This document shows positions 1 to 64,000 of a stretch of 64,000 nt of DNA, one piece after another. The stretch covers positions 1 through 64,000 of the forward strand of contig JAJRWI010000037.1 in NCBI GenBank assembly GCA_024276825.1. Direction: 5' to 3'. The position numbers and the translations under genes were made by a program. This stretch comes from an archaeon (GTDB taxonomy: Archaea; Asgardarchaeota; Thorarchaeia; Thorarchaeales; Thorarchaeaceae). Numbering within the stretch: position 1 is the stretch's first letter; every line of letters begins with the position of its first letter. The notes beneath the pieces are model-generated. The model searched no databases. It saw only the letters and a program-made list of their open reading frames with translations, and was not told the origin of the DNA.

Positions 1-1000
1 GTTCCATCTCTGCAAGCATCTCTGCTTGCAATGATCCCCTCGAACCTGTAGATGTAGGGACACCGCTTGGACCAGTGCTTGTTGGAGGAGCACCACCAGG
101 GGGAGCACCACCAGGGGGAGCACCGCCCGGAGGAGCACCACCAGGGGGAGCACCACCAGGGGGAGCACCACCAGGGGGAGCACCACCAGGGGGAGCACCA
201 CCAGGGGGAGCACCACCAGGGGGAGCACCACCAGGGGGAGCACCACCAGGGGGAGCACCGCCCGGAGGAGCACCACCCGGAGGAGCACCACCCGGAGGAG
301 CACCGCCCGGAGGAGCACCACCCGGAGGACCACCACCCGGAGGAGCACCACCCGGAGGACCACCGCCTGGGAAACCCGCAGTGGGAGGTGTCGAGGGTGT
401 CATAGTAGAGGATTCAGGCAGCCCAACGCTTGGTGGACCTGCTTCAGCTGAGTCTGTAGAAACTGTAGTACCAGACATTGCAGCCATTTTACGTAGATAG
501 TCGGACCGGGCTTTATCAACGGCGCTTTCAGTATCAACAATTTCTTTTAGATCAGCACTCTTTGCGATTGCGGAGCGGATTGCTTCAAGTCGACCCTGAT
601 ACAGACTTATCAGTTGGGCCTTGATGCTTTCGTCAAGTTGGTTTTGTTGAACATAGTATTCAACGGCCGATAATGCCTGTTGTATTGCATTCTCTTCAAT
701 TCTTAGAAAAGTCAATGCGTCGGCGGGGGTTTTGATAAACTTTACTTTCTTTGTACCCACCATCCCCGATGAAACATCGCCTGTTGATGCAATTATGGCT
801 CGAATGCCCTCTGATATTGAGGACCCGCTTCTACCTGTGCGTCTGGCGACACCAACTATTATTGCAATGAATAGTAATGTATAGATTATCAAGAACCAGT
901 CACCGGGTCCTAGTGGTATCCCAAGCAAGTTTCTTAGGGGTTGTGCTATTAGATGATCAAAGAATCCGTATACCCATACAAATATTGGATCGTTTTGCAA
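1..1000 (-). CDS. Membrane-anchored Gly/Pro-repeat protein, 3' end outside the window (not in ORF track)
   Basis: Hand translation from TTG at 1000 (GGTGA RBS upstream) is open to position 1: MQNDPIF...WFLIIYTLLFIAIIVGVARRTGR (TM + basic) ...helical region... (GGAPP)n ...GSRGSLQAEMLAEME. Confidence 0.85.
   Translation of the reverse strand, partial: MQNDPIFVWVYGFFDHLIAQPLRNLLGIPLGPGDWFLIIYTLLFIAIIVGVARRTGRSGSSISEGIRAIIASTGDVSSGMVGTKKVKFIKTPADALTFLRIEENAIQQALSAVEYYVQQNQLDESIKAQLISLYQGRLEAIRSAIAKSADLKEIVDTESAVDKARSDYLRKMAAMSGTTVSTDSAEAGPPSVGLPESSTMTPSTPPTAGFPGGGPPGGAPPGGGPPGGAPPGGAPPGGAPPGGAPPGGAPPGGAPPGGAPPGGAPPGGAPPGGAPPGGAPPGGAPPGGAPPGGAPPGGAPPGGAPPTSTGPSGVPTSTGSRGSLQAEMLAEME
84..368. repeat. 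Tandem 15-bp repeat, ~19 units, encoding GGAPP/GGGPP
   Basis: GGAGCACCACCAGGG-type units with synonymous variants, read directly. Confidence 0.95.
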
Positions 1001-1283
1001 TTGGTGTCACCTACTATGTCATGTGTGAGTTCTTCAACTCTATTTTAGCTTTCTTGTAGGCATTAGCCTTTGTAATACTTATGTGTGATATGTGAATCAC
1101 ATGGTCCTTTTATATCTGTACTAATTATAATATGAAACCACATAAACATGACGACCAAATACTGGATAAATTTGTCAAAAAGAGTAAACTTCGGTTATAA
1201 CTCCCATTCTTATTAATGACAATTCTTATCAATCTTTGACACCACATTTGTGTCAATCAATGCACTTTTGGAGATAAACATTA

Positions 1284-1811
1284 ATGAGTATTTTAACAAA
1301 TAATGTTCGCTTGACCATTGACTTCAGTAATGGGGCTTTTATGAGGGGGACAATACTTGACAAACAAGGCACAAAGATAGGCAGAATTCAGAGGAGGGCA
1401 GGCATTAGGAGGTCAATCTTAATCTTCATAAATGATAATCTCTTGGTTCGACTTGAATTAAAGATCATTGATGATTTTAGATTTGTTGAGATAATAAATG
1501 AGAGAGAAACATTAATTGGCAAAATAATAATGAATAAGAGGTTTCAATCAGTTGTGAGTATTGAGAATTCTGATGGCGTCCCAATATGCAAGGCCAGAGC
1601 TATAACTCCTCATGGCATCATTAGAACCGTTCATCCCGAAGATGAAAGTCAGATCTTTGCAGTTATGACCCTAGATTTAATTGATGTAAATAGGATCTCA
1701 GCAAGAATAGAGTTTATTCAGAGTTCCAACAGAGAGTTGCTTCTTGCTGTTGCATTTTTCTTACTACTAAATAAAATTATAATGAGAAATGGAGCCCCAG
1801 GCGAGACTTGA
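1284..1811 (+). CDS. Hypothetical protein, possible LURP-one/scramblase/Tubby-C-like beta-barrel
   Basis: Repeated I.D..G..IG.I beta-hairpin pattern and C-terminal hydrophobic helix RELLLAVAFFLLL; GGAGA RBS; overlaps tRNA-Thr 3' end by 22 nt. Confidence 0.55.
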   Translation: MSILTNNVRLTIDFSNGAFMRGTILDKQGTKIGRIQRRAGIRRSILIFINDNLLVRLELKIIDDFRFVEIINERETLIGKIIMNKRFQSVVSIENSDGVPICKARAITPHGIIRTVHPEDESQIFAVMTLDLIDVNRISARIEFIQSSNRELLLAVAFFLLLNKIIMRNGAPGET

Positions 1812-1866
1812 ACTCGCGACCTGCTGATTACAAGTCAGCCGCAATGGCCAACTATGCTACTGGGGC
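1790..1866 (-). tRNA. tRNA-Thr(TGT)
   Basis: Cloverleaf GCCCCAG...CTGGGGC-T-CCA; anticodon arm GCTGA-CT-TGT-AA-TCAGC; GTTCAAGTC T-loop. Confidence 0.97.
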
Positions 1867-1927
1867 ATGGGTATGAGAGTGTGCAGCAGTTTTGGTTTTA
1901 AAAGCTACTCTTAGTGAGCAGTAAGCG

Positions 1928-2076
1928 TCAGAAGTGGAAAACTTGTTCAAACTTGTCATATCAGTCAGAATTGGAGTCATGGCAGAGAAACTTGGAGTTT
2001 CTACTTCCACTCTCGGAAGACGGGAACACATAGTCCTTGTTCATACGATTTCATCTTCCAATAATTTCAGGTTGCC
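1928..2076 (+). mobile_element. Miniature IS607-derived element, copy 1
   Basis: Similar to 13925, 34445 and 51276 copies; translates RIGVMAEKLGVSTSTLGRRE (MerR-type HTH of IS607 TnpA). Confidence 0.7.
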
Positions 2077-2093
2077 ATTCTATAAGAATATTC

Positions 2094-2384
2094 TCAGGGA
2101 GTATAGAAGACAAGTACAAGCCAGTAGATGATGAAGGAGATGAGGAGTGCAACAATTGCGACTGCCTGAAATGATCTCTTCTGAGTTTTGTGGCGAAAGT
2201 GAAACATCCCAGCGAATATGCCGATTGCACCACCGAGAGCTCCGATGATGTGCAAGGTTGCCTCGGCGAGGCGCCATTTGTGTTGGCTAGCTCTGCGTTT
2301 GTCATACCACATTGCGAAGAAAGCAATCAGGTTTATTATGATCAGATAGATGAGAGGAGTCCAGTAGAGGAATGATAGTTGCAT
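2094..2384 (-). CDS. DUF1294 (YsdA-like) membrane protein
   Basis: INLIAFFAMWYDKRRA...WRLAE.TL....LGG..G...M..FRHKTQK motif. Confidence 0.9.
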   Translation of the reverse strand: MQLSFLYWTPLIYLIIINLIAFFAMWYDKRRASQHKWRLAEATLHIIGALGGAIGIFAGMFHFRHKTQKRSFQAVAIVALLISFIIYWLVLVFYTP

Positions 2385-2390
2385 GAGGGA

Positions 2391-3596
2391 TCACATCCTT
2401 GATGCGGCAGCCTCGAGGGCTGCTATAAGGTCGAGTTTCTTGCTAGTGATGAAGTTGACAGTGGCACCACCACCGGTACTGATATGGGTGATCTTATCAA
2501 CGAGGGACATATGCTGGACCATGGCGCCCAGATGGCCCCCGCCAACCACTGTGATCCCATCACATGAAGCAATGGCATTCAGTACCTCCCTTGTCCCTAT
2601 CGAGAAGGGTTCACGTTCAAAGAGTCCCATGGGCCCATTTGCAAAGACGACCTCGGAGCCGATGATTATTTCACGGTACTTCTCAATTGTCGCAGGACCG
2701 ATGTCGAACAGGGGGGCACCACCCATTTCTGTAAAAGAGCACTCAACACGTTTCGCATCGACCTCCACTGCAGCATCAACAGGTAGAACTATCACGTCTG
2801 GATAGTCTTCAAGGAGGCCTTTTGCCGTTGCTACTGCCTCATCAAAGCCCTTGATTGGCCGTGAGTAGTCCTCTGGTATAATGCCTTTGGCTATCAAGAA
2901 GAGTGTGCCCACCAGACCACCAAGAAGAGCATGATCAATCCTATTGGCCTTGAGAAGTCTGGAGAGGGTCTTTACCTTATCGGCCACTTTACTCCCACCA
3001 AGGACCAGAGTCCAAGGATGTTTCTCTGTGGCAGTTGCCTCTGTTAGAACTCGGATTTCCCTTTCAACAAGCCGACCAGCAACAGAAGGGAGTACCACAG
3101 TAAACCCAACAATTGATGGTTGAGACCTATGAGCAGCACCAAATGCATCATTGATGAACAGGTCAAAGAGGGGATATAGTTCTTGGACGAGCGGCTCTTG
3201 TGCAACGATCTCAGGCGACGCTTTTTTCATCTCACCCTCAAAATAACGGACGTTCTGAAGGACGAGCACTTCACCAATGCTCACCCGCTGAATAGCAGCC
3301 TTCGCCTTATCACCAAAGATGTCATCCACAAAAATCGCGTTTATTCCAAGTTGACGTAGGATTTCAGTGTGGGGCTCCAGTGAGATGAAGTCATCACTGC
3401 CTGGTCGGCCTTGATGTGCCATTAGTGTCACCCTACTGTCTTTGAGCTCTTCAAGTGTAGGGATAATCGCCCGGATACGAGAGTCATCAATAATCTTCTT
3501 GGTTTCCGGATCAATCGAGCAGTTCATATCAACACGAATGAGCACCCGTTTTCCCTTGAGATCCACATCATCCATAGTCTTGAAAGACAGTTTCAT
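2391..3596 (-). CDS. pgk: Phosphoglycerate kinase
   Basis: RVLIRVDMN, AHQGRPG, NDAFGAAHR, LGGSKV, NGPMG.FE, STGGGA. Confidence 0.98.
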   Translation of the reverse strand: MKLSFKTMDDVDLKGKRVLIRVDMNCSIDPETKKIIDDSRIRAIIPTLEELKDSRVTLMAHQGRPGSDDFISLEPHTEILRQLGINAIFVDDIFGDKAKAAIQRVSIGEVLVLQNVRYFEGEMKKASPEIVAQEPLVQELYPLFDLFINDAFGAAHRSQPSIVGFTVVLPSVAGRLVEREIRVLTEATATEKHPWTLVLGGSKVADKVKTLSRLLKANRIDHALLGGLVGTLFLIAKGIIPEDYSRPIKGFDEAVATAKGLLEDYPDVIVLPVDAAVEVDAKRVECSFTEMGGAPLFDIGPATIEKYREIIIGSEVVFANGPMGLFEREPFSIGTREVLNAIASCDGITVVGGGHLGAMVQHMSLVDKITHISTGGGATVNFITSKKLDLIAALEAAASRM

Positions 3597-3684
3597 TAGG
3601 TTTCACCAACAATTGCAGAGATCTGACCTAATGGCAGAGAGGACACTTGAAAAATCTAACTAATTCAGAGTGATCTGAACTTTA

Positions 3685-3894
3685 CTATTCTGCAATGAGT
3701 TGTGGCGGGAGATATTTGTTATCCTTTTTATTGCGATGTCGAGCTCTGCAGATGAGCTCTTCAGTTTTTGAAACAAACGTGCGATTATATGCTTTCAGGC
3801 TACATACAAGTGCTATTGCATCCAGACTGTTGTCAAATATGCCTGCAAGGCGATACGTTTCGTCATCAATGCATCTGCACTTGACTGATTTCAT
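3685..3894 (-). CDS. Small hypothetical protein
   Basis: 69-aa ATG ORF filling the intergenic gap co-oriented with pgk; no family recognised. Confidence 0.35.
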   Translation of the reverse strand: MKSVKCRCIDDETYRLAGIFDNSLDAIALVCSLKAYNRTFVSKTEELICRARHRNKKDNKYLPPQLIAE

Positions 3895-3994
3895 AAATAA
3901 TGGTCAGTAAGGAGAGATATAATCTCGTGTTAATCTGCGAGTTTGATTGACGACCTTATATATTCTGGACTTGACAGTTCTTTGGGTCAAAAGG

Positions 3995-4279
3995 ATGCTG
4001 CTGCTTCAATCTCCACTTCAGAACTTTGCCAATCTCATTGCTCAGTACTTTGTAGAGATCTGGGAGTTTCTGATATTCATTGGTCGGGTCAGTGGTGCTA
4101 TTGTCGTTCTTGCAGGTGCAATTTTATGGTTCACTGAAACCAATGTCAAGAGGGGCAAAGGTCTGGTGTTTGGGGGCATATTATTGTCCATTGTGGTGCA
4201 GTACTTTGTGATGTTCCCCCCATCGTTTGCTCTTGGGTTGTGCGTAGATGTATGGAGCTTGGACAATATTGGACACTAG
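3995..4279 (+). CDS. Small two-TM membrane protein, TrbC/VirB2 pilin-like
   Basis: Two hydrophobic helices split by ETNVKRGKG; ATG at 3995 preferred to TTG 3947; last ~14 codons come from repeat family 2. Confidence 0.6.
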   Translation: MLLLQSPLQNFANLIAQYFVEIWEFLIFIGRVSGAIVVLAGAILWFTETNVKRGKGLVFGGILLSIVVQYFVMFPPSFALGLCVDVWSLDNIGH

Positions 4280-4394
4280 TCAAAAGAATGTCTAAGAGAT
4301 ATACTATGAAATTGTCAAGAGTCAAAATAGTATCATCAGAAACAACAGTCTGAGATGTGCCCAGTGCCGTTCCTGGGCAGACAGGATTGTCCAA
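4236..4394. repeat. Dispersed repeat family 2, copy A (with hairpin)
   Basis: GGTTG.GCGTAGAT...GAGCTTGGACA...GGACACTAGT...ATGTGCCCAGTGCCGTT.CTGGG...ACAGG shared with 20611-20773 at the same spacing. Confidence 0.8.
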
Positions 4395-4414
4395 TTTACA
4401 ATGAACGGTGAGAT

Positions 4415-4548
4415 TGGTGCCGCAGGCGTGATTCGAACACGCGACTTCAAGATTTCTCATCTTGAAAGGGCGTAGACTTGACCCCTTAGAGTCCCAGATT
4501 TGGGAAGATTATGAGTCTTGCGCCCTAACCAGGCTAGGCCACTGCGGC
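4415..4548 (-). tRNA. tRNA-Met(CAT), elongator type, 56-nt canonical intron (4454-4509)
   Basis: G1-C72 acceptor, CAAGA-CT-CAT-A|intron|A-TCTTG, BHB helix CTCA/TGAG, encoded CCA. Confidence 0.93.
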
Positions 4549-4623
4549 ACAGTTAATCCAAGAGGGTCTATTCTAGAGGCTTGGAGGATTTATCTTTAAA
4601 GCTTACCGTTAGAGATAAAGAAG

Positions 4624-6540
4624 TCAGTTCTCCAGAACACGCTGTACCTCACGGGTCAGAATCTCTTTGACAGTCTTCCCATCTGCCTTGCCGCGCAACT
4701 CTTTCATCAACACGCCCATGAGTCTGCCCACTGCCCTGATTCCATGTTCGTTAATGAAATCAATGTTAGCATTCACCACTTCATGGATTTTTCCCTCAAG
4801 CATATCTGTGCTTATGGCTCCAAGACCCGTCACATCAATTGCCTGATCAACTGATGCAAGTGGGTGTTCGGCCAGATAGGTCAGTATATCTGGAATACCT
4901 TGCGTAGATATTGCACCTTTTGAAACCGCGGTGAACATATCATGAAGATGGTCTTCTGTTATCCTTTCTATATTCACTCCATCTCGGTGAAGGCTGACAA
5001 GAGTGTTTTCGAGTGTGACTGCAATGAGTGTCGGCGATGTATTTGTTTCTCTCACAAGACTCTCAAACAATGGTAGGTAGGTAGATCGTGTGATTTGATG
5101 GGCGAGCTCCCTGCTGAGTCCCAACTCTTTGATGAACCGATCTTCTTTCTCCTCAAGGGTTTCAGGCATATTTCTTCGAATGCGTTTCAATCTCGCCTGT
5201 GTGATCTTGACAGCCCGTACATCAGTTTCTGGGTACATTCGCTCAGCTCCAGGACGAGGCCGGGCATATTTTGTAGTACCATTTGGAAGCGGCACTCTGG
5301 TTTCAGGGGGAACTCCAACAACAGCGGCTTTGGCACGTTTAATCACCGCCCTTAATGCATCTTCGCACTTTGACTTTTCATCAGCAACAATAACAATGGC
5401 GTCCTTTTCATTTGCAGACAGGCTTCTGCGTAGTTCATTGACGTCGTTTTCGGTAATGCCATATTTTGGAAGTTCATCAGTATGAAAGAGACCTCCGACA
5501 CCACCCCAGAACCTGGCATAATCTGCAAGTTCGGTTCCCAGACGTCTTTCAGGTTGAATCTCTTGTCCAAGGAGTCCTGCAAACCCAGGAAGTCGGGCGG
5601 CAAACACTCTTCCCCCCTTCTTTAGGGCCCTTCTTATGACCTTTGATTCAGAGGATTCAAAAACCTTAGTCACATCAAACGTTTCGTCGGCTATTTCTTC
5701 AGGAGTTATGTCCCTCTCAACAAGCAGTTCACGAATTTGAAGCAGGTTAAACTGACGCAATGCCTCAAGTTCGACAACTGTTGAGAGCATGTCGAGTTGT
5801 TGTAGTCCTTTAATCTCAATGATTCCACCATCACGAATAGACACATTCACATCTTGTCGAATTGTCCCGAGACCCCTCTTTACTCGACCTGTGGATCTGA
5901 GAAGAAGTCCCAGGGTCAAGGCAGCCTCTTGAGCCTCATCAGGGGTTCGAATATCAGGGGCAGTTGCAATCTCAATCAGAGGGATGCCCAATCTGTCAAG
6001 TCGGTAAATCCTGAAGTTATTCTTTTCGTCATCAGCAATTTTGCGTGCTGCATCCTCTTCAAGACAGATTGTCTGAATTCCTACTTTCTTATCACCCACC
6101 ATGACTGAGCCGCCCATGGCAACAACGGCCGTTCGTTGAAACCCAGTAGTGTTACTTCCATCAATCACTATTTTTCGCATTGGATGAATCTCATCTACAA
6201 CAGAGGAGCCGAGGTAGGTTGCCATGATTATACATATGTCAATTGACTCATCATCCAAGTTATGAGGTGGTTCTTCATCCATCTCTACAAGGCAAGTTGT
6301 GTCATTGTAATACTCGTAATAGAACATTTTTTTCTTTTGAAACTCAAACAATGCTGCGGGATCGACCTCTCCGAGCTCACTCTGGGTAGGTCTCAGGCGC
6401 CTGATGAAATGCCCATCTGGTTCTTCGTCCCTGATAATTGTTGGACAATGGCAATAGAGCTTGCGTGCTGTGTCTAGTTGTTGATGTAATTCAAGTCCCA
6501 CCATCAGACCCAGTTTGTCATAATCAAGAGATTTCTTCAC
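4624..6540 (-). CDS. gatE: Glu-tRNA(Gln) amidotransferase subunit E
   Basis: GLELHQQL, RKIVIDGSNTTGFQRT, LDRLGIPLIEIAT, RPGAERMYPETD; GTG start at 6540 after GGAGG. Confidence 0.97.
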   Translation of the reverse strand: MKKSLDYDKLGLMVGLELHQQLDTARKLYCHCPTIIRDEEPDGHFIRRLRPTQSELGEVDPAALFEFQKKKMFYYEYYNDTTCLVEMDEEPPHNLDDESIDICIIMATYLGSSVVDEIHPMRKIVIDGSNTTGFQRTAVVAMGGSVMVGDKKVGIQTICLEEDAARKIADDEKNNFRIYRLDRLGIPLIEIATAPDIRTPDEAQEAALTLGLLLRSTGRVKRGLGTIRQDVNVSIRDGGIIEIKGLQQLDMLSTVVELEALRQFNLLQIRELLVERDITPEEIADETFDVTKVFESSESKVIRRALKKGGRVFAARLPGFAGLLGQEIQPERRLGTELADYARFWGGVGGLFHTDELPKYGITENDVNELRRSLSANEKDAIVIVADEKSKCEDALRAVIKRAKAAVVGVPPETRVPLPNGTTKYARPRPGAERMYPETDVRAVKITQARLKRIRRNMPETLEEKEDRFIKELGLSRELAHQITRSTYLPLFESLVRETNTSPTLIAVTLENTLVSLHRDGVNIERITEDHLHDMFTAVSKGAISTQGIPDILTYLAEHPLASVDQAIDVTGLGAISTDMLEGKIHEVVNANIDFINEHGIRAVGRLMGVLMKELRGKADGKTVKEILTREVQRVLEN

Positions 6541-6541
6541 A

Positions 6542-7900
6542 TCAGAAACCTCCTTGGCCTGTATATTCAGATGGGGATGACCTGGCACCCATTTCGCCAA
6601 CAAGATCCTTAGTCATCATATGTCGCACCTTCGATGAGTCCTTCACATTTCCCAATAGCCACATGAGTTTGACAAGAGCGGTTTCAGGAAGCATGTTTTC
6701 GCATGGTATCACTCCCATCTGGAGTAGTTCGACCCCAGGCTTATACACATTCATGTTCACTCGTCCGTAGATGCACTGACTAGTCATTGCCACTACAACG
6801 CCAGAGTCAATTGCATCTCTTATGCTGGAATGAGTATACTCTGGGGCATGTCCCAATCCCGAACCCTCCATAATGATGCCACGATATTGGTTATCAACCA
6901 GATATGAGATAATTCCCAAATCGATGCCTGGATGGGTCTTTATGAGAGCCACCTTGTTGTCAAATCGAGGCTTTAGTTTCATTTTCCTGGTGGGGTTTCT
7001 TCTATGAAGTGGCGGGCTCAACTCAGTGATGCCATCTTTGTCAATCTTAAAGATGGGAGAGATGTTTATTGATTGAAAGGCATCTCTTCGACTGGTATGC
7101 ATTTTCCTCACACAAGTTCCCCGATGAGCTAGTGTGAAACTGTCATTGATTTCACCGTGCATGACCACCATGACTTCTGCTGCATCTACGGTCCCAGCAA
7201 AGTCAGTGGCAGTGATAAGATTCAATGCAGCATCTGATGATGGCCTATCGGAAGACCGTTGAGATCCAACAAGAACGACCGGGACAGGGAGGTCTTGTAA
7301 TGCAAATGATAGTGCGGCTGCGGTGATCCCAAGAGTGTCGGTGCCGTGCGCGATGACTACTCCATCAACCCCATTGCGTATCTCTGATGCCACTGCCTTT
7401 GCTATTTTTGTCCAGTCCTTAGGATGAATGTTCTCGGACAGTCGGCTCATCAGTATTCTGCATCTAAGGTTTGCATGATCCCTCAATTCAGGAACCGTTT
7501 CATAGAGGTCTTTTGCATCAAGAGCGGGATTGACTGCTCCAGTGTGATAATCCACCTTGCTAGCAATAGTTCCACCAGTACTGAGAAAGGCAATATCAGG
7601 CAGATCACTTGAGGGAGGGGGAATTTCCTCGGCAGTCTTTTTCCTCTTCTTCTTATGATGTGATATTAGTTCAACTCTTGATTTCGGGTCCAATCTGATT
7701 CCAATATTGTATCCAGATTCCAGCTTGAGAACAACATGGGACGGATCTGTACCGACTTGGGCGCGAGGCATTAGCACACCTGTGTATTCACGATTACCAC
7801 ATATCACCCGGATGGTGTCAGACAGATCAACTCCGGCATTTGTCAGCAGTTCTAGCACGAGACCGCGATACCCCGATTCATCAAGTGGCATCATATTCAC
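6542..7900 (-). CDS. gatD: Glu-tRNA(Gln) amidotransferase subunit D
   Basis: LKLESGYNIG, STGGTIASKVDY, HGTDT, GSQRSSDRPSSD, RKMHTSRRDAF; adjacent to gatE. Confidence 0.97.
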   Translation of the reverse strand: MNMMPLDESGYRGLVLELLTNAGVDLSDTIRVICGNREYTGVLMPRAQVGTDPSHVVLKLESGYNIGIRLDPKSRVELISHHKKKRKKTAEEIPPPSSDLPDIAFLSTGGTIASKVDYHTGAVNPALDAKDLYETVPELRDHANLRCRILMSRLSENIHPKDWTKIAKAVASEIRNGVDGVVIAHGTDTLGITAAALSFALQDLPVPVVLVGSQRSSDRPSSDAALNLITATDFAGTVDAAEVMVVMHGEINDSFTLAHRGTCVRKMHTSRRDAFQSINISPIFKIDKDGITELSPPLHRRNPTRKMKLKPRFDNKVALIKTHPGIDLGIISYLVDNQYRGIIMEGSGLGHAPEYTHSSIRDAIDSGVVVAMTSQCIYGRVNMNVYKPGVELLQMGVIPCENMLPETALVKLMWLLGNVKDSSKVRHMMTKDLVGEMGARSSPSEYTGQGGF

Positions 7901-7946
7901 TCCTTAATGGACAATGACCAGATTCTCATTCCTCATAAAATCTTAC

Positions 7947-9281
7947 TCATTTCGATTGCATTTGGCCGAGGTGTCTCTCTTGAAGTTCAACAGGGATTGC
8001 ATTCTTTTGAATGATATCACGAAACATGTAAGCACTTTCCCTCGGAGTACGTTTTTGAGTTTCGTAATCCACCTCAACCAGCCCAAAGTGGCTGCAATAG
8101 CCCTCGGCCCATTCAAAATTGTCAGTGAGTGACCATATAAGATATCCCAGTATTCTCACCCCGTCATTTATTGCTCGATGGACTTGTTGAAGATGTGCCA
8201 GTATATATCTACATCTCAATGAATCGTCAAGTGTTCCAATCCCATTCTCGGTCAGAAAGATGGGGGTCTTCCATTGATCCCATACAGACTTGATTATGGG
8301 ATAATATCCCTCAGGATAGACCTCCCAATCCAGACCATCGCATCTAGGAAGGTTCGGGTTCTTCGGAGGCAGCTCACCAGCCAAGAAGTCAAGTTTGGAT
8401 GAAACCTGCATTCGCGAGTAATAGTTCAGACCAATGAAGTCAACAGGCGGGTTCAACTGTGGGTATCTCTTACCACCGCCGAATGCATCGGGGATTCTGC
8501 CAGTCATTGCACCCTCCAGCCATGCACGATTATACAGTGTGTCAAGATACTGTGCCAGTTCTAGGTCGTCGGGGTTATCCCGCTCATATGGCTCAAAGTA
8601 TGTCATGCTCAGCACAGGTGCAACTTGAGGTTGATCAAGGCCAAGATCCTCATATGCCTTACGGATCTGTGTTACGGCCTGACCGTGAGCCATCAAGAGG
8701 TGTCTTGCCACTGTCAGTGCTTTACCGTAGTCTTGTTCTCCAGGGGGAAATTTACCGATGAGGTATCCCATGGCTACAACGACCATGGGCTCGTTGATGG
8801 TGTTCCATATCACGCCAAATTCAGATAGTGCCTCCGCCATCTTTTTACAGTAAGGTGCGAACAACTCAGGACTCTCGGGATTCAGCCAAGATCCAAGGTT
8901 TCTGAACCAGAGAGGGTTTGTGAAATGATGTAGTGTTATCATTGGGATTATCCTGCGGGCAACAAGCGCCTTTGTCACCCTTCTATAGTGCTCAATCTCG
9001 TTTTCATTCCAAATACCGCGCTGGGGTTCAATGCGACTCCATTCAATAGAGAATCTATGGACTTGATGACCAAGGTTTCTTGCAATGTTAAAATCTTCTT
9101 CGAAGCGATTGTAATGATCACATGCAATCGATGAGTTCGAGCCATCTTTTATCTTGCCAGGAATCTTCTCCCACTCGGTCCAGTCATTGTTATTTCGCCC
9201 TTCGGTCTGATGGGCAGATGCCGCACTCCCCCAGAGGAAACCATCAGGAAATCTAAGTTCGGTGAACTCCAAATCAATCAC
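7947..9281 (-). CDS. Glycoside hydrolase family 1 (beta-glucosidase-like)
   Basis: FPDGFLWG, RFSIEWSRI, TINEP acid/base, LTENG nucleophile, DNFEWAEG. Confidence 0.96.
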   Translation of the reverse strand: MIDLEFTELRFPDGFLWGSAASAHQTEGRNNNDWTEWEKIPGKIKDGSNSSIACDHYNRFEEDFNIARNLGHQVHRFSIEWSRIEPQRGIWNENEIEHYRRVTKALVARRIIPMITLHHFTNPLWFRNLGSWLNPESPELFAPYCKKMAEALSEFGVIWNTINEPMVVVAMGYLIGKFPPGEQDYGKALTVARHLLMAHGQAVTQIRKAYEDLGLDQPQVAPVLSMTYFEPYERDNPDDLELAQYLDTLYNRAWLEGAMTGRIPDAFGGGKRYPQLNPPVDFIGLNYYSRMQVSSKLDFLAGELPPKNPNLPRCDGLDWEVYPEGYYPIIKSVWDQWKTPIFLTENGIGTLDDSLRCRYILAHLQQVHRAINDGVRILGYLIWSLTDNFEWAEGYCSHFGLVEVDYETQKRTPRESAYMFRDIIQKNAIPVELQERHLGQMQSK

Positions 9282-9397
9282 AATAATCTGTTAACAAAAG
9301 GAGGCGATAAAGTTAATGAAGTATTACAGTTAATACATGAAGTGACATAATGAATAAAATTAAAACTCTCACGAGAGAAGTCTAATTCGGCAAGTGT

Positions 9398-9548
9398 GCG
9401 GAGGTTGCCGAGCCCGGTCAAAACCTCTGGCAATGGCCATTGGTCGATAAGAGGCGGTGGACTTAAGATCGCTCAAAACATGGGGTCATAGCGATAAGTT
9501 ATCCACTCTTGTAGAAGTTCGCGAGTTCAAATCTCGCCCTCCGCACCA
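9398..9548 (+). tRNA. tRNA-Leu(TAA) with two introns (D-loop ~9422-9451; canonical 9468-9500)
   Basis: Removing both introns gives GCGGAGG...GGTCAAAGGCG GTGGA-CT-TAA-GA-TCCAC, long variable arm, CCA; BHB helix CTTA/TAAG. Confidence 0.92.
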
Positions 9549-9622
9549 CTATTGCTAGATGATAAGAGTGATGCAGAAGGCAGATAATCTTTTTAATGGG
9601 GCAAAGAGGTGGTTTCAAGTAA

Positions 9623-9700
9623 GGGGCGGTGGTCTAGCCCGGCTATGATGTCTCGCTTACACCGATAAGGTCACGAGTTCAAATCTCGTCCGCCCCACCA
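9623..9700 (+). tRNA. tRNA-Val(TAC)
   Basis: GGGGCGG/CCGCCCC-A-CCA; TCTCG-CT-TAC-AC-CGATA (one C.U mismatch in the anticodon stem). Confidence 0.93.
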
Positions 9701-9712
9701 ACAATTCCCAAG

Positions 9713-10393
9713 TCATTTTTCACGACGAGCAAACAGATGGACCTCTTTACGTGACTTGTCCAATACGATCTGTCTGAGATGAGAGTAGCCCAAGCTCATC
9801 ATAGTGGTAGCATGATCATTGATGAGTGGGGATTCGGGGTCAATCTTGAGGGCCAAGAGGGCATGACCGCTGATTTTCAATAGTGGCGTGAACTTGCTCA
9901 ATAGTTGCAATGTTCCTGAGGGATCAGTGGTCACATCAATGATCAGCAAGTCGAGGGTTTCATAGTCTGTGATGACAAGTGGGTCAATTGTAAAGGCATT
10001 GTCCAAGACTATTGAGAGGGCCTTATTCTCATTGACAAGTCTTTCAAGATTATCAAGGAACTCATCCGATACATCAACTCCGATTGTGATTGCGCCGTGC
10101 TCGAGAAGAAATTAGAGGAATCCCCCTGCGGAGCACCCCACATCTAGGACGAGGTCACCAGGACGAATAGTACTGGAGCCAAGTTGTGAGAGTATCTGAG
10201 AGATCTTGGAATAGCCAAATGGAACGTCGTGAGCCATGTCGGCTATGATGATCGATTCGGTCCCATTGACAATTGATGAGGGTTTTGCCACTTTGCCATT
10301 GACAATCACATGGCCTGCTTTTATCGCCCTCTTGGCAATCTGACGAGATGAGAATAGACCTTGTTGAACCAGCCAGATGTCAAGTCTTGACAC
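9713..10393 (-). pseudogene. tlyA: TlyA-like S4 + FtsJ rRNA methyltransferase interrupted by one in-frame TAA (10112-10114)
   Basis: RLD.WLV..GL..SR..A S4 domain; LDVGCSAGGFL*FLLEHGAITIGVDVS continues in frame into ORF 9713..10006. Confidence 0.8.
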
Positions 10394-11180
10394 TACGTTT
10401 CTCCTCCACCTCTCGGGGGATGAAAAGATGAATTGGAACGCCCTTCAGTTTTGGACCAATTGCCGCTAGTATGCCAGAGGCCCGAGTGCTGCGCTTGCAA
10501 CAGAGGGAGAACTCAAACTTGCCTAGCTCTTCAATGGCATAAATGTCGGACTCGTGGTCAGTCTTCAATAGGACCGATTCCAGTCTTGTCTGTGAGACCC
10601 CAAGAACAATGAGCCTTTCATGGTCATCGTTCGACCATGCCATGATCCTTTCGAGTTCCTTTTCAGAGAGTTCGGCCTCTATCTTATGGTTTGCCAGATC
10701 AACCATGGTGAGCAAAGCCTCTATTGGCAAGTTGTCTACCAAAACATTGGTGTTGGCTATCTTACGCAGAGGCTGGTCCTTCATGTTGAGCTGTTGGCGT
10801 AGACGAAACAGGGGAATGAGTAGATCGAGTTTTTCAAAAGGGGGGAATCCAACGTTTACATATATTCCGAATCCAAATCTTCCCACATTGATAAGGTGGC
10901 CGTACATTGTCGCTCCAACCCTTAGGTCAGACACCGTGGGAATGGCGCCAAACTCGTTTCTCAACAAGTTTGAAAAGAACTTCTCGTCCTCCCCAGTGAA
11001 CATCAACTTGATATGCCCCGTCTTGGTGGTATTGATTGATCTGATCTCAATCTCAAGTTCTAATGAGAGGTTTCTTATCTCGTTTCTGACAATATTGAAC
11101 AAATGTCTATGGAGTGGTCCATAAGCCCTAGTTCTGAGTGTGAGGTCTTTCAAAAGGCTGTCCCCCAGTTTCTTTCTCAT
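10380..11180 (-). CDS. DUF2110-family protein
   Basis: GEDEKFF.NLL..EFG, G.L..VG.FGFG.YV, VDNLPIE motifs; usual neighbour of tfe. Confidence 0.75.
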   Translation of the reverse strand: MRKKLGDSLLKDLTLRTRAYGPLHRHLFNIVRNEIRNLSLELEIEIRSINTTKTGHIKLMFTGEDEKFFSNLLRNEFGAIPTVSDLRVGATMYGHLINVGRFGFGIYVNVGFPPFEKLDLLIPLFRLRQQLNMKDQPLRKIANTNVLVDNLPIEALLTMVDLANHKIEAELSEKELERIMAWSNDDHERLIVLGVSQTRLESVLLKTDHESDIYAIEELGKFEFSLCCKRSTRASGILAAIGPKLKGVPIHLFIPREVEEKRSVKT

Positions 11181-11244
11181 TTCATTTATTGGTTGCTAAT
11201 TCATGTTCATTCAGTATACCTCAATGAGATTAGCATATCGGATG

Positions 11245-11784
11245 TTATTCTGCTATCCGTAGACTTGATGATGCGCGTAAGTCGGCACGGAGTTCCTCTA
11301 CCCTTTTTCGGAGGAATTGAATGGCTCTACTGTTGTCCACATATTCAAGCTGGGAATTACAGACAGGGCATCGAAAAGACAAAGTCATAGCTTCTTCGAA
11401 TGGCACTGGAGAAGAATCACCATTAGGACATGAATAGAGATCGTTATTGCTTTCATGCTCTAATCTTTGCTCAAGAAGATTGAGAACCATACGTTTCTTG
11501 CGGTTGACAAGAGCTAGTGCTTTTTTGGGGTCAATCTTCCAGTAGTATAGGAACCAGCCAGTGTTGGTGTCTCTAATCCGTCTGTATGATGCTAGGTGAT
11601 TATCATGGAGCTTGTAAAGAATCCGCCTGACCACATTCAATTTTAAATCGGTCTTTGTTGCAATCTCCTCATCAGTTGTTTCATCAGCATTGACTAGCAC
11701 CATTGCAACATCCACACCCTCCTTTCCAGCTATCTCTTCTACCACCAATCTAAACAAATCGCTGTTGAAGGAGGCGTGTGACAT
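11245..11784 (-). CDS. tfe: Transcription factor E (TFIIE-alpha)
   Basis: TDEEIA...LN.VRRILYKL, RD.NTGW..YYW, Zn ribbon CPNG...CPVC. Confidence 0.96.
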   Translation of the reverse strand: MSHASFNSDLFRLVVEEIAGKEGVDVAMVLVNADETTDEEIATKTDLKLNVVRRILYKLHDNHLASYRRIRDTNTGWFLYYWKIDPKKALALVNRKKRMVLNLLEQRLEHESNNDLYSCPNGDSSPVPFEEAMTLSFRCPVCNSQLEYVDNSRAIQFLRKRVEELRADLRASSSLRIAE

Positions 11785-11926
11785 TTATTGAATCACCTGA
11801 ATCCAGAATTTATTGTCTTGTTAGTTTCAACGATGGCTCGGTGCATCAATTAAAGAAGCATCCTATTGTTATATGCGCATAGATACTATATAAGCACTCT
11901 TCTTAGGACTATGTTTTTCATATGAG

Positions 11927-12517
11927 CTACTCGTCTTTTTTGGGCTTTTTTCGTTTAATGCGGACCACGTCACCGAGGGTTGGGGCTCGACTGCTCGATC
12001 GAACGTGTTCAAAAGTAATGGGTGCAGTTCCAATTGGCTCAAGTAGAGATATTTCAAGCTCACGTTCAAGACCACGAATTGCCTTTCGAGTAGGCTTCAA
12101 CCGGCCAGCTTCGATTGCCTGCAGTGTTGATATTCTCTCACCAATTTTCTGAGCGAGCTCTTCTTGGCTAAGGTGGGCCTTCTGTCTTGCTGTACGGATT
12201 CGTGCTGCATAGTCTTCAACGAGGATCATATCATCAAGTGTAACTGGACGGGACGAAGGTTTCTTTTTCTTTGACGTGGCTGGGGTCACCCTTGGGATTC
12301 GAGTTGGAGTTGATATGGGTTCAGGCCCTCCAATCCATGATGGTCTTGTGGGTATGGTGCTCCTTCCTCTTGAAGCAGGATTATCGTGCTTCCCACCAAA
12401 CTTAGCCGCGCATTGCGGACAAACAATCAATGATGCGCCTTCAACGACAATGTTTCGGCCACGTCCTTTCATGCTTCGACCACATAACTCACAACTAGAC
12501 AAGGAAATTCCTCTCAC
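11927..12517 (-). CDS. mbf1: Archaeal multiprotein bridging factor 1
   Basis: CELCG...VEGA.L.VC..C, HTH SQEELAQKIGE, C-terminal TLGDVV; divergent from pan. Confidence 0.95.
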   Translation of the reverse strand: MRGISLSSCELCGRSMKGRGRNIVVEGASLIVCPQCAAKFGGKHDNPASRGRSTIPTRPSWIGGPEPISTPTRIPRVTPATSKKKKPSSRPVTLDDMILVEDYAARIRTARQKAHLSQEELAQKIGERISTLQAIEAGRLKPTRKAIRGLERELEISLLEPIGTAPITFEHVRSSSRAPTLGDVVRIKRKKPKKDE

Positions 12518-12660
12518 GATTTGAATTGTATCATATCAAAATAAAGCTGATGTTATAGTGACCAGGTGCTTATGCTAAATTTCATATCAGGAGCTTTTGA
12601 AGTGCCTAACAGATAAGTCTTAAAAAGTTAGGAAACTAGTCATCAGTGAGGTCGTGTTGA

Positions 12661-13881
12661 TTGCCTGGAACAACCGAAGCAAAGGACGAAGGTGGAATTA
12701 GTGATCCCTCCTTCTCAAGTCAGATTAAGGACTTCGAACGAAGAGTAAGAATTCTTCAGAGGAGAATAGGGGCACTTGAAAATGAGAATCAGATGCTTAG
12801 GGCTGAACTTAGTAAATTAGAGAAAGAAACACAGTCTTTGCGAACTGAGCTAGACAAACTGAGACAGCCCCCATTAATCACAGCAACAATAATTGAGATG
12901 ATGGGAAACGATAAGGCAATTGTAAAAAGTTCTACCGGCCCCAATTTCTATGTCAATGTTGCTTCAACAATTCCTCGTGAAAAGTTGCAACCAGGAATGA
13001 GAGTTGCATTGAATCAAAGATCATTTGCAGTCGTACAAGACCTCCCATCTCCGAAGGACCCCATGATTCGTGCTATGGAGATTGAAGATGCGCCCAATGT
13101 TTCATATTCGGATATTGGCGGACTACGAGAGCAATTATTAGAGATAAGAGAAACTGTTGAACTCCCTCTTACGGACCCATCGATATTCGAGGAGATAGGC
13201 ATTGAGCCACCAAAGGGAGTTCTTTTAACTGGACCCCCTGGTACTGGGAAGACTCTATGTGCAAGGGCAGTGGCTCATGAAACCAACGCAACATTCATTC
13301 GTGTGATAGGTTCAGAATTAGTTCAGAAATTCATCGGTGAGGGTGCGCGATTGGTTCGTGAGATATTTATGATGGCAAAGGAAAAGGCCCCTGCAATAAT
13401 CTTCATTGATGAGTTGGATGCTGTTGGTTCCCACAGGCTTGACATTGCAACCTCAGGCGATCGAGAGGTCCAGAGAACACTCATGCAACTGTTAAGCGAG
13501 CTTGATGGTTTTGAGAGTCGTGGACAGGTAGCTGTACTTGGTGCCACAAACAGACCAGACATTTTGGATCCAGCATTGCTTAGGCCTGGGCGCTTTGATA
13601 GGATTATTGAGTTCCCATTGCCAGATGAAACAAGTAGAAAGGAGATTTTTGCAATTCATGTGAGAAATATGAGTATTGCCAAAGATATTGACTTTGATAG
13701 TTTGGTCGCACTCACAGATGGAAGGACTGGTGCAGACATAAAGGCAATATGCACAGAAGCAGGAATGTTTGCAATTCGACAGAAGCGGAAGCAGGTCACT
13801 CAAGAGGATTTTCGAAAAGCAATTGAAAAGGTACAAGATAGAAACAAGTCTGAAAATGCTCCAAGTAATATGTATTGCTAG
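12661..13881 (+). CDS. pan: Proteasome-activating nucleotidase
   Basis: Coiled coil, KSSTGP OB fold, GPPGTGKT, FIDELDA, ATNRPDILDPALLRPGRFDR, HbYX tail MYC. Confidence 0.98.
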   Translation: MPGTTEAKDEGGISDPSFSSQIKDFERRVRILQRRIGALENENQMLRAELSKLEKETQSLRTELDKLRQPPLITATIIEMMGNDKAIVKSSTGPNFYVNVASTIPREKLQPGMRVALNQRSFAVVQDLPSPKDPMIRAMEIEDAPNVSYSDIGGLREQLLEIRETVELPLTDPSIFEEIGIEPPKGVLLTGPPGTGKTLCARAVAHETNATFIRVIGSELVQKFIGEGARLVREIFMMAKEKAPAIIFIDELDAVGSHRLDIATSGDREVQRTLMQLLSELDGFESRGQVAVLGATNRPDILDPALLRPGRFDRIIEFPLPDETSRKEIFAIHVRNMSIAKDIDFDSLVALTDGRTGADIKAICTEAGMFAIRQKRKQVTQEDFRKAIEKVQDRNKSENAPSNMYC

Positions 13882-13924
13882 ACTAAGATCGAAACTTCAC
13901 GGTTTTGGGAAAATGCAGTAAATT

Positions 13925-14123
13925 TCAGAAGTGAAAGAGTTGTTCAAAACTGTCATGCGGTCAGAATTGGAGTCTTGGCAAAAAGACAAAGGGTTTCCAC
14001 TTCTACTCTCAGAAGATGGGAACGCATGGTCCTTGTTCAGACGAGTTCATCAAGTGACAAGTTTGAATAAGTTTAGGTTGTCAGTTCATCGTCTGATAGT
14101 AAGTTTGAATAAATTCAGGTTGT
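13925..14123 (+). mobile_element. Miniature IS607-derived element, copy 2 (3' end duplicated)
   Basis: TCAGAAGTG...GTCAGAATTGGAGTC...GTTTCCACTTCTACTCTCAGAAGATGGGAACGCATGGTCCTTGTTC; AAGTTTGAATAA...AGGTTGT end present twice. Confidence 0.75.
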
Positions 14124-14134
14124 AATTTAAGATT

Positions 14135-14965
14135 ATGAGGTTCAAAACCTATCTAAGAACACGGCTAAAGGAGATAGTTCCTGACGAAGTTCCCTTGCCA
14201 TCAGGCTTTCATATACTGGGACATGTTGTCCTACTGAAGTTGGAATCGGATGCCATGTCATATGCAGAGGAGATTGGTGATGCGATTTTACAATATAGTA
14301 AGAGGATAAGAACTGTAGCTATTAAAACAGGACCTACAATCAATCAGATTAGAACACCATCTTACAAAGTGATTGCAGGTGACCCTGATACTATTGTGAC
14401 ACACATTGAGAACGGAGTCATTTATCATCTTGATCCCCTGCGGATAACATTCAGTGCAGGGAACAGGGGGGAGAGAGCATACATTGCTAGTATTGCCCAG
14501 CCTTACGAAACTGTAATTGACATGTTCGCCTGCGTTGGTCAGTTCACTCTGCCAATTGCTAAAGTCGGTGGTTGTAGAGTAATATCATTGGAGATTAATC
14601 CTAAAGCATACGAGTTTCTCATTGAGAATATTGAATTAAATGGATTATCAGACAGGGTGAACGCAATCTTAGGAGATTGTAGAGATACAATTCCAATGGC
14701 CACTGCGAATAGAATAGTGATGGGCTTTCTCCATGATACTATCTCGTTCTTGCCTTATGCAATAGATGGTTTGAAGTTGGAGGGTGGAACCATTCATATG
14801 CATGCATTAGTTTATATGGGTGAAACAGCTGAGTTGTGTAATACAATTAATACCTTATGCAAGAAACGGGGATATTTAGCGCAGATTACGCCACGTAAGG
14901 TCAAAAGTTATTCGCCAAAGATGAATCACTACTGTTTTGATATCTCACTGGTAAGAGAGGAATAA
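14135..14965 (+). CDS. Trm5/Taw2 (Met-10+-like) SAM-dependent tRNA modification enzyme
   Basis: HIENG..Y.LD, FS.GN..ER, DMFACVGQF, EINP.A, RIVMG. Confidence 0.9.
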   Translation: MRFKTYLRTRLKEIVPDEVPLPSGFHILGHVVLLKLESDAMSYAEEIGDAILQYSKRIRTVAIKTGPTINQIRTPSYKVIAGDPDTIVTHIENGVIYHLDPLRITFSAGNRGERAYIASIAQPYETVIDMFACVGQFTLPIAKVGGCRVISLEINPKAYEFLIENIELNGLSDRVNAILGDCRDTIPMATANRIVMGFLHDTISFLPYAIDGLKLEGGTIHMHALVYMGETAELCNTINTLCKKRGYLAQITPRKVKSYSPKMNHYCFDISLVREE

Positions 14966-15026
14966 GCAAAAGCATTTTATCAATTTTAGAAGAATAGAAT
15001 TATAGCATATGCATGAGGCAGTTCAT

Positions 15027-15404
15027 ATGGGCTTCAGAGGTCTTTCACCAAAGCAAATGGCAAGAATGATGAAAAAAATGGGCATTGAACAATCAGATGT
15101 TTCTGGAGTAAAAGAAGTCATCATTCGTTTTGCAGACAAAGAGTGGTTGATTAAAGACGCCCAAGTCACACTCATCAAGCAGGGCAAGAGTGAGTCATTT
15201 CAAATAGCAGGAAATAAAGTCGAGAGGGGTCTCACTGGGACTGCTGAAGCCATTCCCGAAGTCCCCAAGAAAGAGATTGAGATTCCAGTTGAAGATGCTG
15301 CTCTGGTTGCTAGTCAGACGGGAGTTAGTATTGAAGAAGCAACAGAAGCATTAAAGGAAACAGAGGGAGATCTTGCTGCTGCAATCCTTCGGTTACGCAG
15401 GTGA
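15027..15404 (+). CDS. nac: Nascent polypeptide-associated complex protein
   Basis: PKQMARMMKKMGI, V.EVII, UBA-like EDAALVASQTGVS.EEA..AL....GDLAAAIL. Confidence 0.93.
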   Translation: MGFRGLSPKQMARMMKKMGIEQSDVSGVKEVIIRFADKEWLIKDAQVTLIKQGKSESFQIAGNKVERGLTGTAEAIPEVPKKEIEIPVEDAALVASQTGVSIEEATEALKETEGDLAAAILRLRR

Positions 15405-15410
15405 GTGGAA

Positions 15411-16034
15411 TTAGGTTATCAGGTCTCGAATCATCTTGATTCTAAAGAAGTCCTCTCGTTCGCGCTCTTCCAGTGCAAGTTTTACAAATCGTGTGGTTGC
15501 TTCAAGACGGGGAATCACAACTGTTTCCAGTGCAGACACTCGTCTCTTGGTACGTTCGATTTCAAGAGCCAACCGTTTGACGGTGGACTCGATTTCAGCA
15601 AGACGTACAATTGCTTTTAGAGCGATCTGAAACTTTGATGCCATAGTGTCGAGTTTAGCGCTCGAGTCTAAGAGGGAGTATGGGATTTCAGGGGTATTCT
15701 GCTCAGCCGACATAATAGGGACACGTACGCCCATCATTGATCTTGTGGAAATAGACAGATTAACGGAGGTCTTACTTGAACTTGCAAATTCAGCGACACG
15801 AGACGCCCCCATTATCATCTTTGCTTGGGTTAGGGCAGAAAATGCATCTCTTAGAGTAGACTCTACTTCCTGACGGGCCTCCTTTATTTCTGCGATTGCA
15901 TTGAAAAACTCCATAATCAGACTGTCACGTTTCTCTTTTAGCAAATCATGCCCACGTTCGGCAAGACGTTTTCGATTCTTGAGCAATAGTAACTCCATTC
16001 GTGTAGTCTTTGTTCCGGGTAAAATCTTGCTCAT
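15411..16034 (-). CDS. atpD: A/V-type ATP synthase subunit D
   Basis: TRMELL.LK.R..LA.RGH.LLKEKRD.L, EIERTKRRV.ALE.V.IP, LEEREREDFFR. Confidence 0.95.
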   Translation of the reverse strand: MSKILPGTKTTRMELLLLKNRKRLAERGHDLLKEKRDSLIMEFFNAIAEIKEARQEVESTLRDAFSALTQAKMIMGASRVAEFASSSKTSVNLSISTRSMMGVRVPIMSAEQNTPEIPYSLLDSSAKLDTMASKFQIALKAIVRLAEIESTVKRLALEIERTKRRVSALETVVIPRLEATTRFVKLALEEREREDFFRIKMIRDLIT

Positions 16035-16040
16035 GTTTGT

Positions 16041-16352
16041 TTACCCCAGTAGGAAGACTAGTGCACAAACCAGAGTGATAAAAACGCATATAAACAGCCA
16101 TTCAAGGAGATACTTTTCAATAAGGCCGGGCTGATCACTAATCCTACCTGTTGTAATAAGAGTCATTGTTGAGATAAATAGAAATGCAAATGGTAAAGAA
16201 ACAGTCATATTTGTAAGTGGCACATTCAATAATAGGATGAGAGCAGATAGCCCGCCAAATATAAGGAAGCTAATAATGGTCAGAGAATTAAGAACGTGTC
16301 GTGCTCTGGAAGTATTCATCTTTTCAGACTCCAGCGAAATCACAATAGACAC
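16041..16352 (-). CDS. Small three-TM membrane protein
   Basis: Three hydrophobic segments; co-oriented with atpD. Confidence 0.6.
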   Translation of the reverse strand: MSIVISLESEKMNTSRARHVLNSLTIISFLIFGGLSALILLLNVPLTNMTVSLPFAFLFISTMTLITTGRISDQPGLIEKYLLEWLFICVFITLVCALVFLLG

Positions 16353-16416
16353 TATTGAAAAACATTTCCTTCATTACTTAATAATGGCAAACTCTTATAA
16401 CTTGGAAATATAGATG

Positions 16417-16461
16417 ATATTACCTGTAATACAAAGTTTTTCTAATAATACATGTATTACA
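16417..16461. promoter_or_regulatory. Cluster of TGTAATAC/GTATTAC boxes between TATA-like box and ATPase start
   Basis: ATATTAC-C-TGTAATAC (16417-16432) and palindrome TAATACATGTATTA (16446-16459) downstream of CTTATAA (~16394-16400). Confidence 0.7.
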
Positions 16462-16481
16462 AAACATGGAGAATGCATAGC

Positions 16482-17456
16482 ATGACAATCGCGATCCATG
16501 AGAGTGCACTCATAAGACACTTTAATACAAGAAAAGAAGTCCTTCGAAACTGGGAAGAGCATATTGGCTGTCGATTCTCGCCATTCCGTGGATACAAGAT
16601 GCCAGATAGCAGGCTATATGTTGAGCACCCTGATTTCTTGGATAGCATTGTGGATTTAATAATCACTAATGAGAGACATATATTTCTTCGAGGACCTGTG
16701 GGATCAGGAAAGAGCACTTTGATGCTTCTTGCATTACGTGATTTGCCAACACTAGCAGATAGACGTGGAAACAAGTTTATCACAGGATATGTCGGAATGA
16801 CTGGACTTTATGAGAAACAGATGGCTGCTGCCATTGCAGATTCATTAAGAGTGAAATATAGGAGGTCTTGGGAATCCAGTCAAATCATTGAGGCCGTTGC
16901 AAAGGAAAGTGTCAGAAGATATATTGAAGAGAAATGTAGAACTGCATTGTTTATTGAGGATGTTGCTGATAATCAAGAGGCTGCCTTTCATAAGCTTAGG
17001 TATCTTGCAGACCTTCCCACTGAAGAGATGATGCATGAATATCCTGAAGCATTAGACGAACCAATAGTAACTCTAATCATGAGTGGAACAGCAGTGTACT
17101 GGAATGCCATGTTATCATTTTTACCCCAGATTGCAGACAGGACTGAACCACTTGATGTTCCCGCATTAGATGACAGTAAGGCGAGAGAGTTCATTGGCCG
17201 AAGAATAGCGTATGCACAAGGACGTATTGATGAATTCGATCCAAACAATTTTGATGTGTATCCATTTGATGAGGAGGCTATTCGAATCATTAACAGAGCT
17301 GCAAGAGGTAACCCGCGTGATATCAGGATGCTTGCAAGAGGATGTCAACAAGTTGCCGCTGAAAACTTGAGGAAGACAGGTAATCCTGAGGTCACGTCAG
17401 AGATAGCTGAATTGGTCTGTGAGGCCTATGCTACATTACTCAAGGAGGTAAGATAA
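16482..17456 (+). CDS. ExeA/TnsC-like (AAA_22-type) AAA+ ATPase
   Basis: Walker A GPVGSGKS, variant Walker B LFIEDVAD, LIMSGT sensor I, ADR finger, PF..EAI..I..AARGNPR lid; ATG 16482 preferred (ORF track 16452). Confidence 0.85.
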   Translation: MTIAIHESALIRHFNTRKEVLRNWEEHIGCRFSPFRGYKMPDSRLYVEHPDFLDSIVDLIITNERHIFLRGPVGSGKSTLMLLALRDLPTLADRRGNKFITGYVGMTGLYEKQMAAAIADSLRVKYRRSWESSQIIEAVAKESVRRYIEEKCRTALFIEDVADNQEAAFHKLRYLADLPTEEMMHEYPEALDEPIVTLIMSGTAVYWNAMLSFLPQIADRTEPLDVPALDDSKAREFIGRRIAYAQGRIDEFDPNNFDVYPFDEEAIRIINRAARGNPRDIRMLARGCQQVAAENLRKTGNPEVTSEIAELVCEAYATLLKEVR

Positions 17457-17761
17457 TGAGTCTCTTGGGAAAATATCGTAAGGAAGAAGAGCGTCGAGAA
17501 GTTGAGGACAAGGATTCAGTGAGAACAAGGAAGACTACAACTCAGAAACGTTCTGCACAGACAAAAACAAAATCGCCAGACTCGATTCCTAACAAGGAGA
17601 GACGAAGCCCAATTGTTTCATTCTCAATTACAACTGACCTTCGAACCTGTCTTCAAGCAATAAGAAGTACAAAGGCAATTAATTTGAGCATGTGGGTTGA
17701 ACACAAGCTCCGTGAGGCAATTGAGAAAGAGTTTCCTGATCTTGCAAGTGAGTATCTTTAA
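17456..17761 (+). CDS. Ribbon-helix-helix-like DNA-binding protein with charged N-terminal tail
   Basis: TAATG translational coupling and GGAGG RBS; K/R/E/T-rich N-terminal half; IVSFSITTDLRTCLQAI...INLSMWVEHKLREAIEKE fits beta-alpha-alpha RHH. Confidence 0.7.
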   Translation: MSLLGKYRKEEERREVEDKDSVRTRKTTTQKRSAQTKTKSPDSIPNKERRSPIVSFSITTDLRTCLQAIRSTKAINLSMWVEHKLREAIEKEFPDLASEYL

Positions 17762-17786
17762 TAAATGTAATATTTGTAATACGATG

Positions 17787-19181
17787 TCATTGGTGCTCCC
17801 CTAACCATTCTGAATATTCTACAGCTCTTGATATGCAAAGCATTGCGAGGTAAGGTTCATCATAACAGGGAATCTTATTCATCTCGAGCAAATCTTTGCC
17901 GGGCTTTCCAACATCCCCAGCTAGCCAGACACCAACCACTGGCTTTCCAATTGCAGAGATACGAACCCCTTCAAGAGTTCCAGCGGCATGTTCTGTCTGA
18001 GTCATACCTGCAAAGGTTGGCACAGCACAAATTACAAGAAGTGCATCGATATTTGGATCCTTTAATAATAGTTCAGTTGTAATTCTATATTCGCGACGAC
18101 CGCCACTTGCAACAACATCCACAGGGTTTTCAATAGATGCAATTGGCGAGAGGATTTGTTTCAACTCTTTTTTGGTACTAGGGTCCAGTTCTGGAATTTC
18201 TAGGCCAAAGTCATCTGCTGCGTCTGTTGCTAAGACTCCTGCACCACCTGTATTACTAATAATACCAATATTACGACCCTTTGGCAATGGCTGGTAGTCA
18301 AAAATCTTACATATTTCCAAAAGAGAGTCAAAAGTTGGAGCTGTTACACAACCAGCCTGTTTTAGCATCCCATTGAAGACTAGTGTAGATCCTGCCACAG
18401 AACCTGTATGAGAGAGTGTAGCCCTGCTGCCCGCCTTACTGCGACCGCCTTTCATTACAACAATTGGCTTCTTAAGAGCAGCTTCTCTCAGCGATTGATA
18501 AAATTTTCTGCCATCATCAATTCCTTCAACATATACTGCAATAACTGTGCTTTTGGGGTCATTTCCGAAATAATCTATAATCTCCGTAAAACTTACATCA
18601 GCAGCATTTCCAATGCTAGCAAACTTACTGATGCCGATTCGTTTGGCTTTAGTAAGGTATATTGTCATTCCTCCAAGGGCTCCGCTTTGAGAAACAAAAG
18701 CTATATTGCCCCTCTCTGGCATCATTGTAAAAGTGCCATTGAATAATCGGCTATTTGAAATACCAACACAGTTTGGACCGATGAACCGCACACCAGCTTG
18801 CTTTGCAGCCTTAATTAGATCCTTTTCAATCTGTTTGCCGTTAGACCCAGTTTCGCTGAAGCCACCAGAGATTATAACTGCATGTCTGGCACCTGCTTTT
18901 CTAACTTCGGGCATAAGGGAAGGACAGTATTTTGCTGCTACGGCTATAATCACAAGATCAACTGGTTCGGGCAGTTCTGAAAGACTTCCATATGCTTTAA
19001 TGCCCATGACATACTCTCTGTTTTTTGTAATAGGAAATGTTTCAACCTCTGAGGCAAGTAAGTTCATTAGAATAGAATTTCCAAGTTTACGATAATCAGC
19101 TGATGCCCCAACGAGAGCAATCTTTCTTGGATGGAAAAATTGGTCAATCTCAGTATGTATGGCACCTATATTGGAAGTCAT
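17787..19181 (-). CDS. acdA: ADP-forming acyl-CoA synthetase, alpha subunit
   Basis: IALVGAS...KLG, IISGGFSETG, IGPNCVG, SQSGALG, SHTGSVAG phospho-His, NTGGAGVL..D, NPVDV. Confidence 0.92.
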   Translation of the reverse strand: MTSNIGAIHTEIDQFFHPRKIALVGASADYRKLGNSILMNLLASEVETFPITKNREYVMGIKAYGSLSELPEPVDLVIIAVAAKYCPSLMPEVRKAGARHAVIISGGFSETGSNGKQIEKDLIKAAKQAGVRFIGPNCVGISNSRLFNGTFTMMPERGNIAFVSQSGALGGMTIYLTKAKRIGISKFASIGNAADVSFTEIIDYFGNDPKSTVIAVYVEGIDDGRKFYQSLREAALKKPIVVMKGGRSKAGSRATLSHTGSVAGSTLVFNGMLKQAGCVTAPTFDSLLEICKIFDYQPLPKGRNIGIISNTGGAGVLATDAADDFGLEIPELDPSTKKELKQILSPIASIENPVDVVASGGRREYRITTELLLKDPNIDALLVICAVPTFAGMTQTEHAAGTLEGVRISAIGKPVVGVWLAGDVGKPGKDLLEMNKIPCYDEPYLAMLCISRAVEYSEWLGEHQ

Positions 19182-19250
19182 GATCCATGAGAACTCGATG
19201 GAGTGATTTATGTCTGACGTTGATAGCCAATTTTTAAATATGTAATACGA

Positions 19251-20513
19251 TTAATACTGATGTTTCTCTAGCGTTCTAAGTAGACGTTTTATTCTGGAGG
19301 AATGTCTACAGCTAAATGATTTTAGAAACTCATTTAGGGTCATGATCACTTCTGGCAGCTTTTTTGCTATCTGAATGATTGCATCACCTGCAGTTTCTAA
19401 GTATTCCTTATTTTTGCTCGTGCAGATAATTTCTAGTAGGGCATTGACTGCAGACTCGTGATAATAATGACCGAGAGCCTTGATCGAAATTTGGCCCAAT
19501 CGTGGATCATTCAACGAGATTATTTCTTCCAGAGTCGATATCGAGTTAATATGACGTATTGCAAGATGGCAGTCAAGGCATTTTAGCATCTGACTGAAAT
19601 TATCAGGGTGTCCCTTGGCACGATACATGTCCAATGTCGTCTTTGTGACAAAACTGATTGTGGGCATTGCATATTTACTGCCAAGCCTCATGATACCCTC
19701 AAGGTCTTGTTTAATTACCAGATCAAGCAATTCTAGATATTCTGGAGCAGTTATTACTTCATCTATTCTATCATTGTATGTTTGATGTGAAGCCCGAACT
19801 CTGATGTGATGTTTTGATACGTCTGATACTGGTAATACAGATAATACAGACTCGAAGAGCTGAGGATTAATTAAATATCCCTTCACTCCAATATCTGAGA
19901 GGGTTCTTCTCCCAATTTCTGTGAGCCATAGATTAGTGATGTCAATAAGTCCTTGATAATAGAATAAATTTACACTTGATATTTGTTTATTTAGTATTCT
20001 AATAAATTGATTACGTATTTTAGGGGATGCATTATATTGCCCATCAATATTTAGGAAGAGCGTTTCCCCCATATTTAGGTGTTCCTCAGTCTTTTCAATG
20101 ATGAATTGGGTGACAAGTCCAGTTGCTGAGGAGTGTGATTCTGCTTCAGCTGCCAGTTCAAGTATATCTGATGTTGAAACAGGAATTGCCTCAAATCCTG
20201 AACATGAGAACAATTCGAAAACTATTTCACGATATTTCAATGGCTCAATCAGAGTAGTTTGTCCCCAAGTAGATATCGGGCTTTCATAATGCAGTTTTTT
20301 TGATTCAGCAAGACAGTTGATTGCATAGTGCCAATCATATGTCTGTTCATAGAGTGCAATAAGATCGATGACATCACGGATCCTCCTATCACCAATTGCA
20401 TTAATAATTTTTTGAGTATGATTCTTTCGCTTCATTTGCAATATTCTTTCACGACTTATTCTGATGATCCGTTTTCGATTTTCAGAGTCCACATCAATCA
20501 CGTTCTGAAACAT
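19251..20513 (-). CDS. Hypothetical protein with C-terminal HEAT-like repeats
   Basis: 420-aa ORF; SIKALGHYYHESAVNALLEII HEAT-like pattern. Confidence 0.65.
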   Translation of the reverse strand: MFQNVIDVDSENRKRIIRISRERILQMKRKNHTQKIINAIGDRRIRDVIDLIALYEQTYDWHYAINCLAESKKLHYESPISTWGQTTLIEPLKYREIVFELFSCSGFEAIPVSTSDILELAAEAESHSSATGLVTQFIIEKTEEHLNMGETLFLNIDGQYNASPKIRNQFIRILNKQISSVNLFYYQGLIDITNLWLTEIGRRTLSDIGVKGYLINPQLFESVLSVLPVSDVSKHHIRVRASHQTYNDRIDEVITAPEYLELLDLVIKQDLEGIMRLGSKYAMPTISFVTKTTLDMYRAKGHPDNFSQMLKCLDCHLAIRHINSISTLEEIISLNDPRLGQISIKALGHYYHESAVNALLEIICTSKNKEYLETAGDAIIQIAKKLPEVIMTLNEFLKSFSCRHSSRIKRLLRTLEKHQY

Positions 20514-20610
20514 GCATGATTATATGCTGAAATAAATAACCTATATTGACTTGAATGTATTCAAAGAAGCGCGGTATTATTAATACATGTATTACTATTA
20601 TTGTTGTCAA

Positions 20611-20773
20611 GGTTGCGCGTAGATACATTGAGCTTGGACAAAGGCGGACACTAGTAAAATAAAGAGCTATTTAAAGATCTGAATTTATGCGAGTTTATCA
20701 GGTTTCATGAGAAATTCTATCTTGAAATGTGCCCAGTGCCGTTTTCTGGGTGAACAGGGCTCAGATATCCAAG
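20611..20773. repeat. Dispersed repeat family 2, copy B (with hairpin)
   Basis: Colinear with 4236-4394; hairpin GCCCAG(20731-36)/CTGGGT(20746-51). Confidence 0.8.
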
Positions 20774-20943
20774 ATTGTTCAATAAAAATGAAGTGCCATC
20801 AATCAAGTATTCTTTTTAGGATATTGGTGACAGTTGTAGGCGATTAATTAATGTAATACCAAATCAAAGCTCACAATAATGTTGGATAATACTCTTAAAT
20901 ATGCTGTTCTAAGAATAGAACTAAGTAGTTCCAATATTATATT

Positions 20944-21132
20944 ATGAGCGAGTGTGTCGTGTACACATGAGACAGTGAGAGCTGGATGATGAAAAGCCGG
21001 GTTCGCTCAGCTAAACGTCATCAGCATCTCTATCTCCTCAATGCATACCAATCTCATAGATGATGCGGTGATATTGACTGAGAGAACTTGAGAAGGATCC
21101 AGCACAGGTCTCGTCGCGACACTCTCGTGCAT
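20944..21132 (+). ncRNA. Unassigned structured ncRNA candidate (~190 nt)
   Basis: Long closing stem, nested ATGAGAC/GTCTCGT and GCTGGAT/ATCCAGC helices, UUCG-capped arm, GCATCTCTAT/ATAGATGATGC arm; G-U pairs favour + strand; GC-rich island followed by a T-run. Confidence 0.65.
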
Positions 21133-21183
21133 TCTTTTTTATAATTATTCCATTCGATAATAACTGTAGTAGTTGTAATACAA

Positions 21184-21711
21184 TTATGATCTCTTCTTTG
21201 AACTCTCAGTTTTTAGTGTCAAAGGCGAAATGAGTTCATTAAGAAACTGAAGTATCGTTTCCTCAGTGATGCGGTAGCTTTCAACCTCTTCTTTGGTAAG
21301 GTGCATCTTTCCAGACAACATTTCACGTATTCGCCTATAATCACCAATTTTTGATGCAAGTTCTTCAAATGGTCTAAATATTGTATAATCGAAAAGACCA
21401 AGATATGCTAGAAGGATCATAGTATAAAAGCACCGAATCAGATTTCTTCTTGCCTGTCGCAGTGTCCTATTGAATGCGCCGCGAGATACTCCCTCACTTT
21501 TTTTTCGGCGCAAACTTGCCTTTTTTTCGTAGGGAATGTGCCAGTCAAATTGATCCTCGAGCACAAGATCTACCAATAAGGTTTCGAGTTGCACTTCAGT
21601 CAAAACAGAGTTCTTAGTGAGTAATCTAAGAATTGGTTCACGTAAAGTTTCTTGGATATTATATATTATTGAGCGCAGCTCTCTATCCAGTTCTTGCTTT
21701 CTATCAGACAT
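21184..21711 (-). CDS. Hypothetical HTH-type DNA-binding protein
   Basis: LTEVQLETL ... GVSRGAFNRTLRQARRN HTH-like recognition helix; GGTGG RBS. Confidence 0.7.
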   Translation of the reverse strand: MSDRKQELDRELRSIIYNIQETLREPILRLLTKNSVLTEVQLETLLVDLVLEDQFDWHIPYEKKASLRRKKSEGVSRGAFNRTLRQARRNLIRCFYTMILLAYLGLFDYTIFRPFEELASKIGDYRRIREMLSGKMHLTKEEVESYRITEETILQFLNELISPLTLKTESSKKRS

Positions 21712-21872
21712 GAGTTTCCACCATCAGGTTTGAATTGAAAGGGATAATCCGTTTTTTTATAAGAAAGGGCATATTAACAGAGATAATTATTTGCCATTTT
21801 GGTGTTATTGTATGGATACAAAAATGTATACATTTAAGCTTATTAATAAGTTGCTTTTCAAATTCTGGGACA

Positions 21873-21901
21873 GCACATAGATGCATAGGGCTTGGACAAA
21901 G
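21873..21901. repeat. Dispersed repeat family 2, truncated copy C (5' part only)
   Basis: GCACATAGATGCATAGGGCTTGGACAAAG matches 20615-20643 at 24/29. Confidence 0.65.
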
Positions 21902-21928
21902 TTGAAATTAGCATGCCAGATTGGATTA

Positions 21929-22348
21929 TTATCTCATGGGTAGAGTCCATTCGGAATCAGGTGGAATTTGTACAAAGCCAAGGATGAGATTTCCACGTAC
22001 CTCATCATATTTGAAGGTTCCAAATGTGAATTTTTCGCCATTCTTGGTCCATTCAAATCGTCCATCTTTTGTTAAATGCTGAAAAAGTAACCTACATTGA
22101 CGCCGTATTACTACAAATAGGTTTTTGTATCTTCGACGTTGAGATGGTCTAATCCCCCATTCTGAAAGAATGAATTTGTTGGCCAATGAGTTACTAGATA
22201 TTAATAATGATATTTTTACTTCTTTTCTATTCCTGACCTGATCTTCAATTAATAAACGAAGAATATCGGGAATCTTCGCCAAGACTGATGGAGATACCTC
22301 TGGTTCTTGATAGATTGATGATTTGGATTTACGTATATGAGTCTTCAA
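21929..22348 (-). CDS. Hypothetical basic protein
   Basis: 139-aa ORF co-oriented with the HTH gene; no family recognised. Confidence 0.6.
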   Translation of the reverse strand: MKTHIRKSKSSIYQEPEVSPSVLAKIPDILRLLIEDQVRNRKEVKISLLISSNSLANKFILSEWGIRPSQRRRYKNLFVVIRRQCRLLFQHLTKDGRFEWTKNGEKFTFGTFKYDEVRGNLILGFVQIPPDSEWTLPMR

Positions 22349-22557
22349 GTTTAATCGGGCATTTGTGTGAATAATTCCTTAATAACACCTAGAAAATTTG
22401 TAATGTTAGTATTACAATTAATACGATGGTCGTGAATTGCCGCTCTCAGTGTATTAATATTCCAACTTCAAAAATGATGAATGCAAGCAGTGGAATTAGT
22501 GAGCCTAATGAGCCAGAGCTCACTTAACGATTACTAATCGAATGGAGTCCAAGTTCA

Positions 22558-24888
22558 TTGAAAAGAAGAGCAATAATCCACATTCAAGGAATTGTACAGG
22601 GAGTGGGATTTAGGCCATTTATATACAGAGTCGCAAACAAGTTGGGATTAAAGGGATATGTATTGAATCTTGGTGATGCAGGAGTTCGAGTTATAGTTGA
22701 GGGTGATCAATCTCTGATTCAGGAGTTAGTAAGTACAATTGAAACCAGGCCACCGTCTATCTCTGTGATTACTCGGCTGAGTGTTCAATGGGACCATTAC
22801 TCAAATGAGTTTGATAATTTCTTTATTGAGAAGTCCAGATCAAAGCGATCATCTCATGCTGCACCTATTATTCCTCCAGACATTGCCATTTGTGATGATT
22901 GTGTTGATGATTTATTTAGAGAGGATTCTAGATGGTACGAGTACGCCTTCACATCATGTGCTGCATGCGGACCAAGATATTCAACAATAATAGACTTGCC
23001 TTATGACAGGCCAAATACAACAATGGTAGATTTTCCTTTATGTAATACATGTAATAATGGTTATACAGATCCCATGGACAGACGATATCATGCCCAGACA
23101 ACTGCTTGTGAGAGATGTGGTCCCTCTTATAGTATACTAGATAATCAGGGTAAAAGAATTAGCAGAAGTAGAGTGGTTCAAAGAACTGCAGAATTATTGG
23201 ATCAAGGATTCATATTTGCTATTGAGGGCATAGGTGGAACGCATATTGTAACAAAAGTGAGTGATGATGCTCCAATACAACTTCTTAGGAATAGAAAGAG
23301 GAGACCACAAAAACCCTTTGCAATAATGGTTAAAGACATTGAAGCATTACATGAATTTTGTAGTCCAACTCAATTTGAGATTGAACTGCTGAGTTCATGG
23401 AGAAGGCCAATTGTTCTAGTTAAGAAGAGCCAAGATGTTGGAAACCGCCAGATCAAAGATCTCATATCACCAGGTCTTGATACAATTGGTGTGATGCTAC
23501 CCTATTCGGCTCTGCACCATCTACTTTTCAAATACAGCCACGAATCGGCATTTGTTATGACTAGTGCAAATCCATCTGGGGTACCTATGTATATAGAACC
23601 CATGAAGATAGTCAAAGAATTAAAAGGGATCGTTGATTACTTCTTGGTTCATAATAGAAGAATTCATCAACGTGTGGATGACTCTGTGATCAAGGCAGTT
23701 GATGAGAGAGCGCTGTTCATTCGACGAGCTCGAGGATTTGTTCCCGAACCCATCGCAGTAGGCATGCCTGAGAATGATCATGTAGCAATAGCAGTGGGTC
23801 CAAAGGAAAAAGTCACAGGTTCAATCTTGACACATGGTATGATATATACGACCCAGCATATTGGAGATACTGATAATGTTGAATGTGTGGAGTTTCTTGA
23901 TAATGCATTGAAGAATCTTATGCATCTGATTGGAGTTGACAGACCAACTGTCATTGCCTGTGACCTTCATCCAGACTTCTTGACAACCGAGTACGCGGAG
24001 AGATGGGCAGAACAAGAGGGAGTACCACTTGTTAAGATACAACACCACCATGCTCATCTGGCCAGTATCATGGTTGATAACTCTATTAATGCCAATACTA
24101 GTATTATTTGTATTACAGCCGACGGTTATGGATATGGGAATGATGGAAGCGCGTGGGGTGGAGAGATATTATTGGGGAACTATCAGAACTTTCGCAAGGT
24201 TGGAGGAATTTTGTCTAGTAATTATTTGGGAGGTGACCTTGCAGCCCGTTATCCAATCAGACCGTTAATAGGTTTCATCAAGGATCGAATGAGTCCTGAT
24301 GAGATTCACAAACTAGTCGGATCGGTTCCAATCGGGCCTGTTTCTCTTGCAACAGAGGACAAAATCTCAATCATTCAGGAAGCCACCCTGAAAAGAATAA
24401 AGACCATAATGACATCAAGTGCGGGAAGGTTTCTTGATGCTGTGGCAATTGCTCTAGGGATATGTTCTGAGAACAAGTACGATGGCGAGTGCCCAATGAA
24501 GCTTGAGTCATTCGCACTTGAGTCTGATCGAAATATCAAGCATAGATTTGTTTCTGACAATCAGGGTGTCTTTGTTGACCTATCAGAGTTTCTGCTAGAG
24601 GTTATTGATATGAAACAAAGGGGCCTTGATCCCAGAAAGATCGCCTATATTGCTCAATATCATCTAGGTGAGGCGTTGGCAACTTTGGCTTGCGATATTA
24701 GTGACAGAGAGGGCGTTGATTACATTGGTTTTTCAGGAGGAGTTGCATTGAATCGAATAATTACCAATGCAGTTGTTTCCACTGTTCAGTCAAGAGGTAA
24801 AATTGTACTACTTCATAGTCAAGTCCCCCCTGGAGATGGTGGAATTTCCATAGGGCAAGCAGCGATAGCAGCTGCGAATCTAGAGTAG
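22558..24888 (+). CDS. hypF: [NiFe]-hydrogenase maturation carbamoyltransferase HypF
   Basis: GIVQGVGFRPF, Zn fingers C..C, CGPRYS...LPYDRPNTTM, RRYHAQ, QHHHAH, PPGDGGISIGQ. Confidence 0.97.
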   Translation: MKRRAIIHIQGIVQGVGFRPFIYRVANKLGLKGYVLNLGDAGVRVIVEGDQSLIQELVSTIETRPPSISVITRLSVQWDHYSNEFDNFFIEKSRSKRSSHAAPIIPPDIAICDDCVDDLFREDSRWYEYAFTSCAACGPRYSTIIDLPYDRPNTTMVDFPLCNTCNNGYTDPMDRRYHAQTTACERCGPSYSILDNQGKRISRSRVVQRTAELLDQGFIFAIEGIGGTHIVTKVSDDAPIQLLRNRKRRPQKPFAIMVKDIEALHEFCSPTQFEIELLSSWRRPIVLVKKSQDVGNRQIKDLISPGLDTIGVMLPYSALHHLLFKYSHESAFVMTSANPSGVPMYIEPMKIVKELKGIVDYFLVHNRRIHQRVDDSVIKAVDERALFIRRARGFVPEPIAVGMPENDHVAIAVGPKEKVTGSILTHGMIYTTQHIGDTDNVECVEFLDNALKNLMHLIGVDRPTVIACDLHPDFLTTEYAERWAEQEGVPLVKIQHHHAHLASIMVDNSINANTSIICITADGYGYGNDGSAWGGEILLGNYQNFRKVGGILSSNYLGGDLAARYPIRPLIGFIKDRMSPDEIHKLVGSVPIGPVSLATEDKISIIQEATLKRIKTIMTSSAGRFLDAVAIALGICSENKYDGECPMKLESFALESDRNIKHRFVSDNQGVFVDLSEFLLEVIDMKQRGLDPRKIAYIAQYHLGEALATLACDISDREGVDYIGFSGGVALNRIITNAVVSTVQSRGKIVLLHSQVPPGDGGISIGQAAIAAANLE

Positions 24889-24907
24889 AGTGCTTGAGAT
24901 GGATGAG

Positions 24908-25513
24908 TTAGGAGATTGCATTATACCCCATCTTGACAGCTTTGGTATTGACTGCCTTGAATCTCTTGGGAAACGAATCCCTCACAACAGAGAGTGCTGT
25001 TTCTTTTGATATTGGAATGAAACCAGAGCCAATAATAGCCCCAAGCATGACCATGTTGAGTGCCTTTGAACTGCCAGCTTCAAGAGCGAGTTTCATTGCA
25101 TCAAATTCGAATATATCATCAGTGATCTCACCAAGCAAGGATACAATCTTCTCATGTGCAGGGTATTCAGCTTGACCCATTGATACTGCAACAGGATAGA
25201 CAATATGAGTGCTCATTATTATCTTACCCTGAGGCTTGAGCAACTTGGCCTCTCGAAGTGTTTCAATGGGTTCGAATCCAACTAGAATGTCGGCAGTGCC
25301 CGGGTCAATAATTGGGCCTAGGGCCTTTTCGCCAATGCGTACAGTACATATGACGTGGCCACCTCGTTGGGCCATGCCATGAATCTCGCCAACACGTACA
25401 TTGTAAGACTCTTGCAGTGCTGCCCTAGCCATGATCTCTGCAAGGGTTAATACACCCTGGCCACCAACGCCCGATATGACTATATTAATTGTATTACTTG
25501 TATTATCAATCAT
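24908..25513 (-). CDS. iorB: Indolepyruvate:ferredoxin oxidoreductase beta subunit
   Basis: GVGGQGVLT, EIHGMAQRGG, FEPIE.LR, NMVMLGA; ATG at 25513 just after iorA. Confidence 0.95.
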   Translation of the reverse strand: MIDNTSNTINIVISGVGGQGVLTLAEIMARAALQESYNVRVGEIHGMAQRGGHVICTVRIGEKALGPIIDPGTADILVGFEPIETLREAKLLKPQGKIIMSTHIVYPVAVSMGQAEYPAHEKIVSLLGEITDDIFEFDAMKLALEAGSSKALNMVMLGAIIGSGFIPISKETALSVVRDSFPKRFKAVNTKAVKMGYNAIS

Positions 25514-25514
25514 G

Positions 25515-27410
25515 TTATGCACTCTCCTCTTGTTTAATTGCTTTTTGCGGGCAGACATAAGTACAAGTTCCACAGTAATTGCATAATGTTTCATCAATCA
25601 TTGCCTTTCCCGTTTCTGGATCCAAATACATTGCAGGACATGATAAACGATTCAGACATCGTTTGCATGAGTTACAAAGTTCAGAATCAACATAGTATTT
25701 GGGAGGATAAACACCGGTCTTTCTCCGTTCTGCGGCGGAGAGTAATGCACAAGGGGCTTTTGATATAATCACTGCAGGTGCATGATTCTCCCTAGTCCAT
25801 TTTACCATGTCCTTGACAGCGGCAATAAGATCTATCAGCGATTCTAATGGGTCAATGACCTTTACATATTTGACACCCAGTCCGCGACATACTTCTGCAA
25901 TATCCAGAGGTGGCACCTGTTCTTGCATCCCAGTGACACCAGTGCCAGGATGTGGTTGATGTCCGGTCATTGCGGTGGTACGGTTATCAAGTACAACAAG
26001 ACAGATTCTATGTTGGTTGTAGACTGCATTTGCTAATCCTGGTAATCCAGATGCAAAGAATGTACTGTCACCAATTGTGGCGACCACATCCTGATCAGTG
26101 ACAGAGGCAATTCCACATGCAGTAGTAATGGAGGATCCCATATCAAAGAGAATATCAGCAGTTTCCAGTGGAGGAGCAATGCTGAGAGTATAACAGCCTA
26201 TATCTGAGGGGTAAATTGCCTTACCACGAGTAGCAACTCGGATCGCATAGTAAGATGCCCGATGAGGACAGCCTGCACACAGAAGAGGGGGTCTTGGGGG
26301 CAATTCATTAAAGCCTGATGCTTTTGCCTCTATCTTTTCCCAATTAATAGGGGTATTACAGTTGATAACCTTGCATAAGGCCTCTGTGACAATCCGTGTA
26401 CTGTATTCGAATGTTCTTGGAAAGAAGCCTTGCTCTTTACCAATAATCTCAACTGAGATGTTGTTCAATTGAGCAATTCGACGAGCGTGAGTTTCTAAGA
26501 AAGGCTCGAGCTCCTCGACAATCAATATACGTTTGTGTCTAGAAAGAAAGTCAGCAATCTTTTTCTCAGGTAAAGGATGGGTCATTCCCAATTTGAGAAT
26601 CTCAGCACTTTGAGTAATTGAAGATAATGACTCTAGTACGTAATTGTAAGACACACCACTTGTGATGATTCCCAAGTTACCCTCACCAACAGTGAAGTTT
26701 AATGGGGTGGTTTCAGAGATCTCCTTCGCAATCTCAATCTGCTCCAGCAGTTTTGGATGTCGCTCTCTTGCCACTGCGGGGATTGGAACAAACCTGAATG
26801 GTTCTTTCTCGAAACTCACTTTATCGGGGCGCGGAGGTATTTTACCAAATTTGACAGGACCACGTGTATGATTGATGCGAGTCGTTGTTCGAAAGAGAAT
26901 TGGCAGCTCCAGTTTCTCAGAAATCTTATATGCTTCAAGAAGCATTGATTTTGACTCGGCTGGATCAGAAGGCTCCAGCATAGGCATGTTAGCCATCAGA
27001 GCATAATATCGACTGTCATTCTCATTCTGAGAGCTCCACATGCTGGGGTCATCTGCTACAACAATCACCATGCCAGCTCTCACGCCAACATAAGCAAGAG
27101 TGAGAAATGGATCAGCAGCAACATTAAGTCCGGGCCCCTTGCATACCATCATTGATCTCACGCCGGCAATAGCAGCAGCTCCAGCGACCTCAATTGCCAC
27201 TTTCTCATTAGTAGAGAATTCAAAGTAGAAATTTTCCAGATGTGGTGCCATAAATGTGAGATTATTTCCAATCTCACTACTTGGAGTTCCAGGGTAAAGT
27301 GCCACAAGTCTAACTGCAGCTTCTAGGACACCTCTTGCTATTGCTTCGTTTGATAAAAGTAGAACAGTTTTCCCAGTAGAGTCTTCCAATAGCTCTTTCG
27401 GCTTTACCAA
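25515..27410 (-). CDS. iorA: Indolepyruvate:ferredoxin oxidoreductase alpha subunit
   Basis: NEAIARG, YPGTPSSEI, NEKVA.E, RPP.LCAGCPHR, GDSTFF, AMTGHQPHPG, C-terminal 2x[4Fe-4S]. Confidence 0.97.
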   Translation of the reverse strand: MVKPKELLEDSTGKTVLLLSNEAIARGVLEAAVRLVALYPGTPSSEIGNNLTFMAPHLENFYFEFSTNEKVAIEVAGAAAIAGVRSMMVCKGPGLNVAADPFLTLAYVGVRAGMVIVVADDPSMWSSQNENDSRYYALMANMPMLEPSDPAESKSMLLEAYKISEKLELPILFRTTTRINHTRGPVKFGKIPPRPDKVSFEKEPFRFVPIPAVARERHPKLLEQIEIAKEISETTPLNFTVGEGNLGIITSGVSYNYVLESLSSITQSAEILKLGMTHPLPEKKIADFLSRHKRILIVEELEPFLETHARRIAQLNNISVEIIGKEQGFFPRTFEYSTRIVTEALCKVINCNTPINWEKIEAKASGFNELPPRPPLLCAGCPHRASYYAIRVATRGKAIYPSDIGCYTLSIAPPLETADILFDMGSSITTACGIASVTDQDVVATIGDSTFFASGLPGLANAVYNQHRICLVVLDNRTTAMTGHQPHPGTGVTGMQEQVPPLDIAEVCRGLGVKYVKVIDPLESLIDLIAAVKDMVKWTRENHAPAVIISKAPCALLSAAERRKTGVYPPKYYVDSELCNSCKRCLNRLSCPAMYLDPETGKAMIDETLCNYCGTCTYVCPQKAIKQEESA

Positions 27411-27507
27411 TCAGTTTACCTCCATGCAGCCCATAATCAGTGTGCATTTGAACCCTATGGCATGTTTCAATGTTGCGCTTTCGGATTGGCTATAAAAATA
27501 AGCATTT

Positions 27508-27519
27508 GAACACGTGTTC
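27508..27519. promoter_or_regulatory. Palindrome GAACACGTGTTC (site 1)
   Basis: Perfect 12-bp palindrome, repeated at 28157 and in variant form at 27841. Confidence 0.6.
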
Positions 27520-27578
27520 GAAGGTTTGATAGTCCGGTATTAGGATCTTGAGCCAGAAAATAGAAAATAATCAACATC

Positions 27579-27748
27579 ACCCCTTTGTTTCTTATGGAGA
27601 TTATATTAAAATTAAGTACAGCAAGCGTGTACTAGTATAATTATAAAATGGATATAAATGCAAGATGGTAAAAATATTATAAATACTTTTTGATATTTGT
27701 ATTATATCTATATTACAAACTCTTATTTTCCAGTGGAAATGATGGGGT
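27579..27748. other. Candidate replication origin: inverted ORB pair flanking an AT-rich DUE-like stretch
   Basis: Minus-strand TCCATAAGAAACAAAGGGGT (27579-27598) and plus-strand TTCCAGTGGAAATGATGGGGT (27728-27748) match the archaeal ORB consensus; ~130 bp AT-rich spacer. Confidence 0.75.
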
Positions 27749-27808
27749 TCAAGTTAGATGATTTTCCATTTGCATTATCTTTAGATCTAAGTCTAAAATA
27801 TAAAGAAA

Positions 27809-27834
27809 TTATTACATGTATTACAAATATTACA
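27809..27834. repeat. Three tandem 9-bp-phased TATTACA boxes next to the origin
   Basis: TTATTACA-T-GTATTACA-A-ATATTACA. Confidence 0.8.
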
Positions 27835-27851
27835 ATAATGGTTCACGTGTT

Positions 27852-28145
27852 CTAAACTTCTTTTTCAACTCTGAAGACATGAAGGTTCATGATATCTTGA
27901 TAGCGACTGAAGAGCTCATCAAAAAGTGTCCTGTGTTCAACAGGTACAATAATTGTGGAATCTGCAATTATTCTAGATCCTGGACACTCTTCTAATAGTC
28001 CAACCTTTCTTTTTACTTTGACACCACTCTTTGTCTTCCAAGAGTAAGTGTATCCATATAGCTCCTTAGTAAAGGACACTCGTCTTGAATTTGCATCTCT
28101 TGAGTTGATGAAATCATAGATGTATAATAGATCAGTCATCTTCAT
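27852..28145 (-). CDS. Small Cas2/VapD-like ferredoxin-fold protein (stand-alone)
   Basis: N-terminal LYIYDF, RRVSF.KELYG, IADSTIIVP pattern, 97 aa; no cas genes or array in the window. Confidence 0.5.
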   Translation of the reverse strand: MKMTDLLYIYDFINSRDANSRRVSFTKELYGYTYSWKTKSGVKVKRKVGLLEECPGSRIIADSTIIVPVEHRTLFDELFSRYQDIMNLHVFRVEKEV

Positions 28146-28156
28146 TCAGAATATAT

Positions 28157-28168
28157 GAACACGTGTTC
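28157..28168. promoter_or_regulatory. Palindrome GAACACGTGTTC (site upstream of Cas2-like gene)
   Basis: Perfect palindrome 11 bp before the start of 27852..28145. Confidence 0.6.
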
Positions 28169-28305
28169 CATTAATCAAACTGAATATTACATCAAACGGC
28201 TGGATTGTCGGTGTGTAAGATTTAAAACATAGATTCATTCGCAAACTTGTGTGAGTCAGAGAAATCTACCACGATGTTACTAGTAATTGCACTGGAGGAA
28301 TTCTC

Positions 28306-29613
28306 TTGAACATTATTGGCTTGAGAAAGGAAGAGAAAGCTTTTGAGCGACGAGTGCCGGTTGTTCCTGATCATGTAAGGAAGCTTGTTCACGATAATGG
28401 TATTGAAATCATTGTTGAACCTAGTGATCAACGAGCCTTTGGAGCAAACGAATTTGAGTCAGCAGGAGCAAGAGTTGCACCTCTCTATGAGAGTGAGGCC
28501 AATGTCATTCTTGGAGTCAAGGAAATGCCTCTGGAATTCTTTGAAAAGGACAAGGTCTACGTCTTTTTCAGCCATACCATAAAGGGCCAAAAATACAACA
28601 TGCCCATGCTCAAGAAGATAATCGACAAGGGTGCCACTCTTATCGATTACGAGAGAGTGGTCGATGACAAGGGCCGCCGATTGATCTTCTTCGGTAACTG
28701 GGCCGGTCTTGCTGGGATGTCTGACACATTAAGACTCCTTGGCGAACGACTCCAAGTTGAAGGTATAACTCCTAATCCTTTCTTGGGTCTCAAGCCTACA
28801 ATCGAATGTGATGATCTGGATGAACTGGAATCAGAATTTCACGCATTAGGACAACGTATCCTAGAACAAGGATTACCTAATGAGCTCCAACCCTTTGTGA
28901 TTGGGTTTGCTGGGTACGGGAATGTATCAAAAGGAGCACAGTCACTATTCGACATCCTTCCTCATGAAACTATATCTGTAAATCAACTAGAAACCCTTGA
29001 GCCTAAGAGCAATATAATCTACAAATGCGTTTTCAAGGAGGAGGACATGGTTGAACCAATTGATCCCAATGATAGCTTTGAACTCCAAGATTACTATGAT
29101 AACGGGTCATTAAAATACCGTGGTATCTTTGAAAAGTACATCCCACATCTTATCGTCCTGATGAACTGTATCTTCTGGACAAGCAAATATCCTCGTTTGG
29201 TATCTTGTGACTTTATTCGTGAGCACTGGAGAAGCAGAAATCGGAAACTGCGGATTGTTGGGGATATATCTTGTGACGTTCGCGGAGCAATCGAATTCAC
29301 AATAAAGTGTACCACCCCTGGACACCCTGGTTTTACTTACATACCAACTGAGGATAAAGGACATCTTGGCGTAGAAGGTGATGGTCCAGTTGTAATGGCC
29401 GTTGATAATCTACCTACCGAACTACCTAAGGAGTCTTCGACATCCTTTAGTGAAACTCTCCTTCAATTCATTCCTTCTCTAGCCAAGACTGATTTCACTG
29501 TTGATTTTGACAAATTGGATCTTCCTAAAGAACTCAAGCGTGCAGTAATAGTGTATCGTGGATCACTGACCAAAAACTACTCTTATCTCGAACAACATCT
29601 ATCTAACCTATAG
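28306..29613 (+). CDS. Lysine-ketoglutarate reductase / saccharopine dehydrogenase (AlaDH/PNT-type)
   Basis: ERRVPVVP, LGVKE, FFSHTIKGQ.YNM, LIDYE, GYGNVSKGAQ, DISCD..G.IEFT, VDNLPTELP. Confidence 0.9.
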   Translation: MNIIGLRKEEKAFERRVPVVPDHVRKLVHDNGIEIIVEPSDQRAFGANEFESAGARVAPLYESEANVILGVKEMPLEFFEKDKVYVFFSHTIKGQKYNMPMLKKIIDKGATLIDYERVVDDKGRRLIFFGNWAGLAGMSDTLRLLGERLQVEGITPNPFLGLKPTIECDDLDELESEFHALGQRILEQGLPNELQPFVIGFAGYGNVSKGAQSLFDILPHETISVNQLETLEPKSNIIYKCVFKEEDMVEPIDPNDSFELQDYYDNGSLKYRGIFEKYIPHLIVLMNCIFWTSKYPRLVSCDFIREHWRSRNRKLRIVGDISCDVRGAIEFTIKCTTPGHPGFTYIPTEDKGHLGVEGDGPVVMAVDNLPTELPKESSTSFSETLLQFIPSLAKTDFTVDFDKLDLPKELKRAVIVYRGSLTKNYSYLEQHLSNL

Positions 29614-29625
29614 GGGATGTAAAAA

Positions 29626-30942
29626 ATGAAACGAGTACTTTGTTTAGGAGCAGGACTTGTGGCTCGTCCATATGTTCAATATTTATGTAAACATGGTTTT
29701 CACGTCACTGTGGCCAGCAGAACGAAGAGCAAGGCCAAGCGCCTTATTGAGGGCTGTGAGAATGCAGAAGCTGTGGTCTTTAACATCAAGGATGATGATG
29801 AACTCCTCGAGGAATTGACATCAAATGCCGATTTGATATGCTCACTACTTCCCTATACATACCATGTCAAGGCAGCAAAGATTGCAATTCGTCACGGCAA
29901 ACATTTCTGTACCACATCATACATCTCTGAAGAGATGCAGAACTTAGACAAGGAGTCCAAGGATGCGGGTGTTCTGCTCTTAAATGAGTGTGGCGTAGAT
30001 CCCGGTATTGATCACATGAGTGCAATGAAGATAATCGACCACATACACAAGAATAATGGGAAAGTCGTCAGTTTCACATCCTTTACTGGAGGTCTCCCAG
30101 CACCTGACTCAAACAATAATCCCTTCGGATACAAATTATCCTGGAGTCCACGTGGTGTACTTCTAGCTGGTAGAAATGACGCTCACTTTCTCCGTGATGG
30201 AAAAGAAGTGAAGATTCCTGGTTCTGAACTATTCAACAATTATGAGATATATGAGGTTCCAGGGATGGGCAAATTCGAAGGTTATCCAAATAGGGATAGC
30301 ATGTCATATATTGACATCTATGGAATCCCCGAAACAAAGACAATGCTACGTGGCACTTTTCGTAATTTGGGATGGTGCAGCACACTCAAGAAGATTGCTG
30401 ATCTCGGACTACTTGATATCACTGAGCGTGACCTCTCAGGCCTTACTTATGCTGGAATAATGAAACAACTGATATCATCTACTAATAATGATGTCAAGTC
30501 CGATGTTGCAAACTATCTCAATCTCTCTCCTAATGATTTGATAATTCAAAGACTTGACTGGTTGGGTCTGTTTACTGATGAGAGTATACCTTCTGGAATT
30601 ACCACCTATCTAGATGCCTTGTGCCATCTGTTTGAAGAGAAGATGCAATATGCTCCTGATGAACGTGATATGATTGTCATGCACCACGAGTTCATTGCAG
30701 AATACCCCGACCGTAAGGAGAAGATAACCTCCACCCTGATAGATTATGGGATTCCGAATGGTGATAGCTCAATGTCAAGAACCGTTGCGCTCCCAGTTGC
30801 AATCGCAAGCAGGATGATATTGGGGGGCAAGGTCAAGTTAACAGGAGTCCACCGACCGATAATGCCCGAGCTCTACGAACCAATCCTCAAAGAGCTCAAG
30901 GAATATGACATCACTTTTGATGAAAGAATCACTACACTATAA
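29626..30942 (+). CDS. Saccharopine dehydrogenase (L-glutamate forming, Lys9/SDH-like)
   Basis: LGAGLVARP, SLLPY..H, TTSY, NECGVDPGIDHM, GGLPAP, YKLSWSPRG, YPNRDS, SMSRTV. Confidence 0.93.
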   Translation: MKRVLCLGAGLVARPYVQYLCKHGFHVTVASRTKSKAKRLIEGCENAEAVVFNIKDDDELLEELTSNADLICSLLPYTYHVKAAKIAIRHGKHFCTTSYISEEMQNLDKESKDAGVLLLNECGVDPGIDHMSAMKIIDHIHKNNGKVVSFTSFTGGLPAPDSNNNPFGYKLSWSPRGVLLAGRNDAHFLRDGKEVKIPGSELFNNYEIYEVPGMGKFEGYPNRDSMSYIDIYGIPETKTMLRGTFRNLGWCSTLKKIADLGLLDITERDLSGLTYAGIMKQLISSTNNDVKSDVANYLNLSPNDLIIQRLDWLGLFTDESIPSGITTYLDALCHLFEEKMQYAPDERDMIVMHHEFIAEYPDRKEKITSTLIDYGIPNGDSSMSRTVALPVAIASRMILGGKVKLTGVHRPIMPELYEPILKELKEYDITFDERITTL

Positions 30943-30948
30943 TACCAA

Positions 30949-30968
30949 GGGCTCTCCTCTGAGAGCCT
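30949..30968. terminator. Hairpin between convergent genes
   Basis: GGGCTCTC-CTCT-GAGAGCCT stem-loop in the 29-bp gap. Confidence 0.5.
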
Positions 30969-30971
30969 CCT

Positions 30972-31595
30972 TTATTTATCCATTTGAATCTGAGTTGTGG
31001 CCAAAATCTCCTCTGCTTTCTTGATCTCTTTTTGAACCTCGTCCAACTCTGTCTTTAGTCTGTAAGTATAACCAGTTCGGTTGCCATAACGCTCTAGATG
31101 ACCCTTTCCACTGTTCCACATTCTGGCCAAGTAAGTAGATGCTGTGCTTTTTGGAAGGGCCTCCCCAAATGTTGCCTCATAGATTTCAACAACATCCAAC
31201 GATGAAAACTTTCCATGTTTGAATGATGCATAGATCACAATCTGAAGCTTTTCAAAATTGCTCATTGAGTCAATATTCATTTTATCAATTACTTCTTCCG
31301 CTCTCTCTTCAAACTTAATCTCAAACTCAATTCCTGTGCTTGTTTCAAGAAACACCTTAAATTTCTCAAACATCTCTTCTATATTACCTTTGACTTGAAG
31401 GCTGGACTCCTCACCATTGGTTTCATCAATGATCTTAATTTTAAAGTCAAAAGGTGCATCCGTCAAGGAGAGAATTCTCTTAAATCTCCGTAAAGCCTCA
31501 TTTGGCATAACATACTTGCACTGAAACACCTCCCGCAATCCAGGACCTGAACTATAGGTGAATTCGTAAACATAATTTGTCCTGTTTCTAGTCAT
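30972..31595 (-). CDS. Winged-helix DNA-binding protein
   Basis: FSSLDVVEIYEATFGEALPKSTASTYLARM...LERYGNRTGYTYRL wHTH; GGGTGG RBS. Confidence 0.75.
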   Translation of the reverse strand: MTRNRTNYVYEFTYSSGPGLREVFQCKYVMPNEALRRFKRILSLTDAPFDFKIKIIDETNGEESSLQVKGNIEEMFEKFKVFLETSTGIEFEIKFEERAEEVIDKMNIDSMSNFEKLQIVIYASFKHGKFSSLDVVEIYEATFGEALPKSTASTYLARMWNSGKGHLERYGNRTGYTYRLKTELDEVQKEIKKAEEILATTQIQMDK

Positions 31596-31633
31596 AATTC
31601 TTTACCACCCAGGAGGTAATGCCATATCTATCC

Positions 31634-32067
31634 ATTCACAATTAACATTGGCAATAATCAAATAAATGTGAGTATGTGAATTGAACATATTGACACAATA
31701 TACTCATACTATGTAAATAGCTATATCCGCTCCATCCAGCAGTTCTCTTAAATATTATTGACTGAGATTGCCGAATTATGATAAATAAAACATGTATAAG
31801 TCTGTTTCATTGCTTTTGAACGTTATCTCCACAGATTTCATCATTCACATATCTCATTATTTTGTGAATGAAAAAATACTCATGTCATATCTCTTATTGT
31901 CATATTCCAGTGGAAACAAAGGGGTGGCACCATTCACATGATATTTGTGTCATTATATCCCTCCATTTGTTGAAAAGAACTTTTTGAATTCCAATAATGA
32001 ATATTATATTCACAATAATGGCGCCATTCACAGGCATTCATAGTGAGCCAATGTGAAAGATGTGAAA
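31634..32067. repeat. Array of ATTCACA/TGTGAAT heptamers in AT-rich intergenic region
   Basis: Exact copies at 31634, 31675, 31843, 31863, 31932, 32008, 32026; one-mismatch copies at 32036, 32052, 32061. Confidence 0.8.
31905..31925 (+). promoter_or_regulatory. Origin recognition box (ORB)
   Basis: TTCCAGTGGAAACAAAGGGGT, essentially the archaeal ORB consensus with G-string. Confidence 0.8.
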
Positions 32068-32125
32068 CATAAACTTTGAGCAAATTTTATTGAGTTCTAA
32101 TAAATCTCACAGCTCTTAACTTATC

Positions 32126-33130
32126 TCACTGAGGCATCATTAAATCACATGGATTAGATCCCAAAACTACTTGGCAGAACTTGTCCTCTGACCTATGATC
32201 ATGAACAATCTCAAGAGTTCCCTCGACTCTAACTATCATCCCACATTTTGCCTGTTCAGTAAATCTTCCCCTATAACTTACTATTTGCTTTATTCGTTTG
32301 TCATTTTCACAACTAACTCTGTATGTACAGGGCGTAAAAATTGAATCATTGTCATCAATAATCTTACAAAGAAAATGCCCTCTTCCCAACATTTTGTAGG
32401 TAATATCATAGTATTGCACTCCAACTTCATGAGGATATTTTACTAGTCTGATATAGAATGGATATGACTGAAAAATCCCCTGCAGCACTTTTCTCTTCTC
32501 TATCTCTCTCAATCTGGTCCAATTATGACAATCTCCCCACCTGAACCTTGTGATTTCATCGAGGGCCAGACCCTCATAACGCTTGATTTGTGATTGAAGT
32601 TCAATATCATTCTGCAATACTTCGAATACTTTTCTTGCGTTTACTTCACCATATACTACCAAATCAATATCAGATTCTGGGGTAGCGAGACCTGCTAATA
32701 TGGAACCTGTTATTCCAAATGCCCTTGGCGATGCGCCTGATTTTGATACTAACAAATTAACCAATTTTTTCGCAGCATTAGCAACTGGGCATACTTGATA
32801 GTCATCATCATTCATCAAGCATACTGCTTTGACTGGATTAAGAACCTCTTTAAAATCTTCAAATTTTACAGACTGCAACACTCTATCATTTCTAGAATCA
32901 TACCAGAAATATTTTGGATAATTCTCCCGAAGAAACTTCTCTCTCTCTAGCAGGTTATAGATCTTCATATAATGTATATTCTCTCTAATTCTTGGTGAGT
33001 CCTTACAAATTGGGACATATCGCACATAAGCAATTTTTCTATCATCTGGATGAATTACTCCCTTTACTTCAAATATTAAATTATCAGAGGTGACTATAAA
33101 ATAGCCCTCTATTGGATCCGGATTGTTCAT
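32126..33130 (-). CDS. Predicted archaeal nucleotidyltransferase (Pol-beta superfamily)
   Basis: FEVKG..HP, AYVRYVP, GITGSILAG....SDIDLVVYG, C-terminal OB-like SYRGRF.EQA. Confidence 0.85.
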   Translation of the reverse strand: MNNPDPIEGYFIVTSDNLIFEVKGVIHPDDRKIAYVRYVPICKDSPRIRENIHYMKIYNLLEREKFLRENYPKYFWYDSRNDRVLQSVKFEDFKEVLNPVKAVCLMNDDDYQVCPVANAAKKLVNLLVSKSGASPRAFGITGSILAGLATPESDIDLVVYGEVNARKVFEVLQNDIELQSQIKRYEGLALDEITRFRWGDCHNWTRLREIEKRKVLQGIFQSYPFYIRLVKYPHEVGVQYYDITYKMLGRGHFLCKIIDDNDSIFTPCTYRVSCENDKRIKQIVSYRGRFTEQAKCGMIVRVEGTLEIVHDHRSEDKFCQVVLGSNPCDLMMPQ

Positions 33131-33190
33131 TTGAATACGACCTTTACGTGGTGAGTTAAAATAAAAAGACTGACTGTTAGCTACTAAATC

Positions 33191-34411
33191 ATGACTTCTG
33201 CTATAAATATACGAACCGATTTTCCAATTTTGAAAAACAATCCTGAGCTTGTTTATTTGGACTCAGCCAGTACAACTCTGGTACCAGAGAAAGTAATCTC
33301 CGCATCTGCCAAATTTCTGTCTGAAATTGCTGTTGTATCTAGAAGAGGAGCTCATCACCTAGCTGTGGAAGGGGGACAAATAGTTGAAAGAGCGCGTGAG
33401 AAACTGGCTTCTTTTCTCAATACAGAACCCGCGCTATTATCATTCCAGAAGTCAATCTCCTCAGCAATTGCATCATTAGCCCTTGGTTATGATTGGAATG
33501 GTAAGAAAAGGGAGAGAATCGCCGTCCTGATGAGTGAGGAGAACTCTATACTTGTGACTCTAATGAGAATATCTGAAATAATGGGACTCGCTATCGATTT
33601 AATTGAAGTTGATGGTTCTGGGTCTGCATCAATTGAAAGTGCAAAAGATATTATTTCTCAGAAAACTGGTCTAGTTGCTGCAAGTGCCGTTGTTGTAGGT
33701 ACTGGTGCCCATAACCCCCTTTTTGACTTGGCAGCGATCACACATGAAGCAGGCGCTCTTTTGGTATGCGATGCGTCCAGAATGATTGGATTCCAGCCAG
33801 TGAGTATTTCCGATCTTAGTTGTGATATTGCATTATTCTCAGGAAATCTTGGTCTGATGTCCCCCCCGGGACTTACAATCCAATGGACCAATGAAGAGGC
33901 ATCACAATCCTTGCTGCCTGGCATAGTCGGTAGCTCTAGTGTTTCCGATGTTACTGCAACCTCTTTTCAAATTGCATTATATCCCGACAAATTTGAATCT
34001 GGAACCCTTAATATCCCTGCCATAGCTGGATTAATAGAATCAATAGATTATCTCAGCAAAATGCAAAACTCTGGCGCCTACGAACACCTCTCCTCAATAT
34101 CGAAATATCTCTATGAACGACTAAGAGGACTTGATAATATTAAACTTTATAGTCCAGAAAATGGCAAAAACTTGACTATTTTTGGCCTAAACATTCAAAC
34201 AACAGATGATACAATCAACTGTCATGACGTTGCATTGTTCTTAGATGACCTAGAGATAGCCACTCGAAGCGGGCTTTTGTGTGCACATCCATTTGTTCGA
34301 ACATTATCCCAAGATGGAATAATACAACTCTCTCTTCATATATATAATACAAGGGATGATATTGACCACTTCATTGAAGCTATAGAAACAATTGCCAATG
34401 AATTGACGTAG
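33191..34411 (+). CDS. SufS/Csd-like class V aminotransferase-fold protein lacking the PLP lysine
   Basis: IRTDFPIL, YLDSAST, KFESGTLNI, HDVA..LD, RSGLLCAHP; SGHK motif reads SGNL. Confidence 0.85.
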   Translation: MTSAINIRTDFPILKNNPELVYLDSASTTLVPEKVISASAKFLSEIAVVSRRGAHHLAVEGGQIVERAREKLASFLNTEPALLSFQKSISSAIASLALGYDWNGKKRERIAVLMSEENSILVTLMRISEIMGLAIDLIEVDGSGSASIESAKDIISQKTGLVAASAVVVGTGAHNPLFDLAAITHEAGALLVCDASRMIGFQPVSISDLSCDIALFSGNLGLMSPPGLTIQWTNEEASQSLLPGIVGSSSVSDVTATSFQIALYPDKFESGTLNIPAIAGLIESIDYLSKMQNSGAYEHLSSISKYLYERLRGLDNIKLYSPENGKNLTIFGLNIQTTDDTINCHDVALFLDDLEIATRSGLLCAHPFVRTLSQDGIIQLSLHIYNTRDDIDHFIEAIETIANELT

Positions 34412-34444
34412 CAAACATAGGAAAGAGCTGATGAACTGTAAATC

Positions 34445-34586
34445 TCAGAAGCGGAAAGATCGTGCAAAGTTATCATGTCAATCAGAATTGGGGCCATGAC
34501 AAAAACTTGATGTTTCCACTTCTACTATCAGAAGATGGGAATGCATGGTCCTTGCTCGGACGGTTCATCTTTCGATGATAAGTTTA
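34445..34586 (+). mobile_element. Miniature IS607-derived element, copy 3
   Basis: TCAGAAGCGGAAAG...ATCAGAATTGGGGCCATG...GTTTCCACTTCTACTATCAGAAGATGGGAATGCATGGTCCTTGCTC. Confidence 0.72.
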
Positions 34587-34689
34587 GAACATCCATAGAT
34601 CTCAGTAAAGAGATTTATTGAAGTTTTTTCTCACCAGTGAGAAAGGCTTATTTATACTCGGCCATCACTCCAATCAAATTCCAGCAACG

Positions 34690-34767
34690 GCCCCGGTAGT
34701 GTAGTCCGGTCCAGCATGAGGGACTCTCGATCCCTCGACCCGGGTTCAAATCCCGGCCGGGGCACCA
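34690..34767 (+). tRNA. tRNA-Glu(CTC)
   Basis: GCCCCGG/CCGGGGC-A-CCA; AGGGA-CT-CTC-GA-TCCCT. Confidence 0.97.
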
Positions 34768-34778
34768 CTACTTCCATA

Positions 34779-36758
34779 TCAAGAACCGATAAGATATCTC
34801 TGTCTTAGAAAAGGGGCAATTGCTGAAAAAACAATCGTCATACAACTTGCTAGCAATCCATTAATCCCAATACCTTGGGCTGCATGAGCTTGAGCTTGAT
34901 TAATAATAATGAAAAAGGTTCCACTGGACTGAGCTAGCCCATTTATATGCCGCGTTTCATAATACAATAAGAATGTGCCATTCGAATTGGGCATTGGAAT
35001 GCTTAAGTAAATCACTCCAGATTCATCACTTTTTGTATAACCCTCCTGCTCAAGCCAATAGTAATCAAAGTCCAATCCATGAATTTGTGTTCCATTTCGA
35101 GCTATTGTTAGTAAATACATTGAAATTTGCCTTAATGGAACTACAAGACTATATGAAATCATAATAACATCGACAGGAATCTGGTGGGAAACGTGATATT
35201 CGTATCTGAACTCGCTTGAAAGATAATATGACGTATTATCTCCTTGAAAAATTAAACTCACATAATCAGGTCCATTTTCAGACTGTGCTCTACACTCGAT
35301 AGATGCATATCCGCTCTCATTAGTAAGGATAAATTGGTGAAAAGATCCATTTTCCTTTGAAACTAGGAATCCCACTTCTGAAAGCGCCCCCACACTGTCC
35401 TCTAATCTACATGTCAGAGTAATTCTTTGCATGGGCATTGCATAGCCGCAAATGCTCTCGGCAATTATATTGAACCTTGGCTTTGACCAAACATTAATGG
35501 TAATGTTCAATGTCTTATTACTGATAAATGGTTGATCAATTATAACAACGGTTAACGTTCTTGGTCCGTTTGGTCCAATCGGAATGTATGGAATTTGGAC
35601 CCTTTCAGTATTTTTTGTCTTAGTCCAATATGTATAGTTAGAAATTTGATCTGATACCCCAATAGTCATATTTTCATAGGGCCTGCCAAGAGCATCATTT
35701 ATTGACAAAATTAAACTTGAATAAGAATAGGCAACAACCCTTTCGGGCAATATTGTCTTTAATATTGCCATACTATATACATTAATTTCCATCTTTAAAC
35801 TAGCTTTTTCATATCTGTAATTTCCTGAAAACTGCACTCCAATTATATGTTTACCAATGTCAACTGTGTTATTAATTATTATGGAGATGTTGGCAATACC
35901 TTCGCTATTTGTTATCCAAGTTCCCAAATATGTGTTATCAATAATAACATCAAGTTCTATCCCACTTAGTGGAATATCATTCGAATGAACATAGAAAACT
36001 AAATTCATTGAATCATTAAGATTTGCATCCTTATTAACAAATCCAAACTCACTAATTGCAACTTGCAGTTGACGATATTCAATAATGACGGTTTTAACAG
36101 CACCAAGACAAAACAATTGATCACTGTTAACGCTGACTAATTTCACAGCATTTGTTCCCAAATTAAATAAGGATGAATTATATTCAATCTTAAATTTAAA
36201 ATAACCAGATGAATTTGTGAATGTTGAAAAAATATACTGATCATTAACAAAGGCTGATACACAGATGTTTGAAACACCATTGCCCACATCATCGACTATT
36301 CGTGCGCTGATTGAATAATTATCTCCAGGGGCAAGAAGAGTATCATCTGACAATATGAGAATCTCTGTTCGTGAAAAAATTGTAATCACAGTCCATTGAG
36401 CTGAGGGATCTAAAAACAAACTGTCATTCCCTCTGAATGTTGAATTAATTAATGTTTCACCAAGTGGCTGCGTCAATGGAATGTCCCATTGAATTGATGC
36501 AACTCCATTCTCATCTGTCAATGCCATTCCAAGAAAAATGTCATTTGTTTCATCATAAAACTCTATTCTCTGATTCGATATTGGATCACCATATGTGATA
36601 TTTTGTAGAAGAACTGCTGTAATAGTGATAGTATCCCCCCTACAAATTGGGGTTTCCTCCGCATTTACAAATACTGCTCCATTATCCAGTATCATAATGA
36701 CTGAAATTGCTATTGTTAATATTGCTAGTAATCGAGGAGCATTCATCATTATCACCAA
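34779..36758 (-). CDS. Secreted Ig-like-repeat surface protein with C-terminal anchor
   Basis: Signal peptide, repeated TDENG.A / TNSSG / TNSEG.A / TNESG.A motifs, many N-x-S/T, C-terminal TM followed by RQR. Confidence 0.8.
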   Translation of the reverse strand: MVIMMNAPRLLAILTIAISVIMILDNGAVFVNAEETPICRGDTITITAVLLQNITYGDPISNQRIEFYDETNDIFLGMALTDENGVASIQWDIPLTQPLGETLINSTFRGNDSLFLDPSAQWTVITIFSRTEILILSDDTLLAPGDNYSISARIVDDVGNGVSNICVSAFVNDQYIFSTFTNSSGYFKFKIEYNSSLFNLGTNAVKLVSVNSDQLFCLGAVKTVIIEYRQLQVAISEFGFVNKDANLNDSMNLVFYVHSNDIPLSGIELDVIIDNTYLGTWITNSEGIANISIIINNTVDIGKHIIGVQFSGNYRYEKASLKMEINVYSMAILKTILPERVVAYSYSSLILSINDALGRPYENMTIGVSDQISNYTYWTKTKNTERVQIPYIPIGPNGPRTLTVVIIDQPFISNKTLNITINVWSKPRFNIIAESICGYAMPMQRITLTCRLEDSVGALSEVGFLVSKENGSFHQFILTNESGYASIECRAQSENGPDYVSLIFQGDNTSYYLSSEFRYEYHVSHQIPVDVIMISYSLVVPLRQISMYLLTIARNGTQIHGLDFDYYWLEQEGYTKSDESGVIYLSIPMPNSNGTFLLYYETRHINGLAQSSGTFFIIINQAQAHAAQGIGINGLLASCMTIVFSAIAPFLRQRYLIGS

Positions 36759-36878
36759 TGATTGTAAATTCTCACAAATTCTAACTCTCCGATAACTAAT
36801 AATCTCCTACAGGAAAATCTGTGGAGTTCTTATGTCGCGCAGAATACTATTATGTGATCAGAGGTTGAGGTCTTCGCA

Positions 36879-39800
36879 TTGCTATCTTTCAAACATCCTC
36901 GGAAAAACCATTTAAAAACAAATGGAGCCCCCCCTTCATACATCCAAAAAATGCATAGATTTGTTGATAAATTTTGGATTTTTGTAACTCTAACAAATAT
37001 ATCATATTTTCTTATTGTGTACATCCTTCCCCTTTATACGACTTTACCCGTTCCCTATATTCCCACAAAATCATTTGTTGAGATTAGCCTATTTTTATGC
37101 ACATTAATAATAAGCGGGCTTTTGCTATGGCATCGACTAGCACTTGATAAACTCAAATTAGAAACCGAAGACTTTCTATTAATACTGAGCTATGGAAAAA
37201 TGAGAATTGCCACATGTTGTCTAGAGATTGCATCAGTACCTGGATCAGTCACCCTTGATTCCGACTCAACCCCAAAATACAACACTGCCATGTTGCTTGC
37301 AATCAGAGAGGGAATGTGTAAGAAATGCAACATTACTTACGAAGTTGGTATAGTCGATATGAAACCCTATCTTCGTATCTTCATTAGTTCTGTCCACCAG
37401 AATATCTCGGTCTTACGCGATATATTGCATAGAGAAGCTACCAGAATTGAAGCAATTCTTCTTGCGTCTTTAGGAAATGTTGAACTAGAACTAATAAGAG
37501 GTAGATCTTTGGCGGATGCCGTGGTTTCATTACCTTCTAACATTAGCTTAGAAGATATAGACGGCCTTGTAAGAAGCACCCTTGAGCACCAAGCACTTTT
37601 GATAATTAGTGGTACTCCCTCAATTTCGCCCACTCAATCTTCATCTCAGATTGGGTCTCTAATATCAGCTGCTTTGCGTCAAGGCGACTCAATACGTTTT
37701 GTATGTACTTTCTCAAAAGCATCAATCGGAAAGAATCGCAAGAGTATGGAGAGTGAGTGGAAACATATTCGAGAACGAGAAAAAAGAAAGGAGGATACAT
37801 TGGCTGATCAGATTGCAAAACGAAAACTAATCAAAGATTTTGATGAAACTTATGACAATGTTGGTTGGTTCAACACTTCTACATATGTAATTTGCACAAT
37901 TCATGATGATAAAGAAAGGCGAATGATAACCAATAGGATCTCTGGTCTGATACTTTCAATATGGGGTGGAAGGGGACTTTTGACAATTAGGGAAATACCC
38001 ATCAATACTCGCCGCCTAGTTAGAATAATAACTCGTCGTCATTTGCATGCAACTTCTATGCATGTTTCACGACTTGCAGCTTTTGTCAACACTCCCGTTC
38101 AGTATACTCCAGCTATTAGTCCTGTTGAAACGCCAGCCTTCAGTACTCCCCTGCCCTCCTTTGTTGAGAATGAAATTAATATTGGACATGTGATATATGG
38201 TGGCCGAAAGATAAGCAAGGCAGGTCTAAAAATTGAATGGCTTAGAGAGCATATTGCCATACTTGGTGCCACTGGAACTGGGAAGACCACTTTGGTAAAA
38301 AGAATAATGGCACAGTTATGTATAACAACTAAAATCCCGTGGTGGATTTTTGATATCAAGGGATCCGAATATGTTGAACTTGTTCAGAAGGCTGACCCGA
38401 GCATTTTAGTAATAAAGCCAGGTTTTGACTCTGGCTTCTCAATTGGCATATTAGAAACAGAAAGTGACGATGTGCAATATATGGTGGAGTCCACATTTCA
38501 ACTATTGCGTGAACTATTGAAGGAACATAACACATCCTCGGAATTGACACCTGCAATGGAACGGCTCTTATATGAATCATTGATTAAACTTGCATCATCA
38601 TAAAATCAGTCAATCACTGGTTTGATAAGCATTATTCAATCATTGTCTAAGAATCAAGAGTTCGGTGACTTGACCCGTGATGCACTTATTAATCGCTTGC
38701 AGATTATCACGAGAAAACCTCTCAAAACTATATTCAGCACTAAAAGGCCTACGAAACTAGCCGATTTACTCAATAGGAGAGTAATATTTGATCTCAGTTA
38801 TGTGGCCAGAAAGGGTGGACTTGATACAGCACGGTTTCTTTATAATCTGGTGGCCAAAAGAATTTTTGATAATGCAATGCGTAGAGGCATCAAGCAAGGC
38901 CTTCATCATGTAATAGTACTGGAAGAAGCAAACAATCTTGTACCCGAAAGCTATATTCGCTCATCATCTGCAGATGTGACAACTGGCGAATCCATGGTAA
39001 TGCTGCAGAGGGCCACTGGTCAAGGTGTTATTGTAGTATCAACAAGACCAAACATATCCTCTAATATACTTGCAAATACAGCGACCAAGATAATGTTTAG
39101 ACTACCATATGATAGTGCAATTGGCGCTAGATTCCTGTCTCTAGATGAATCCCAAGAACGCTATTTGCGAATGTTGAAATGCGGTAAAGCTATTGTTGTA
39201 ATGCCACACACAGAAGCCTTTGAAATTATTACCGAACCCTTCATCATGTCTGATTTCAAATCCGACGAAACTCATACTGGTTCTGAAGCGATCGAATATG
39301 GCCAAGAATCATTTGAACCAATGGAGTCAACAAGAAAGTCTGTAAAAGTGTTTGATAGAAACCCCGAGATATCTACTCATGTTGTTGCTTGGCTCGCATC
39401 ACAAAAGATGGCAACCGAAGATCAATTGGTAAAGTTGTTACGATCAATCAACAATAGCATTGACAAATCTGATGCACAGGAGATAATCAGTGACCTCGTA
39501 TCAATCGGATCAATCGAACGTGAAGCCATCCCATTAGTGGATGGGGGTGCAATCTTTGCATTGCCTGGTCATGGACTAGAATCAGTCAGAAATGTAATAT
39601 TAGAATTCATTAAAGAACGTCTTTACAAAACTAACATATCTGATACCGAAACGGACCCAATTGACCTGATAATTGATGATACTGCTATTATGATTATCAC
39701 TGAACACATTACATCCTCACTTATTCATTTGGTCATCGAGAGAATAAAGTCAGTAATGATTGAACTGGGTCATGAAGTATCTCGATTAATAGTCATAGTT

Positions 39801-40610
39801 CGTGGAAGTGTTGCAGCTGCAAAAATTCGAGAGATAATAATGAAAATGAATGAGTTTGATGCTGTTTCAATCATATCAGCATTTCCAAGTACATTAGAGA
39901 AACTTGTAGAGGAAATAAATCAATCAATATCTGATACCAATGAAATTCAATCCTCATATGTATCAACCAATCCCCCTTCTGAGAATTTAATCGAGGCTGT
40001 TCATGATGTGGGCCATGCTTCGCATCGCGAAATTCAGATGCGATTATGGACAAGCTTGCTTCAGGAATTTGTGGAATCTTCTGACGGCAGGTTAAAATGG
40101 CATCGCCTTCTCAATTTTATTGAAACAACATCAGTCCAATCATTGAAGAGCCGAACGATTCCTCTTAAGGCGGAAGATGGACGACGTGCTTTGACCGAAC
40201 TCCTTGCTGATGATGTGCTTGTTGCAATACGCTTTACAAGCAATTATACGTATAATAATATGGATGCAGGTCTCTGGGTTGTTAATAGTACAGTTTTGGA
40301 AGAAATCAGAAATGCAATTACCAGATCTATTTTTGAGCAACTTGCCCAAAAGGGAATTAGCTCGCAAAATAACCATGGCTTTTTTGACCTTTGCGATTCA
40401 CATCAATCATACATCGTATTTCCCACACAAGAGCAATTAAAAACAATTCTTGATATCACAAACTCAGAATATTGTAGAACTTGTCATACAAAAAGAATTC
40501 TATGTATTCTACCTGCTTCTGAATATCTTCCAGATAATCAAAACGTACCTAATAGTTGTAAAATTGTTACCTTGGACTCAGAGTTTAAATTTATTCTAAA
40601 TATGATATGA
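36879..40610 (+). pseudogene. Membrane-anchored HerA/VirB4-like ATPase interrupted by one in-frame TAA (38601-38603)
   Basis: Two N-terminal TMs, HIAILGATGTGKTT and IFDIKGSEY before the stop; Walker B VIVLEEANNL and STRP..S..ILANT.TK..FRL after it; 6 in-frame codons link the two ORFs. Confidence 0.8.
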
Positions 40611-40617
40611 AATCTGA

Positions 40618-41412
40618 CTAGAGATTGAATCTTGTGCATGGAACATTTTCGCCCTTAAGGACCTTTTCCAGTCTATGTGATGCATTAAGATTGAATATTA
40701 CCACTTCAATACCCTCTTCTGCCAAGTTTAGCAGCTCCTGCAATTTTAAGCTCATACCCCCAGTAACATCAGTCCCACTGGATGATTTAGCAGCTCTTAA
40801 TACAGTATTCCTATTTTGAGCAGTAATCTCAGTTATCAACTCAGCCTTAGGATCAACCTTTGGGTCCTCTGTAAATACTCCGTCCACATTAGTTCCTAAT
40901 AATACCCGACTCACACCAAGTTCTTTTGCTAGATGAGTGATAATAACATCTCCACTAAGAATGCTTGCTCCACGACTCTCGTCAAAACATACATCACCAT
41001 GCGTAATAACTATTAAATCAGCTTCAAGTGCCCGACGTATAATATCCATGGGGAATGATGATATTTTTCCATCCTTCATCAAAACAAATGAAAATGGATT
41101 AATTATTACTGCCTTATGATGTTTCTCCCAAAAAATATGCTCCACCCTTGATGATAATAAACTCATATTATGTCTAATTTCAGGGATACCCTGCAGCAGT
41201 TTCTTTTTTGGCGTTGTATCATTCCCATATCCATATTTATAAGCGGCTTGGTGTCCATGTGCGCCACCCCCAAGCACTAAAAGCACATTGCCCTTATATG
41301 AGGTAATGTCTTCAACAGCATTTTTAATTACATCCTCATTGATTTTTGGGGGCGACTCACTCTTGAAAGTGATTGATGATCCCCCAAACTTGATAATAAT
41401 TAAATCTCTCAT
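40618..41412 (-). CDS. ipk: Isopentenyl phosphate kinase
   Basis: IIKFGGSSIT.K, GGGAHGH, HGDV, ILSGD, DVTGGM..K. Confidence 0.9.
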   Translation of the reverse strand: MRDLIIIKFGGSSITFKSESPPKINEDVIKNAVEDITSYKGNVLLVLGGGAHGHQAAYKYGYGNDTTPKKKLLQGIPEIRHNMSLLSSRVEHIFWEKHHKAVIINPFSFVLMKDGKISSFPMDIIRRALEADLIVITHGDVCFDESRGASILSGDVIITHLAKELGVSRVLLGTNVDGVFTEDPKVDPKAELITEITAQNRNTVLRAAKSSSGTDVTGGMSLKLQELLNLAEEGIEVVIFNLNASHRLEKVLKGENVPCTRFNL

Positions 41413-41542
41413 CTATAACTCACAATATTGAGAAAGAAACATCATTTAAAATTGACGACCTCAATTGTGACTGCAAGACAACCTTTTTATCCAAATATTG
41501 CAGAAAAACCTTGAACTCCAACAAAAGGGGTCCTGATTGCAT

Positions 41543-41854
41543 ATGACACAGAAAGCACGAATTAGGCTCTCAAGTACCAGTACTGAACACCTTGATAGTG
41601 TATGTAATCAAATCAAGAGGATTACCCGAAAGACTGGTGTCAGGATGGCTGGTCCAATTCCTCTCCCAACTCGACGAATGGTGATTCCAACTAGGAAGAC
41701 CCCCTGTGGTCAGGGCTCAGAATCATGGGACAAATGGGAAATGCGAATACACAAACGTTTGATTGACATTGATGCAGATGAACGTGCAATCAGACAAATC
41801 ATGCGTATTAACATTCCTGACTCTGTCTATATTGAAATAGAACTGACTGGCTAA
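41543..41854 (+). CDS. rps10: 30S ribosomal protein S10 (uS10)
   Basis: [40 protein letters not shown]. Confidence 0.98.
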
Positions 41855-41919
41855 GCTTAACACTTATTTCCTTTTACTCCTTTTTCAATCTGTTAAATAC
41901 ATAATTGGAGTTCCGCTAA

Positions 41920-43743
41920 ATGTGTGGGATTATTGGCGTTGTTCAAAAGAAAGGCGATGCAGCACCCTTTCTTCATCAGGCCCTTAAACGATTAGAATAT
42001 AGAGGATACGACTCTGTTGGTATTACTACCATTTACAATAATCAATTATTCACTAAAAAAGATAAAGGGAAAATTGATGAAGTTCATGCATCATTGAATC
42101 TTGATGATCTCCCTGGCCCGATTGGAATCGGACACACAAGGTGGGCAACTCATGGAATCCCATCATTATACAACTCGCATCCACATTTCGATTGTGACAA
42201 TAAGATTGCAGTTGTCCATAATGGTGTCATTGACAATTTTCTTGAACTCCGTGAGGAATTAAAACAGAAGGGGCACAAATTCCACTCTGAAACAGATACC
42301 GAAGTAATTCCACACATGATAGAGGACTACATGAAAAATGGAATGGATCTCAAATCCTCTGTACGTGCTGTAAGCGAACGGATTGAGGGGACCTATGCAA
42401 TTGTAGTAATGACTACACTTGAGTCAGACAAGATAGTATGTACACGTGATGGAAACCCACTTGTAATTGGGACGCGGCCAGATGCATCTTATGTATCATC
42501 AGATATACCAGCATTCTTACCAATGACTAATGATATGATCCTTCTACTAGATGGAGAGATTGCCACTTTAACAACTTGTGGTGTGTCCATTGAAAAAATC
42601 TCAGATGGAACCCCTGTTAAACGAGACGTAATAAGAATCAGCTGGACTGCAGATCAGGCCCAAAAGGGAGGGTTCCCACATTTTATGTTAAAAGAAATTC
42701 ATGAACAACCAATGGCAATTAAAAACACCCTCCACCTTCGTTCTGATGCAATACGACCTGCAGCTGAGATGATTCTTAACTCAAAGAAAGTGTACTTGAT
42801 TGCAATGGGTACATCAGGACATGCTGCAATGGCCGGAAAACACATGCTAGCCGCACTTGGTGGAATATTTTCAACTTTTGAGCTGGCCAGCGACTTCCCT
42901 GACACGATATATGGAACATTAACTGAAGATGATTGTATAATTGCAATTACTCAATCAGGTGAAACCACTGACACAATTGCTGCAGTGAAATATGCCAAGT
43001 CCTTCGGGGCAAAAGTAATAGCAATAACCAACGTTATTGGTAGTTCGATAACACGAATTGCAGATCACACAATAATCACACAAGCTGGCCCTGAAATTGG
43101 AGTTGCTGCAACAAAGACATTCATGGTTCAACTGACCGCACTTGCACTATTGGCACTCATGCTTGGCGAAACAAATTCATTTCTTGATCAAAACACACTT
43201 AGAAAAAAACGGGAGTCACTCACCAAATTGCCCGATATTGTTTCTGATGTTATTGCAAAATCTGAAGAGCATGCACGAAGGCTATCTGCTATTCTTTATG
43301 ATAGACCTAGTTTCCTGTTTTTAGGTCGCGGCATCTCAATTGCAACCGCAAATGAGGGTGCATTAAAGCTCAAGGAAATATCATATAATCATGCAGAAGG
43401 CTACTCAGCTGGCGAGTCAAAGCATGGACCAATTGCATTAGTTCATGATGGATTTCCTGTAGTTTTTGTCATTCCTAATGATGCGACTCGCAATCGAATA
43501 ATAGGAAACGTTATGGAAATGAAAGCACGTGGTGCAACTATTATCTCCGTTATCGAAGAGGGTGATAATGATCTGATTGAATTGTCTGATCATTATATTA
43601 CGATTCCCAAGGGTGTCGAACCAGAATTCTCAACGATTCCGTTTGTAGTTCCACTACAACTCTTTAGTTATTATATGGCAATTAAGAAAGGGCATGATCC
43701 AGATAAGCCCAGGCACCTTGCTAAATCCGTCACTGTATTATAA
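41920..43743 (+). CDS. glmS: Glutamine--fructose-6-phosphate aminotransferase
   Basis: MCGIIG, LEYRGYDS, GHTRWATHG, QSGET.DT, EGALKLKEISY, PR.LAKSVTV. Confidence 0.98.
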   Translation: MCGIIGVVQKKGDAAPFLHQALKRLEYRGYDSVGITTIYNNQLFTKKDKGKIDEVHASLNLDDLPGPIGIGHTRWATHGIPSLYNSHPHFDCDNKIAVVHNGVIDNFLELREELKQKGHKFHSETDTEVIPHMIEDYMKNGMDLKSSVRAVSERIEGTYAIVVMTTLESDKIVCTRDGNPLVIGTRPDASYVSSDIPAFLPMTNDMILLLDGEIATLTTCGVSIEKISDGTPVKRDVIRISWTADQAQKGGFPHFMLKEIHEQPMAIKNTLHLRSDAIRPAAEMILNSKKVYLIAMGTSGHAAMAGKHMLAALGGIFSTFELASDFPDTIYGTLTEDDCIIAITQSGETTDTIAAVKYAKSFGAKVIAITNVIGSSITRIADHTIITQAGPEIGVAATKTFMVQLTALALLALMLGETNSFLDQNTLRKKRESLTKLPDIVSDVIAKSEEHARRLSAILYDRPSFLFLGRGISIATANEGALKLKEISYNHAEGYSAGESKHGPIALVHDGFPVVFVIPNDATRNRIIGNVMEMKARGATIISVIEEGDNDLIELSDHYITIPKGVEPEFSTIPFVVPLQLFSYYMAIKKGHDPDKPRHLAKSVTVL

Positions 43744-43761
43744 CTCAATCAGTCACGATGA

Positions 43762-43974
43762 TTAAGGGAATAGGCTAGTAATACTATTCCAACTGTCTTG
43801 TAATACTTGTAATAATGATGTCACAACATCTTGTGCCCATCCAGTTGCTTGAAGAATTACTGCAATTACAATCGATACAGTAACAACAGCAATCCCCAAT
43901 AAAAGACTCTCTTCTACAAGTGGTCCGCCTCTCTCATCATTTAATGGATTTTTCTCACACCTCATAAATAACAC
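43762..43974 (-). CDS. Flp/type IV pilin-like small protein
   Basis: Class III signal-like NDERG|GPLVEE followed by a hydrophobic helix; GAGGTG RBS; downstream of TadA-like ATPase. Confidence 0.65.
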   Translation of the reverse strand: MLFMRCEKNPLNDERGGPLVEESLLLGIAVVTVSIVIAVILQATGWAQDVVTSLLQVLQDSWNSITSLFP

Positions 43975-44120
43975 CTCTAATTGGGTTAACCATTTTCTTT
44001 TAATCTGCTAATCACCATTTGACACTCAATAGCTCATCATCATCACTCCTAATAAACTCGTGAAAACAAGAATAATCGCTAATACTTGATGACATGAGTG
44101 GAATGAGCTGAAACCACAAC

Positions 44121-45812
44121 TCATACAGACTCTGATATTAAAGACATAATGATATTAAAAGTTAGAACATCATCTAGATTTTTAGTGTCATTTTCTTCTC
44201 TCAATCTCGATCTGATTTTACTAATGAAAGCCTCTGGCTTTTTACACCCATACTCAATTAATCGGAGAAAAAATGCGCCATTACTTGACCAGTTCCATAT
44301 GGATGCATCATTCTTATTAATATCAAAAAGTGTATTAAGTCCAACAAAACTCAGCACTCCCTTCTCAATACTTCTTTCCGTTTCAACAACCTCCCTCACA
44401 ATGCGCTTTGAACTGCCTGGAATTGGTCTGCACATAGTTACAATAATGTCCATCAAAGCAATATTTTCAGAATTCTCTCCCAATGAATACTTCCATCTAG
44501 AAACAAGCTCTGATGCAGACCTGCTATGACAAGTCTGAATAGTATGGAGTCCTGCGGCCATTGATTGAAACAATGCATTCACATGATCTCTTGTTTGAAC
44601 CTCCCCAAGTATCATATAATCTGGAGACCTATGCAGGCTTTTTATTATTTCATCTTGTTTTCTATATATGCCCATCCTCTCATCAAAAGGGTCCACTCTA
44701 ATTCGTGCCTGATGGTGCTCGTTGCTGACTCTACTTTCTACTACATCCTCAATGTATATTTTCCTCCAATTTGTAGGTGTTGCCATGTCTAATGCATTCA
44801 ATAATGTTGTCTTACCTGAACCTGGCTCGCCAGTGATAGTAATATTAAACCGAAGATTTACAGCAATAATCAATACAGCGGCAACTTCTAAACTGATTGT
44901 GTTATTTAAAACAAGATCAATAATACTGAACGGTCTTGTTGCAGCCCTTCTGAAAGCAATCTGAAATCCATCTGTACTCAAAGGTGCTACAGATGTTGAC
45001 ACGCGCAACAGTGCTTTGTCAAACCTGAAGTCCATCTTCAATGAGGGATTCCTTCTGTCTAAATGTAGATTACTCTCCAGTCTAAATATTGTGGTGAGCT
45101 TTTCGACTTCTTTTGTGCTAATAGTAAAATCACAAAAACACCTTCCATGACGCCGATGGTCTATGTATACAGGCGTTTCTGGGCGATCTAAAAAAATCTC
45201 TTCAATCTCCCCGTCATAAAAGAGGGGAATGAAACCCCTCAAAATAGACTCTTGATGAGATGCAATAATTGCCAGCTTCTCACGCGTCGGCTGCGCCATC
45301 TCTGGCAGATAATCTCTCAAATAATCATTAATCAACCGCCTTTTTATTACTATTCTATCATTGAATGTCAACTTTGATATGCTAATTCCTTTTGTTATTT
45401 TCCGCATAGAAGCACGAAGACTCTCTAGCAGATCATGTTCAAGTTTTGATTTAATAAGGGGCTGAGAATGATAATAGTGTTCATGACGCTCTGGACTTTT
45501 GGTGATAATTGATAAATATTTATCATTCTGATATGCATCAATTATTGTTCCATGTTTCAACATATCCTCTAAAGACACTCCAAGAAACACTGTATTCCAT
45601 AATCCTCCCATCCATGGTGGACGATTTGAGGTGCGGTCATTGTTATTTTGCAGATGTACTAAATTTCTACTTTTTTCAATAATCATTATCTTATCCAAAC
45701 TTGGACTTATTTCCATCAATTTTTTGCAAGACAAACCTTGAAAAAAATCACAAGTATTACAACGGCCCTCTGGACATGTTATTATACTAAAAGGATTAAT
45801 CATGATTTGCAC
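44121..45812 (-). CDS. TadA/CpaF/VirB11-family secretion ATPase
   Basis: IEEIFLD, NITITGEPGSGKTTLLNAL, IYIEDVVE, SLHRSPDYMILGEVQ, QTCHS; Cys-rich N-terminus. Confidence 0.9.
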   Translation of the reverse strand: MQIMINPFSIITCPEGRCNTCDFFQGLSCKKLMEISPSLDKIMIIEKSRNLVHLQNNNDRTSNRPPWMGGLWNTVFLGVSLEDMLKHGTIIDAYQNDKYLSIITKSPERHEHYYHSQPLIKSKLEHDLLESLRASMRKITKGISISKLTFNDRIVIKRRLINDYLRDYLPEMAQPTREKLAIIASHQESILRGFIPLFYDGEIEEIFLDRPETPVYIDHRRHGRCFCDFTISTKEVEKLTTIFRLESNLHLDRRNPSLKMDFRFDKALLRVSTSVAPLSTDGFQIAFRRAATRPFSIIDLVLNNTISLEVAAVLIIAVNLRFNITITGEPGSGKTTLLNALDMATPTNWRKIYIEDVVESRVSNEHHQARIRVDPFDERMGIYRKQDEIIKSLHRSPDYMILGEVQTRDHVNALFQSMAAGLHTIQTCHSRSASELVSRWKYSLGENSENIALMDIIVTMCRPIPGSSKRIVREVVETERSIEKGVLSFVGLNTLFDINKNDASIWNWSSNGAFFLRLIEYGCKKPEAFISKIRSRLREENDTKNLDDVLTFNIIMSLISESV

Positions 45813-45879
45813 CTGATTGATAGTGAAATATTATATTTGTAAGATATCATCTACTGTTACTGACTAACTCAATAAAATC

Positions 45880-46938
45880 TCATACAAACACAGTTTCTTT
45901 GTGCGTTTTCAAGTACTCACTCACGACTCGCTTTATCATACTGTAATGGTCTCGAATACTATACTCTGCTACATCAGTTGCCTGTGATGCCAGTTTCTGT
46001 GTGAGTACTGATTTGCGTTGATAGTCTGCTGCAATCAGCTTGTCACTTGCGTAAGCTGCAGACACAGTAAATATGAACGGATTTCTCCCACCTCTCCTTG
46101 CAGGAGATATTATCGAGATGACCTTCATCATATACTTCCTGAGAAGGTTTTAGTATTCCTTTAATTCCCATCCACGTATTTTGACTCTCTTGATTATTTT
46201 CGAGTTATTTATCAGCATTGACAGCACTCTTGGCAGATAATCTGAAGGCTTACGAATAGTCGGAGCATGTCCCAATGAGATTTTTAACCGAAAGGCCTCT
46301 CTTACAATTGCTCTTACATTAACTCTATGACCTGATCTCTCAAAAGCATCTGCAATTTCCTCTAGCGTTATTGGTGCACCATTTCCAAATTCACGAATCG
46401 ATATTAGTAAACAAACAGCCATCAGTAAAATATTGTTTGCGACTCTCTCTTGTGATTCATTTAACATCTTTTTATACAAATATGCAGTCCGGTCCCGCAC
46501 TTGCTCACACAACATGAGCATTTTAGAAACATGATTTAATGCTCTTAGGGCCCGATACTTTGCCTCATTTGATCCAATTCTGACTCTTGAGCTATATACA
46601 AACTTGAGTCGCCTGAATTTTTTCTGTTTCTGTGCTGAAAGAGTCTGCCCACCAGCATCACGAAAGAACCTGTCATTATGATATCCAATATAACTTCCAA
46701 GCCCATCAACAATATGATGTCTATTGCCCAAAGAACCGTATACATCTGCATCAGGGCTGTCGCTTTGTTGTTCGTTTCCCATCTGAAAACTTGGGCTGAC
46801 ATAGTCCCGTGAGAAAACAACTCCGCAATCACTACATACAACAAAGCCCTTGCTCGTTACTAGATTCCCAGAACATTCTGGGCATCTCCATGATGATATC
46901 CAATATGTATCCTCTGTGTCATTAGCCACAAACCACAC
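45880..46938 (-). pseudogene. tfb: TFIIB/TFB paralogue interrupted by one in-frame TAA (46150-46152)
   Basis: Zn ribbon CPECSG...VVCSDCG, cyclin repeat 1, then ELKEY*NLLRKYMMK in frame into repeat 2 (GGRNP, TQKKLA-like, V.EYSIR). Confidence 0.8.
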
Positions 46939-47175
46939 CCATCTTAACTAGGATTCGATTTGATTTGTGAATTTCAATCTATGTTTGTTCTGTCAATCGA
47001 CATTCTAGTTCCATCACAGGGGTTCTATACTCCCTATAGAGTACAATACCAGAGTGGCCAGAATCAGGGATGACCGAAACTAATCTAAAACTCATCAAAA
47101 ATTAAAAACCTCTTCACAATTTGATGATTGCAACTATCATGGTTATCTTTGAAAAAACACCGTTGACCATTTGAA

Positions 47176-47541
47176 TCATATTATTGCAAGATAGAACTTG
47201 TCAGATTCAAATGCCCTTTTCTTGGCAGGCGTTGGCTTTATTATCATAATCTCCACCCGTAATCCTCCTACTGAGCCCACCACCTCTATATTCTCTCCTG
47301 ATTTGACTCTGAAGATCTTTGACTCTACATGAAGCCTTGCCTTCTCACCCTGAGATATTGGATTGGAATCGATAATTACATCAACACTCTCTTTTGGCCG
47401 AAAACTGCTTGATAGCGCATCTGGAAGGTCCATGGTCATCGAAAACCCAGACTCCTTTGATGATATTTTGACGTTCATTAATCTTCTCGTGTCTGTTTCC
47501 TCAATTGCATTAATTTTGGCACCCTTAAGCCGTATGACCAT
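47176..47541 (-). CDS. rpo8: RNA polymerase subunit Rpo8 (RpoG/RPB8)
   Basis: OB-fold size; KINAIE, MDL, KIFRV, SVGGL motif, C-terminal FYLAI. Confidence 0.75.
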   Translation of the reverse strand: MVIRLKGAKINAIEETDTRRLMNVKISSKESGFSMTMDLPDALSSSFRPKESVDVIIDSNPISQGEKARLHVESKIFRVKSGENIEVVGSVGGLRVEIMIIKPTPAKKRAFESDKFYLAII

Positions 47542-47744
47542 GATTAACGTCACCTCACTTAATACAACAATCCTCTTTCATCCAGTACTTGAATTAAACC
47601 TTGTCATTGAACTTTATTACATCATGCACCTATATTTCAACATGCTATGATGGTAATGAGAAATTATGGGAGTTTAATAGGATTTAGTAACAACACAATC
47701 ATGACTACCCCTTGAGGTAGCACTCTGAATGACTAGGTCAACTG

Positions 47745-50510
47745 GTGTGTTACACATTACTAATAGAATTAAATGAAATGGTGATGTTGCTATTGAACAG
47801 GTCAATCTTACTCGCATCCATGGCAGCTGTCCTTTTGGTCGCATCAATAGTGACTCCCGTTTCTGCTTACAATTTCGAGTACTACTATTTCAAGACTGAC
47901 AAGCTTGTTTATGAGGTTGGAGAAACAATTGATATGGTGGCAAAACTACTGGCTGAGTTTAGTAGTGAGGGTTGGTGCTATGTTTCTTTCGAAGTCATAA
48001 CAGATCAAGGATCGATATTTTACGACTCTTACATGATCCCATCATCCTCATCACCCCAATACCCCTCTTCTAGTTATACCATACATCCACAAGATACACA
48101 ACCTGGTATAAATGGCACCTCATCTCAGGCAATTTTTTTCGTCAAGATATTTGATACACTATCTGACGAGCTGACAGATGTAGTTGATATTCAAATTAAT
48201 CGTGGTAGTTTGGAGGTCATATCCCTCACACCTACATCTATCGAATATGGCATGAATACAACTCTTCAATTTAAAATACAGAGTACTCACACAGAATTGA
48301 TTCCATATGCGGGCCGTCCCGTTTCAATCCTATTGGAGGGATATTCTAATGAAACAATTTTCGCATATAACACGACCACAACAAATGATGGGACCCTTAA
48401 TATCAACTGGAATGCCACAACAGCCACACCCAACTCTTATAATCTGACAATTAGCACGCCCGGGGACTTCGATTTTAAGCCCATTTCGCAATCATTTGAT
48501 ATCACAGTGAATCCTGCAGGTTCATCGATTAATATTATCAACTATAATGACACGCTTTATTGTGTTAATCCTGACAAGACTAACATCAACAATCTTACAG
48601 TCCTTGTGGAGCATATTGACAAATCAGGTGTTCCAATTACCAATAGCAGTATTTATTGGAAGACAGACTTCTCTCAAGGCACATTCACTGAATCTAGCCT
48701 TGGGACATATCTGGCATACATTCCAGTCAATACAAGCCCCAGAACAGTGATTGTGAATCTGTCTTCTTATAATCCACTGTATATGTCTGCAAATCTCTCA
48801 CTTGAAGTAATCGTTCAGAAGAGGCCCGTATGCATACAGCTCTCTTCAATTGACAATGCAATATCAGGAGAACCCTTGAGAATCAGCATCAATGTTTACG
48901 ACAATCTTACAGGCACTGGGATTGAAGCAGTTCAATTAACTATGAATCTGCAAATCAATGATAATTATTCCATCTCGTTATTTGGCATGACTAATCAGAC
49001 AGGATGGGTCTTCTTCTCAACAAATATTCCTCCTGATACTTGGGGCAGCGCCTCTTTAAAAATAACCACGAATGATACTCAGTACTACGATGCCTCAATT
49101 CATCAAGAATTATTCAATGTCACTTTCAATCCCAACATTACAATTAATGTCATACAACCCCCAATTATTGGAAATGAAACCATACTCCAAGTACTTCTAA
49201 CTGATCCAGCAAGATGCCCTCTCCCTTGGGTGAATATTAGTTGCTTTGATATATATGATAACCTGATTGCCTCCTCTATTACGGACATTAATGGACTGTC
49301 CACACTTATTTGGTACGTGTCCAATAATAGTGCATACCTTCTTACAATTACTCTAATAATATCTGAAAATACATCTCTATTTCTCCACTCATACTCTTTG
49401 ACTGCAAATTACTCAGCACTTTATCCTGTGCGATTTACATCAAGCACGAGTTTCTATGAATATCAACGTGGGGACAATGCAACCATCTCTCTGAATCTGA
49501 CCTCGGATTATTTGAATGACTCGTCATTGATGGTCAGTATCAATGATTCTCTAGGCGATTTCAGTCTAGATATAATTGTAAATATTAATGATCCAATTGA
49601 CCTACTTCTTCCAACATACTCATTTAGTCAAGTGGGGCCTCACACCCTACAATTCCGTGTTACAAACGAGTCAGTCTGTTTGACCAATGATTACCAGATT
49701 GTCATCTATTTATTTGGCAGTTTAAACACGAACATATCAGTCTTTTCAGCTTATTATGGCAATGGACTATCATTGAATATCACCTGCGTTGATGATGCTG
49801 AAATGTTCCTTCCCCTTGTGAATATGTCGTATTTAATTGATTGGGACCCCTCCACTGAAATTCTTTTGAAAAACATTCCTTGCAATACACCCATAACCCT
49901 CCCGCTTCCATCAATAATCACTTTAGGATATCACACATTCTCAATTAATATATCCCGTTCTTGGTATCAATCAAGCAGTATTGTAACTCAGATGACCGTT
50001 AGACTATATACCAAGATAGTACTAAACATCACTATTGTTCCCTATATCCCTTCTATTGAATCATCAAGCAATTCTCATGATGTTAATACCGAAATAATTT
50101 CATCCGGATCAATCATTAGTCCGCCACCTATTTTGTTCAACATTACAACTTCAACATCACCAGCTGATGCTCTTTGTACTTCCCTTGAAAGCTGCCCTAA
50201 ATTCAGCTCAGGTACCAATATTCTGTCCACCGTATTTGAAAACTCTTCAATCACTCTGTCTGGAAATGGCCATATTGCTCTCAATCGAAGCGAACGAATC
50301 TTAGATGATATATTTTCATCAAACAATAACTCCTCTACTGCACGAGATGTACTGCCAAATGATATTATTCCCCACTCAGCTCTCTCTGGTCCAGAAATAA
50401 TCACGTCCGTAAGGGAATCCAAGTTATTTCGAATTTTGTTATTGATTCTCCTGACTAGGTCATTATGGACTTTTGGGTCTGATGTCTTTCTGAATCCCTG
50501 CAAATCATGA
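47745..50510 (+). CDS. Large secreted Ig-like/S-layer-like glycoprotein (last 436 nt antisense to korA)
   Basis: Signal peptide ...VTPVSA, TDKLVYEVGETI, TTNDG / TNQTG / TDING repeats, abundant N-x-S/T; true start probably an ATG near 47772-47784. Confidence 0.75.
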   Translation: MCYTLLIELNEMVMLLLNRSILLASMAAVLLVASIVTPVSAYNFEYYYFKTDKLVYEVGETIDMVAKLLAEFSSEGWCYVSFEVITDQGSIFYDSYMIPSSSSPQYPSSSYTIHPQDTQPGINGTSSQAIFFVKIFDTLSDELTDVVDIQINRGSLEVISLTPTSIEYGMNTTLQFKIQSTHTELIPYAGRPVSILLEGYSNETIFAYNTTTTNDGTLNINWNATTATPNSYNLTISTPGDFDFKPISQSFDITVNPAGSSINIINYNDTLYCVNPDKTNINNLTVLVEHIDKSGVPITNSSIYWKTDFSQGTFTESSLGTYLAYIPVNTSPRTVIVNLSSYNPLYMSANLSLEVIVQKRPVCIQLSSIDNAISGEPLRISINVYDNLTGTGIEAVQLTMNLQINDNYSISLFGMTNQTGWVFFSTNIPPDTWGSASLKITTNDTQYYDASIHQELFNVTFNPNITINVIQPPIIGNETILQVLLTDPARCPLPWVNISCFDIYDNLIASSITDINGLSTLIWYVSNNSAYLLTITLIISENTSLFLHSYSLTANYSALYPVRFTSSTSFYEYQRGDNATISLNLTSDYLNDSSLMVSINDSLGDFSLDIIVNINDPIDLLLPTYSFSQVGPHTLQFRVTNESVCLTNDYQIVIYLFGSLNTNISVFSAYYGNGLSLNITCVDDAEMFLPLVNMSYLIDWDPSTEILLKNIPCNTPITLPLPSIITLGYHTFSINISRSWYQSSSIVTQMTVRLYTKIVLNITIVPYIPSIESSSNSHDVNTEIISSGSIISPPPILFNITTSTSPADALCTSLESCPKFSSGTNILSTVFENSSITLSGNGHIALNRSERILDDIFSSNNNSSTARDVLPNDIIPHSALSGPEIITSVRESKLFRILLLILLTRSLWTFGSDVFLNPCKS

Positions 50511-51214
50511 GTTGATCCTGTAATTAGCAGATTATGTCCATCCCCAAATCTAGGCATTATGGCATGCCCATCATCATCCTGTTCACCATAAGGGCGTTGG
50601 CCCCTAAATGCAAACCTTCTCCTTACAATATGATCTCTCTCTTCATTGATTATAACTCTCTCTCGTGAATGTGCAACAACCTCATCAGTGAGAAGAACTA
50701 CTGGGTGTCGCAGGTATTCTGATATGCGAAATGCTTTGATTGTCAACTCAAAAGTTTCTTGTGCTGAATTCGGAGCAAGAACAACACTCTCATAATCTCC
50801 GTGAGTGCCCCATCTTGATTGCATGATGTCCCCTTGCGCAACTTTCGTTGCTTGCCCAGTACTTGGGCCTGCTCTCTGGACATCAACAATTACAATTGGG
50901 GTCTCAGTCATGGCAGCATATCCGATATTCTCCTGCATGAGACTGAATCCGGGCCCTGAAGTAGCAGTCATTGATAAGACACCTCCCCAAGAGGCTCCGA
51001 TTATTGCTGAGATCGCTCCAATCTCATCCTCCATCTGAAGATAGACGCCTCCAAGTTCTGGCAACTTGAGTGACATTATCTCTGCAATTTCAGAGGCAGG
51101 AGTGATTGGGTATCCTGCAAAAAACCTGCATCCTGCAGCAATTGCAGCCTCTGCACATGCTTGATTTCCCTGCCAAAAATGCACACCATCACTTTTTCTG
51201 GTCATGAGCAGCAC
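50075..51214 (-). CDS. korA: 2-oxoacid:ferredoxin oxidoreductase alpha subunit
   Basis: GNQACAE, FFAGYPITPASEI, QMEDEI, TATSGPGFSLMQE, QRAGPSTG, VPELNLGQL. Confidence 0.93.
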   Translation of the reverse strand: MLLMTRKSDGVHFWQGNQACAEAAIAAGCRFFAGYPITPASEIAEIMSLKLPELGGVYLQMEDEIGAISAIIGASWGGVLSMTATSGPGFSLMQENIGYAAMTETPIVIVDVQRAGPSTGQATKVAQGDIMQSRWGTHGDYESVVLAPNSAQETFELTIKAFRISEYLRHPVVLLTDEVVAHSRERVIINEERDHIVRRRFAFRGQRPYGEQDDDGHAIMPRFGDGHNLLITGSTHDLQGFRKTSDPKVHNDLVRRINNKIRNNLDSLTDVIISGPERAEWGIISFGSTSRAVEELLFDENISSKIRSLRLRAIWPFPDRVIEEFSNTVDRILVPELNLGQLSREVQRASAGDVEVVMLNKIGGGLMIDPDEIISVLTS

Positions 51215-51275
51215 TCAATGAAACTCCCACTTAATCATTTGATAAAGCTTCACATATGAAATCTCAAAAGTCATA

Positions 51276-51436
51276 GACAGCCTGAACTTGTTCAAACTTG
51301 TCATTGGAGGATGAATCAGTCTGAACAAGGATCATGCGTTTCCATCTTCTGAGAGTGGAAGTTGAAACACCTGTTTCTTTGCCATGACTTCTGCTCTGAC
51401 CAACATGACATCTTTGCACAAGTTTTCCACTTCTGA
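51276..51436 (-). mobile_element. Miniature IS607-derived element, copy 4
   Basis: Reverse complement aligns with the other copies; translates GVSTSTLRRWKR; ends ATGACAAGTTTGAACAAGTT. Confidence 0.75.
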
Positions 51437-51484
51437 ATCTCACAGTCCGATATTCTTTTATCAATATCAACAATCATTGGACCA

Positions 51485-51589
51485 GCGACCGTAGTCTAGT
51501 TTGGTTAGGACGGAGGCCTCCCAAGCCTCCAACCCGGGACGGCTTTGTGCATACACGCCGCGGGAATTCAAATCCCGGCGGTCGCACCA
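51485..51589 (+). tRNA. tRNA-Gly(CCC) with 28-nt T-arm intron (51539-51566, position 53/54)
   Basis: GAGGC-CT-CCC-AA-GCCTC; BHB helix CCCG/CGGG, bulges GG|A and AA|T; encoded CCA. Confidence 0.92.
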
Positions 51590-51810
51590 CCTTTGCAATT
51601 ATATTTATGAATATTAGCTATCTGCAGTCTTGTGGCGAGTAATGATTGGTATGACCCCTATGAGTTTGTTTCGAACAATGATATGGATCTTGAGTGCTGA
51701 ACTCGCCACACATTACTTTCGGCCACCTCTATTACTAATGTTCATTTAAACGAACAACGCACGCAATCCTTAAAAGAACATGTTCTCCAAAATACCATGG
51801 GCAAGGGACA

Positions 51811-53007
51811 ATGCACGATTTTATGGAAGATGAGCTCAATAGACCATCCGTAATCAAGAATGAATACTATCTGTCCATTGACTATGTTCCAGATAATCTC
51901 CCCCATCGCGATAAAGAACTCCGAACTCTTGCACAGGGATTTAAAGTCCTAATCAACTCTCCTGGAAAGACCAGCTTGAAATACATCATTGAGGGTCCTG
52001 TTGGCACAGGAAAGACTGCTGTTGCTAAATTGTTTGCTGATAAGATAATATCATCAGCAAATCTCAGGGGGATAAACTTGCATCAAATCCATATCAACTG
52101 TAGGATAAATAAAAGCCCCTACTTAATATATCTAAAGATATTACGAAAATTCCGACCCAATTTCCCCCGCAGAGGGCACTCTCCAGAAGAAGTACTGCAG
52201 ATGATTATTGAAATCCTTGATCAAAACGATCTCTACTTGTTATTGATTCTGGATGAACTTGATTACTTTATTAAACAAAAGGGCGCTGATATCCTCTACG
52301 ATTTGACCCGACTAATGGATGACCGACTAAATGAACCTCAGCGCATATCCATAATTGGAATAGGCAGAAGAATTCGTCTAGACGAGAGTGTGTTCGACCT
52401 GAGTACACTTAGTACTCTACAACAAAACATAATACGCTTTGACAAATACACAGTTCAAGAACTCTATGACATACTGAAATACCGTGTTCAACTTGCCTTT
52501 GAAGAAGATGTAGTAATGGATGAAACATTACAAGTAATATGTGACATCGCATCTGAGCGTGGAGACGCGCGATATGCTATTGAATTGTTATGGCGTGCAG
52601 GAAAACAGGCTGATGCATTAAATTCTAAAAAAGTAATTCCTGATTATGCTAGGCGTGCAAAGTCTGACACACATCCCGAATTGAGACGCGAAATATTTTC
52701 TGCCTTACCCTTTCACAACCAACTATTATTGATAGCGGCGGCTAGAATATTAAAGGAATCATGTAGTGCTTATGCAACCATAGGTGAGGTTGAAGACATG
52801 TACCATTCAGTTTGTGAGGAATATAATGAAGAACCACGTGCTCATACGCAAATATGGGAATGGGTCCAAGACTTATCAGCCCATGGTATAATCAGCTCAA
52901 AACGATCTGGGCAAGGGCAGCGCGGGCAGACAACCTTGATTGGTATATCCGATGTCCCAGCTGATCTATTGGAGCAATTCCTACTGAGTTTCATTGAAAA
53001 CCGGTGA
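51811..53007 (+). CDS. cdc6: Orc1/Cdc6 replication initiator
   Basis: DYVPDNLPHR, GPVGTGKT, INCR, LDELD, GDARYAIELLWRAG, C-terminal wHTH GQRGQTTLI. Confidence 0.97.
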   Translation: MHDFMEDELNRPSVIKNEYYLSIDYVPDNLPHRDKELRTLAQGFKVLINSPGKTSLKYIIEGPVGTGKTAVAKLFADKIISSANLRGINLHQIHINCRINKSPYLIYLKILRKFRPNFPRRGHSPEEVLQMIIEILDQNDLYLLLILDELDYFIKQKGADILYDLTRLMDDRLNEPQRISIIGIGRRIRLDESVFDLSTLSTLQQNIIRFDKYTVQELYDILKYRVQLAFEEDVVMDETLQVICDIASERGDARYAIELLWRAGKQADALNSKKVIPDYARRAKSDTHPELRREIFSALPFHNQLLLIAAARILKESCSAYATIGEVEDMYHSVCEEYNEEPRAHTQIWEWVQDLSAHGIISSKRSGQGQRGQTTLIGISDVPADLLEQFLLSFIENR

Positions 53008-53014
53008 TTGCATT

Positions 53015-53296
53015 ATGACTTCCAACATATCACGGACTGTGCCAATTGAAGAGATACTCTCCTCAAAAGGTAGAATAAAAATTCTAAAAGTACTCTCCAA
53101 AAGCTTGGAATTAAACATCTCTGAGATATGCCGACAAGTGGGACTGAATCATACGTCAACAAAATTGCATCTACAAATTCTCATAAAATCAGGATTGGTT
53201 GAGGAGAAAGTATTTGGACGCATCAAGATTTATCGCTACCGTATTGAAGATATGCGCGCACGCGCTTTACGAAACTTGCTGGAGATCTGGGTGTAG
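53015..53296 (+). CDS. ArsR-like winged-helix protein
   Basis: ILSSKGRIKILKVL, LNISEI.RQVGLNH, L..GLVEEK.FGRIKIYR. Confidence 0.85.
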   Translation: MTSNISRTVPIEEILSSKGRIKILKVLSKSLELNISEICRQVGLNHTSTKLHLQILIKSGLVEEKVFGRIKIYRYRIEDMRARALRNLLEIWV

Positions 53297-53299
53297 ATA

Positions 53300-54115
53300 T
53301 TGATTGAAACACTAGTCCGTATTTTTTATCTTGGTACAAACTATCATGGCTCACAATGGCAGCCTGGAATCCGCACAATACATGGTGAGTTGCTAGATGC
53401 ATTAAGTCAATGGCAAGACTCCACTGTGTTTCCAGATGCAGTATGTTTTGCAGGTAGAACAGACAAGGGAGTCCATAGTTTTGGCCAACTTGCTTTAATC
53501 AAATCAGAGTCTACAATCAATATTGATCGTATCAATAGATATCTTCCCCCTGATATTGTCCTTTGGGCATACCGCCCTTCGCCAAAGGGATTTAGGCCTC
53601 GGTTTGACACACTCATAAGACACTATTGCTATTTCTTTAGCCGAAACTCCAAACTCAATTTGGATGATATGAGAACAGCACTTCAATATTTAATTGGTAC
53701 TCACAACTTCTGCCAACTGTCAAAACCTGATGGCAATCGCCCTCCTATAACAACAATCCTTAATGTGTCTCTTATCGATCAAAATGATGTTCTGTGCCTT
53801 GATATTATTGGCACTAACTTCCTCTGGAAACTTGTTCGGAAAGTCGTTACCCTAATCAATCAAATTGGATTTGGCGACTACGCTCCCTCTATTGTTCATG
53901 ATATATTAGAGAACAATATCAATATTCGTGGTGGAATTGAACCAGCTCCACCAGAGGGCCTCTTCCTTATGGAGTCCGTTGTTCCCTTTACCTTCAAAAC
54001 AAGCAAGAATGCAATACGCAGAATTAAATCTTTAATGAAAGACAAAATAGAATCTTTGAAACATCAACTGATATCACTCACTGCTTTCTTCAATTCTATC
54101 CTCGGCCATCAATAA
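53300..54115 (+). CDS. truA: tRNA pseudouridine(38-40) synthase
   Basis: YLGTNYHGSQWQP, AGRTDKGVHS, GTHNF, FLWKLVRK, PAPPEGL. Confidence 0.95.
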   Translation: MIETLVRIFYLGTNYHGSQWQPGIRTIHGELLDALSQWQDSTVFPDAVCFAGRTDKGVHSFGQLALIKSESTINIDRINRYLPPDIVLWAYRPSPKGFRPRFDTLIRHYCYFFSRNSKLNLDDMRTALQYLIGTHNFCQLSKPDGNRPPITTILNVSLIDQNDVLCLDIIGTNFLWKLVRKVVTLINQIGFGDYAPSIVHDILENNINIRGGIEPAPPEGLFLMESVVPFTFKTSKNAIRRIKSLMKDKIESLKHQLISLTAFFNSILGHQ

Positions 54116-55310
54116 TTGCCTTTTTGACACCTAACCACTCACTGATTTGTACCCTTATTTTTGGAGTTCTCTTGATTAAAACATCTATTAATTTAAGGTG
54201 TGTTCTTTGAATCCTTTTCTTGCTCACACCTGTAGTCATTGCTAACCTCTTAATCAGACTCATACGTTTGGTCCTTCTTCTATTTCCCTGCCAGACAAGA
54301 AGTGGCCAAGTTGGCTCTGTATATCTTACTTTTTTAAAAGAAGTTGTCTTGCGACTTGTTGCAATTCCTGCTGAGAGAAAATCATAGACGTATGAGAGCA
54401 ATCTCCAGTCTTGATTGATTGAAATCTTTCCAATTAGAAAATCAGCATTAGAAAGCGCATCGTAGGCATCCTCAAGCTCCCTTGGCAACTCTAGATGCAA
54501 ATGGATGTTCTCCTCAAGCCATAAGAGCAGCTTCTCATGGTCTATATCAACCTCACTAATCACCATTTTTGCAGTTCTTGCATTGTTTGCCATCAATAGT
54601 CTCCTTATGGCATTTTCAATACCCCTTCGTACATCTCTTGAAGCAAACTCTGGCACTACAGATGTCATCCCCCCCTTGATATGAGCTTCGAGGTCTGAAA
54701 TTGCTGCTCGCAGATCCCCCCTTGCATTCTCAACAATATATTCAAGCACAACATCATCAACATGAACCTGTTGACTCTCAATGATTCGTCTTAGTACATT
54801 TAACATGTCCTTCTCTTGAATAGTTGAAAATCGAAAGACTCGTGAAACCTTAAACAAATCCTTGATTTTGGGATTATCAGGATCGTTTGCAGTCATAACG
54901 ATTGGATGCAACGTTATGCTCAAAACCTTTAGAATTGCTCCAATTCCTCCTCTGTCACCAGTACCAGACAGTCCGTCAACCTCGTCGAGCAAAATGAGAC
55001 GCAACTCACCCCCAAGGGTTTCTTGAGTGGCAGCCTGCATAACCTGATCCTCAATGACTGCCTTGTTCCGTTTGTCACTTGCATTAAACTCAACAATTTC
55101 CAATCCTGCATCCTTTGCCATTGCCAGTGTTGTTGCAGTTTTTCCAACTCCTGGCGGCCCAATTAGTAATGCCCCTCGTTTTTCAGGCATTTTCCTAAAC
55201 CATGTGTTCAACCACTCATTGAATCCTTTGATGGCATCTCTATTTCCAACTACTTCTTTCAAGCTTGTGGGCCGATAAAGTTCAGTCCATGGTAATGTAC
55301 TCTCACTCAT
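54096..55310 (-). CDS. rfcL: Replication factor C large subunit
   Basis: PWTELYRP, GPPGVGKT, EFNASDKR, LDEVDG, GDLRAAI.DL, WLEEN. Confidence 0.95.
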   Translation of the reverse strand: MSESTLPWTELYRPTSLKEVVGNRDAIKGFNEWLNTWFRKMPEKRGALLIGPPGVGKTATTLAMAKDAGLEIVEFNASDKRNKAVIEDQVMQAATQETLGGELRLILLDEVDGLSGTGDRGGIGAILKVLSITLHPIVMTANDPDNPKIKDLFKVSRVFRFSTIQEKDMLNVLRRIIESQQVHVDDVVLEYIVENARGDLRAAISDLEAHIKGGMTSVVPEFASRDVRRGIENAIRRLLMANNARTAKMVISEVDIDHEKLLLWLEENIHLHLELPRELEDAYDALSNADFLIGKISINQDWRLLSYVYDFLSAGIATSRKTTSFKKVRYTEPTWPLLVWQGNRRRTKRMSLIKRLAMTTGVSKKRIQRTHLKLIDVLIKRTPKIRVQISEWLGVKKAIIDGRG

Positions 55311-55334
55311 TTTCTCTCACTTTACTGAATTTGC

Positions 55335-56285
55335 TTATTCTCCAGTCACTCTAGCAAGCAAAGACGTTAATTGGACTTCTCCATCTGCCCCTTCTGAAAT
55401 CCTGTATTCTGCATCAGCAGTTTGTTTTAATAATCGCATTCTAATATCCTCAGGCAATTCCTCATCAATAAGTAATCGATGAATTTGTCTGACTAGATCG
55501 ACAGGCGATATCCCCTGCTGATAAAGCAGACCTCTTAAAATCTCTACGCTCTCAATATACTTCTTCTCCCTTGCATTATCAAGCATCTGCTTAATGAGCC
55601 TTGGATCGGCACGACCTGAAATTGCATAGACAATTTTTGAGGTCACCTCTTTTCCAGTTGAAGCGGCAGCCTGCAACAGATTGATTGCGGCTCGCATATC
55701 GCCTTGAACCAGATATAGGATACTTTCTATTCCATCCTTACTTACTTTTACCCCCTCTTTTTTAGCAATGTATCCCAATCTTGCTGCAATATCCTGATCA
55801 TCCAATCTGGCGAATTTAAAGATTGCACATCTGGATTGAATGGGTGGGATTATTCTACTTGAATAGTTACAAATCAGGATCATTCTACAAGATGATGCAT
55901 ATGCCTCCATTGTTCTTCGAAGAGCATGCTGAGCATCTGCGGTTAGATGATCTGCCTCATCAAGAACCAATATCTTAAAGGGCGCCCCACTCGCAGGAAG
56001 GGTCCTTGCAAAACTCTTGATCTGATTCCTGACAACATCTATGCCTCTCTCATCACTTGCATTGAGTTCCATGAAATTACGGTCGAAAGAATTTCCAAAT
56101 AGGTCTCTTGCAAGCGCTATTGCAGCAGTTGTTTTACTGGTTCCTGGGGGGCCAGAAAAGAGACAATGCGGCAGAGCTTTTCTCTCGACAAAATTACTCA
56201 GTTTTTCAATAATTGCCTCTTGCCCCGCTACATCTTTTAATGTCTTAGGCCTATATTTCTCTGTCCACAAATCCATCTCCATCAA
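55335..56285 (-). CDS. rfcS: Replication factor C small subunit
   Basis: WTEKYRP, ELNASDERGIDVVR, LDEAD.LT.DAQ.ALRRTME, PIQSRC. Confidence 0.97.
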   Translation of the reverse strand: MMEMDLWTEKYRPKTLKDVAGQEAIIEKLSNFVERKALPHCLFSGPPGTSKTTAAIALARDLFGNSFDRNFMELNASDERGIDVVRNQIKSFARTLPASGAPFKILVLDEADHLTADAQHALRRTMEAYASSCRMILICNYSSRIIPPIQSRCAIFKFARLDDQDIAARLGYIAKKEGVKVSKDGIESILYLVQGDMRAAINLLQAAASTGKEVTSKIVYAISGRADPRLIKQMLDNAREKKYIESVEILRGLLYQQGISPVDLVRQIHRLLIDEELPEDIRMRLLKQTADAEYRISEGADGEVQLTSLLARVTGE

Positions 56286-56358
56286 GGCAAACCATCCACA
56301 CTTTTATTTCATCAACTCAATATAAGGGACACAGGAAAATATTCGTTGTGCCTTTAAA

Positions 56359-56967
56359 TTGCTTGTTGAAATAGAACCACATTGGTTGGTGAAATCTATG
56401 AATCTTATACCATCTCATGAAGAAGAACTTGATCGCATTCAAATGGAATTCTTAAACGATAAGCGTGTCTGTGAGTTTCTACGAAACACCCCAGAAATTG
56501 CCATTGGCAGCCAGACCATTGGGCCCTTTAAGAAAGGGAGTAGAGCTGAGCTTCCAAATTGGATTATTGAAATTCTCAGAAGTCAAAAAATTGCACGTCT
56601 AATACCAGCCGAAAACTATGACTCCTCAAGAGTTATTGAAAATCTATATCGTGAAGAGCAAAAAAAGAAACACGGCTCATTACAGACCCTTCCCCCATTC
56701 CTATATACTGCAACCAATCGTCGTATCTTCCTGCTTCAATGTGACAAGACCACCTTGGATCCAGTTTCTATTGACGAGATTGAACGCTTGCAGACCCGAT
56801 TAAACTCATTAATTGAAACCCGGCAACTCAAAATCATTCGGGCTGCAACATCAAACGCGTGCTTAAAATGGCAGGCTCATCTGACGCGAGAAGAACGAAT
56901 ACTATGTGAACAAATATCAAGCATAATCACCTCATGGAAAAAGCAGACAATCAGATGGAATGCATGA
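56359..56967 (+). CDS. GINS subunit, Gins23 (Psf2/Psf3-like)
   Basis: N-terminal B domain GPFKKGSRAELPNW, helical A domain LQTLPPFLY, R..KI, LTREE; directly upstream of mcm. Confidence 0.8.
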   Translation: MLVEIEPHWLVKSMNLIPSHEEELDRIQMEFLNDKRVCEFLRNTPEIAIGSQTIGPFKKGSRAELPNWIIEILRSQKIARLIPAENYDSSRVIENLYREEQKKKHGSLQTLPPFLYTATNRRIFLLQCDKTTLDPVSIDEIERLQTRLNSLIETRQLKIIRAATSNACLKWQAHLTREERILCEQISSIITSWKKQTIRWNA

Positions 56968-57110
56968 GTTTCAGTTGTAGTCTTACAGGAGCTTAAATAA
57001 GCACAACTAAAAATAATATCTGGAAGATGATTCTCCATTAGTCTGTGCAGTCACACATTACATCCATGTGAATGTAAGCAACTTTGGAGCAGATCACGAG
57101 GCGTGTCTGA

Positions 57111-59186
57111 ATGTCCGATATGCAATCTAGATTCATAGAGTTTCTACGAAATTATAAGGATGAACAAGGCAATCCAATTTATCTGTCGAAAATAAGGCAA
57201 CTCTCTCTTAATGAAGAAACCTCCATTGCGGTTGATTTTCAAGACCTCTCAGCATATGATATTGGTTTCATCGATGATGCTGATAAACATCCTTATGATT
57301 TCATTGAACAGGCGAAGAACGCCTTGATTGATATTTTACGAGTGGAGGATCCTGATTATCTAAGTGACTTTGAAGATCCCTACTCAATCTTCAAGGTCAG
57401 GATTATTAATTATAGTGAATATGTGCCGCTACGAGCCATTAGATCAAGGCATATTGGGAAACTAATCAAGATCAGTGGAATAATGATGCGAGCCAGTGAA
57501 GTCAAACCCCTCTTGCGAGTAGGAGCTTTCAGATGCAAGGCATGTAAAACATTAATATATGTCAATCAAGAAGATGGACAATACACAGTTCCCGAATCAT
57601 GTACCAACCAGGACTGCTCTTATTATGGAAAGCGACCACCAGTACGCCTAGATCCACTCGAATCAGTATTTGAGGACTGGCAGAAAGTACGAATCCAGGA
57701 ATCTCCCGAAGAACTGCCCCCAGGACAGATGCCCCGGTCCATTGACGTCACCTTTCGCGGGGACATTGTAGATATATCACGTCCTGGAGATATGGTCAAA
57801 ATCACTGGAATTTTGCAGACCACCCCTGACTTCTCTCGAAGAGGTGCAAAACTTGCGACATTCAATATTTACATAGAAGCCAATGGTGTTGAGGTTTCTG
57901 AGAAAGAATACGAGCAGCTAGAGATATCCGAAGAGGATGAGAATAAGATTAAGGAATTAGCCGCTGATCCTTATGTGCATGAACGCATTTTTGCATCAAT
58001 TGCTCCATCAATTCAGGGCCATGAGATAATAAAGGAGTCAATCGCTCTGCTTCTTTTTGGTGGCGTTGAAAAAACTCTGCCAGATGGCACTAGATTGAGA
58101 GGTCGCTCAAATATTCTTATGGTTGGAGATCCAGGAACTGGTAAGAGTCAGATTTTGAAATTTGTTGCTGATTTGGCATCACGTGGTCTCTATACTTCTG
58201 GAAAGGGTACAACAGCTGCTGGTCTGACAGCTGCAGTTGTACATGACACAGACACTGGAGCTATGACTTTGGAGGCTGGGGCACTTGTTCTGGCTGATCA
58301 GGGAATCGCATGCATTGATGAATTCGACAAAATGGACCCAAATGACCGTACTGCCATCCATGAAGCAATGGAACAGCACACTGTGAGCATCGCCAAGGCT
58401 GGAATTGTGGCCACACTCAACGCTAGAACTTCAATACTCGCAGCGGCAAATCCCGCCCTTGGTCGTTATGAATCATCTCTTTCTGTTCAGGACAATATAA
58501 AACTGCCATTCACGATACTGTCTCGTTTTGATTTAATCTGGATTCTGGTGGACACGGTCGAGGCAACAAAAGACAGAGAATTAGCGCAATTTATTCTTCA
58601 GATGCATCAGAGAAAAGACCCACATGAACAAGACACAACATCAATCATCCCTCCGGACTTCCTTAAAAAATACATTGGATATGCAAACCGTTATGTAATT
58701 CCACAGCTGACTGCAGAAGCAGCTGAGGAGATTGAGAACTTTTATGTAGAATTACGCAAGACCGCTGAGGGTGGGGATGCCCCCATACCCATCACTGCAC
58801 GTCAACTCGAGTCTCTTGTCCGTCTTGCCGAAGCACGTGCAAGAATGGCCTTACGCTCCAAAGTAATCAAAGAAGATGCACGAGCTGCAATTCGTCTTAT
58901 GGAAGAATCACTTCGTATGGTAGCATTGGATAAAATAACTGGGAAGATCGATATTGACCAAGTTGTATCAAAGATGAGTGCATATCAAAGGAGCACCTCT
59001 GATAAGATTCTGATGGCATTGAGATCATTTGAAGATGAAGGAATCTCCGTTGTTAATGAAGACCTCTTAATTCAACGGGTTGTTGAGCTGGGCGAGTCCA
59101 GAGAGGTGGTTGCATCTGTAATTGCAAAGCTTGAGAGCGAAGGAATACTATACCGTCCTCAAGATGGGAAGATAAAACGTGCTTAA
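57111..59186 (+). CDS. mcm: MCM replicative helicase
   Basis: Zn finger, QESPEELPPGQMPRS, GDPGTGKSQ, IDEFDKM, ILSRFDL, TARQLESL. Confidence 0.98.
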   Translation: MSDMQSRFIEFLRNYKDEQGNPIYLSKIRQLSLNEETSIAVDFQDLSAYDIGFIDDADKHPYDFIEQAKNALIDILRVEDPDYLSDFEDPYSIFKVRIINYSEYVPLRAIRSRHIGKLIKISGIMMRASEVKPLLRVGAFRCKACKTLIYVNQEDGQYTVPESCTNQDCSYYGKRPPVRLDPLESVFEDWQKVRIQESPEELPPGQMPRSIDVTFRGDIVDISRPGDMVKITGILQTTPDFSRRGAKLATFNIYIEANGVEVSEKEYEQLEISEEDENKIKELAADPYVHERIFASIAPSIQGHEIIKESIALLLFGGVEKTLPDGTRLRGRSNILMVGDPGTGKSQILKFVADLASRGLYTSGKGTTAAGLTAAVVHDTDTGAMTLEAGALVLADQGIACIDEFDKMDPNDRTAIHEAMEQHTVSIAKAGIVATLNARTSILAAANPALGRYESSLSVQDNIKLPFTILSRFDLIWILVDTVEATKDRELAQFILQMHQRKDPHEQDTTSIIPPDFLKKYIGYANRYVIPQLTAEAAEEIENFYVELRKTAEGGDAPIPITARQLESLVRLAEARARMALRSKVIKEDARAAIRLMEESLRMVALDKITGKIDIDQVVSKMSAYQRSTSDKILMALRSFEDEGISVVNEDLLIQRVVELGESREVVASVIAKLESEGILYRPQDGKIKRA

Positions 59187-61443
59187 TGATTCTGATACTG
59201 TGAGTGTGATAATAACGAGAATAGATGAAATTCCAATAAACCAAAGAATAATCAAACTACTCACATCCTTGGGCATTAAAACTCTGTTTCCACCCCAAGA
59301 ACGGGCCCTCGAAACTGGTGTGTTGAATGGTCGAAACCTTATACTTGCTATACCCACTAGCTCTGGTAAGACCCTGGTCGCTGAGATATGCATGCTAAAA
59401 TCAATCCTCAGTGGAAATGGCAAGGCCATGTATTTGGTCCCTCTCAGATCACTTGCATTTGAAAAACACAATGAATTCAAAAAATACGATCATCTGGGAA
59501 TAAAAACAGCAATTTCAGTAGGAGACTTTGACACCACCTCTCAAGAGTTGCAAGATGCTGATATAATAATATTGACAACTGAACGCGCAGACTCGCTCAT
59601 TCGACATGGGGCAAACTGGCTCCCAGAGATTGGAATTGTTGTTGTGGATGAGATACACCTCTTAAATGACCCTTCACGAGGTCCGACCCTTGAAATGGTG
59701 GTGGCTACAATTCTGAATACAATGCCCAATGTTCAAATTGTTGCTCTCAGTGCAACAATATCAAACGCTGATGCAATTGCTCATTGGTTGGATGCTGAAT
59801 TAGTAAAGAGCACATGGAGACCAATATCTCTCAGAGAGGGGGTTTATTTCAATGGCAATATAATGTTCGATGATGGGTCCTCACGACCAGTTGAAAGAAA
59901 ACGAAACAACGAACTAGCCAATTTGGTCTGTAGCATCCTAGATGAAGATGGTCAAGTACTGGTATTCGTATCAAGTCGAAGATCAACAATCAGTGTAGCA
60001 CGAATTCTTTCAAGGTATGTAAATCCCTATGTGTCCGATGAGTCCAGAGAATATCTACGCTCACTGGCACAAAAAATAGGAGGGGGTCGTTCAATACCCG
60101 AAACCTCCCGCATTCTTGCACGGACCATAATGAATGGTGTGGCCTTTCATCATGCGGGTCTTTCAAATCAGGAACGCATCCTTATTGAAAATGCCTTCAA
60201 GAGCAATCATCTGAAAGTTATCACTGCTACTCCTACACTTGCTGCAGGCGTGAATCTGCCTGCACGAAGGGTCATTATTAGGGATTATAGAAGATACGAG
60301 TCTAGTCGCGGTAATTACCCCATTCCAGTCCTAGAGTACAAGCAAATGTCTGGTCGAGCTGGGAGGCCTAAATACGACTCTTATGGTGAATCCGTGCTCA
60401 TTGCAAAGTCGGAATACGAACTTGACTCTCTCATGGAACAATATGTACTATCCGAACCTGAAGAAATAACTTCAAAATTGGCGTCACAAAAGGCCATGCG
60501 CTTTCATCTGTTGGCTTTGATCTCAAGCAAAATAGTAAATACGACAAATGACATTGACTCGTTTCTTGCAAAGACATTTTTCTCATCACAGTTTGATCAA
60601 CATATTATCACGGAATATATTCAATCTGCACTTGACTTTCTTGAGAATAGTGGACTGATTCATCAAGAAGATGACATCTTATATGCCACCTCATTTGGCA
60701 AACGCACATCAGATCTATATATTGACCCCGAGTCTGCAATACTGTTTCGAGATATACTCTCTCAGAACCCCGATGTTTCAGAACAATCTGTCATTCACCT
60801 CATTTGTCACTCTCCTGACCAACCTGTCTTTTATCTGGGTGGGACTGAAGTTGATGACTATAGCGCTTTTGTGGACGCTCATGGTGATGAATTCCTAGTT
60901 CCGCCACCAGATTACTGGGACGAGCGAGCAGACCTGATCTCTTACTTGGCAGAAATCAAGACATCATTCGTCCTTTTGGACTGGATGGATGAACAAACTG
61001 ATAGAGAAATAACTGAACGATACAATATTGGAGTTGGGGATATACATAGGTTTGCTCAAATTGCGACTTGGCTTCTGTACTCAGCCTCTGAGATTGCCAG
61101 AATATCAGCATCAAAAGAGATTGCCAGCTTTATTAGAATGCTCAGTGATAGAATGAAACATGGTGTACGTTCTGAGATACTCGAATTAGTCCGGCTGAAG
61201 GGTATTGGCCGAGTCAGAGCCAGAATGCTGTACAACCATGGTGTAAAGAGTCTTAGTGATCTCCTCACAATAAACCCAATACAACTTGCCAGAATCCCAA
61301 CCATTGGGACAACGCTTGCAAGATCAATATTGAAACAGGTTGGAATTAAAATGGATGAGATGCCCGAAGTAGCACCTGAAGAGGATCCATCCGAACTGCT
61401 GACAACGCTTAATCAAACATCTCTGGATGATCATGACATTTAG
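59179..61443 (+). CDS. hel308: Hel308/Hjm Ski2-like DNA helicase
   Basis: PTSSGKT, VVDEIH, LSAT, FHHAGL, TPTLAAGVNLPAR, QMSGRAGRP, GIGRVRAR.L. Confidence 0.95.
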   Translation: MLNDSDTVSVIITRIDEIPINQRIIKLLTSLGIKTLFPPQERALETGVLNGRNLILAIPTSSGKTLVAEICMLKSILSGNGKAMYLVPLRSLAFEKHNEFKKYDHLGIKTAISVGDFDTTSQELQDADIIILTTERADSLIRHGANWLPEIGIVVVDEIHLLNDPSRGPTLEMVVATILNTMPNVQIVALSATISNADAIAHWLDAELVKSTWRPISLREGVYFNGNIMFDDGSSRPVERKRNNELANLVCSILDEDGQVLVFVSSRRSTISVARILSRYVNPYVSDESREYLRSLAQKIGGGRSIPETSRILARTIMNGVAFHHAGLSNQERILIENAFKSNHLKVITATPTLAAGVNLPARRVIIRDYRRYESSRGNYPIPVLEYKQMSGRAGRPKYDSYGESVLIAKSEYELDSLMEQYVLSEPEEITSKLASQKAMRFHLLALISSKIVNTTNDIDSFLAKTFFSSQFDQHIITEYIQSALDFLENSGLIHQEDDILYATSFGKRTSDLYIDPESAILFRDILSQNPDVSEQSVIHLICHSPDQPVFYLGGTEVDDYSAFVDAHGDEFLVPPPDYWDERADLISYLAEIKTSFVLLDWMDEQTDREITERYNIGVGDIHRFAQIATWLLYSASEIARISASKEIASFIRMLSDRMKHGVRSEILELVRLKGIGRVRARMLYNHGVKSLSDLLTINPIQLARIPTIGTTLARSILKQVGIKMDEMPEVAPEEDPSELLTTLNQTSLDDHDI

Positions 61444-62522
61444 AAATGATACTCCGCTAGCTCAGAGTGCACTGCCTTGATTATCTCTCTTGTTCGATTG
61501 ATTGAATGGTCACTCTCAACATTCAACTCCTCACTCACTTTGACCTCTTCACCTGCAATCTCTTCTAACAGATTCTTGGTACATTTTGAGAGTACATCCA
61601 AGTCATATCCTCCTTCTAGAAAGAACACAAGCCTTCCATTGCAGTGCTTCTCTGCCATTTCTACAAGCATCCTATTCATCATTGCAAATCCATTGAAAGT
61701 GAGACCAAGAGAAGTGAGTGGGTCTCTTAGGTGCGCATCAAATCCAGCAGACACAAGTATGAACTCTGGCTTGAAGCTCGATGCAGCCTGTTTCACAACA
61801 TCATTGAATACAATCCCATAGGATTTGTCCCCCGCTCTTGGATATAATGGCACATTAATGTTGTATCCTATTCCCCTCCCTACTCCTATCTCATCAATAA
61901 AGCCAGTTCCAGGGAATAATGTGCGTCCATCTTGGTGAATACCTACGTACATGACCCTGTCGGTCGAAAAGAATGCATGCTGCGTACCGTTGCCATGATG
62001 TGCATCATAATCTACAATCATAACACGTTCAAGTTTCCTGTGTTCAATGAGATGATTGGCTGCGACCGCAATGTTATTGATAAAGCAAAACCCAAAGGCC
62101 CTCGATGGCTCTGCATGGTGTCCTGGTGGTCGGCATAGTATTAATGCATTATCAGTAACACCATCAAGTATATTGTCCACGGCCATTACTCCACCACCCG
62201 CCGCGATGATAGCTGCATCATAGGTGTGCCTATTAGCTTGAGTATCGAGTGTAAAATATCCACCACCATTCGCAGAAACTTCCTTTACCCTCTCCAAATA
62301 TGCCCTATCATGAACCGCCAAAACATCCTCGAAACTTGCTGCCTTGGGCGTAACGAGCCGTATCTTTTCTATGTCCAATAATCCTGTTTCTTTCAAATAT
62401 GACATTGTGTGCAGAACTCTTAGGGGCGACTCTAGATGCCCCAAGCTCATCTCATGCTTTGTGAACACATCATGATACACAAGATCCGTCATTACAACTC
62501 GCTTCCTCTCAGTACATTGCAT
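61440..62522 (-). CDS. Histone deacetylase-family protein
   Basis: H.ESP.R, RPPGHHA, GFCFINN, DYDAHHGNGTQ, SAGFDAH..DPL, LEGGY; true start probably MTDLVY. Confidence 0.95.
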   Translation of the reverse strand: MQCTERKRVVMTDLVYHDVFTKHEMSLGHLESPLRVLHTMSYLKETGLLDIEKIRLVTPKAASFEDVLAVHDRAYLERVKEVSANGGGYFTLDTQANRHTYDAAIIAAGGGVMAVDNILDGVTDNALILCRPPGHHAEPSRAFGFCFINNIAVAANHLIEHRKLERVMIVDYDAHHGNGTQHAFFSTDRVMYVGIHQDGRTLFPGTGFIDEIGVGRGIGYNINVPLYPRAGDKSYGIVFNDVVKQAASSFKPEFILVSAGFDAHLRDPLTSLGLTFNGFAMMNRMLVEMAEKHCNGRLVFFLEGGYDLDVLSKCTKNLLEEIAGEEVKVSEELNVESDHSINRTREIIKAVHSELAEYHF

Positions 62523-62617
62523 AATCAGTCATACACAAAGACTCGCTTGATACTTTGTTGATGTGGCAAGCTTTATTTTATCTTGTGCTGGTCAAGAAGT
62601 CAATCTTCAGCAAGCAT

Positions 62618-62755
62618 GGGTCGGTAGTCTAGCTTGGTATGATTCTTGCTTGGGGTGGTTCTATTCATAAGAATGGAATCCCAACCTGCAAGAGATCGGG
62701 AGTTCAAAATAGTGCAAACATGCCTTGCATTATGAAGTTCTCCCCCGGCCCACCA
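62618..62755 (+). tRNA. tRNA-Pro(GGG) with two introns (62656-62686 canonical; 62709-62738 at 59/60)
   Basis: CTTGC-TT-GGG-G|T-GCAAG; BHB helices TTGG/CCAA and TTCA/TGAA; splicing restores GGGAG-TTCAAAT-CTCCC; CCA. Confidence 0.93.
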
Positions 62756-62769
62756 TCCTCTTTTCTTGT

Positions 62770-63360
62770 TCAAGACCTTGCCAAGGCCTCACAGACTGTT
62801 TCATAAATTGGTCCCGAGGATGTGAGCGTACTCTTTGTCAATCTGACAGTATCTATGGCCATGTCACCAATTCTCTCATCCGCCAACGACTCAAGATTTC
62901 TCATTAGTTGTTCTCGGTTCTTAATGAAACGGACTCTTGCAATGGTGATATGCGGGACAAACTTGCCTTCTGGGGGGTAACCAAACTCATGCAATAACTC
63001 ATCGATTTGCTCTTTCAGGCTCTTCACCATGTCCGCATTATGAGTGACTCCAACCCAAATGACACGAGGTCTTCTATTGTTGGGAAATGATCTAACTCCT
63101 CCAATGGACACATTAAATGGAGTGAAACTGATTCTCTCGAAACGTGAACAGATATCATTGACTGTTGAAACTGGAGTATCCCCAAGAAAACGGACTGTGA
63201 AGTGAATATTTTCCATCTCAACAAGCTTCATCTTTGCAGACCCTTTGTCCAGTCTGTCTTGAATTTGCTTTATTCTTGATAATAATGAATCATCTTGAAT
63301 ATCAATACTGAAAAACACTCTCAATGAATTGACCATTAGTAGCACCAGCTTCGATTGCAT
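62770..63360 (-). CDS. thpR: RNA 2',3'-cyclic phosphodiesterase (2H family)
   Basis: RVFFSI, NIHFTVRFLG, PRVIWVG, FVPHITIAR, STLTSSGPIY. Confidence 0.93.
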   Translation of the reverse strand: MQSKLVLLMVNSLRVFFSIDIQDDSLLSRIKQIQDRLDKGSAKMKLVEMENIHFTVRFLGDTPVSTVNDICSRFERISFTPFNVSIGGVRSFPNNRRPRVIWVGVTHNADMVKSLKEQIDELLHEFGYPPEGKFVPHITIARVRFIKNREQLMRNLESLADERIGDMAIDTVRLTKSTLTSSGPIYETVCEALARS

Positions 63361-63417
63361 TAATTCTTTAAGTCATAATATGACTTGTTTTTATCATAGG
63401 GAGTGAATGATTAGACT

Positions 63418-63954
63418 ATGAAGCTTGTCATTATCACAGGAATGCCTGGTGCAGGAAAGAGCGTTGTGGCCAACATTTTCAGGGAACATGAATATCCAGT
63501 TATAGTAATGGGTGATGTCATTCGCGAGCAGGCCAGAAGAAGAGGCTTGGACCCAGACTCCGAATCTACAAAGAAGATAATGCTTGAACTTAGAGAACTT
63601 GATGGACCTGGTGCTGTTGCTAAGAAGTGTTTAGCCATACTCCAATCACAAGAATCGAACATTGTGGTTATTGAGGGCTGTCGAAGCCTTGCTGAAGTTG
63701 ACGTCTTTGATGATTTTGCCACTGACCTCACAATAATATGTGTTCACTCTTCACCCAAGACACGCTTTAGACGATTACAAGAACGTGGAAGAAAGGATGC
63801 CCCTCCCGATTGGTTGGTGTTCAAGGAGCGGGACATGCGCGAGATAGCAGTTGGCTTAGGGGGGGTCATTGCCATGGCCGATATTATGATAGTAAATGAA
63901 GGACCGCTTGAAACCCTCAGGAAGAAAACAATTGAAATCTTGGAGGGCCTTTGA
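63418..63954 (+). CDS. UPF0200 P-loop kinase (dephospho-CoA kinase-like)
   Basis: ITGMPGAGKS, MGDVIR, EGCRS..EV, RF.RL..RGR.D, RD.RE...GLG. Confidence 0.85.
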   Translation: MKLVIITGMPGAGKSVVANIFREHEYPVIVMGDVIREQARRRGLDPDSESTKKIMLELRELDGPGAVAKKCLAILQSQESNIVVIEGCRSLAEVDVFDDFATDLTIICVHSSPKTRFRRLQERGRKDAPPDWLVFKERDMREIAVGLGGVIAMADIMIVNEGPLETLRKKTIEILEGL

Positions 63955-63955
63955 C

Positions 63956-64000
63956 TTGCAAATCACAATAAAGTGCCCCGTGTATCCTACTGAAGATGTT
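63956..64000 (+). CDS. 5' fragment of UPF0201 (COG1931-like) RNA-binding protein
   Basis: TTG start, MQITIKCPVYPTEDV; V.PTED motif; usual neighbour of UPF0200. Confidence 0.6.
   Translation, partial: MQITIKCPVYPTEDV

Follow-up and report, generated by a model that had tools for sequence, protein, structure and literature searches.

A translationally coupled AAA+ ATPase and RHH-like protein gene pair with a private field of phased repeats beside a likely replication origin in Thorarchaeaceae

The operon and its two products

The window analysed here is a stretch of 64,000 nucleotides from an archaeon of the Thorarchaeaceae (contig JAJRWI010000037.1, GenBank assembly GCA_024276825.1), and it contains a two-gene operon on the plus strand, in which the gene of a 324-aa AAA+ ATPase (16482..17456) is followed by that of a 101-aa small protein (17456..17761). 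The initial annotation had proposed translational coupling of the two genes, and it is borne out: the ATG of the small-protein gene overlaps the ATPase stop codon (TAATG) with GGAGGT upstream. The two genes are also conserved together: the operon has been found in 69 of the 76 genomes of the family, always as a single copy, except that one assembly has a short second fragment. Translation of the ATPase most likely begins at ATG 16482, as in its homologues, and an alternative in-frame ATG at 16452 would make it 334 aa; with the former start, the repeat array at 16445-16461 lies upstream of the gene and not inside it. The whole 60-kb region is syntenic within the family, and the neighbours are housekeeping (TFE, PAN, NAC and Trm5) and metabolic genes with unrelated functions. 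Identity of the ATPase across genera is 80-94%; in a comparison that included its neighbours it was 80-84%, while most of these genes reached about 45-75%.

None of the catalytic motifs is missing from the ATPase (Walker A GPVGSGKST, Walker B FIEDVAD and sensor 2 GNPR), and R220 is a candidate arginine finger. In a structure search with its predicted model (pLDDT 90.9), Cdc6/Orc1 proteins were matched at Z 19.3-18.6, TnsC at 18.1 and MuB at 17.1, and the alignments with archaeal and fly Cdc6/Orc1 cover ATPase residues about 22-324, with about 250-270 residues aligned. With the A2 profile, human ORC1 was matched over positions 64-293 (E 2.5e-5), and ORC1 is the sole solved protein with a sequence match across the whole AAA+ module. 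Judging from the model and the profile, the ATPase is nearest to Orc1/Cdc6, with TnsC and MuB tied within about 1-2 Z units, and its AAA+ module is of the initiator type by both fold Z and the ORC1 match. No winged-helix domain is present in the model, in which nothing follows the lid helices; the only Cdc6_C domains of the genome are at C28:52699-52971 and on contig C35. Pfam gave only weak matches to AAA_22, NB-ARC and AAA_16, and the scores stayed below the cut-offs of Pfam AAA_22 (23.6 bits vs 27), the Orc1/Cdc6 family model (NCBIfam TIGR02928; 12.6 bits vs 181.3) and the ExeA/GspA-type model (TIGR03015; 24.4 bits vs 324.5); curated family cut-offs were reached by neither the ATPase nor the small protein. 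Of the ExeA/TnsC-like type first assigned to the ATPase, the TnsC part survives as a near tie in fold, while the ExeA and AAA_22 cut-offs were missed and Orc1/Cdc6 is closest. Its placement outside the known partition motor classes agrees with the predicted AAA+ fold, which is neither ParA- nor actin-like.

The small protein begins with the invariant peptide MSLLGKYRKEE, followed by a variable disordered linker and a conserved C-terminus (residues about 50-98). In the monomer model, helices 60-73 and 77-92 (pLDDT 87-94) come after a conserved extended segment, SPIVSFSI, so modelled, the C-terminus looks to have the strand-helix-helix topology of the RHH superfamily over about 45 residues. No sequence matches were found in Pfam and PDB. 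Of the 50 best structural neighbours, about half are RHH proteins, including omega, ParD2, NikR, pCXC100 ParB and SegB, at low Z (<=3.4); whole-domain rmsd is 2.4-3 A for these RHH matches, and 2.4-2.8 A for the alignments to omega, NikR, CopA and SvtR. The invariant peptide, the conserved C-terminus and the modelled topology fit the tail plus RHH-like C-terminus that had been proposed.

Phased repeats around the operon

The repeat unit is the 7-bp palindrome GTAWTAC, iterated in a 9-bp phase. TGTAATAC occurs 17 times in the window versus 1.67 expected, a number reached in 0 of 100 shuffles, and 13 of its 77 copies in the 2.94-Mb genome are located in 9.3-28 kb. GTAWTAC occurs 206 times genome-wide (0.07 per kb); 22 of these units fall in 6-44 kb, 19 of them within 6-28 kb. 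When a phased pair is defined as an exact GTAWTAC unit with a second unit (<=1 mismatch) 9 bp away, 17 of the 18 pairs in the genome lie in the window at 6-44 kb and one in the other 2.9 Mb; by a second rule, requiring two TGTAATAC units 9 bp apart with total mismatches <=2, 11 of the 12 genome-wide arrays are at 6306-43815. Among spacings of 5 to 15 bp, no enrichment was found besides that at 9 bp. All boxes listed in the initial annotation are present in the sequence, and the counts establish them as a private field around the operon. The three geometries distinguished there (9-bp direct repeats, GTATTA-N4-TAATAC and TAATACATGTATTA) also exist, but they are not separate kinds, each being two adjacent palindromic units in 9-bp phase.

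One array lies inside a 659-aa gene (6306..6322; YYEYYN codons), the identical 17-mer being present in four of the six genera compared; others are found ahead of the GH1 gene (9321..9337), 40-56 nt from its start, and within the Trm5/Taw2 gene, close to its 3' end (14837..14853). Promoter-side arrays (16417..16461, consisting of 16417-16433 and 16445-16461) lie between a TATA-like box and the operon ATG, a position kept in 11 of 12 family loci, and a three-unit array (17757..17782) overlaps the small-gene stop between convergent genes, a place that has an array in 10 of the 12. Further arrays are located within the ADP-forming acyl-CoA synthetase gene (18250..18274), ahead of the acyl-CoA synthetase gene, 60-76 nt from its start (19241..19257), within the HEAT-repeat gene (19832..19847), upstream of the same gene (20574..20595, which includes TAATACATGTATTA, identical to 16446), 3 nt past the stop of the gene for a 175-aa protein (21165..21181) and in the space that separates the divergent 139-aa gene and hypF (22409..22424). 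Two arrays are within hypF, at 24101..24117 and, with three units, at 23041..23066, where the overlap with CxxC zinc-finger codons may partly be a coding coincidence. Three phased units (25483..25505) fall on the N-terminal codons of a POR-gamma-like gene, which are repeated Asn-Thr codons, and a three-unit array (27809..27834) lies 62 bp from the right-hand ORB described below. The outlying array (43799..43815) lies after the glmS stop, on the border of a block that has the opposite orientation in related genomes. Away from the operon promoter there are roughly 15 arrays over about 22 kb to the ORB origin, with one outlier at 43.8 kb.

Although intergenic DNA makes up 16% of the zone, 12 of the 22 units are intergenic; 10 are intragenic, and several units lie at 3' ends or between convergent genes. 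Comparison across six genera has revealed that codons in intragenic arrays are held at synonymous positions: 5 of 6 codons at 18250..18274 are identical in all six (vs 6% gene-wide), as are 3 of 4 invariant-residue codons at 24101..24117 (vs 4% gene-wide). DNA-level selection acts on the array sites, and because of the synonymous constraint, together with the sites between convergent genes, a promoter-only role is disfavoured.

In five other genera the arrays are likewise clustered in the syntenic zone, and in the 220 kb examined of G011 all arrays fall within 352.9-393.4 kb; this clustering in relatives is not fully independent evidence, since the whole 60-kb region is syntenic in the family. 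A check of motif density in genomes without the operon had been set beforehand, and its outcome is favourable: a congeneric assembly without this region has no phased pairs in 3.2 Mb.

The likely origin and other Asgard lineages

Three of the genome's six full ORBs are located in this region. Two of them, at 27580-27598 on the minus strand and 27729-27747 on the plus strand, form an inverted pair around about 130 bp of AT-rich DNA (27580..27747), and strand skew switches at the ORBs in this genome (G000) and in G011; from these sequence features, the pair is likely the replication origin, about 10 kb from the operon. The third (31906..31924, plus strand) is kept at a syntenic place in related genomes. 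The field had been described as centred on the origin; a likely origin is indeed close, but the operon is at the centre of the field, which stops at the ORB pair at 27.6 kb. An orc1/cdc6 gene (51811..53007, plus strand; Cdc6_C 77.7 bits) lies 35 kb from the operon, and in 18 family genomes having both on one contig this distance is about 26-60 kb, mostly about 35 kb. Two minus-strand genes have counterparts in Jord- and Odin-type genomes: a homologue of the 175-aa protein of no known family (21184..21711) directly adjoins the ATPase-RHH pair there, and a homologue of the 97-aa protein, whose gene (27852..28145) adjoins the ORB pair here, likewise adjoins ORBs.

In five other Asgard families, the ATPase gene and an RHH-like gene are found at a distance of 2.5-10 kb from orc1/cdc6. 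In family f27 (Heimdall-related), the same tail peptide and the same GTAWTAC arrays are present, and the phased pairs beside the operon are all 4, all 3, and 8 of 9 in the respective genomes; in G240 of this family, the operon is directly followed by 1.1 kb of non-coding DNA, in which the phased pairs recur every roughly 150-200 bp. Lineages with the RHH strand NFNVR(L/M)P have a different private repeat, GATATC in 13-bp phase, and in a closed 3.6-Mb genome all six such pairs lie within 11.4 kb around the operon. On these sequence comparisons repeat type covaries with RHH type across lineages, which further supports the outcome of the motif-density check. The sister family (G025) has kept the operon with a single unit at its promoter, and no repeat field was seen there; a search for a repeat of Odin-type lineages identified none.

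Comparison with known systems and possible roles

No papers describing this module were found, and to judge by sequence it has the look of undescribed machinery that handles origin DNA. It resembles type Ib partition cassettes (ParF-ParG of TP228 and delta-omega of pSM19035) and SegA-SegB in being a two-gene operon with the NTPase first, in encoding next a small protein with a flexible N-terminal tail (an RHH centromere-binding protein in those systems, predicted to be RHH-like here) and in carrying iterated short sites in direct and inverted orientation at the promoter and beside the operon, from which autoregulation is implied. The likeness extends to omega, pCXC100 ParB and SegB among the structural neighbours and to the compact non-coding array block directly after the operon in f27. 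In contrast to both, the NTPase is, by its model, an AAA+ protein of the ORC/Cdc6-TnsC-MuB group and not of ParA/MinD-fold, and the sites in Thorarchaeota extend over >20 kb and are written into genes. The AAA+ fold of the model fits neither a ParA-type motor (type I, including SegAB) nor the actin- or tubulin-like motors of type II (ParM) and type III (TubZ), and an AAA+ motor is not known from any partition system.

The explanation that we put first, with confidence just short of even, is a three-part nucleoprotein system on the origin side, similar to a partition cassette and having an ORC/Cdc6-like AAA+ ATPase. Dimers of the 101-aa RHH protein would recognise a single GTAWTAC palindrome each, with cooperative binding to 2-3 units spaced 9 bp; the array between the TATA-like box and the operon ATG would cause autorepression, and the other arrays would load the origin flank with the RHH protein. 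Its flexible linker would present MSLLGKYRKEE to the ATPase, which may oligomerise on DNA in the ATP state like ORC, TnsC and MuB, and the tail may recruit or switch the ATPase. The likely outcome would be that the newly replicated origin region is marked, compacted, paired or segregated. Counting against this explanation are the AAA+ motor, foreign to known partition systems, the arrays at repressor positions and the likeness to the aCcr1-box discussed below, the low Z of the RHH matches, the family cut-offs that neither protein reaches, the lone promoter unit in G025 and the failure to identify a repeat for Odin-type lineages. More tentatively, the module could possibly represent a new class of chromosome-handling machine, in which a tailed RHH adaptor aims a winged-helix-less, ORC/Cdc6-derived ATPase at origin-side centromere-like repeats for segregation or origin cohesion; if true, partition would here be driven by an AAA+ engine of the initiator clade, as a type of its own, and an ORC relative would have a job away from initiation. 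The bacterial systems MatP-matS and RacA-ram, which mark a chromosome domain, likewise have site-specific binders whose sites are confined to one chromosomal domain, and MatP contains RHH; their domains, in contrast, are much larger at hundreds of kb, they are not known to have a dedicated AAA+ partner, and the proteins are unrelated.

It is unlikely, while deserving serious weighing, that the field is a local transcription regulon, with the RHH protein as an aCcr1/CdrS-like repressor that regulates its own operon and represses neighbouring ones, and with the ATPase serving as co-regulator or as a switch that depends on nucleotide, much as certain Orc1/Cdc6 paralogues that are not initiators have regulatory roles. 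Five starts (GH1, the operon, acyl-CoA synthetase, the HEAT gene and the 139-aa gene) have an array 20-80 nt upstream, about five arrays are at the archaeal repressor position between TATA and ATG, a position kept for the operon's own array, and the intergenic excess of units points the same way. The RHH repressors of the cell cycle, aCcr1 (Sulfolobales) and CdrS (haloarchaea), have a 9-bp palindromic box of GTA..TAC type. The similarity to the AGTATTA-type box noted initially holds against the published 9-bp aCcr1-box, A(T/G)G(A)TA(G)A(T/G)TACN, which works from that same position, between TATA and ATG, as a single or double copy; aCcr1 is a small RHH factor, for which the paper describes neither a tail nor an ATPase partner (bioRxiv 10.1101/2022.07.07.499082). 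However, aCcr1 sites are at promoters genome-wide, and a distribution of aCcr1/CdrS type, with boxes at promoters of cell-division genes across the genome, does not apply here, the sites being private to one zone and many of them non-promoter, with 10 of 22 units within genes. The synonymous conservation at intragenic sites and the unrelated functions of the neighbouring genes also speak against a regulon, as do the f27 arrays, which form a regular block after the operon and not at promoters, and the linkage with orc1/cdc6 and ORBs, which persists across families while neighbouring genes change.

We regard it as quite doubtful that the module is an accessory of replication initiation, in which the RHH protein would place the ORC-like ATPase beside ORB-bound Orc1/Cdc6 and the ATPase would co-assemble with the initiator or control MCM loading or origin firing. 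Archaeal Orc1/Cdc6 proteins (such as those of A. pernix, ORC1/ORC2, and of P. aerophilum, Cdc6) and their eukaryotic ORC1/Cdc6 counterparts share with the ATPase the AAA+ base and lid and a gene location beside origins, and they provide both the nearest fold and the sole profile match across the full module. An array lies near an ORB in G000 (62 bp), G013 (11 bp) and G021 (about 55 bp), a lone GTATTAC is found about 20 bp from a mini-ORB pair at the second cdc6 locus on contig C35, and the proximity of the gene pair to orc1/cdc6 in five other families is in keeping with such a role. Unlike Orc1/Cdc6, however, the ATPase has no C-terminal winged helix, and the sites are GTAWTAC and not ORB, with DNA specificity presumably supplied in trans by the RHH protein; the ATPase is also far below the Orc1/Cdc6 family cut-off. 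Most arrays are kilobases from ORBs and to one side of them, the f27 array block is about 10 kb from cdc6, and the system was not found in the largest Asgard families sampled (0/68, 0/28 and 0/21), which presumably also rely on Orc1/Cdc6.

TnsC and MuB have a similar fold (Z 17-18) and, like the ATPase here, are without their own sequence-specific DNA-binding domain; with ATP they assemble into filaments or rings on DNA, under the control of a partner's terminal peptide. Unlike them, the pair consists of core single-copy chromosomal genes in conserved synteny, and no transposase (TnsB/MuA) or TniQ-like genes are among its neighbours. A mobile-element remnant, that is, a plasmid or virus partition cassette, toxin-antitoxin pair or defence pair captured by the chromosome, is disfavoured and very improbable: ATPase and RHH pairs flanked by repeats are a typical feature of plasmids and G+C of the zone is lower than that of the genome (0.37-0.42 vs 0.436), but a PADLOC search for defence systems gave no matches, no integrase or transposase was seen among annotated neighbours from 8 to 44 kb, and the single-copy pair is embedded among housekeeping genes in the family-wide syntenic block, with an ATPase strongly conserved across genera.

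The ATPase and its small partner protein

The ATPase gene (16482-17456, forward strand) and the gene for the 101-aa small protein (17456-17761, forward strand) overlap by TAATG, with GGAGGT upstream, and homologues of the ATPase are 324 aa long, beginning at the position that matches the ATG at 16482. Named homologues of the pair are nearly all from Candidatus Thorarchaeota, and those of the small protein were confined to the same group in a homologue search. The ATPase gene is single-copy and found in 69 of the 76 genomes of its family, and its product is 80-94% identical across genera. Within a syntenic 60-kb block the identity is 80-84%, compared with 45-75% for most neighbours; the conservation exceeds that of most neighbouring housekeeping genes and is equalled or surpassed only by TFE-alpha and one 105-aa protein. 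This 105-aa protein (41537-41854), 91-95% identical across genera, is the product of the most conserved gene of the block.

No membership was found in Pfam, NCBIfam or PADLOC for the ATPase, the small protein or a 175-aa protein of the window, and an Atlas look-up of the last gave only unnamed archaeal clusters. The ATPase stayed below the curated cut-offs of AAA_22 (23.6 bits vs 27), TIGR03015 (24.4 vs 324.5) and the orc1/cdc6 model TIGR02928 (12.6 vs 181), and of 1.8 billion cluster representatives searched exhaustively with HMMER, just 25 matched at E <= 0.001. Its predicted structure (mean pLDDT 90.9) was matched best by Cdc6/Orc1 (Z 19.3-18.6), TnsC (18.1) and MuB (17.1), with alignments that span the AAA+ base and lid only. 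The family profile matched human ORC1 over the whole module (E 2.5e-5), and its remaining matches covered little outside the P-loop region. The conserved motifs are Walker A, Walker B, sensor 2 (GNPR) and, as a candidate arginine finger, R220; the protein lacks a winged helix. Judged by the predicted fold, the ATPase is a member of the ORC/Cdc6-TnsC-MuB group.

The small protein was co-conserved with the ATPase in all 12 loci examined. Its N-terminal peptide MSLLGKYRKEE is invariant and its C-terminus conserved, and the Ser/Thr/Lys/Glu linker that joins the two, about 30 residues long, varies. In its model, an extended segment is followed by two confident helices. With an exhaustive aligner, ribbon-helix-helix (RHH) proteins made up about half of the top 50 structural neighbours, including omega, ParD2, NikR, PutA, pCXC100 ParB, SegB, ORF56 and SvtR, and were aligned over the whole domain at an rmsd of 2.4-3 A with Z at most 3.4. 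This RHH-rich list came from the exhaustive aligner only, Foldseek against PDB having given nothing at E <= 0.001, and the profile of the small protein gave chance-level matches only against PDB sequences. The modelled C-terminus is likely to be an RHH domain.

The repeat element and the replication origin

In the source genome (2.94 Mb, 82 contigs, 98% complete; the window is C28:1-64000), TGTAATAC occurs 77 times, and 13 of these copies are at 9.3-28 kb of the window, which holds 17 copies in all against 1.67 expected from shuffling. In context, the repeat element is GTAWTAC, a 7-bp palindrome iterated in 9-bp phase. The boxes reported in the initial annotation are present, and the three geometries into which it had sorted them are a single arrangement viewed on either strand. 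There are 206 GTAWTAC units genome-wide, 22 of them in the zone of 6-44 kb and 19 in 6-28 kb. When a phased pair was defined as an exact unit plus a partner with at most one mismatch 9 bp away, 17 pairs were found in the zone and one in the remainder of the genome; none of the other spacings from 5 to 15 bp was enriched. A second array rule placed 11 of 12 genome-wide arrays within 6306-43815. Likewise, 10 of the 11 genome-wide copies of TAATAC-N3-TAATA are in the window, where the 8-, 10- and 11-bp spacings of TAATAC and TAATA gave zero or one. Twelve of the 22 zone units are intergenic, compared with a non-coding share of 16% in the zone, and ten are intragenic; several arrays are at gene 3' ends or in gaps of convergent genes. 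The outlying array at 43799 is at the edge of a block (34779-43743, from a 659-aa Ig-like protein to glmS) that is inverted in comparison with 4/5 related genomes compared (G011, G013, G021, G008).

Three of the six full origin recognition boxes (ORBs; TCCA-N3-GAAA-N3-6-GGGG) of the genome are in the window: an inverted pair at 27580 and 27729, which encloses an AT-rich stretch of about 130 bp, and a third at 31906 in an AT-rich gap (31596-32125) upstream of a 207-aa gene. Syntenic places in related genomes carry ORBs. The skew is unclean, the switch being in the G-C component in the source genome and mainly in the T-A component in the related genome G011, and it was used only to support the ORB-based origin call: cumulative G-C on C28 peaks at 25-31 kb, and the T-A skew of G011 falls to a sharp, V-shaped minimum at 380 kb, adjoining an ORB at 382,210. 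From the positions of arrays and ORBs, the field therefore extends from about 6 kb as far as the ORB pair; the operon is central in it, and 62 bp separate a three-unit array from the right-hand ORB. The orc1/cdc6 gene is at 51811-53007; in the majority of the 18 family genomes with it and the operon on one contig, the two are about 35 kb apart.

Two copies of a perfect 12-bp palindrome, GAACACGTGTTC, and a variant, GTTCACGTGTTC (27508-27519, 28157-28168, 27841-27852), flank the ORB pair and a 97-aa gene, and are a candidate for a second, unrelated protein site at the origin. At C35:26303-26357, directly upstream of the second orc1/cdc6 gene of the genome, are two mini-ORBs, TCCAGTGGAAA. A lone GTATTAC about 20 bp beyond these has no phased partner and may be there by chance, the background being about one unit per 14 kb.

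Conservation of the sites and covariation with the RHH type

An array 20-45 nt before the ATPase ATG and 3' of a TATA-like box was present in 11 of 12 family loci, and one immediately past the small-gene stop in 10 of 12. Phased arrays of five other genera cluster in the same syntenic zone, and all arrays in the 220 kb scanned of G011 are inside 352.9-393.4 kb. A genome of the same genus, G001, has no phased pairs in 3.2 Mb and had been considered as a natural knock-out lacking both operon and motif. This was rejected, the syntenic region being simply missing from the assembly; because its "single contig" (C1) is a scaffold with 100-N joins, gene absence there is not proof of loss. What G001 shows is only that the remainder of a congeneric genome is without phased pairs.

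Comparison of codons across genera shows that sites inside genes are conserved as DNA. At the acyl-CoA synthetase site, five of six codons are identical in six genera, compared with 6% of invariant-residue codons gene-wide, and at the hypF site 24101 three of four are identical, compared with 4%. In the POR-gamma-like N-terminus, a stretch that otherwise varies has Asn-Thr codons which the repeats seem to dictate. At hypF 23041-23066, the codons of a CxxC zinc finger (TGT AAT ACA TGT AAT) themselves spell phased units; because coding constraint and motif are inseparable there, this was excluded as an independent gene-written site.

When 301 genomes of the phylum were searched by profile, full-length ATPase orthologues turned up in seven families (f1, f2, f3, f7, f19, f21 and f27), in bins labelled by their sources as Thor, Odin, Freyr/Jord and Heimdall/Gerd, and none in the largest other families sampled (0/68, 0/28 and 0/21 genomes). 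All non-Thor families checked have the ATPase gene 2.5-10 kb from an orc1/cdc6 gene. In three genomes read by eye, a small RHH-like gene follows the ATPase gene and an ORB is nearby; three loci read separately also have a small RHH-like gene 3' of it. Homologues of the 175-aa, 97-aa and 207-aa genes of the window accompany the pair.

Family f27 has retained both the tail, as MSLLQKYRKEE, and the GTAWTAC repeats, with 4/4 phased pairs (G240), 3/3 sites (G264) and 8/9 pairs (G293) beside the operon in three genomes. Families f19 and f7 have another RHH strand, NFNVR(M/L)P, and another tail, and carry GATATC in 13-bp phase instead. In a closed 3.6-Mb genome all six GATATC pairs are inside 11.4 kb around the operon, in a second genome all three are on the operon contig, and two Jord genomes have a single pair each, inside the ATPase gene or shortly ahead of it. 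Generic k-mer enrichment in the Jord and Odin regions revealed no repeat, and GATATC was detected only by a search for phased palindromes. Repeat type thus follows RHH type, and of all the evidence gathered this speaks most strongly for recognition of the repeats by the small protein.

Possible roles of the module

We know of no established mode of chromosome organisation and segregation in Asgard archaea, and the known archaeal segregation candidates (SegAB and relatives) are ParA-based. The module is conserved across several Asgard classes, among them Thor, Odin and Jord/Freyr as well as a family related to Heimdall, and wherever checked it is located near orc1/cdc6. In a literature search it was found described nowhere, and an Asgard replisome survey did not mention it. 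Its likeness to partition cassettes consists of an NTPase, an RHH adaptor with a tail, and sites iterated both at the promoter and next to the operon; because its ATPase is placed in the ORC/Cdc6-TnsC-MuB group, it falls outside the type I, II and III partition systems. We tentatively favour an origin-side nucleoprotein system that would mark, organise or segregate origin DNA. For this module we infer DNA binding, contact between tail and ATPase, oligomerisation and a cellular role. The nearest relatives of the ATPase appear to be ORC/Cdc6 proteins, which eukaryotes have expanded into a multi-subunit complex. If the module is a segregation or origin-organising device, DNA partition would gain a new motor class, and an ORC-like ATPase would be directed to DNA by a separate adaptor.

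The main rivals, each judged less probable, are a local regulon like that of aCcr1, whose box is similar to GTAWTAC, and, slightly less probable again, an initiation accessory working with Orc1/Cdc6 at ORBs; control of initiation would mean a new level at which origins are regulated in the archaea most closely related to eukaryotes. Descent from a mobile element or defence system is unlikely in view of the family-wide synteny of the 60-kb block and the lack of PADLOC membership.

Whether the module is a segregation or origin-organising device or controls initiation, the compact f27 cassette, made up of the operon and a 1.1-kb array block, lends itself readily to tests. In G240 (C6:92500-93600, loci L053/L054), this block is directly 3' of the small gene, has no ORF longer than 72 aa and contains six to seven GTAWTAC arrays at intervals of roughly 150-200 bp. 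The arrays of G240, which is related to Heimdall and has about 30% G+C, are regularly spaced in non-coding DNA.

Follow-up and report, generated by a model that had tools for sequence, protein, structure and literature searches.

A conserved structured RNA of Thorarchaeia with an apical loop predicted to mask the ribosome-binding site of a peptide-transporter mRNA

The RNA gene, its putative promoter box, and its neighbors

Within the window, the 64,000-nt stretch of DNA analyzed here, a 670-nt gap separates a HEAT-repeat-like gene (positions 19251-20513, minus strand) from the gene of an orphan 175-aa protein, P0001 (21184-21711, minus strand). This gap holds an RNA gene on the plus strand (20946-21139, limits taken from covariance models), which is ∼190 nt long in this genome and 165 to 207 nt in relatives, and which is convergent with its syntenic neighbor, the 175-aa gene. 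The window contig (C28) belongs to a 2.9-Mb assembly that is 98% complete and bears the signs of an archaeal genome, having intron-bearing tRNA genes as well as matches, outside the window, to the archaeal RNase P, SRP, SSU, and LSU models. We are almost certain that the stretch constitutes a real feature. A sequence-only reading had proposed a highly structured RNA at this site, and the sequence elements which it quoted are indeed present at their positions.

As judged from aligned upstream flanks, the most conserved element of the entire locus is a box with the consensus GTTCTAAGATTAGAACTATGTA. The copy in the window, GTTCTAAGAATAGAACTAAGTA, lies at 20906-20927 on the plus strand and carries two substitutions relative to the consensus. 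The box is laid out as a palindrome, GTTCTA-N4-TAGAAC, overlapping a BRE-like TAGAAC, followed by the TATA-like hexamer TATGTA. It is near-invariant at 45 homologous loci across genera, with its end exactly 22 nt before GAGUGUG in every genus, and, with up to 3 mismatches allowed, it is found in 70 of the 87 genomes of the class, the reversed control being almost absent. Conservation does not extend to the upstream TTAAATA singled out in the sequence-only reading; the putative promoter element that is conserved is the box at 20906-20927.

The position of the box would put the start of the RNA at about 20946-20951. At the other end, the T-run noted earlier lies at 21132-21140 (TTCTTTTTT, plus strand) and is conserved in relatives, following the terminal stem P1 in nearly all homologues; this U-run presumably serves as an archaeal oligo-T terminator. 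Promoter spacing and T-run thus give predicted RNA ends near 20946-20951 and within the U-run. The strand of the RNA is fixed by its G-U pairs, by the U-run, and by an inversion in genus g5. There, the RNA gene is inverted relative to the 175-aa gene, and the box has moved together with it; adjacency is kept, the whole unit having been flipped as a block. With a BRE/TATA-like box upstream, oligo-T downstream, and a convergent neighbor, the RNA gene shows the sequence features of its own transcription unit, which would be transcribed on the plus strand from a dedicated promoter and end at an oligo-U terminator.

Many genomes carry a second copy of the box. In the present genome, this copy (C24:119889-119910) is located between the stop codon of a gene for a membrane-anchored ArsR-type winged-helix protein and a gene for a Thr-rich surface glycoprotein that has a signal peptide and is C-terminally anchored. 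Because of this second copy at the surface-glycoprotein gene, we regard the box as a shared DNA element, that is, a putative promoter and operator common to two transcription units. Given that the palindromic operator overlaps the BRE/TATA region, a dimeric DNA-binding protein probably switches transcription of the RNA.

The 175-aa gene adjoins the RNA gene in all genera and may be functionally linked to it. Searches with P0001 returned no sequence match in Pfam, NCBIfam, or PDB, and its AF2 model, which is of low confidence (pLDDT 62), found no Foldseek match at E <= 0.001. Nor does the start region of its gene show conserved complementarity to the RNA.

A rod-shaped RNA family confined to one family of Thorarchaeia

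In relatives, plain blastn returned one clear homologue, from the same genus, plus many 16- to 26-nt matches to one short stretch. Since these short matches all adjoined homologues of the 175-aa gene, we extracted the DNA downstream of that gene from ∼40 genomes and collected the family through this synteny. Of 86 family genomes, 62 each gave a single full-length match to a first covariance model trained on one genus. With a second model, derived from 45 sequences, the RNA was found in 69 of the 87 genomes of the class, always as a single copy; all 69 genomes belong to family f1, where they represent 15 of 17 genera, and no copy was found with this model in a sample of 125 Asgard genomes covering 26 further families. 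At the window locus, the covariance-model search gave 36.5 bits with model R1 and 84.8 bits (E 6.5e-16) with model R2, the latter match being full-length (model positions 1-200).

Comparison with Rfam 15 at the gathering threshold yielded five tRNAs as the only matches in the window, and at E <= 10 the best match in the region had E = 0.5. The sequence-only reading had not recognized the RNA as SRP, RNase P, tRNA, or rRNA; an RNase P or SRP identity was rejected, as both of these RNAs lie elsewhere in this genome. The proposed "new ncRNA class" has therefore turned out to be a conserved, hitherto undescribed structured RNA family that is absent from Rfam and has covarying homologues in related genomes.

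The plus strand folds with a minimum free energy (MFE) of -70.8 kcal/mol (z = -3.6; none of 200 dinucleotide shuffles as stable), and the minus strand reaches z = -1.1 in the same test. Together with a structure far beyond chance in 45 homologues, this bears out the claim of a highly structured RNA. The MFE fold in this genome is a single unbranched rod, which includes the 18-position pairing of the ends and both of the helices described earlier, AUGAGAC/GUCUCGU and GCUGGAU/AUCCAGC. Other parts of the initial structural proposal gave way to the rod. A junction with a UUCG-capped GAUGA/UCAUC arm would cost 5.6 kcal/mol relative to the rod in this genome, the family consensus also being the rod, and a suggested CUCAA/UUGAG pseudoknot is particular to this genome's copy, its partner positions being variable in homologues.

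Covariation was assessed in a covariance-model (CM) alignment of the 45 homologues, which is fitted to the model and hence biased toward structure: 84.2% of its cells are paired versus 30-42% in slid controls, in which the pairing partners were displaced by 1 to 3 columns; 58 of 63 pairs have changes on both sides; and the covariation score is 0.43 versus 0.05-0.07 in the controls. Helix 1 is paired to 98.8% in this alignment, with double changes in 8 of 11 pairs. A sequence-only MAFFT alignment gives an independent result for the terminal stem P1, where 14 pairs are predicted and 7 of them show compensatory changes. The effect size and this independent result for P1 make the long imperfect rod, by which the 5′ and 3′ ends are brought together, a secure prediction despite the model-fitted alignment. 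RNAalifold on a MAFFT alignment of all genera recovers P1 only, because the rod is not alignable by sequence. Nevertheless, copies from other genera fold into the same long rod with an apical loop of 20 to 25 nt, despite unrelated sequence between the conserved blocks. In a genus-level alignment, the 5′ arm could instead form a local hairpin; a structural switch involving this alternative is possible, and the wider set agrees better with the rod.

P1 is conserved in sequence, as seen in both the MAFFT and the CM alignments. Its strands are GAGUGUGUCGUG (20950-20961) and CGCGACACUCUC (21115-21126), both on the plus strand, the latter followed by a conserved tail, GUGCA, which reads GAGCC or GUGCC in relatives. 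Across ∼40 genomes, the conserved sequence blocks are, in order, (U)AUGAGUGUGUCGU, then AUCUCUAUCUCCUCAA, then usually ACCUCCA(A/G)GAUGA, and finally CGACACRCUCG(A/U)GCC plus the U-run. Between these blocks, the sequence is wholly different from genus to genus.

The apical loop and its complement in a transporter leader

At the tip of the rod, the MFE fold and the loops of the homologues define an apical hairpin (21024-21066, plus strand) with a 22-nt loop that is CU-rich and, having no G, cannot pair with itself. The seed UCUCUAUCUCCU (21027-21038, plus strand) is part of the near-invariant 16-mer AUCUCUAUCUCCUCAA (21026-21041). Within the 45 homologues UCUAUCUCCUC is invariant, and variation is free in the remaining loop and in the rod. 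At its 5′ end, the seed reaches into the apical stem by 3 nt; averaged over the seed, the probability of being unpaired is 0.58 versus 0.35 for the remaining RNA. The loop therefore presents a stretch that is conserved in the 45 homologues and, by its unpaired probability, accessible. A second CU box in the loop reads ACCUCCA in most relatives and is degenerate in this genome.

A candidate target came to light through a partial model match in another genome, at a site that turned out to be a gene start with UUGAGGAGAUAGAGAA, read on its reverse strand. The gene encodes a 608- to 610-aa solute-binding protein of the SBP_bac_5 type (PF00496), with an ABC permease gene alongside. The seed UCUCUAUCUCCU is a perfect 12-nt complement of AGGAGAUAGAGA in the SBP_bac_5 leader (G000:C33:83316-83335, minus strand, G000 being the present genome). 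This site spans the Shine-Dalgarno (SD) sequence and extends through the spacer to within 4-7 nt of the AUG, and the duplex comprises 12 contiguous Watson-Crick pairs worth about -20 kcal/mol.

The leader itself is strongly conserved. In ∼25 genomes from most genera it is laid out as AUCCGAUUCGACUCGG-(A)n-AGGAGAUAGAGAGAAUA-AUG, with a CTTTTAT TATA box 24-26 nt before AUCCGA, and GGAGAUAGAGA is invariant directly before the AUG in 20 of 20 aligned leaders from many genera. Complementarity to the initiation region is conserved as well, the longest contiguous duplex between seed and leader being 11 to 14 bp in 18 of 19 genome pairs. It reaches 14 bp in G003 through leader changes, and 13 bp in G013, where a C-to-U change in the RNA, giving a G-U wobble, combines with a change in the leader. 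In G006, where the seed has three substitutions and the leader one, the duplex is lost; here, RNA loop and target have decayed together. These counts come from related genomes and are hence non-independent observations. There is no Watson-Crick to Watson-Crick compensatory covariation between seed and target, since both are invariant.

The RNA and the start-site motif share the same taxonomic limits. Of 43 genomes sampled from the family, 37 contain AGGAGATAGAGA-N2-9-ATG, as do 17 of 157 genomes of other Asgard families, the latter being the level of the reversed-pattern control. Five genomes of one subclade of genus g3 have kept the 175-aa gene without the RNA beside it, and the same five lack both the leader motif and, at E <= 1e-60, an SBP orthologue. 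Eight other RNA-less assemblies retain the motif but are without the 175-aa gene too, so that the locus is probably unassembled in these. Two exceptions stand out: G015 (91% complete) has kept the target motif, and the RNA was not found in it, and G089 has the RNA, and the SBP orthologue was not found in it.

When loosely defined start windows of G000 were ranked by duplex energy with the 16-nt seed, the SBP window came 4th of 7376, at -20.1 kcal/mol versus a mean of -6.9 (sd 3.3); the three better-ranked windows rely on G-U pairs around GAGGAG...AUG strings. A 12-nt match as such is not rare in one genome, given that 10 of 183 12-mers of the RNA have a start-window complement here, and the case for the target therefore rests on conservation and co-distribution. 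Part of the seed match (GGAG/CUCC) is merely SD versus anti-SD-like sequence, and SD use is heavy in this genome, with AGGAGG, GGUGA, and GAGGAG enriched ∼10-fold at -16 to -6 of long ORFs.

Several other target signals were considered. A genome-wide excess of TGAGGAGATAGA proved to be mostly coding sequence (Glu-Glu-Ile-Glu/Asp), and recurrent GGAGATAGAGAGTACATG sites are located inside genes; we discarded both. A duplex scan of G000 with the 31-nt loop was dominated by the loop's own tail and by spurious internal ATGs. More specific is a perfect 16-nt complement between the loop (AUCUCCUCAAUGCAUA at 21032-47) and the ribosome-binding region of HMG-CoA synthase (C49:25833), with ∼0.001 such 16-nt matches expected genome-wide. 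This match is specific to G000, the orthologue in G002 of the same genus being cut by a contig end, and only 8-11 nt around the SD match in other genera, which is why we rejected HMG-CoA synthase as a conserved second target. It remains a lineage-specific lead by sequence match, and points to a regulon that may be larger and vary between lineages.

Because the invariant loop exactly complements the ribosome-binding region of the transporter mRNA, we read the RNA as a repressor: it is probably a trans-acting antisense sRNA that masks the SBP_bac_5 ribosome-binding site, and it most likely switches synthesis of the peptide transporter off. In this model, the rod would present its one G-free, CU-rich apical loop for binding to the 5′ leader of the predicted target, the mRNA of a family-5 (peptide/oligopeptide/nickel-type) ABC-transporter substrate-binding protein, complementarity being evident and binding conjectural. 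Pairing would exclude the small ribosomal subunit (30S) and so repress synthesis of the binding protein; activation is unlikely, since the SD itself is covered. The ACCUCCA box is similar to the 16S anti-SD and may strengthen binding to other SD sequences.

Alternative roles and relation to known regulators

With its ∼200 nt and ∼80 bp, the rod is unusually elaborate for a simple antisense RNA, and the sequence conservation of P1 goes beyond what the antisense model needs, hinting at a plausible protein partner. An unlikely but coherent alternative takes this further, casting the RNA as a ribonucleoprotein scaffold whose terminal stem and CU-rich loop bind protein, for example, a KH/S1-type protein, a double-stranded-RNA-binding protein, or the neighboring 175-aa protein, with the leader complementarity secondary or incidental. 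P1 is indeed conserved well beyond pairing needs, as is the 3′ tail, the long rod is retained in every genus while the sequence drifts, and the highly conserved orphan 175-aa gene invariably lies next to the RNA gene, including where the latter is inverted. However, our searches found no candidate partner, P0001 having no recognizable RNA-binding fold, and a scaffold leaves unexplained why an exact complementarity between the loop and an invariant leader should come with the same taxonomic limits.

It is more doubtful still that the RNA is a general mimic of the anti-SD, with its CU boxes, AUCUCCUCA and ACCUCCA, imitating the 16S 3′ end so as to titrate many SD-bearing mRNAs, or a factor binding the 16S 3′ end, and thereby control translation globally. 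While CCUCC would suffice for SD pairing, the invariant 5′ half of the seed (UCUCUAU) matches the SBP leader only. Both boxes do resemble the anti-SD CACCUCCU at the 16S 3′ end of a relative, SD use is pervasive in this genome, and matches of 9-16 nt exist at other starts, such as those of HMG-CoA synthase and an HdrB-like gene, but box 2 is degenerate here, and titration of hundreds of mRNAs by one single-copy RNA is unlikely.

We consider it very improbable that the rod works like 6S RNA or a Y RNA, as a ligand of RNA polymerase or of a Ro-type quality-control protein. In 6S RNA, a large central bubble in the rod mimics an open promoter. The RNA at hand shares with it a length of ∼190 nt, a single gene copy, a closed-end rod, structure kept over sequence, and synteny, but has no conserved central bubble; its small internal loops vary in position, and no large stretch other than the apical loop is unpaired. 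Reminiscent of Y RNAs are the conserved terminal stem, the pyrimidine-rich loop, and the U tail, but the genome (98% complete) has no TROVE/Ro60 protein (PF05731), which was matched in control genomes, and no Rfam 6S or Y RNA match was obtained. The La profile matched neither G000 nor any control genome.

The "unusually elaborate C/D-type RNA" of the sequence-only reading, or any C/D-box or H/ACA guide for rRNA or tRNA modification, is scarcely credible: the AUGAUGA, CUGA, and AUGAUGC strings that liken the RNA to archaeal C/D-box sRNAs do occur in this genome's copy, but they are confined to it, the alignment columns of boxes C/D/C′/D′ being variable in every other genus and the proposed guides unconserved, and the fold differs, as does the size, archaeal C/D sRNAs being one-third as long. 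No near-perfect complement of the conserved loop exists in the genome's own 23S or the assembled 5′ half of its own 16S, and RNAduplex against its own 23S and the complete 16S of two relatives gave nothing better than shuffles. With boxes and guides unique to this genome and a loop without rRNA complement, we reject the C/D reading. As to Rfam snoRNAs, SNORA49 (E = 1.3) and, next door, SNORD26 (E = 2.3) matched below threshold, with no family reaching it. An H/ACA sRNA was likewise rejected: the ACA after GCUGGAU/AUCCAGC is G000-specific, homologue tails being GAGCC or GUGCC plus the U-run, so that no conserved ACA follows the stem.

The antisense reading has parallels in bacteria. GcvB (RF00022) is a ∼200-nt, Hfq-dependent trans-acting sRNA of bacteria whose G/U-rich seed binds C/A-rich sites at or near the ribosome-binding sites of mRNAs for periplasmic binding proteins of peptide and amino-acid ABC transporters, such as OppA and DppA. 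The likeness lies in size, in a conserved single-stranded seed, and in a target protein family that is the same as here (SBP_bac_5). It is a functional analogy only, as fold, seed composition, and the need for Hfq differ, and cmscan gave no GcvB match at this locus. In RsaE/RoxS-type sRNAs of Firmicutes, several unpaired C-rich loop boxes pair with G-rich SD sequences; these RNAs are bacterial, ∼100 nt long, and composed of multiple hairpins, without homology to the RNA described here.

Among archaeal sRNAs, a verified counterpart is provided by sRNA162 of Methanosarcina mazei, for which an unstructured region has been described that pairs with mRNA and masks the ribosome-binding site, most likely repressing translation (PMC3510493). 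Both RNAs are archaeal, and sRNA162, as described there, is likewise independently transcribed with a single-stranded region that masks a ribosome-binding site; there is no similarity in sequence or structure, its pairing region being a linker between stem-loops, and it also acts in cis on its neighbor (PMC3510493). In the Thorarchaeial RNA, the seed is instead carried by the loop at the tip of a ∼80-bp rod, and the predicted target is a transporter binding protein encoded far away. In addition, sRNA162 has been verified experimentally, whereas the present RNA is known from sequence, its host organisms being represented by metagenome assemblies only. In Haloferax volcanii, s479 and sRNA132 control ABC-transporter operons (zinc and phosphate, respectively), and direct binding to the target mRNA is described for s479, an RNA with a crRNA-like handle that is processed by Cas6 (PMC8155600, PMC6560208). 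They differ from our RNA in lineage, targets, and architecture, and neither abstract mentions SD masking (PMC8155600, PMC6560208). Few archaeal sRNA-target pairs have a known mechanism (PMC3510493, PMC8155600, PMC6560208). We class the RNA as a new family of RBS-masking sRNA, a type of regulator that is already known; the lack of an Rfam match and the different fold place it outside the families of sRNA162, s479, sRNA132, and GcvB.

A wider view would make the RNA the hub of a Thorarchaeial regulon, combining an operator protein, repression of peptide uptake, and a rod platform. We advance this only tentatively, as the joint reading has a rather low probability. Here, one palindromic operator and a dedicated DNA-binding protein would co-control the RNA and the surface glycoprotein gene, candidate binders being the 175-aa protein or the membrane-anchored ArsR-type factor encoded at the second box. 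The RNA would repress the SBP and, in some lineages, HMG-CoA synthase and hence isoprenoid-lipid synthesis, and the sequence-conserved rod would be a platform for a double-stranded-RNA-binding partner. If true, the archaeal relatives of eukaryotes would thereby gain their first defined riboregulatory circuit.

In the literature searchable here, no regulatory RNA with a defined target has been described for Asgard archaea. The covariance model has 69 members; its deposition as a new RNA family would be possible, and the annotation of Thorarchaeia genomes would benefit from it. Comparative genomics alone has delineated a complete unit at this locus, consisting of a putative promoter/operator, a structured RNA, a seed, and a conserved target site in a nutrient-uptake gene. 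We predict that GcvB-type SD masking at transporter binding proteins has, in this unit, an independent counterpart among the archaea most closely related to eukaryotes.

Leader elements and seed complements

The predicted target of the RNA, the gene for the family-5 ABC substrate-binding protein SBP_bac_5 (SBP), has an mRNA leader at C33:83316-83375 of the window's genome, G000 (minus strand; L192:3328-3387), and in the alignment of such leaders (A7) a hairpin, UCCGA-UUCGAC-UCGGA, is conserved at its start. In the SBP promoter region (A7 columns 1-16), ACA(U/C)AAC/G..CTTTTAT is conserved ahead of the TATA box, and a second sequence, (A)TGTGT(A/G)T, is common to many genomes farther upstream; this conserved stretch may serve as an operator through which transcription of the SBP gene is controlled.

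UUCGAC is also found in the conserved HMG-CoA synthase leader of most genera (...GACGUAA..GAUUCGACA...), and may be a leader element common to the two genes. The HMG-CoA synthase gene carries in addition, spanning its Shine-Dalgarno sequence, a perfect 16-nt complement (UAUGCAUUGAGGAGAU; C49:25808-25835, plus strand; L032:1499-1526) to RNA loop positions 21032-21047, a match limited to G000's version of the loop. A further, 11-nt complement of the seed, the invariant stretch of that loop, lies in G000 where two translationally coupled genes meet, the second of which encodes an HdrB-like CCG-domain protein (GAGGAGAUAGA; C72:795-813, plus strand; L224); this complement may be an off-target or mere coding sequence (…MEEIE*).

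Joint loss of the RNA and SBP

G006, a member of genus g5, carries a changed seed, UUCCCAAUCUCC, at its RNA locus (C17:164812-164973, minus strand), and its SBP leader (L195) reads GGAGACAGAGA; with both mutated, the duplex is lost, and regulator and target look to have decayed jointly. The orphan gene for a 175-aa protein, which adjoins the RNA gene in every case (window 21184-21711, minus strand), is kept in a subclade of genus g3 (G004, G081, G082, G084 and G093), where a different gene lies directly downstream, in the RNA's place. Since the SBP orthologue is absent from the same five genomes, this subclade offers a clean natural example of regulator and target lost together.

The 175-aa protein itself is all-helical and 55-65% identical across the archaeal family, with a stretch, GVSRGAFNRTLRQARRN, that by eye resembles sigma-70 region 4; searches of Pfam, NCBIfam and PDB gave no match, and its AF2 model is of low confidence.

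rRNA and tRNA genes

Relatives' 16S rRNA genes carry insertions near the 3′ end: in G050 (L128), helix 45 and the anti-SD are separated by an additional hairpin of ~26 nt, and in G021 (L129) a segment is inserted within helix 45. The 16S gene of G000 (C42:1-846) is cut by the contig end and lies about 59 kb from the 23S gene (C42:60183-63406), on the opposite strand. Two Rfam tRNA matches in the window, at 4418-4548 (minus strand) and 51485-51586 (plus strand), contain introns, as their lengths of 131 and 102 nt indicate.

A second promoter/operator box

Outside the window, the palindromic promoter/operator box found upstream of the RNA recurs in G000 at C24:119889-119910 (GTTCTATGAATAGAAC), within the region C24:118931-120461 (L180:1432-2962). 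One of its two neighbours encodes a 183-aa winged-helix protein of the ArsR/HTH_20 type that carries membrane helices at its C-terminal end, and the other a 308-aa, N-glycosylation-rich surface protein with a signal peptide, a Thr-linker and a C-terminal anchor. This order is kept in at least eight genera, so the RNA and the surface glycoprotein are probably under common regulation.
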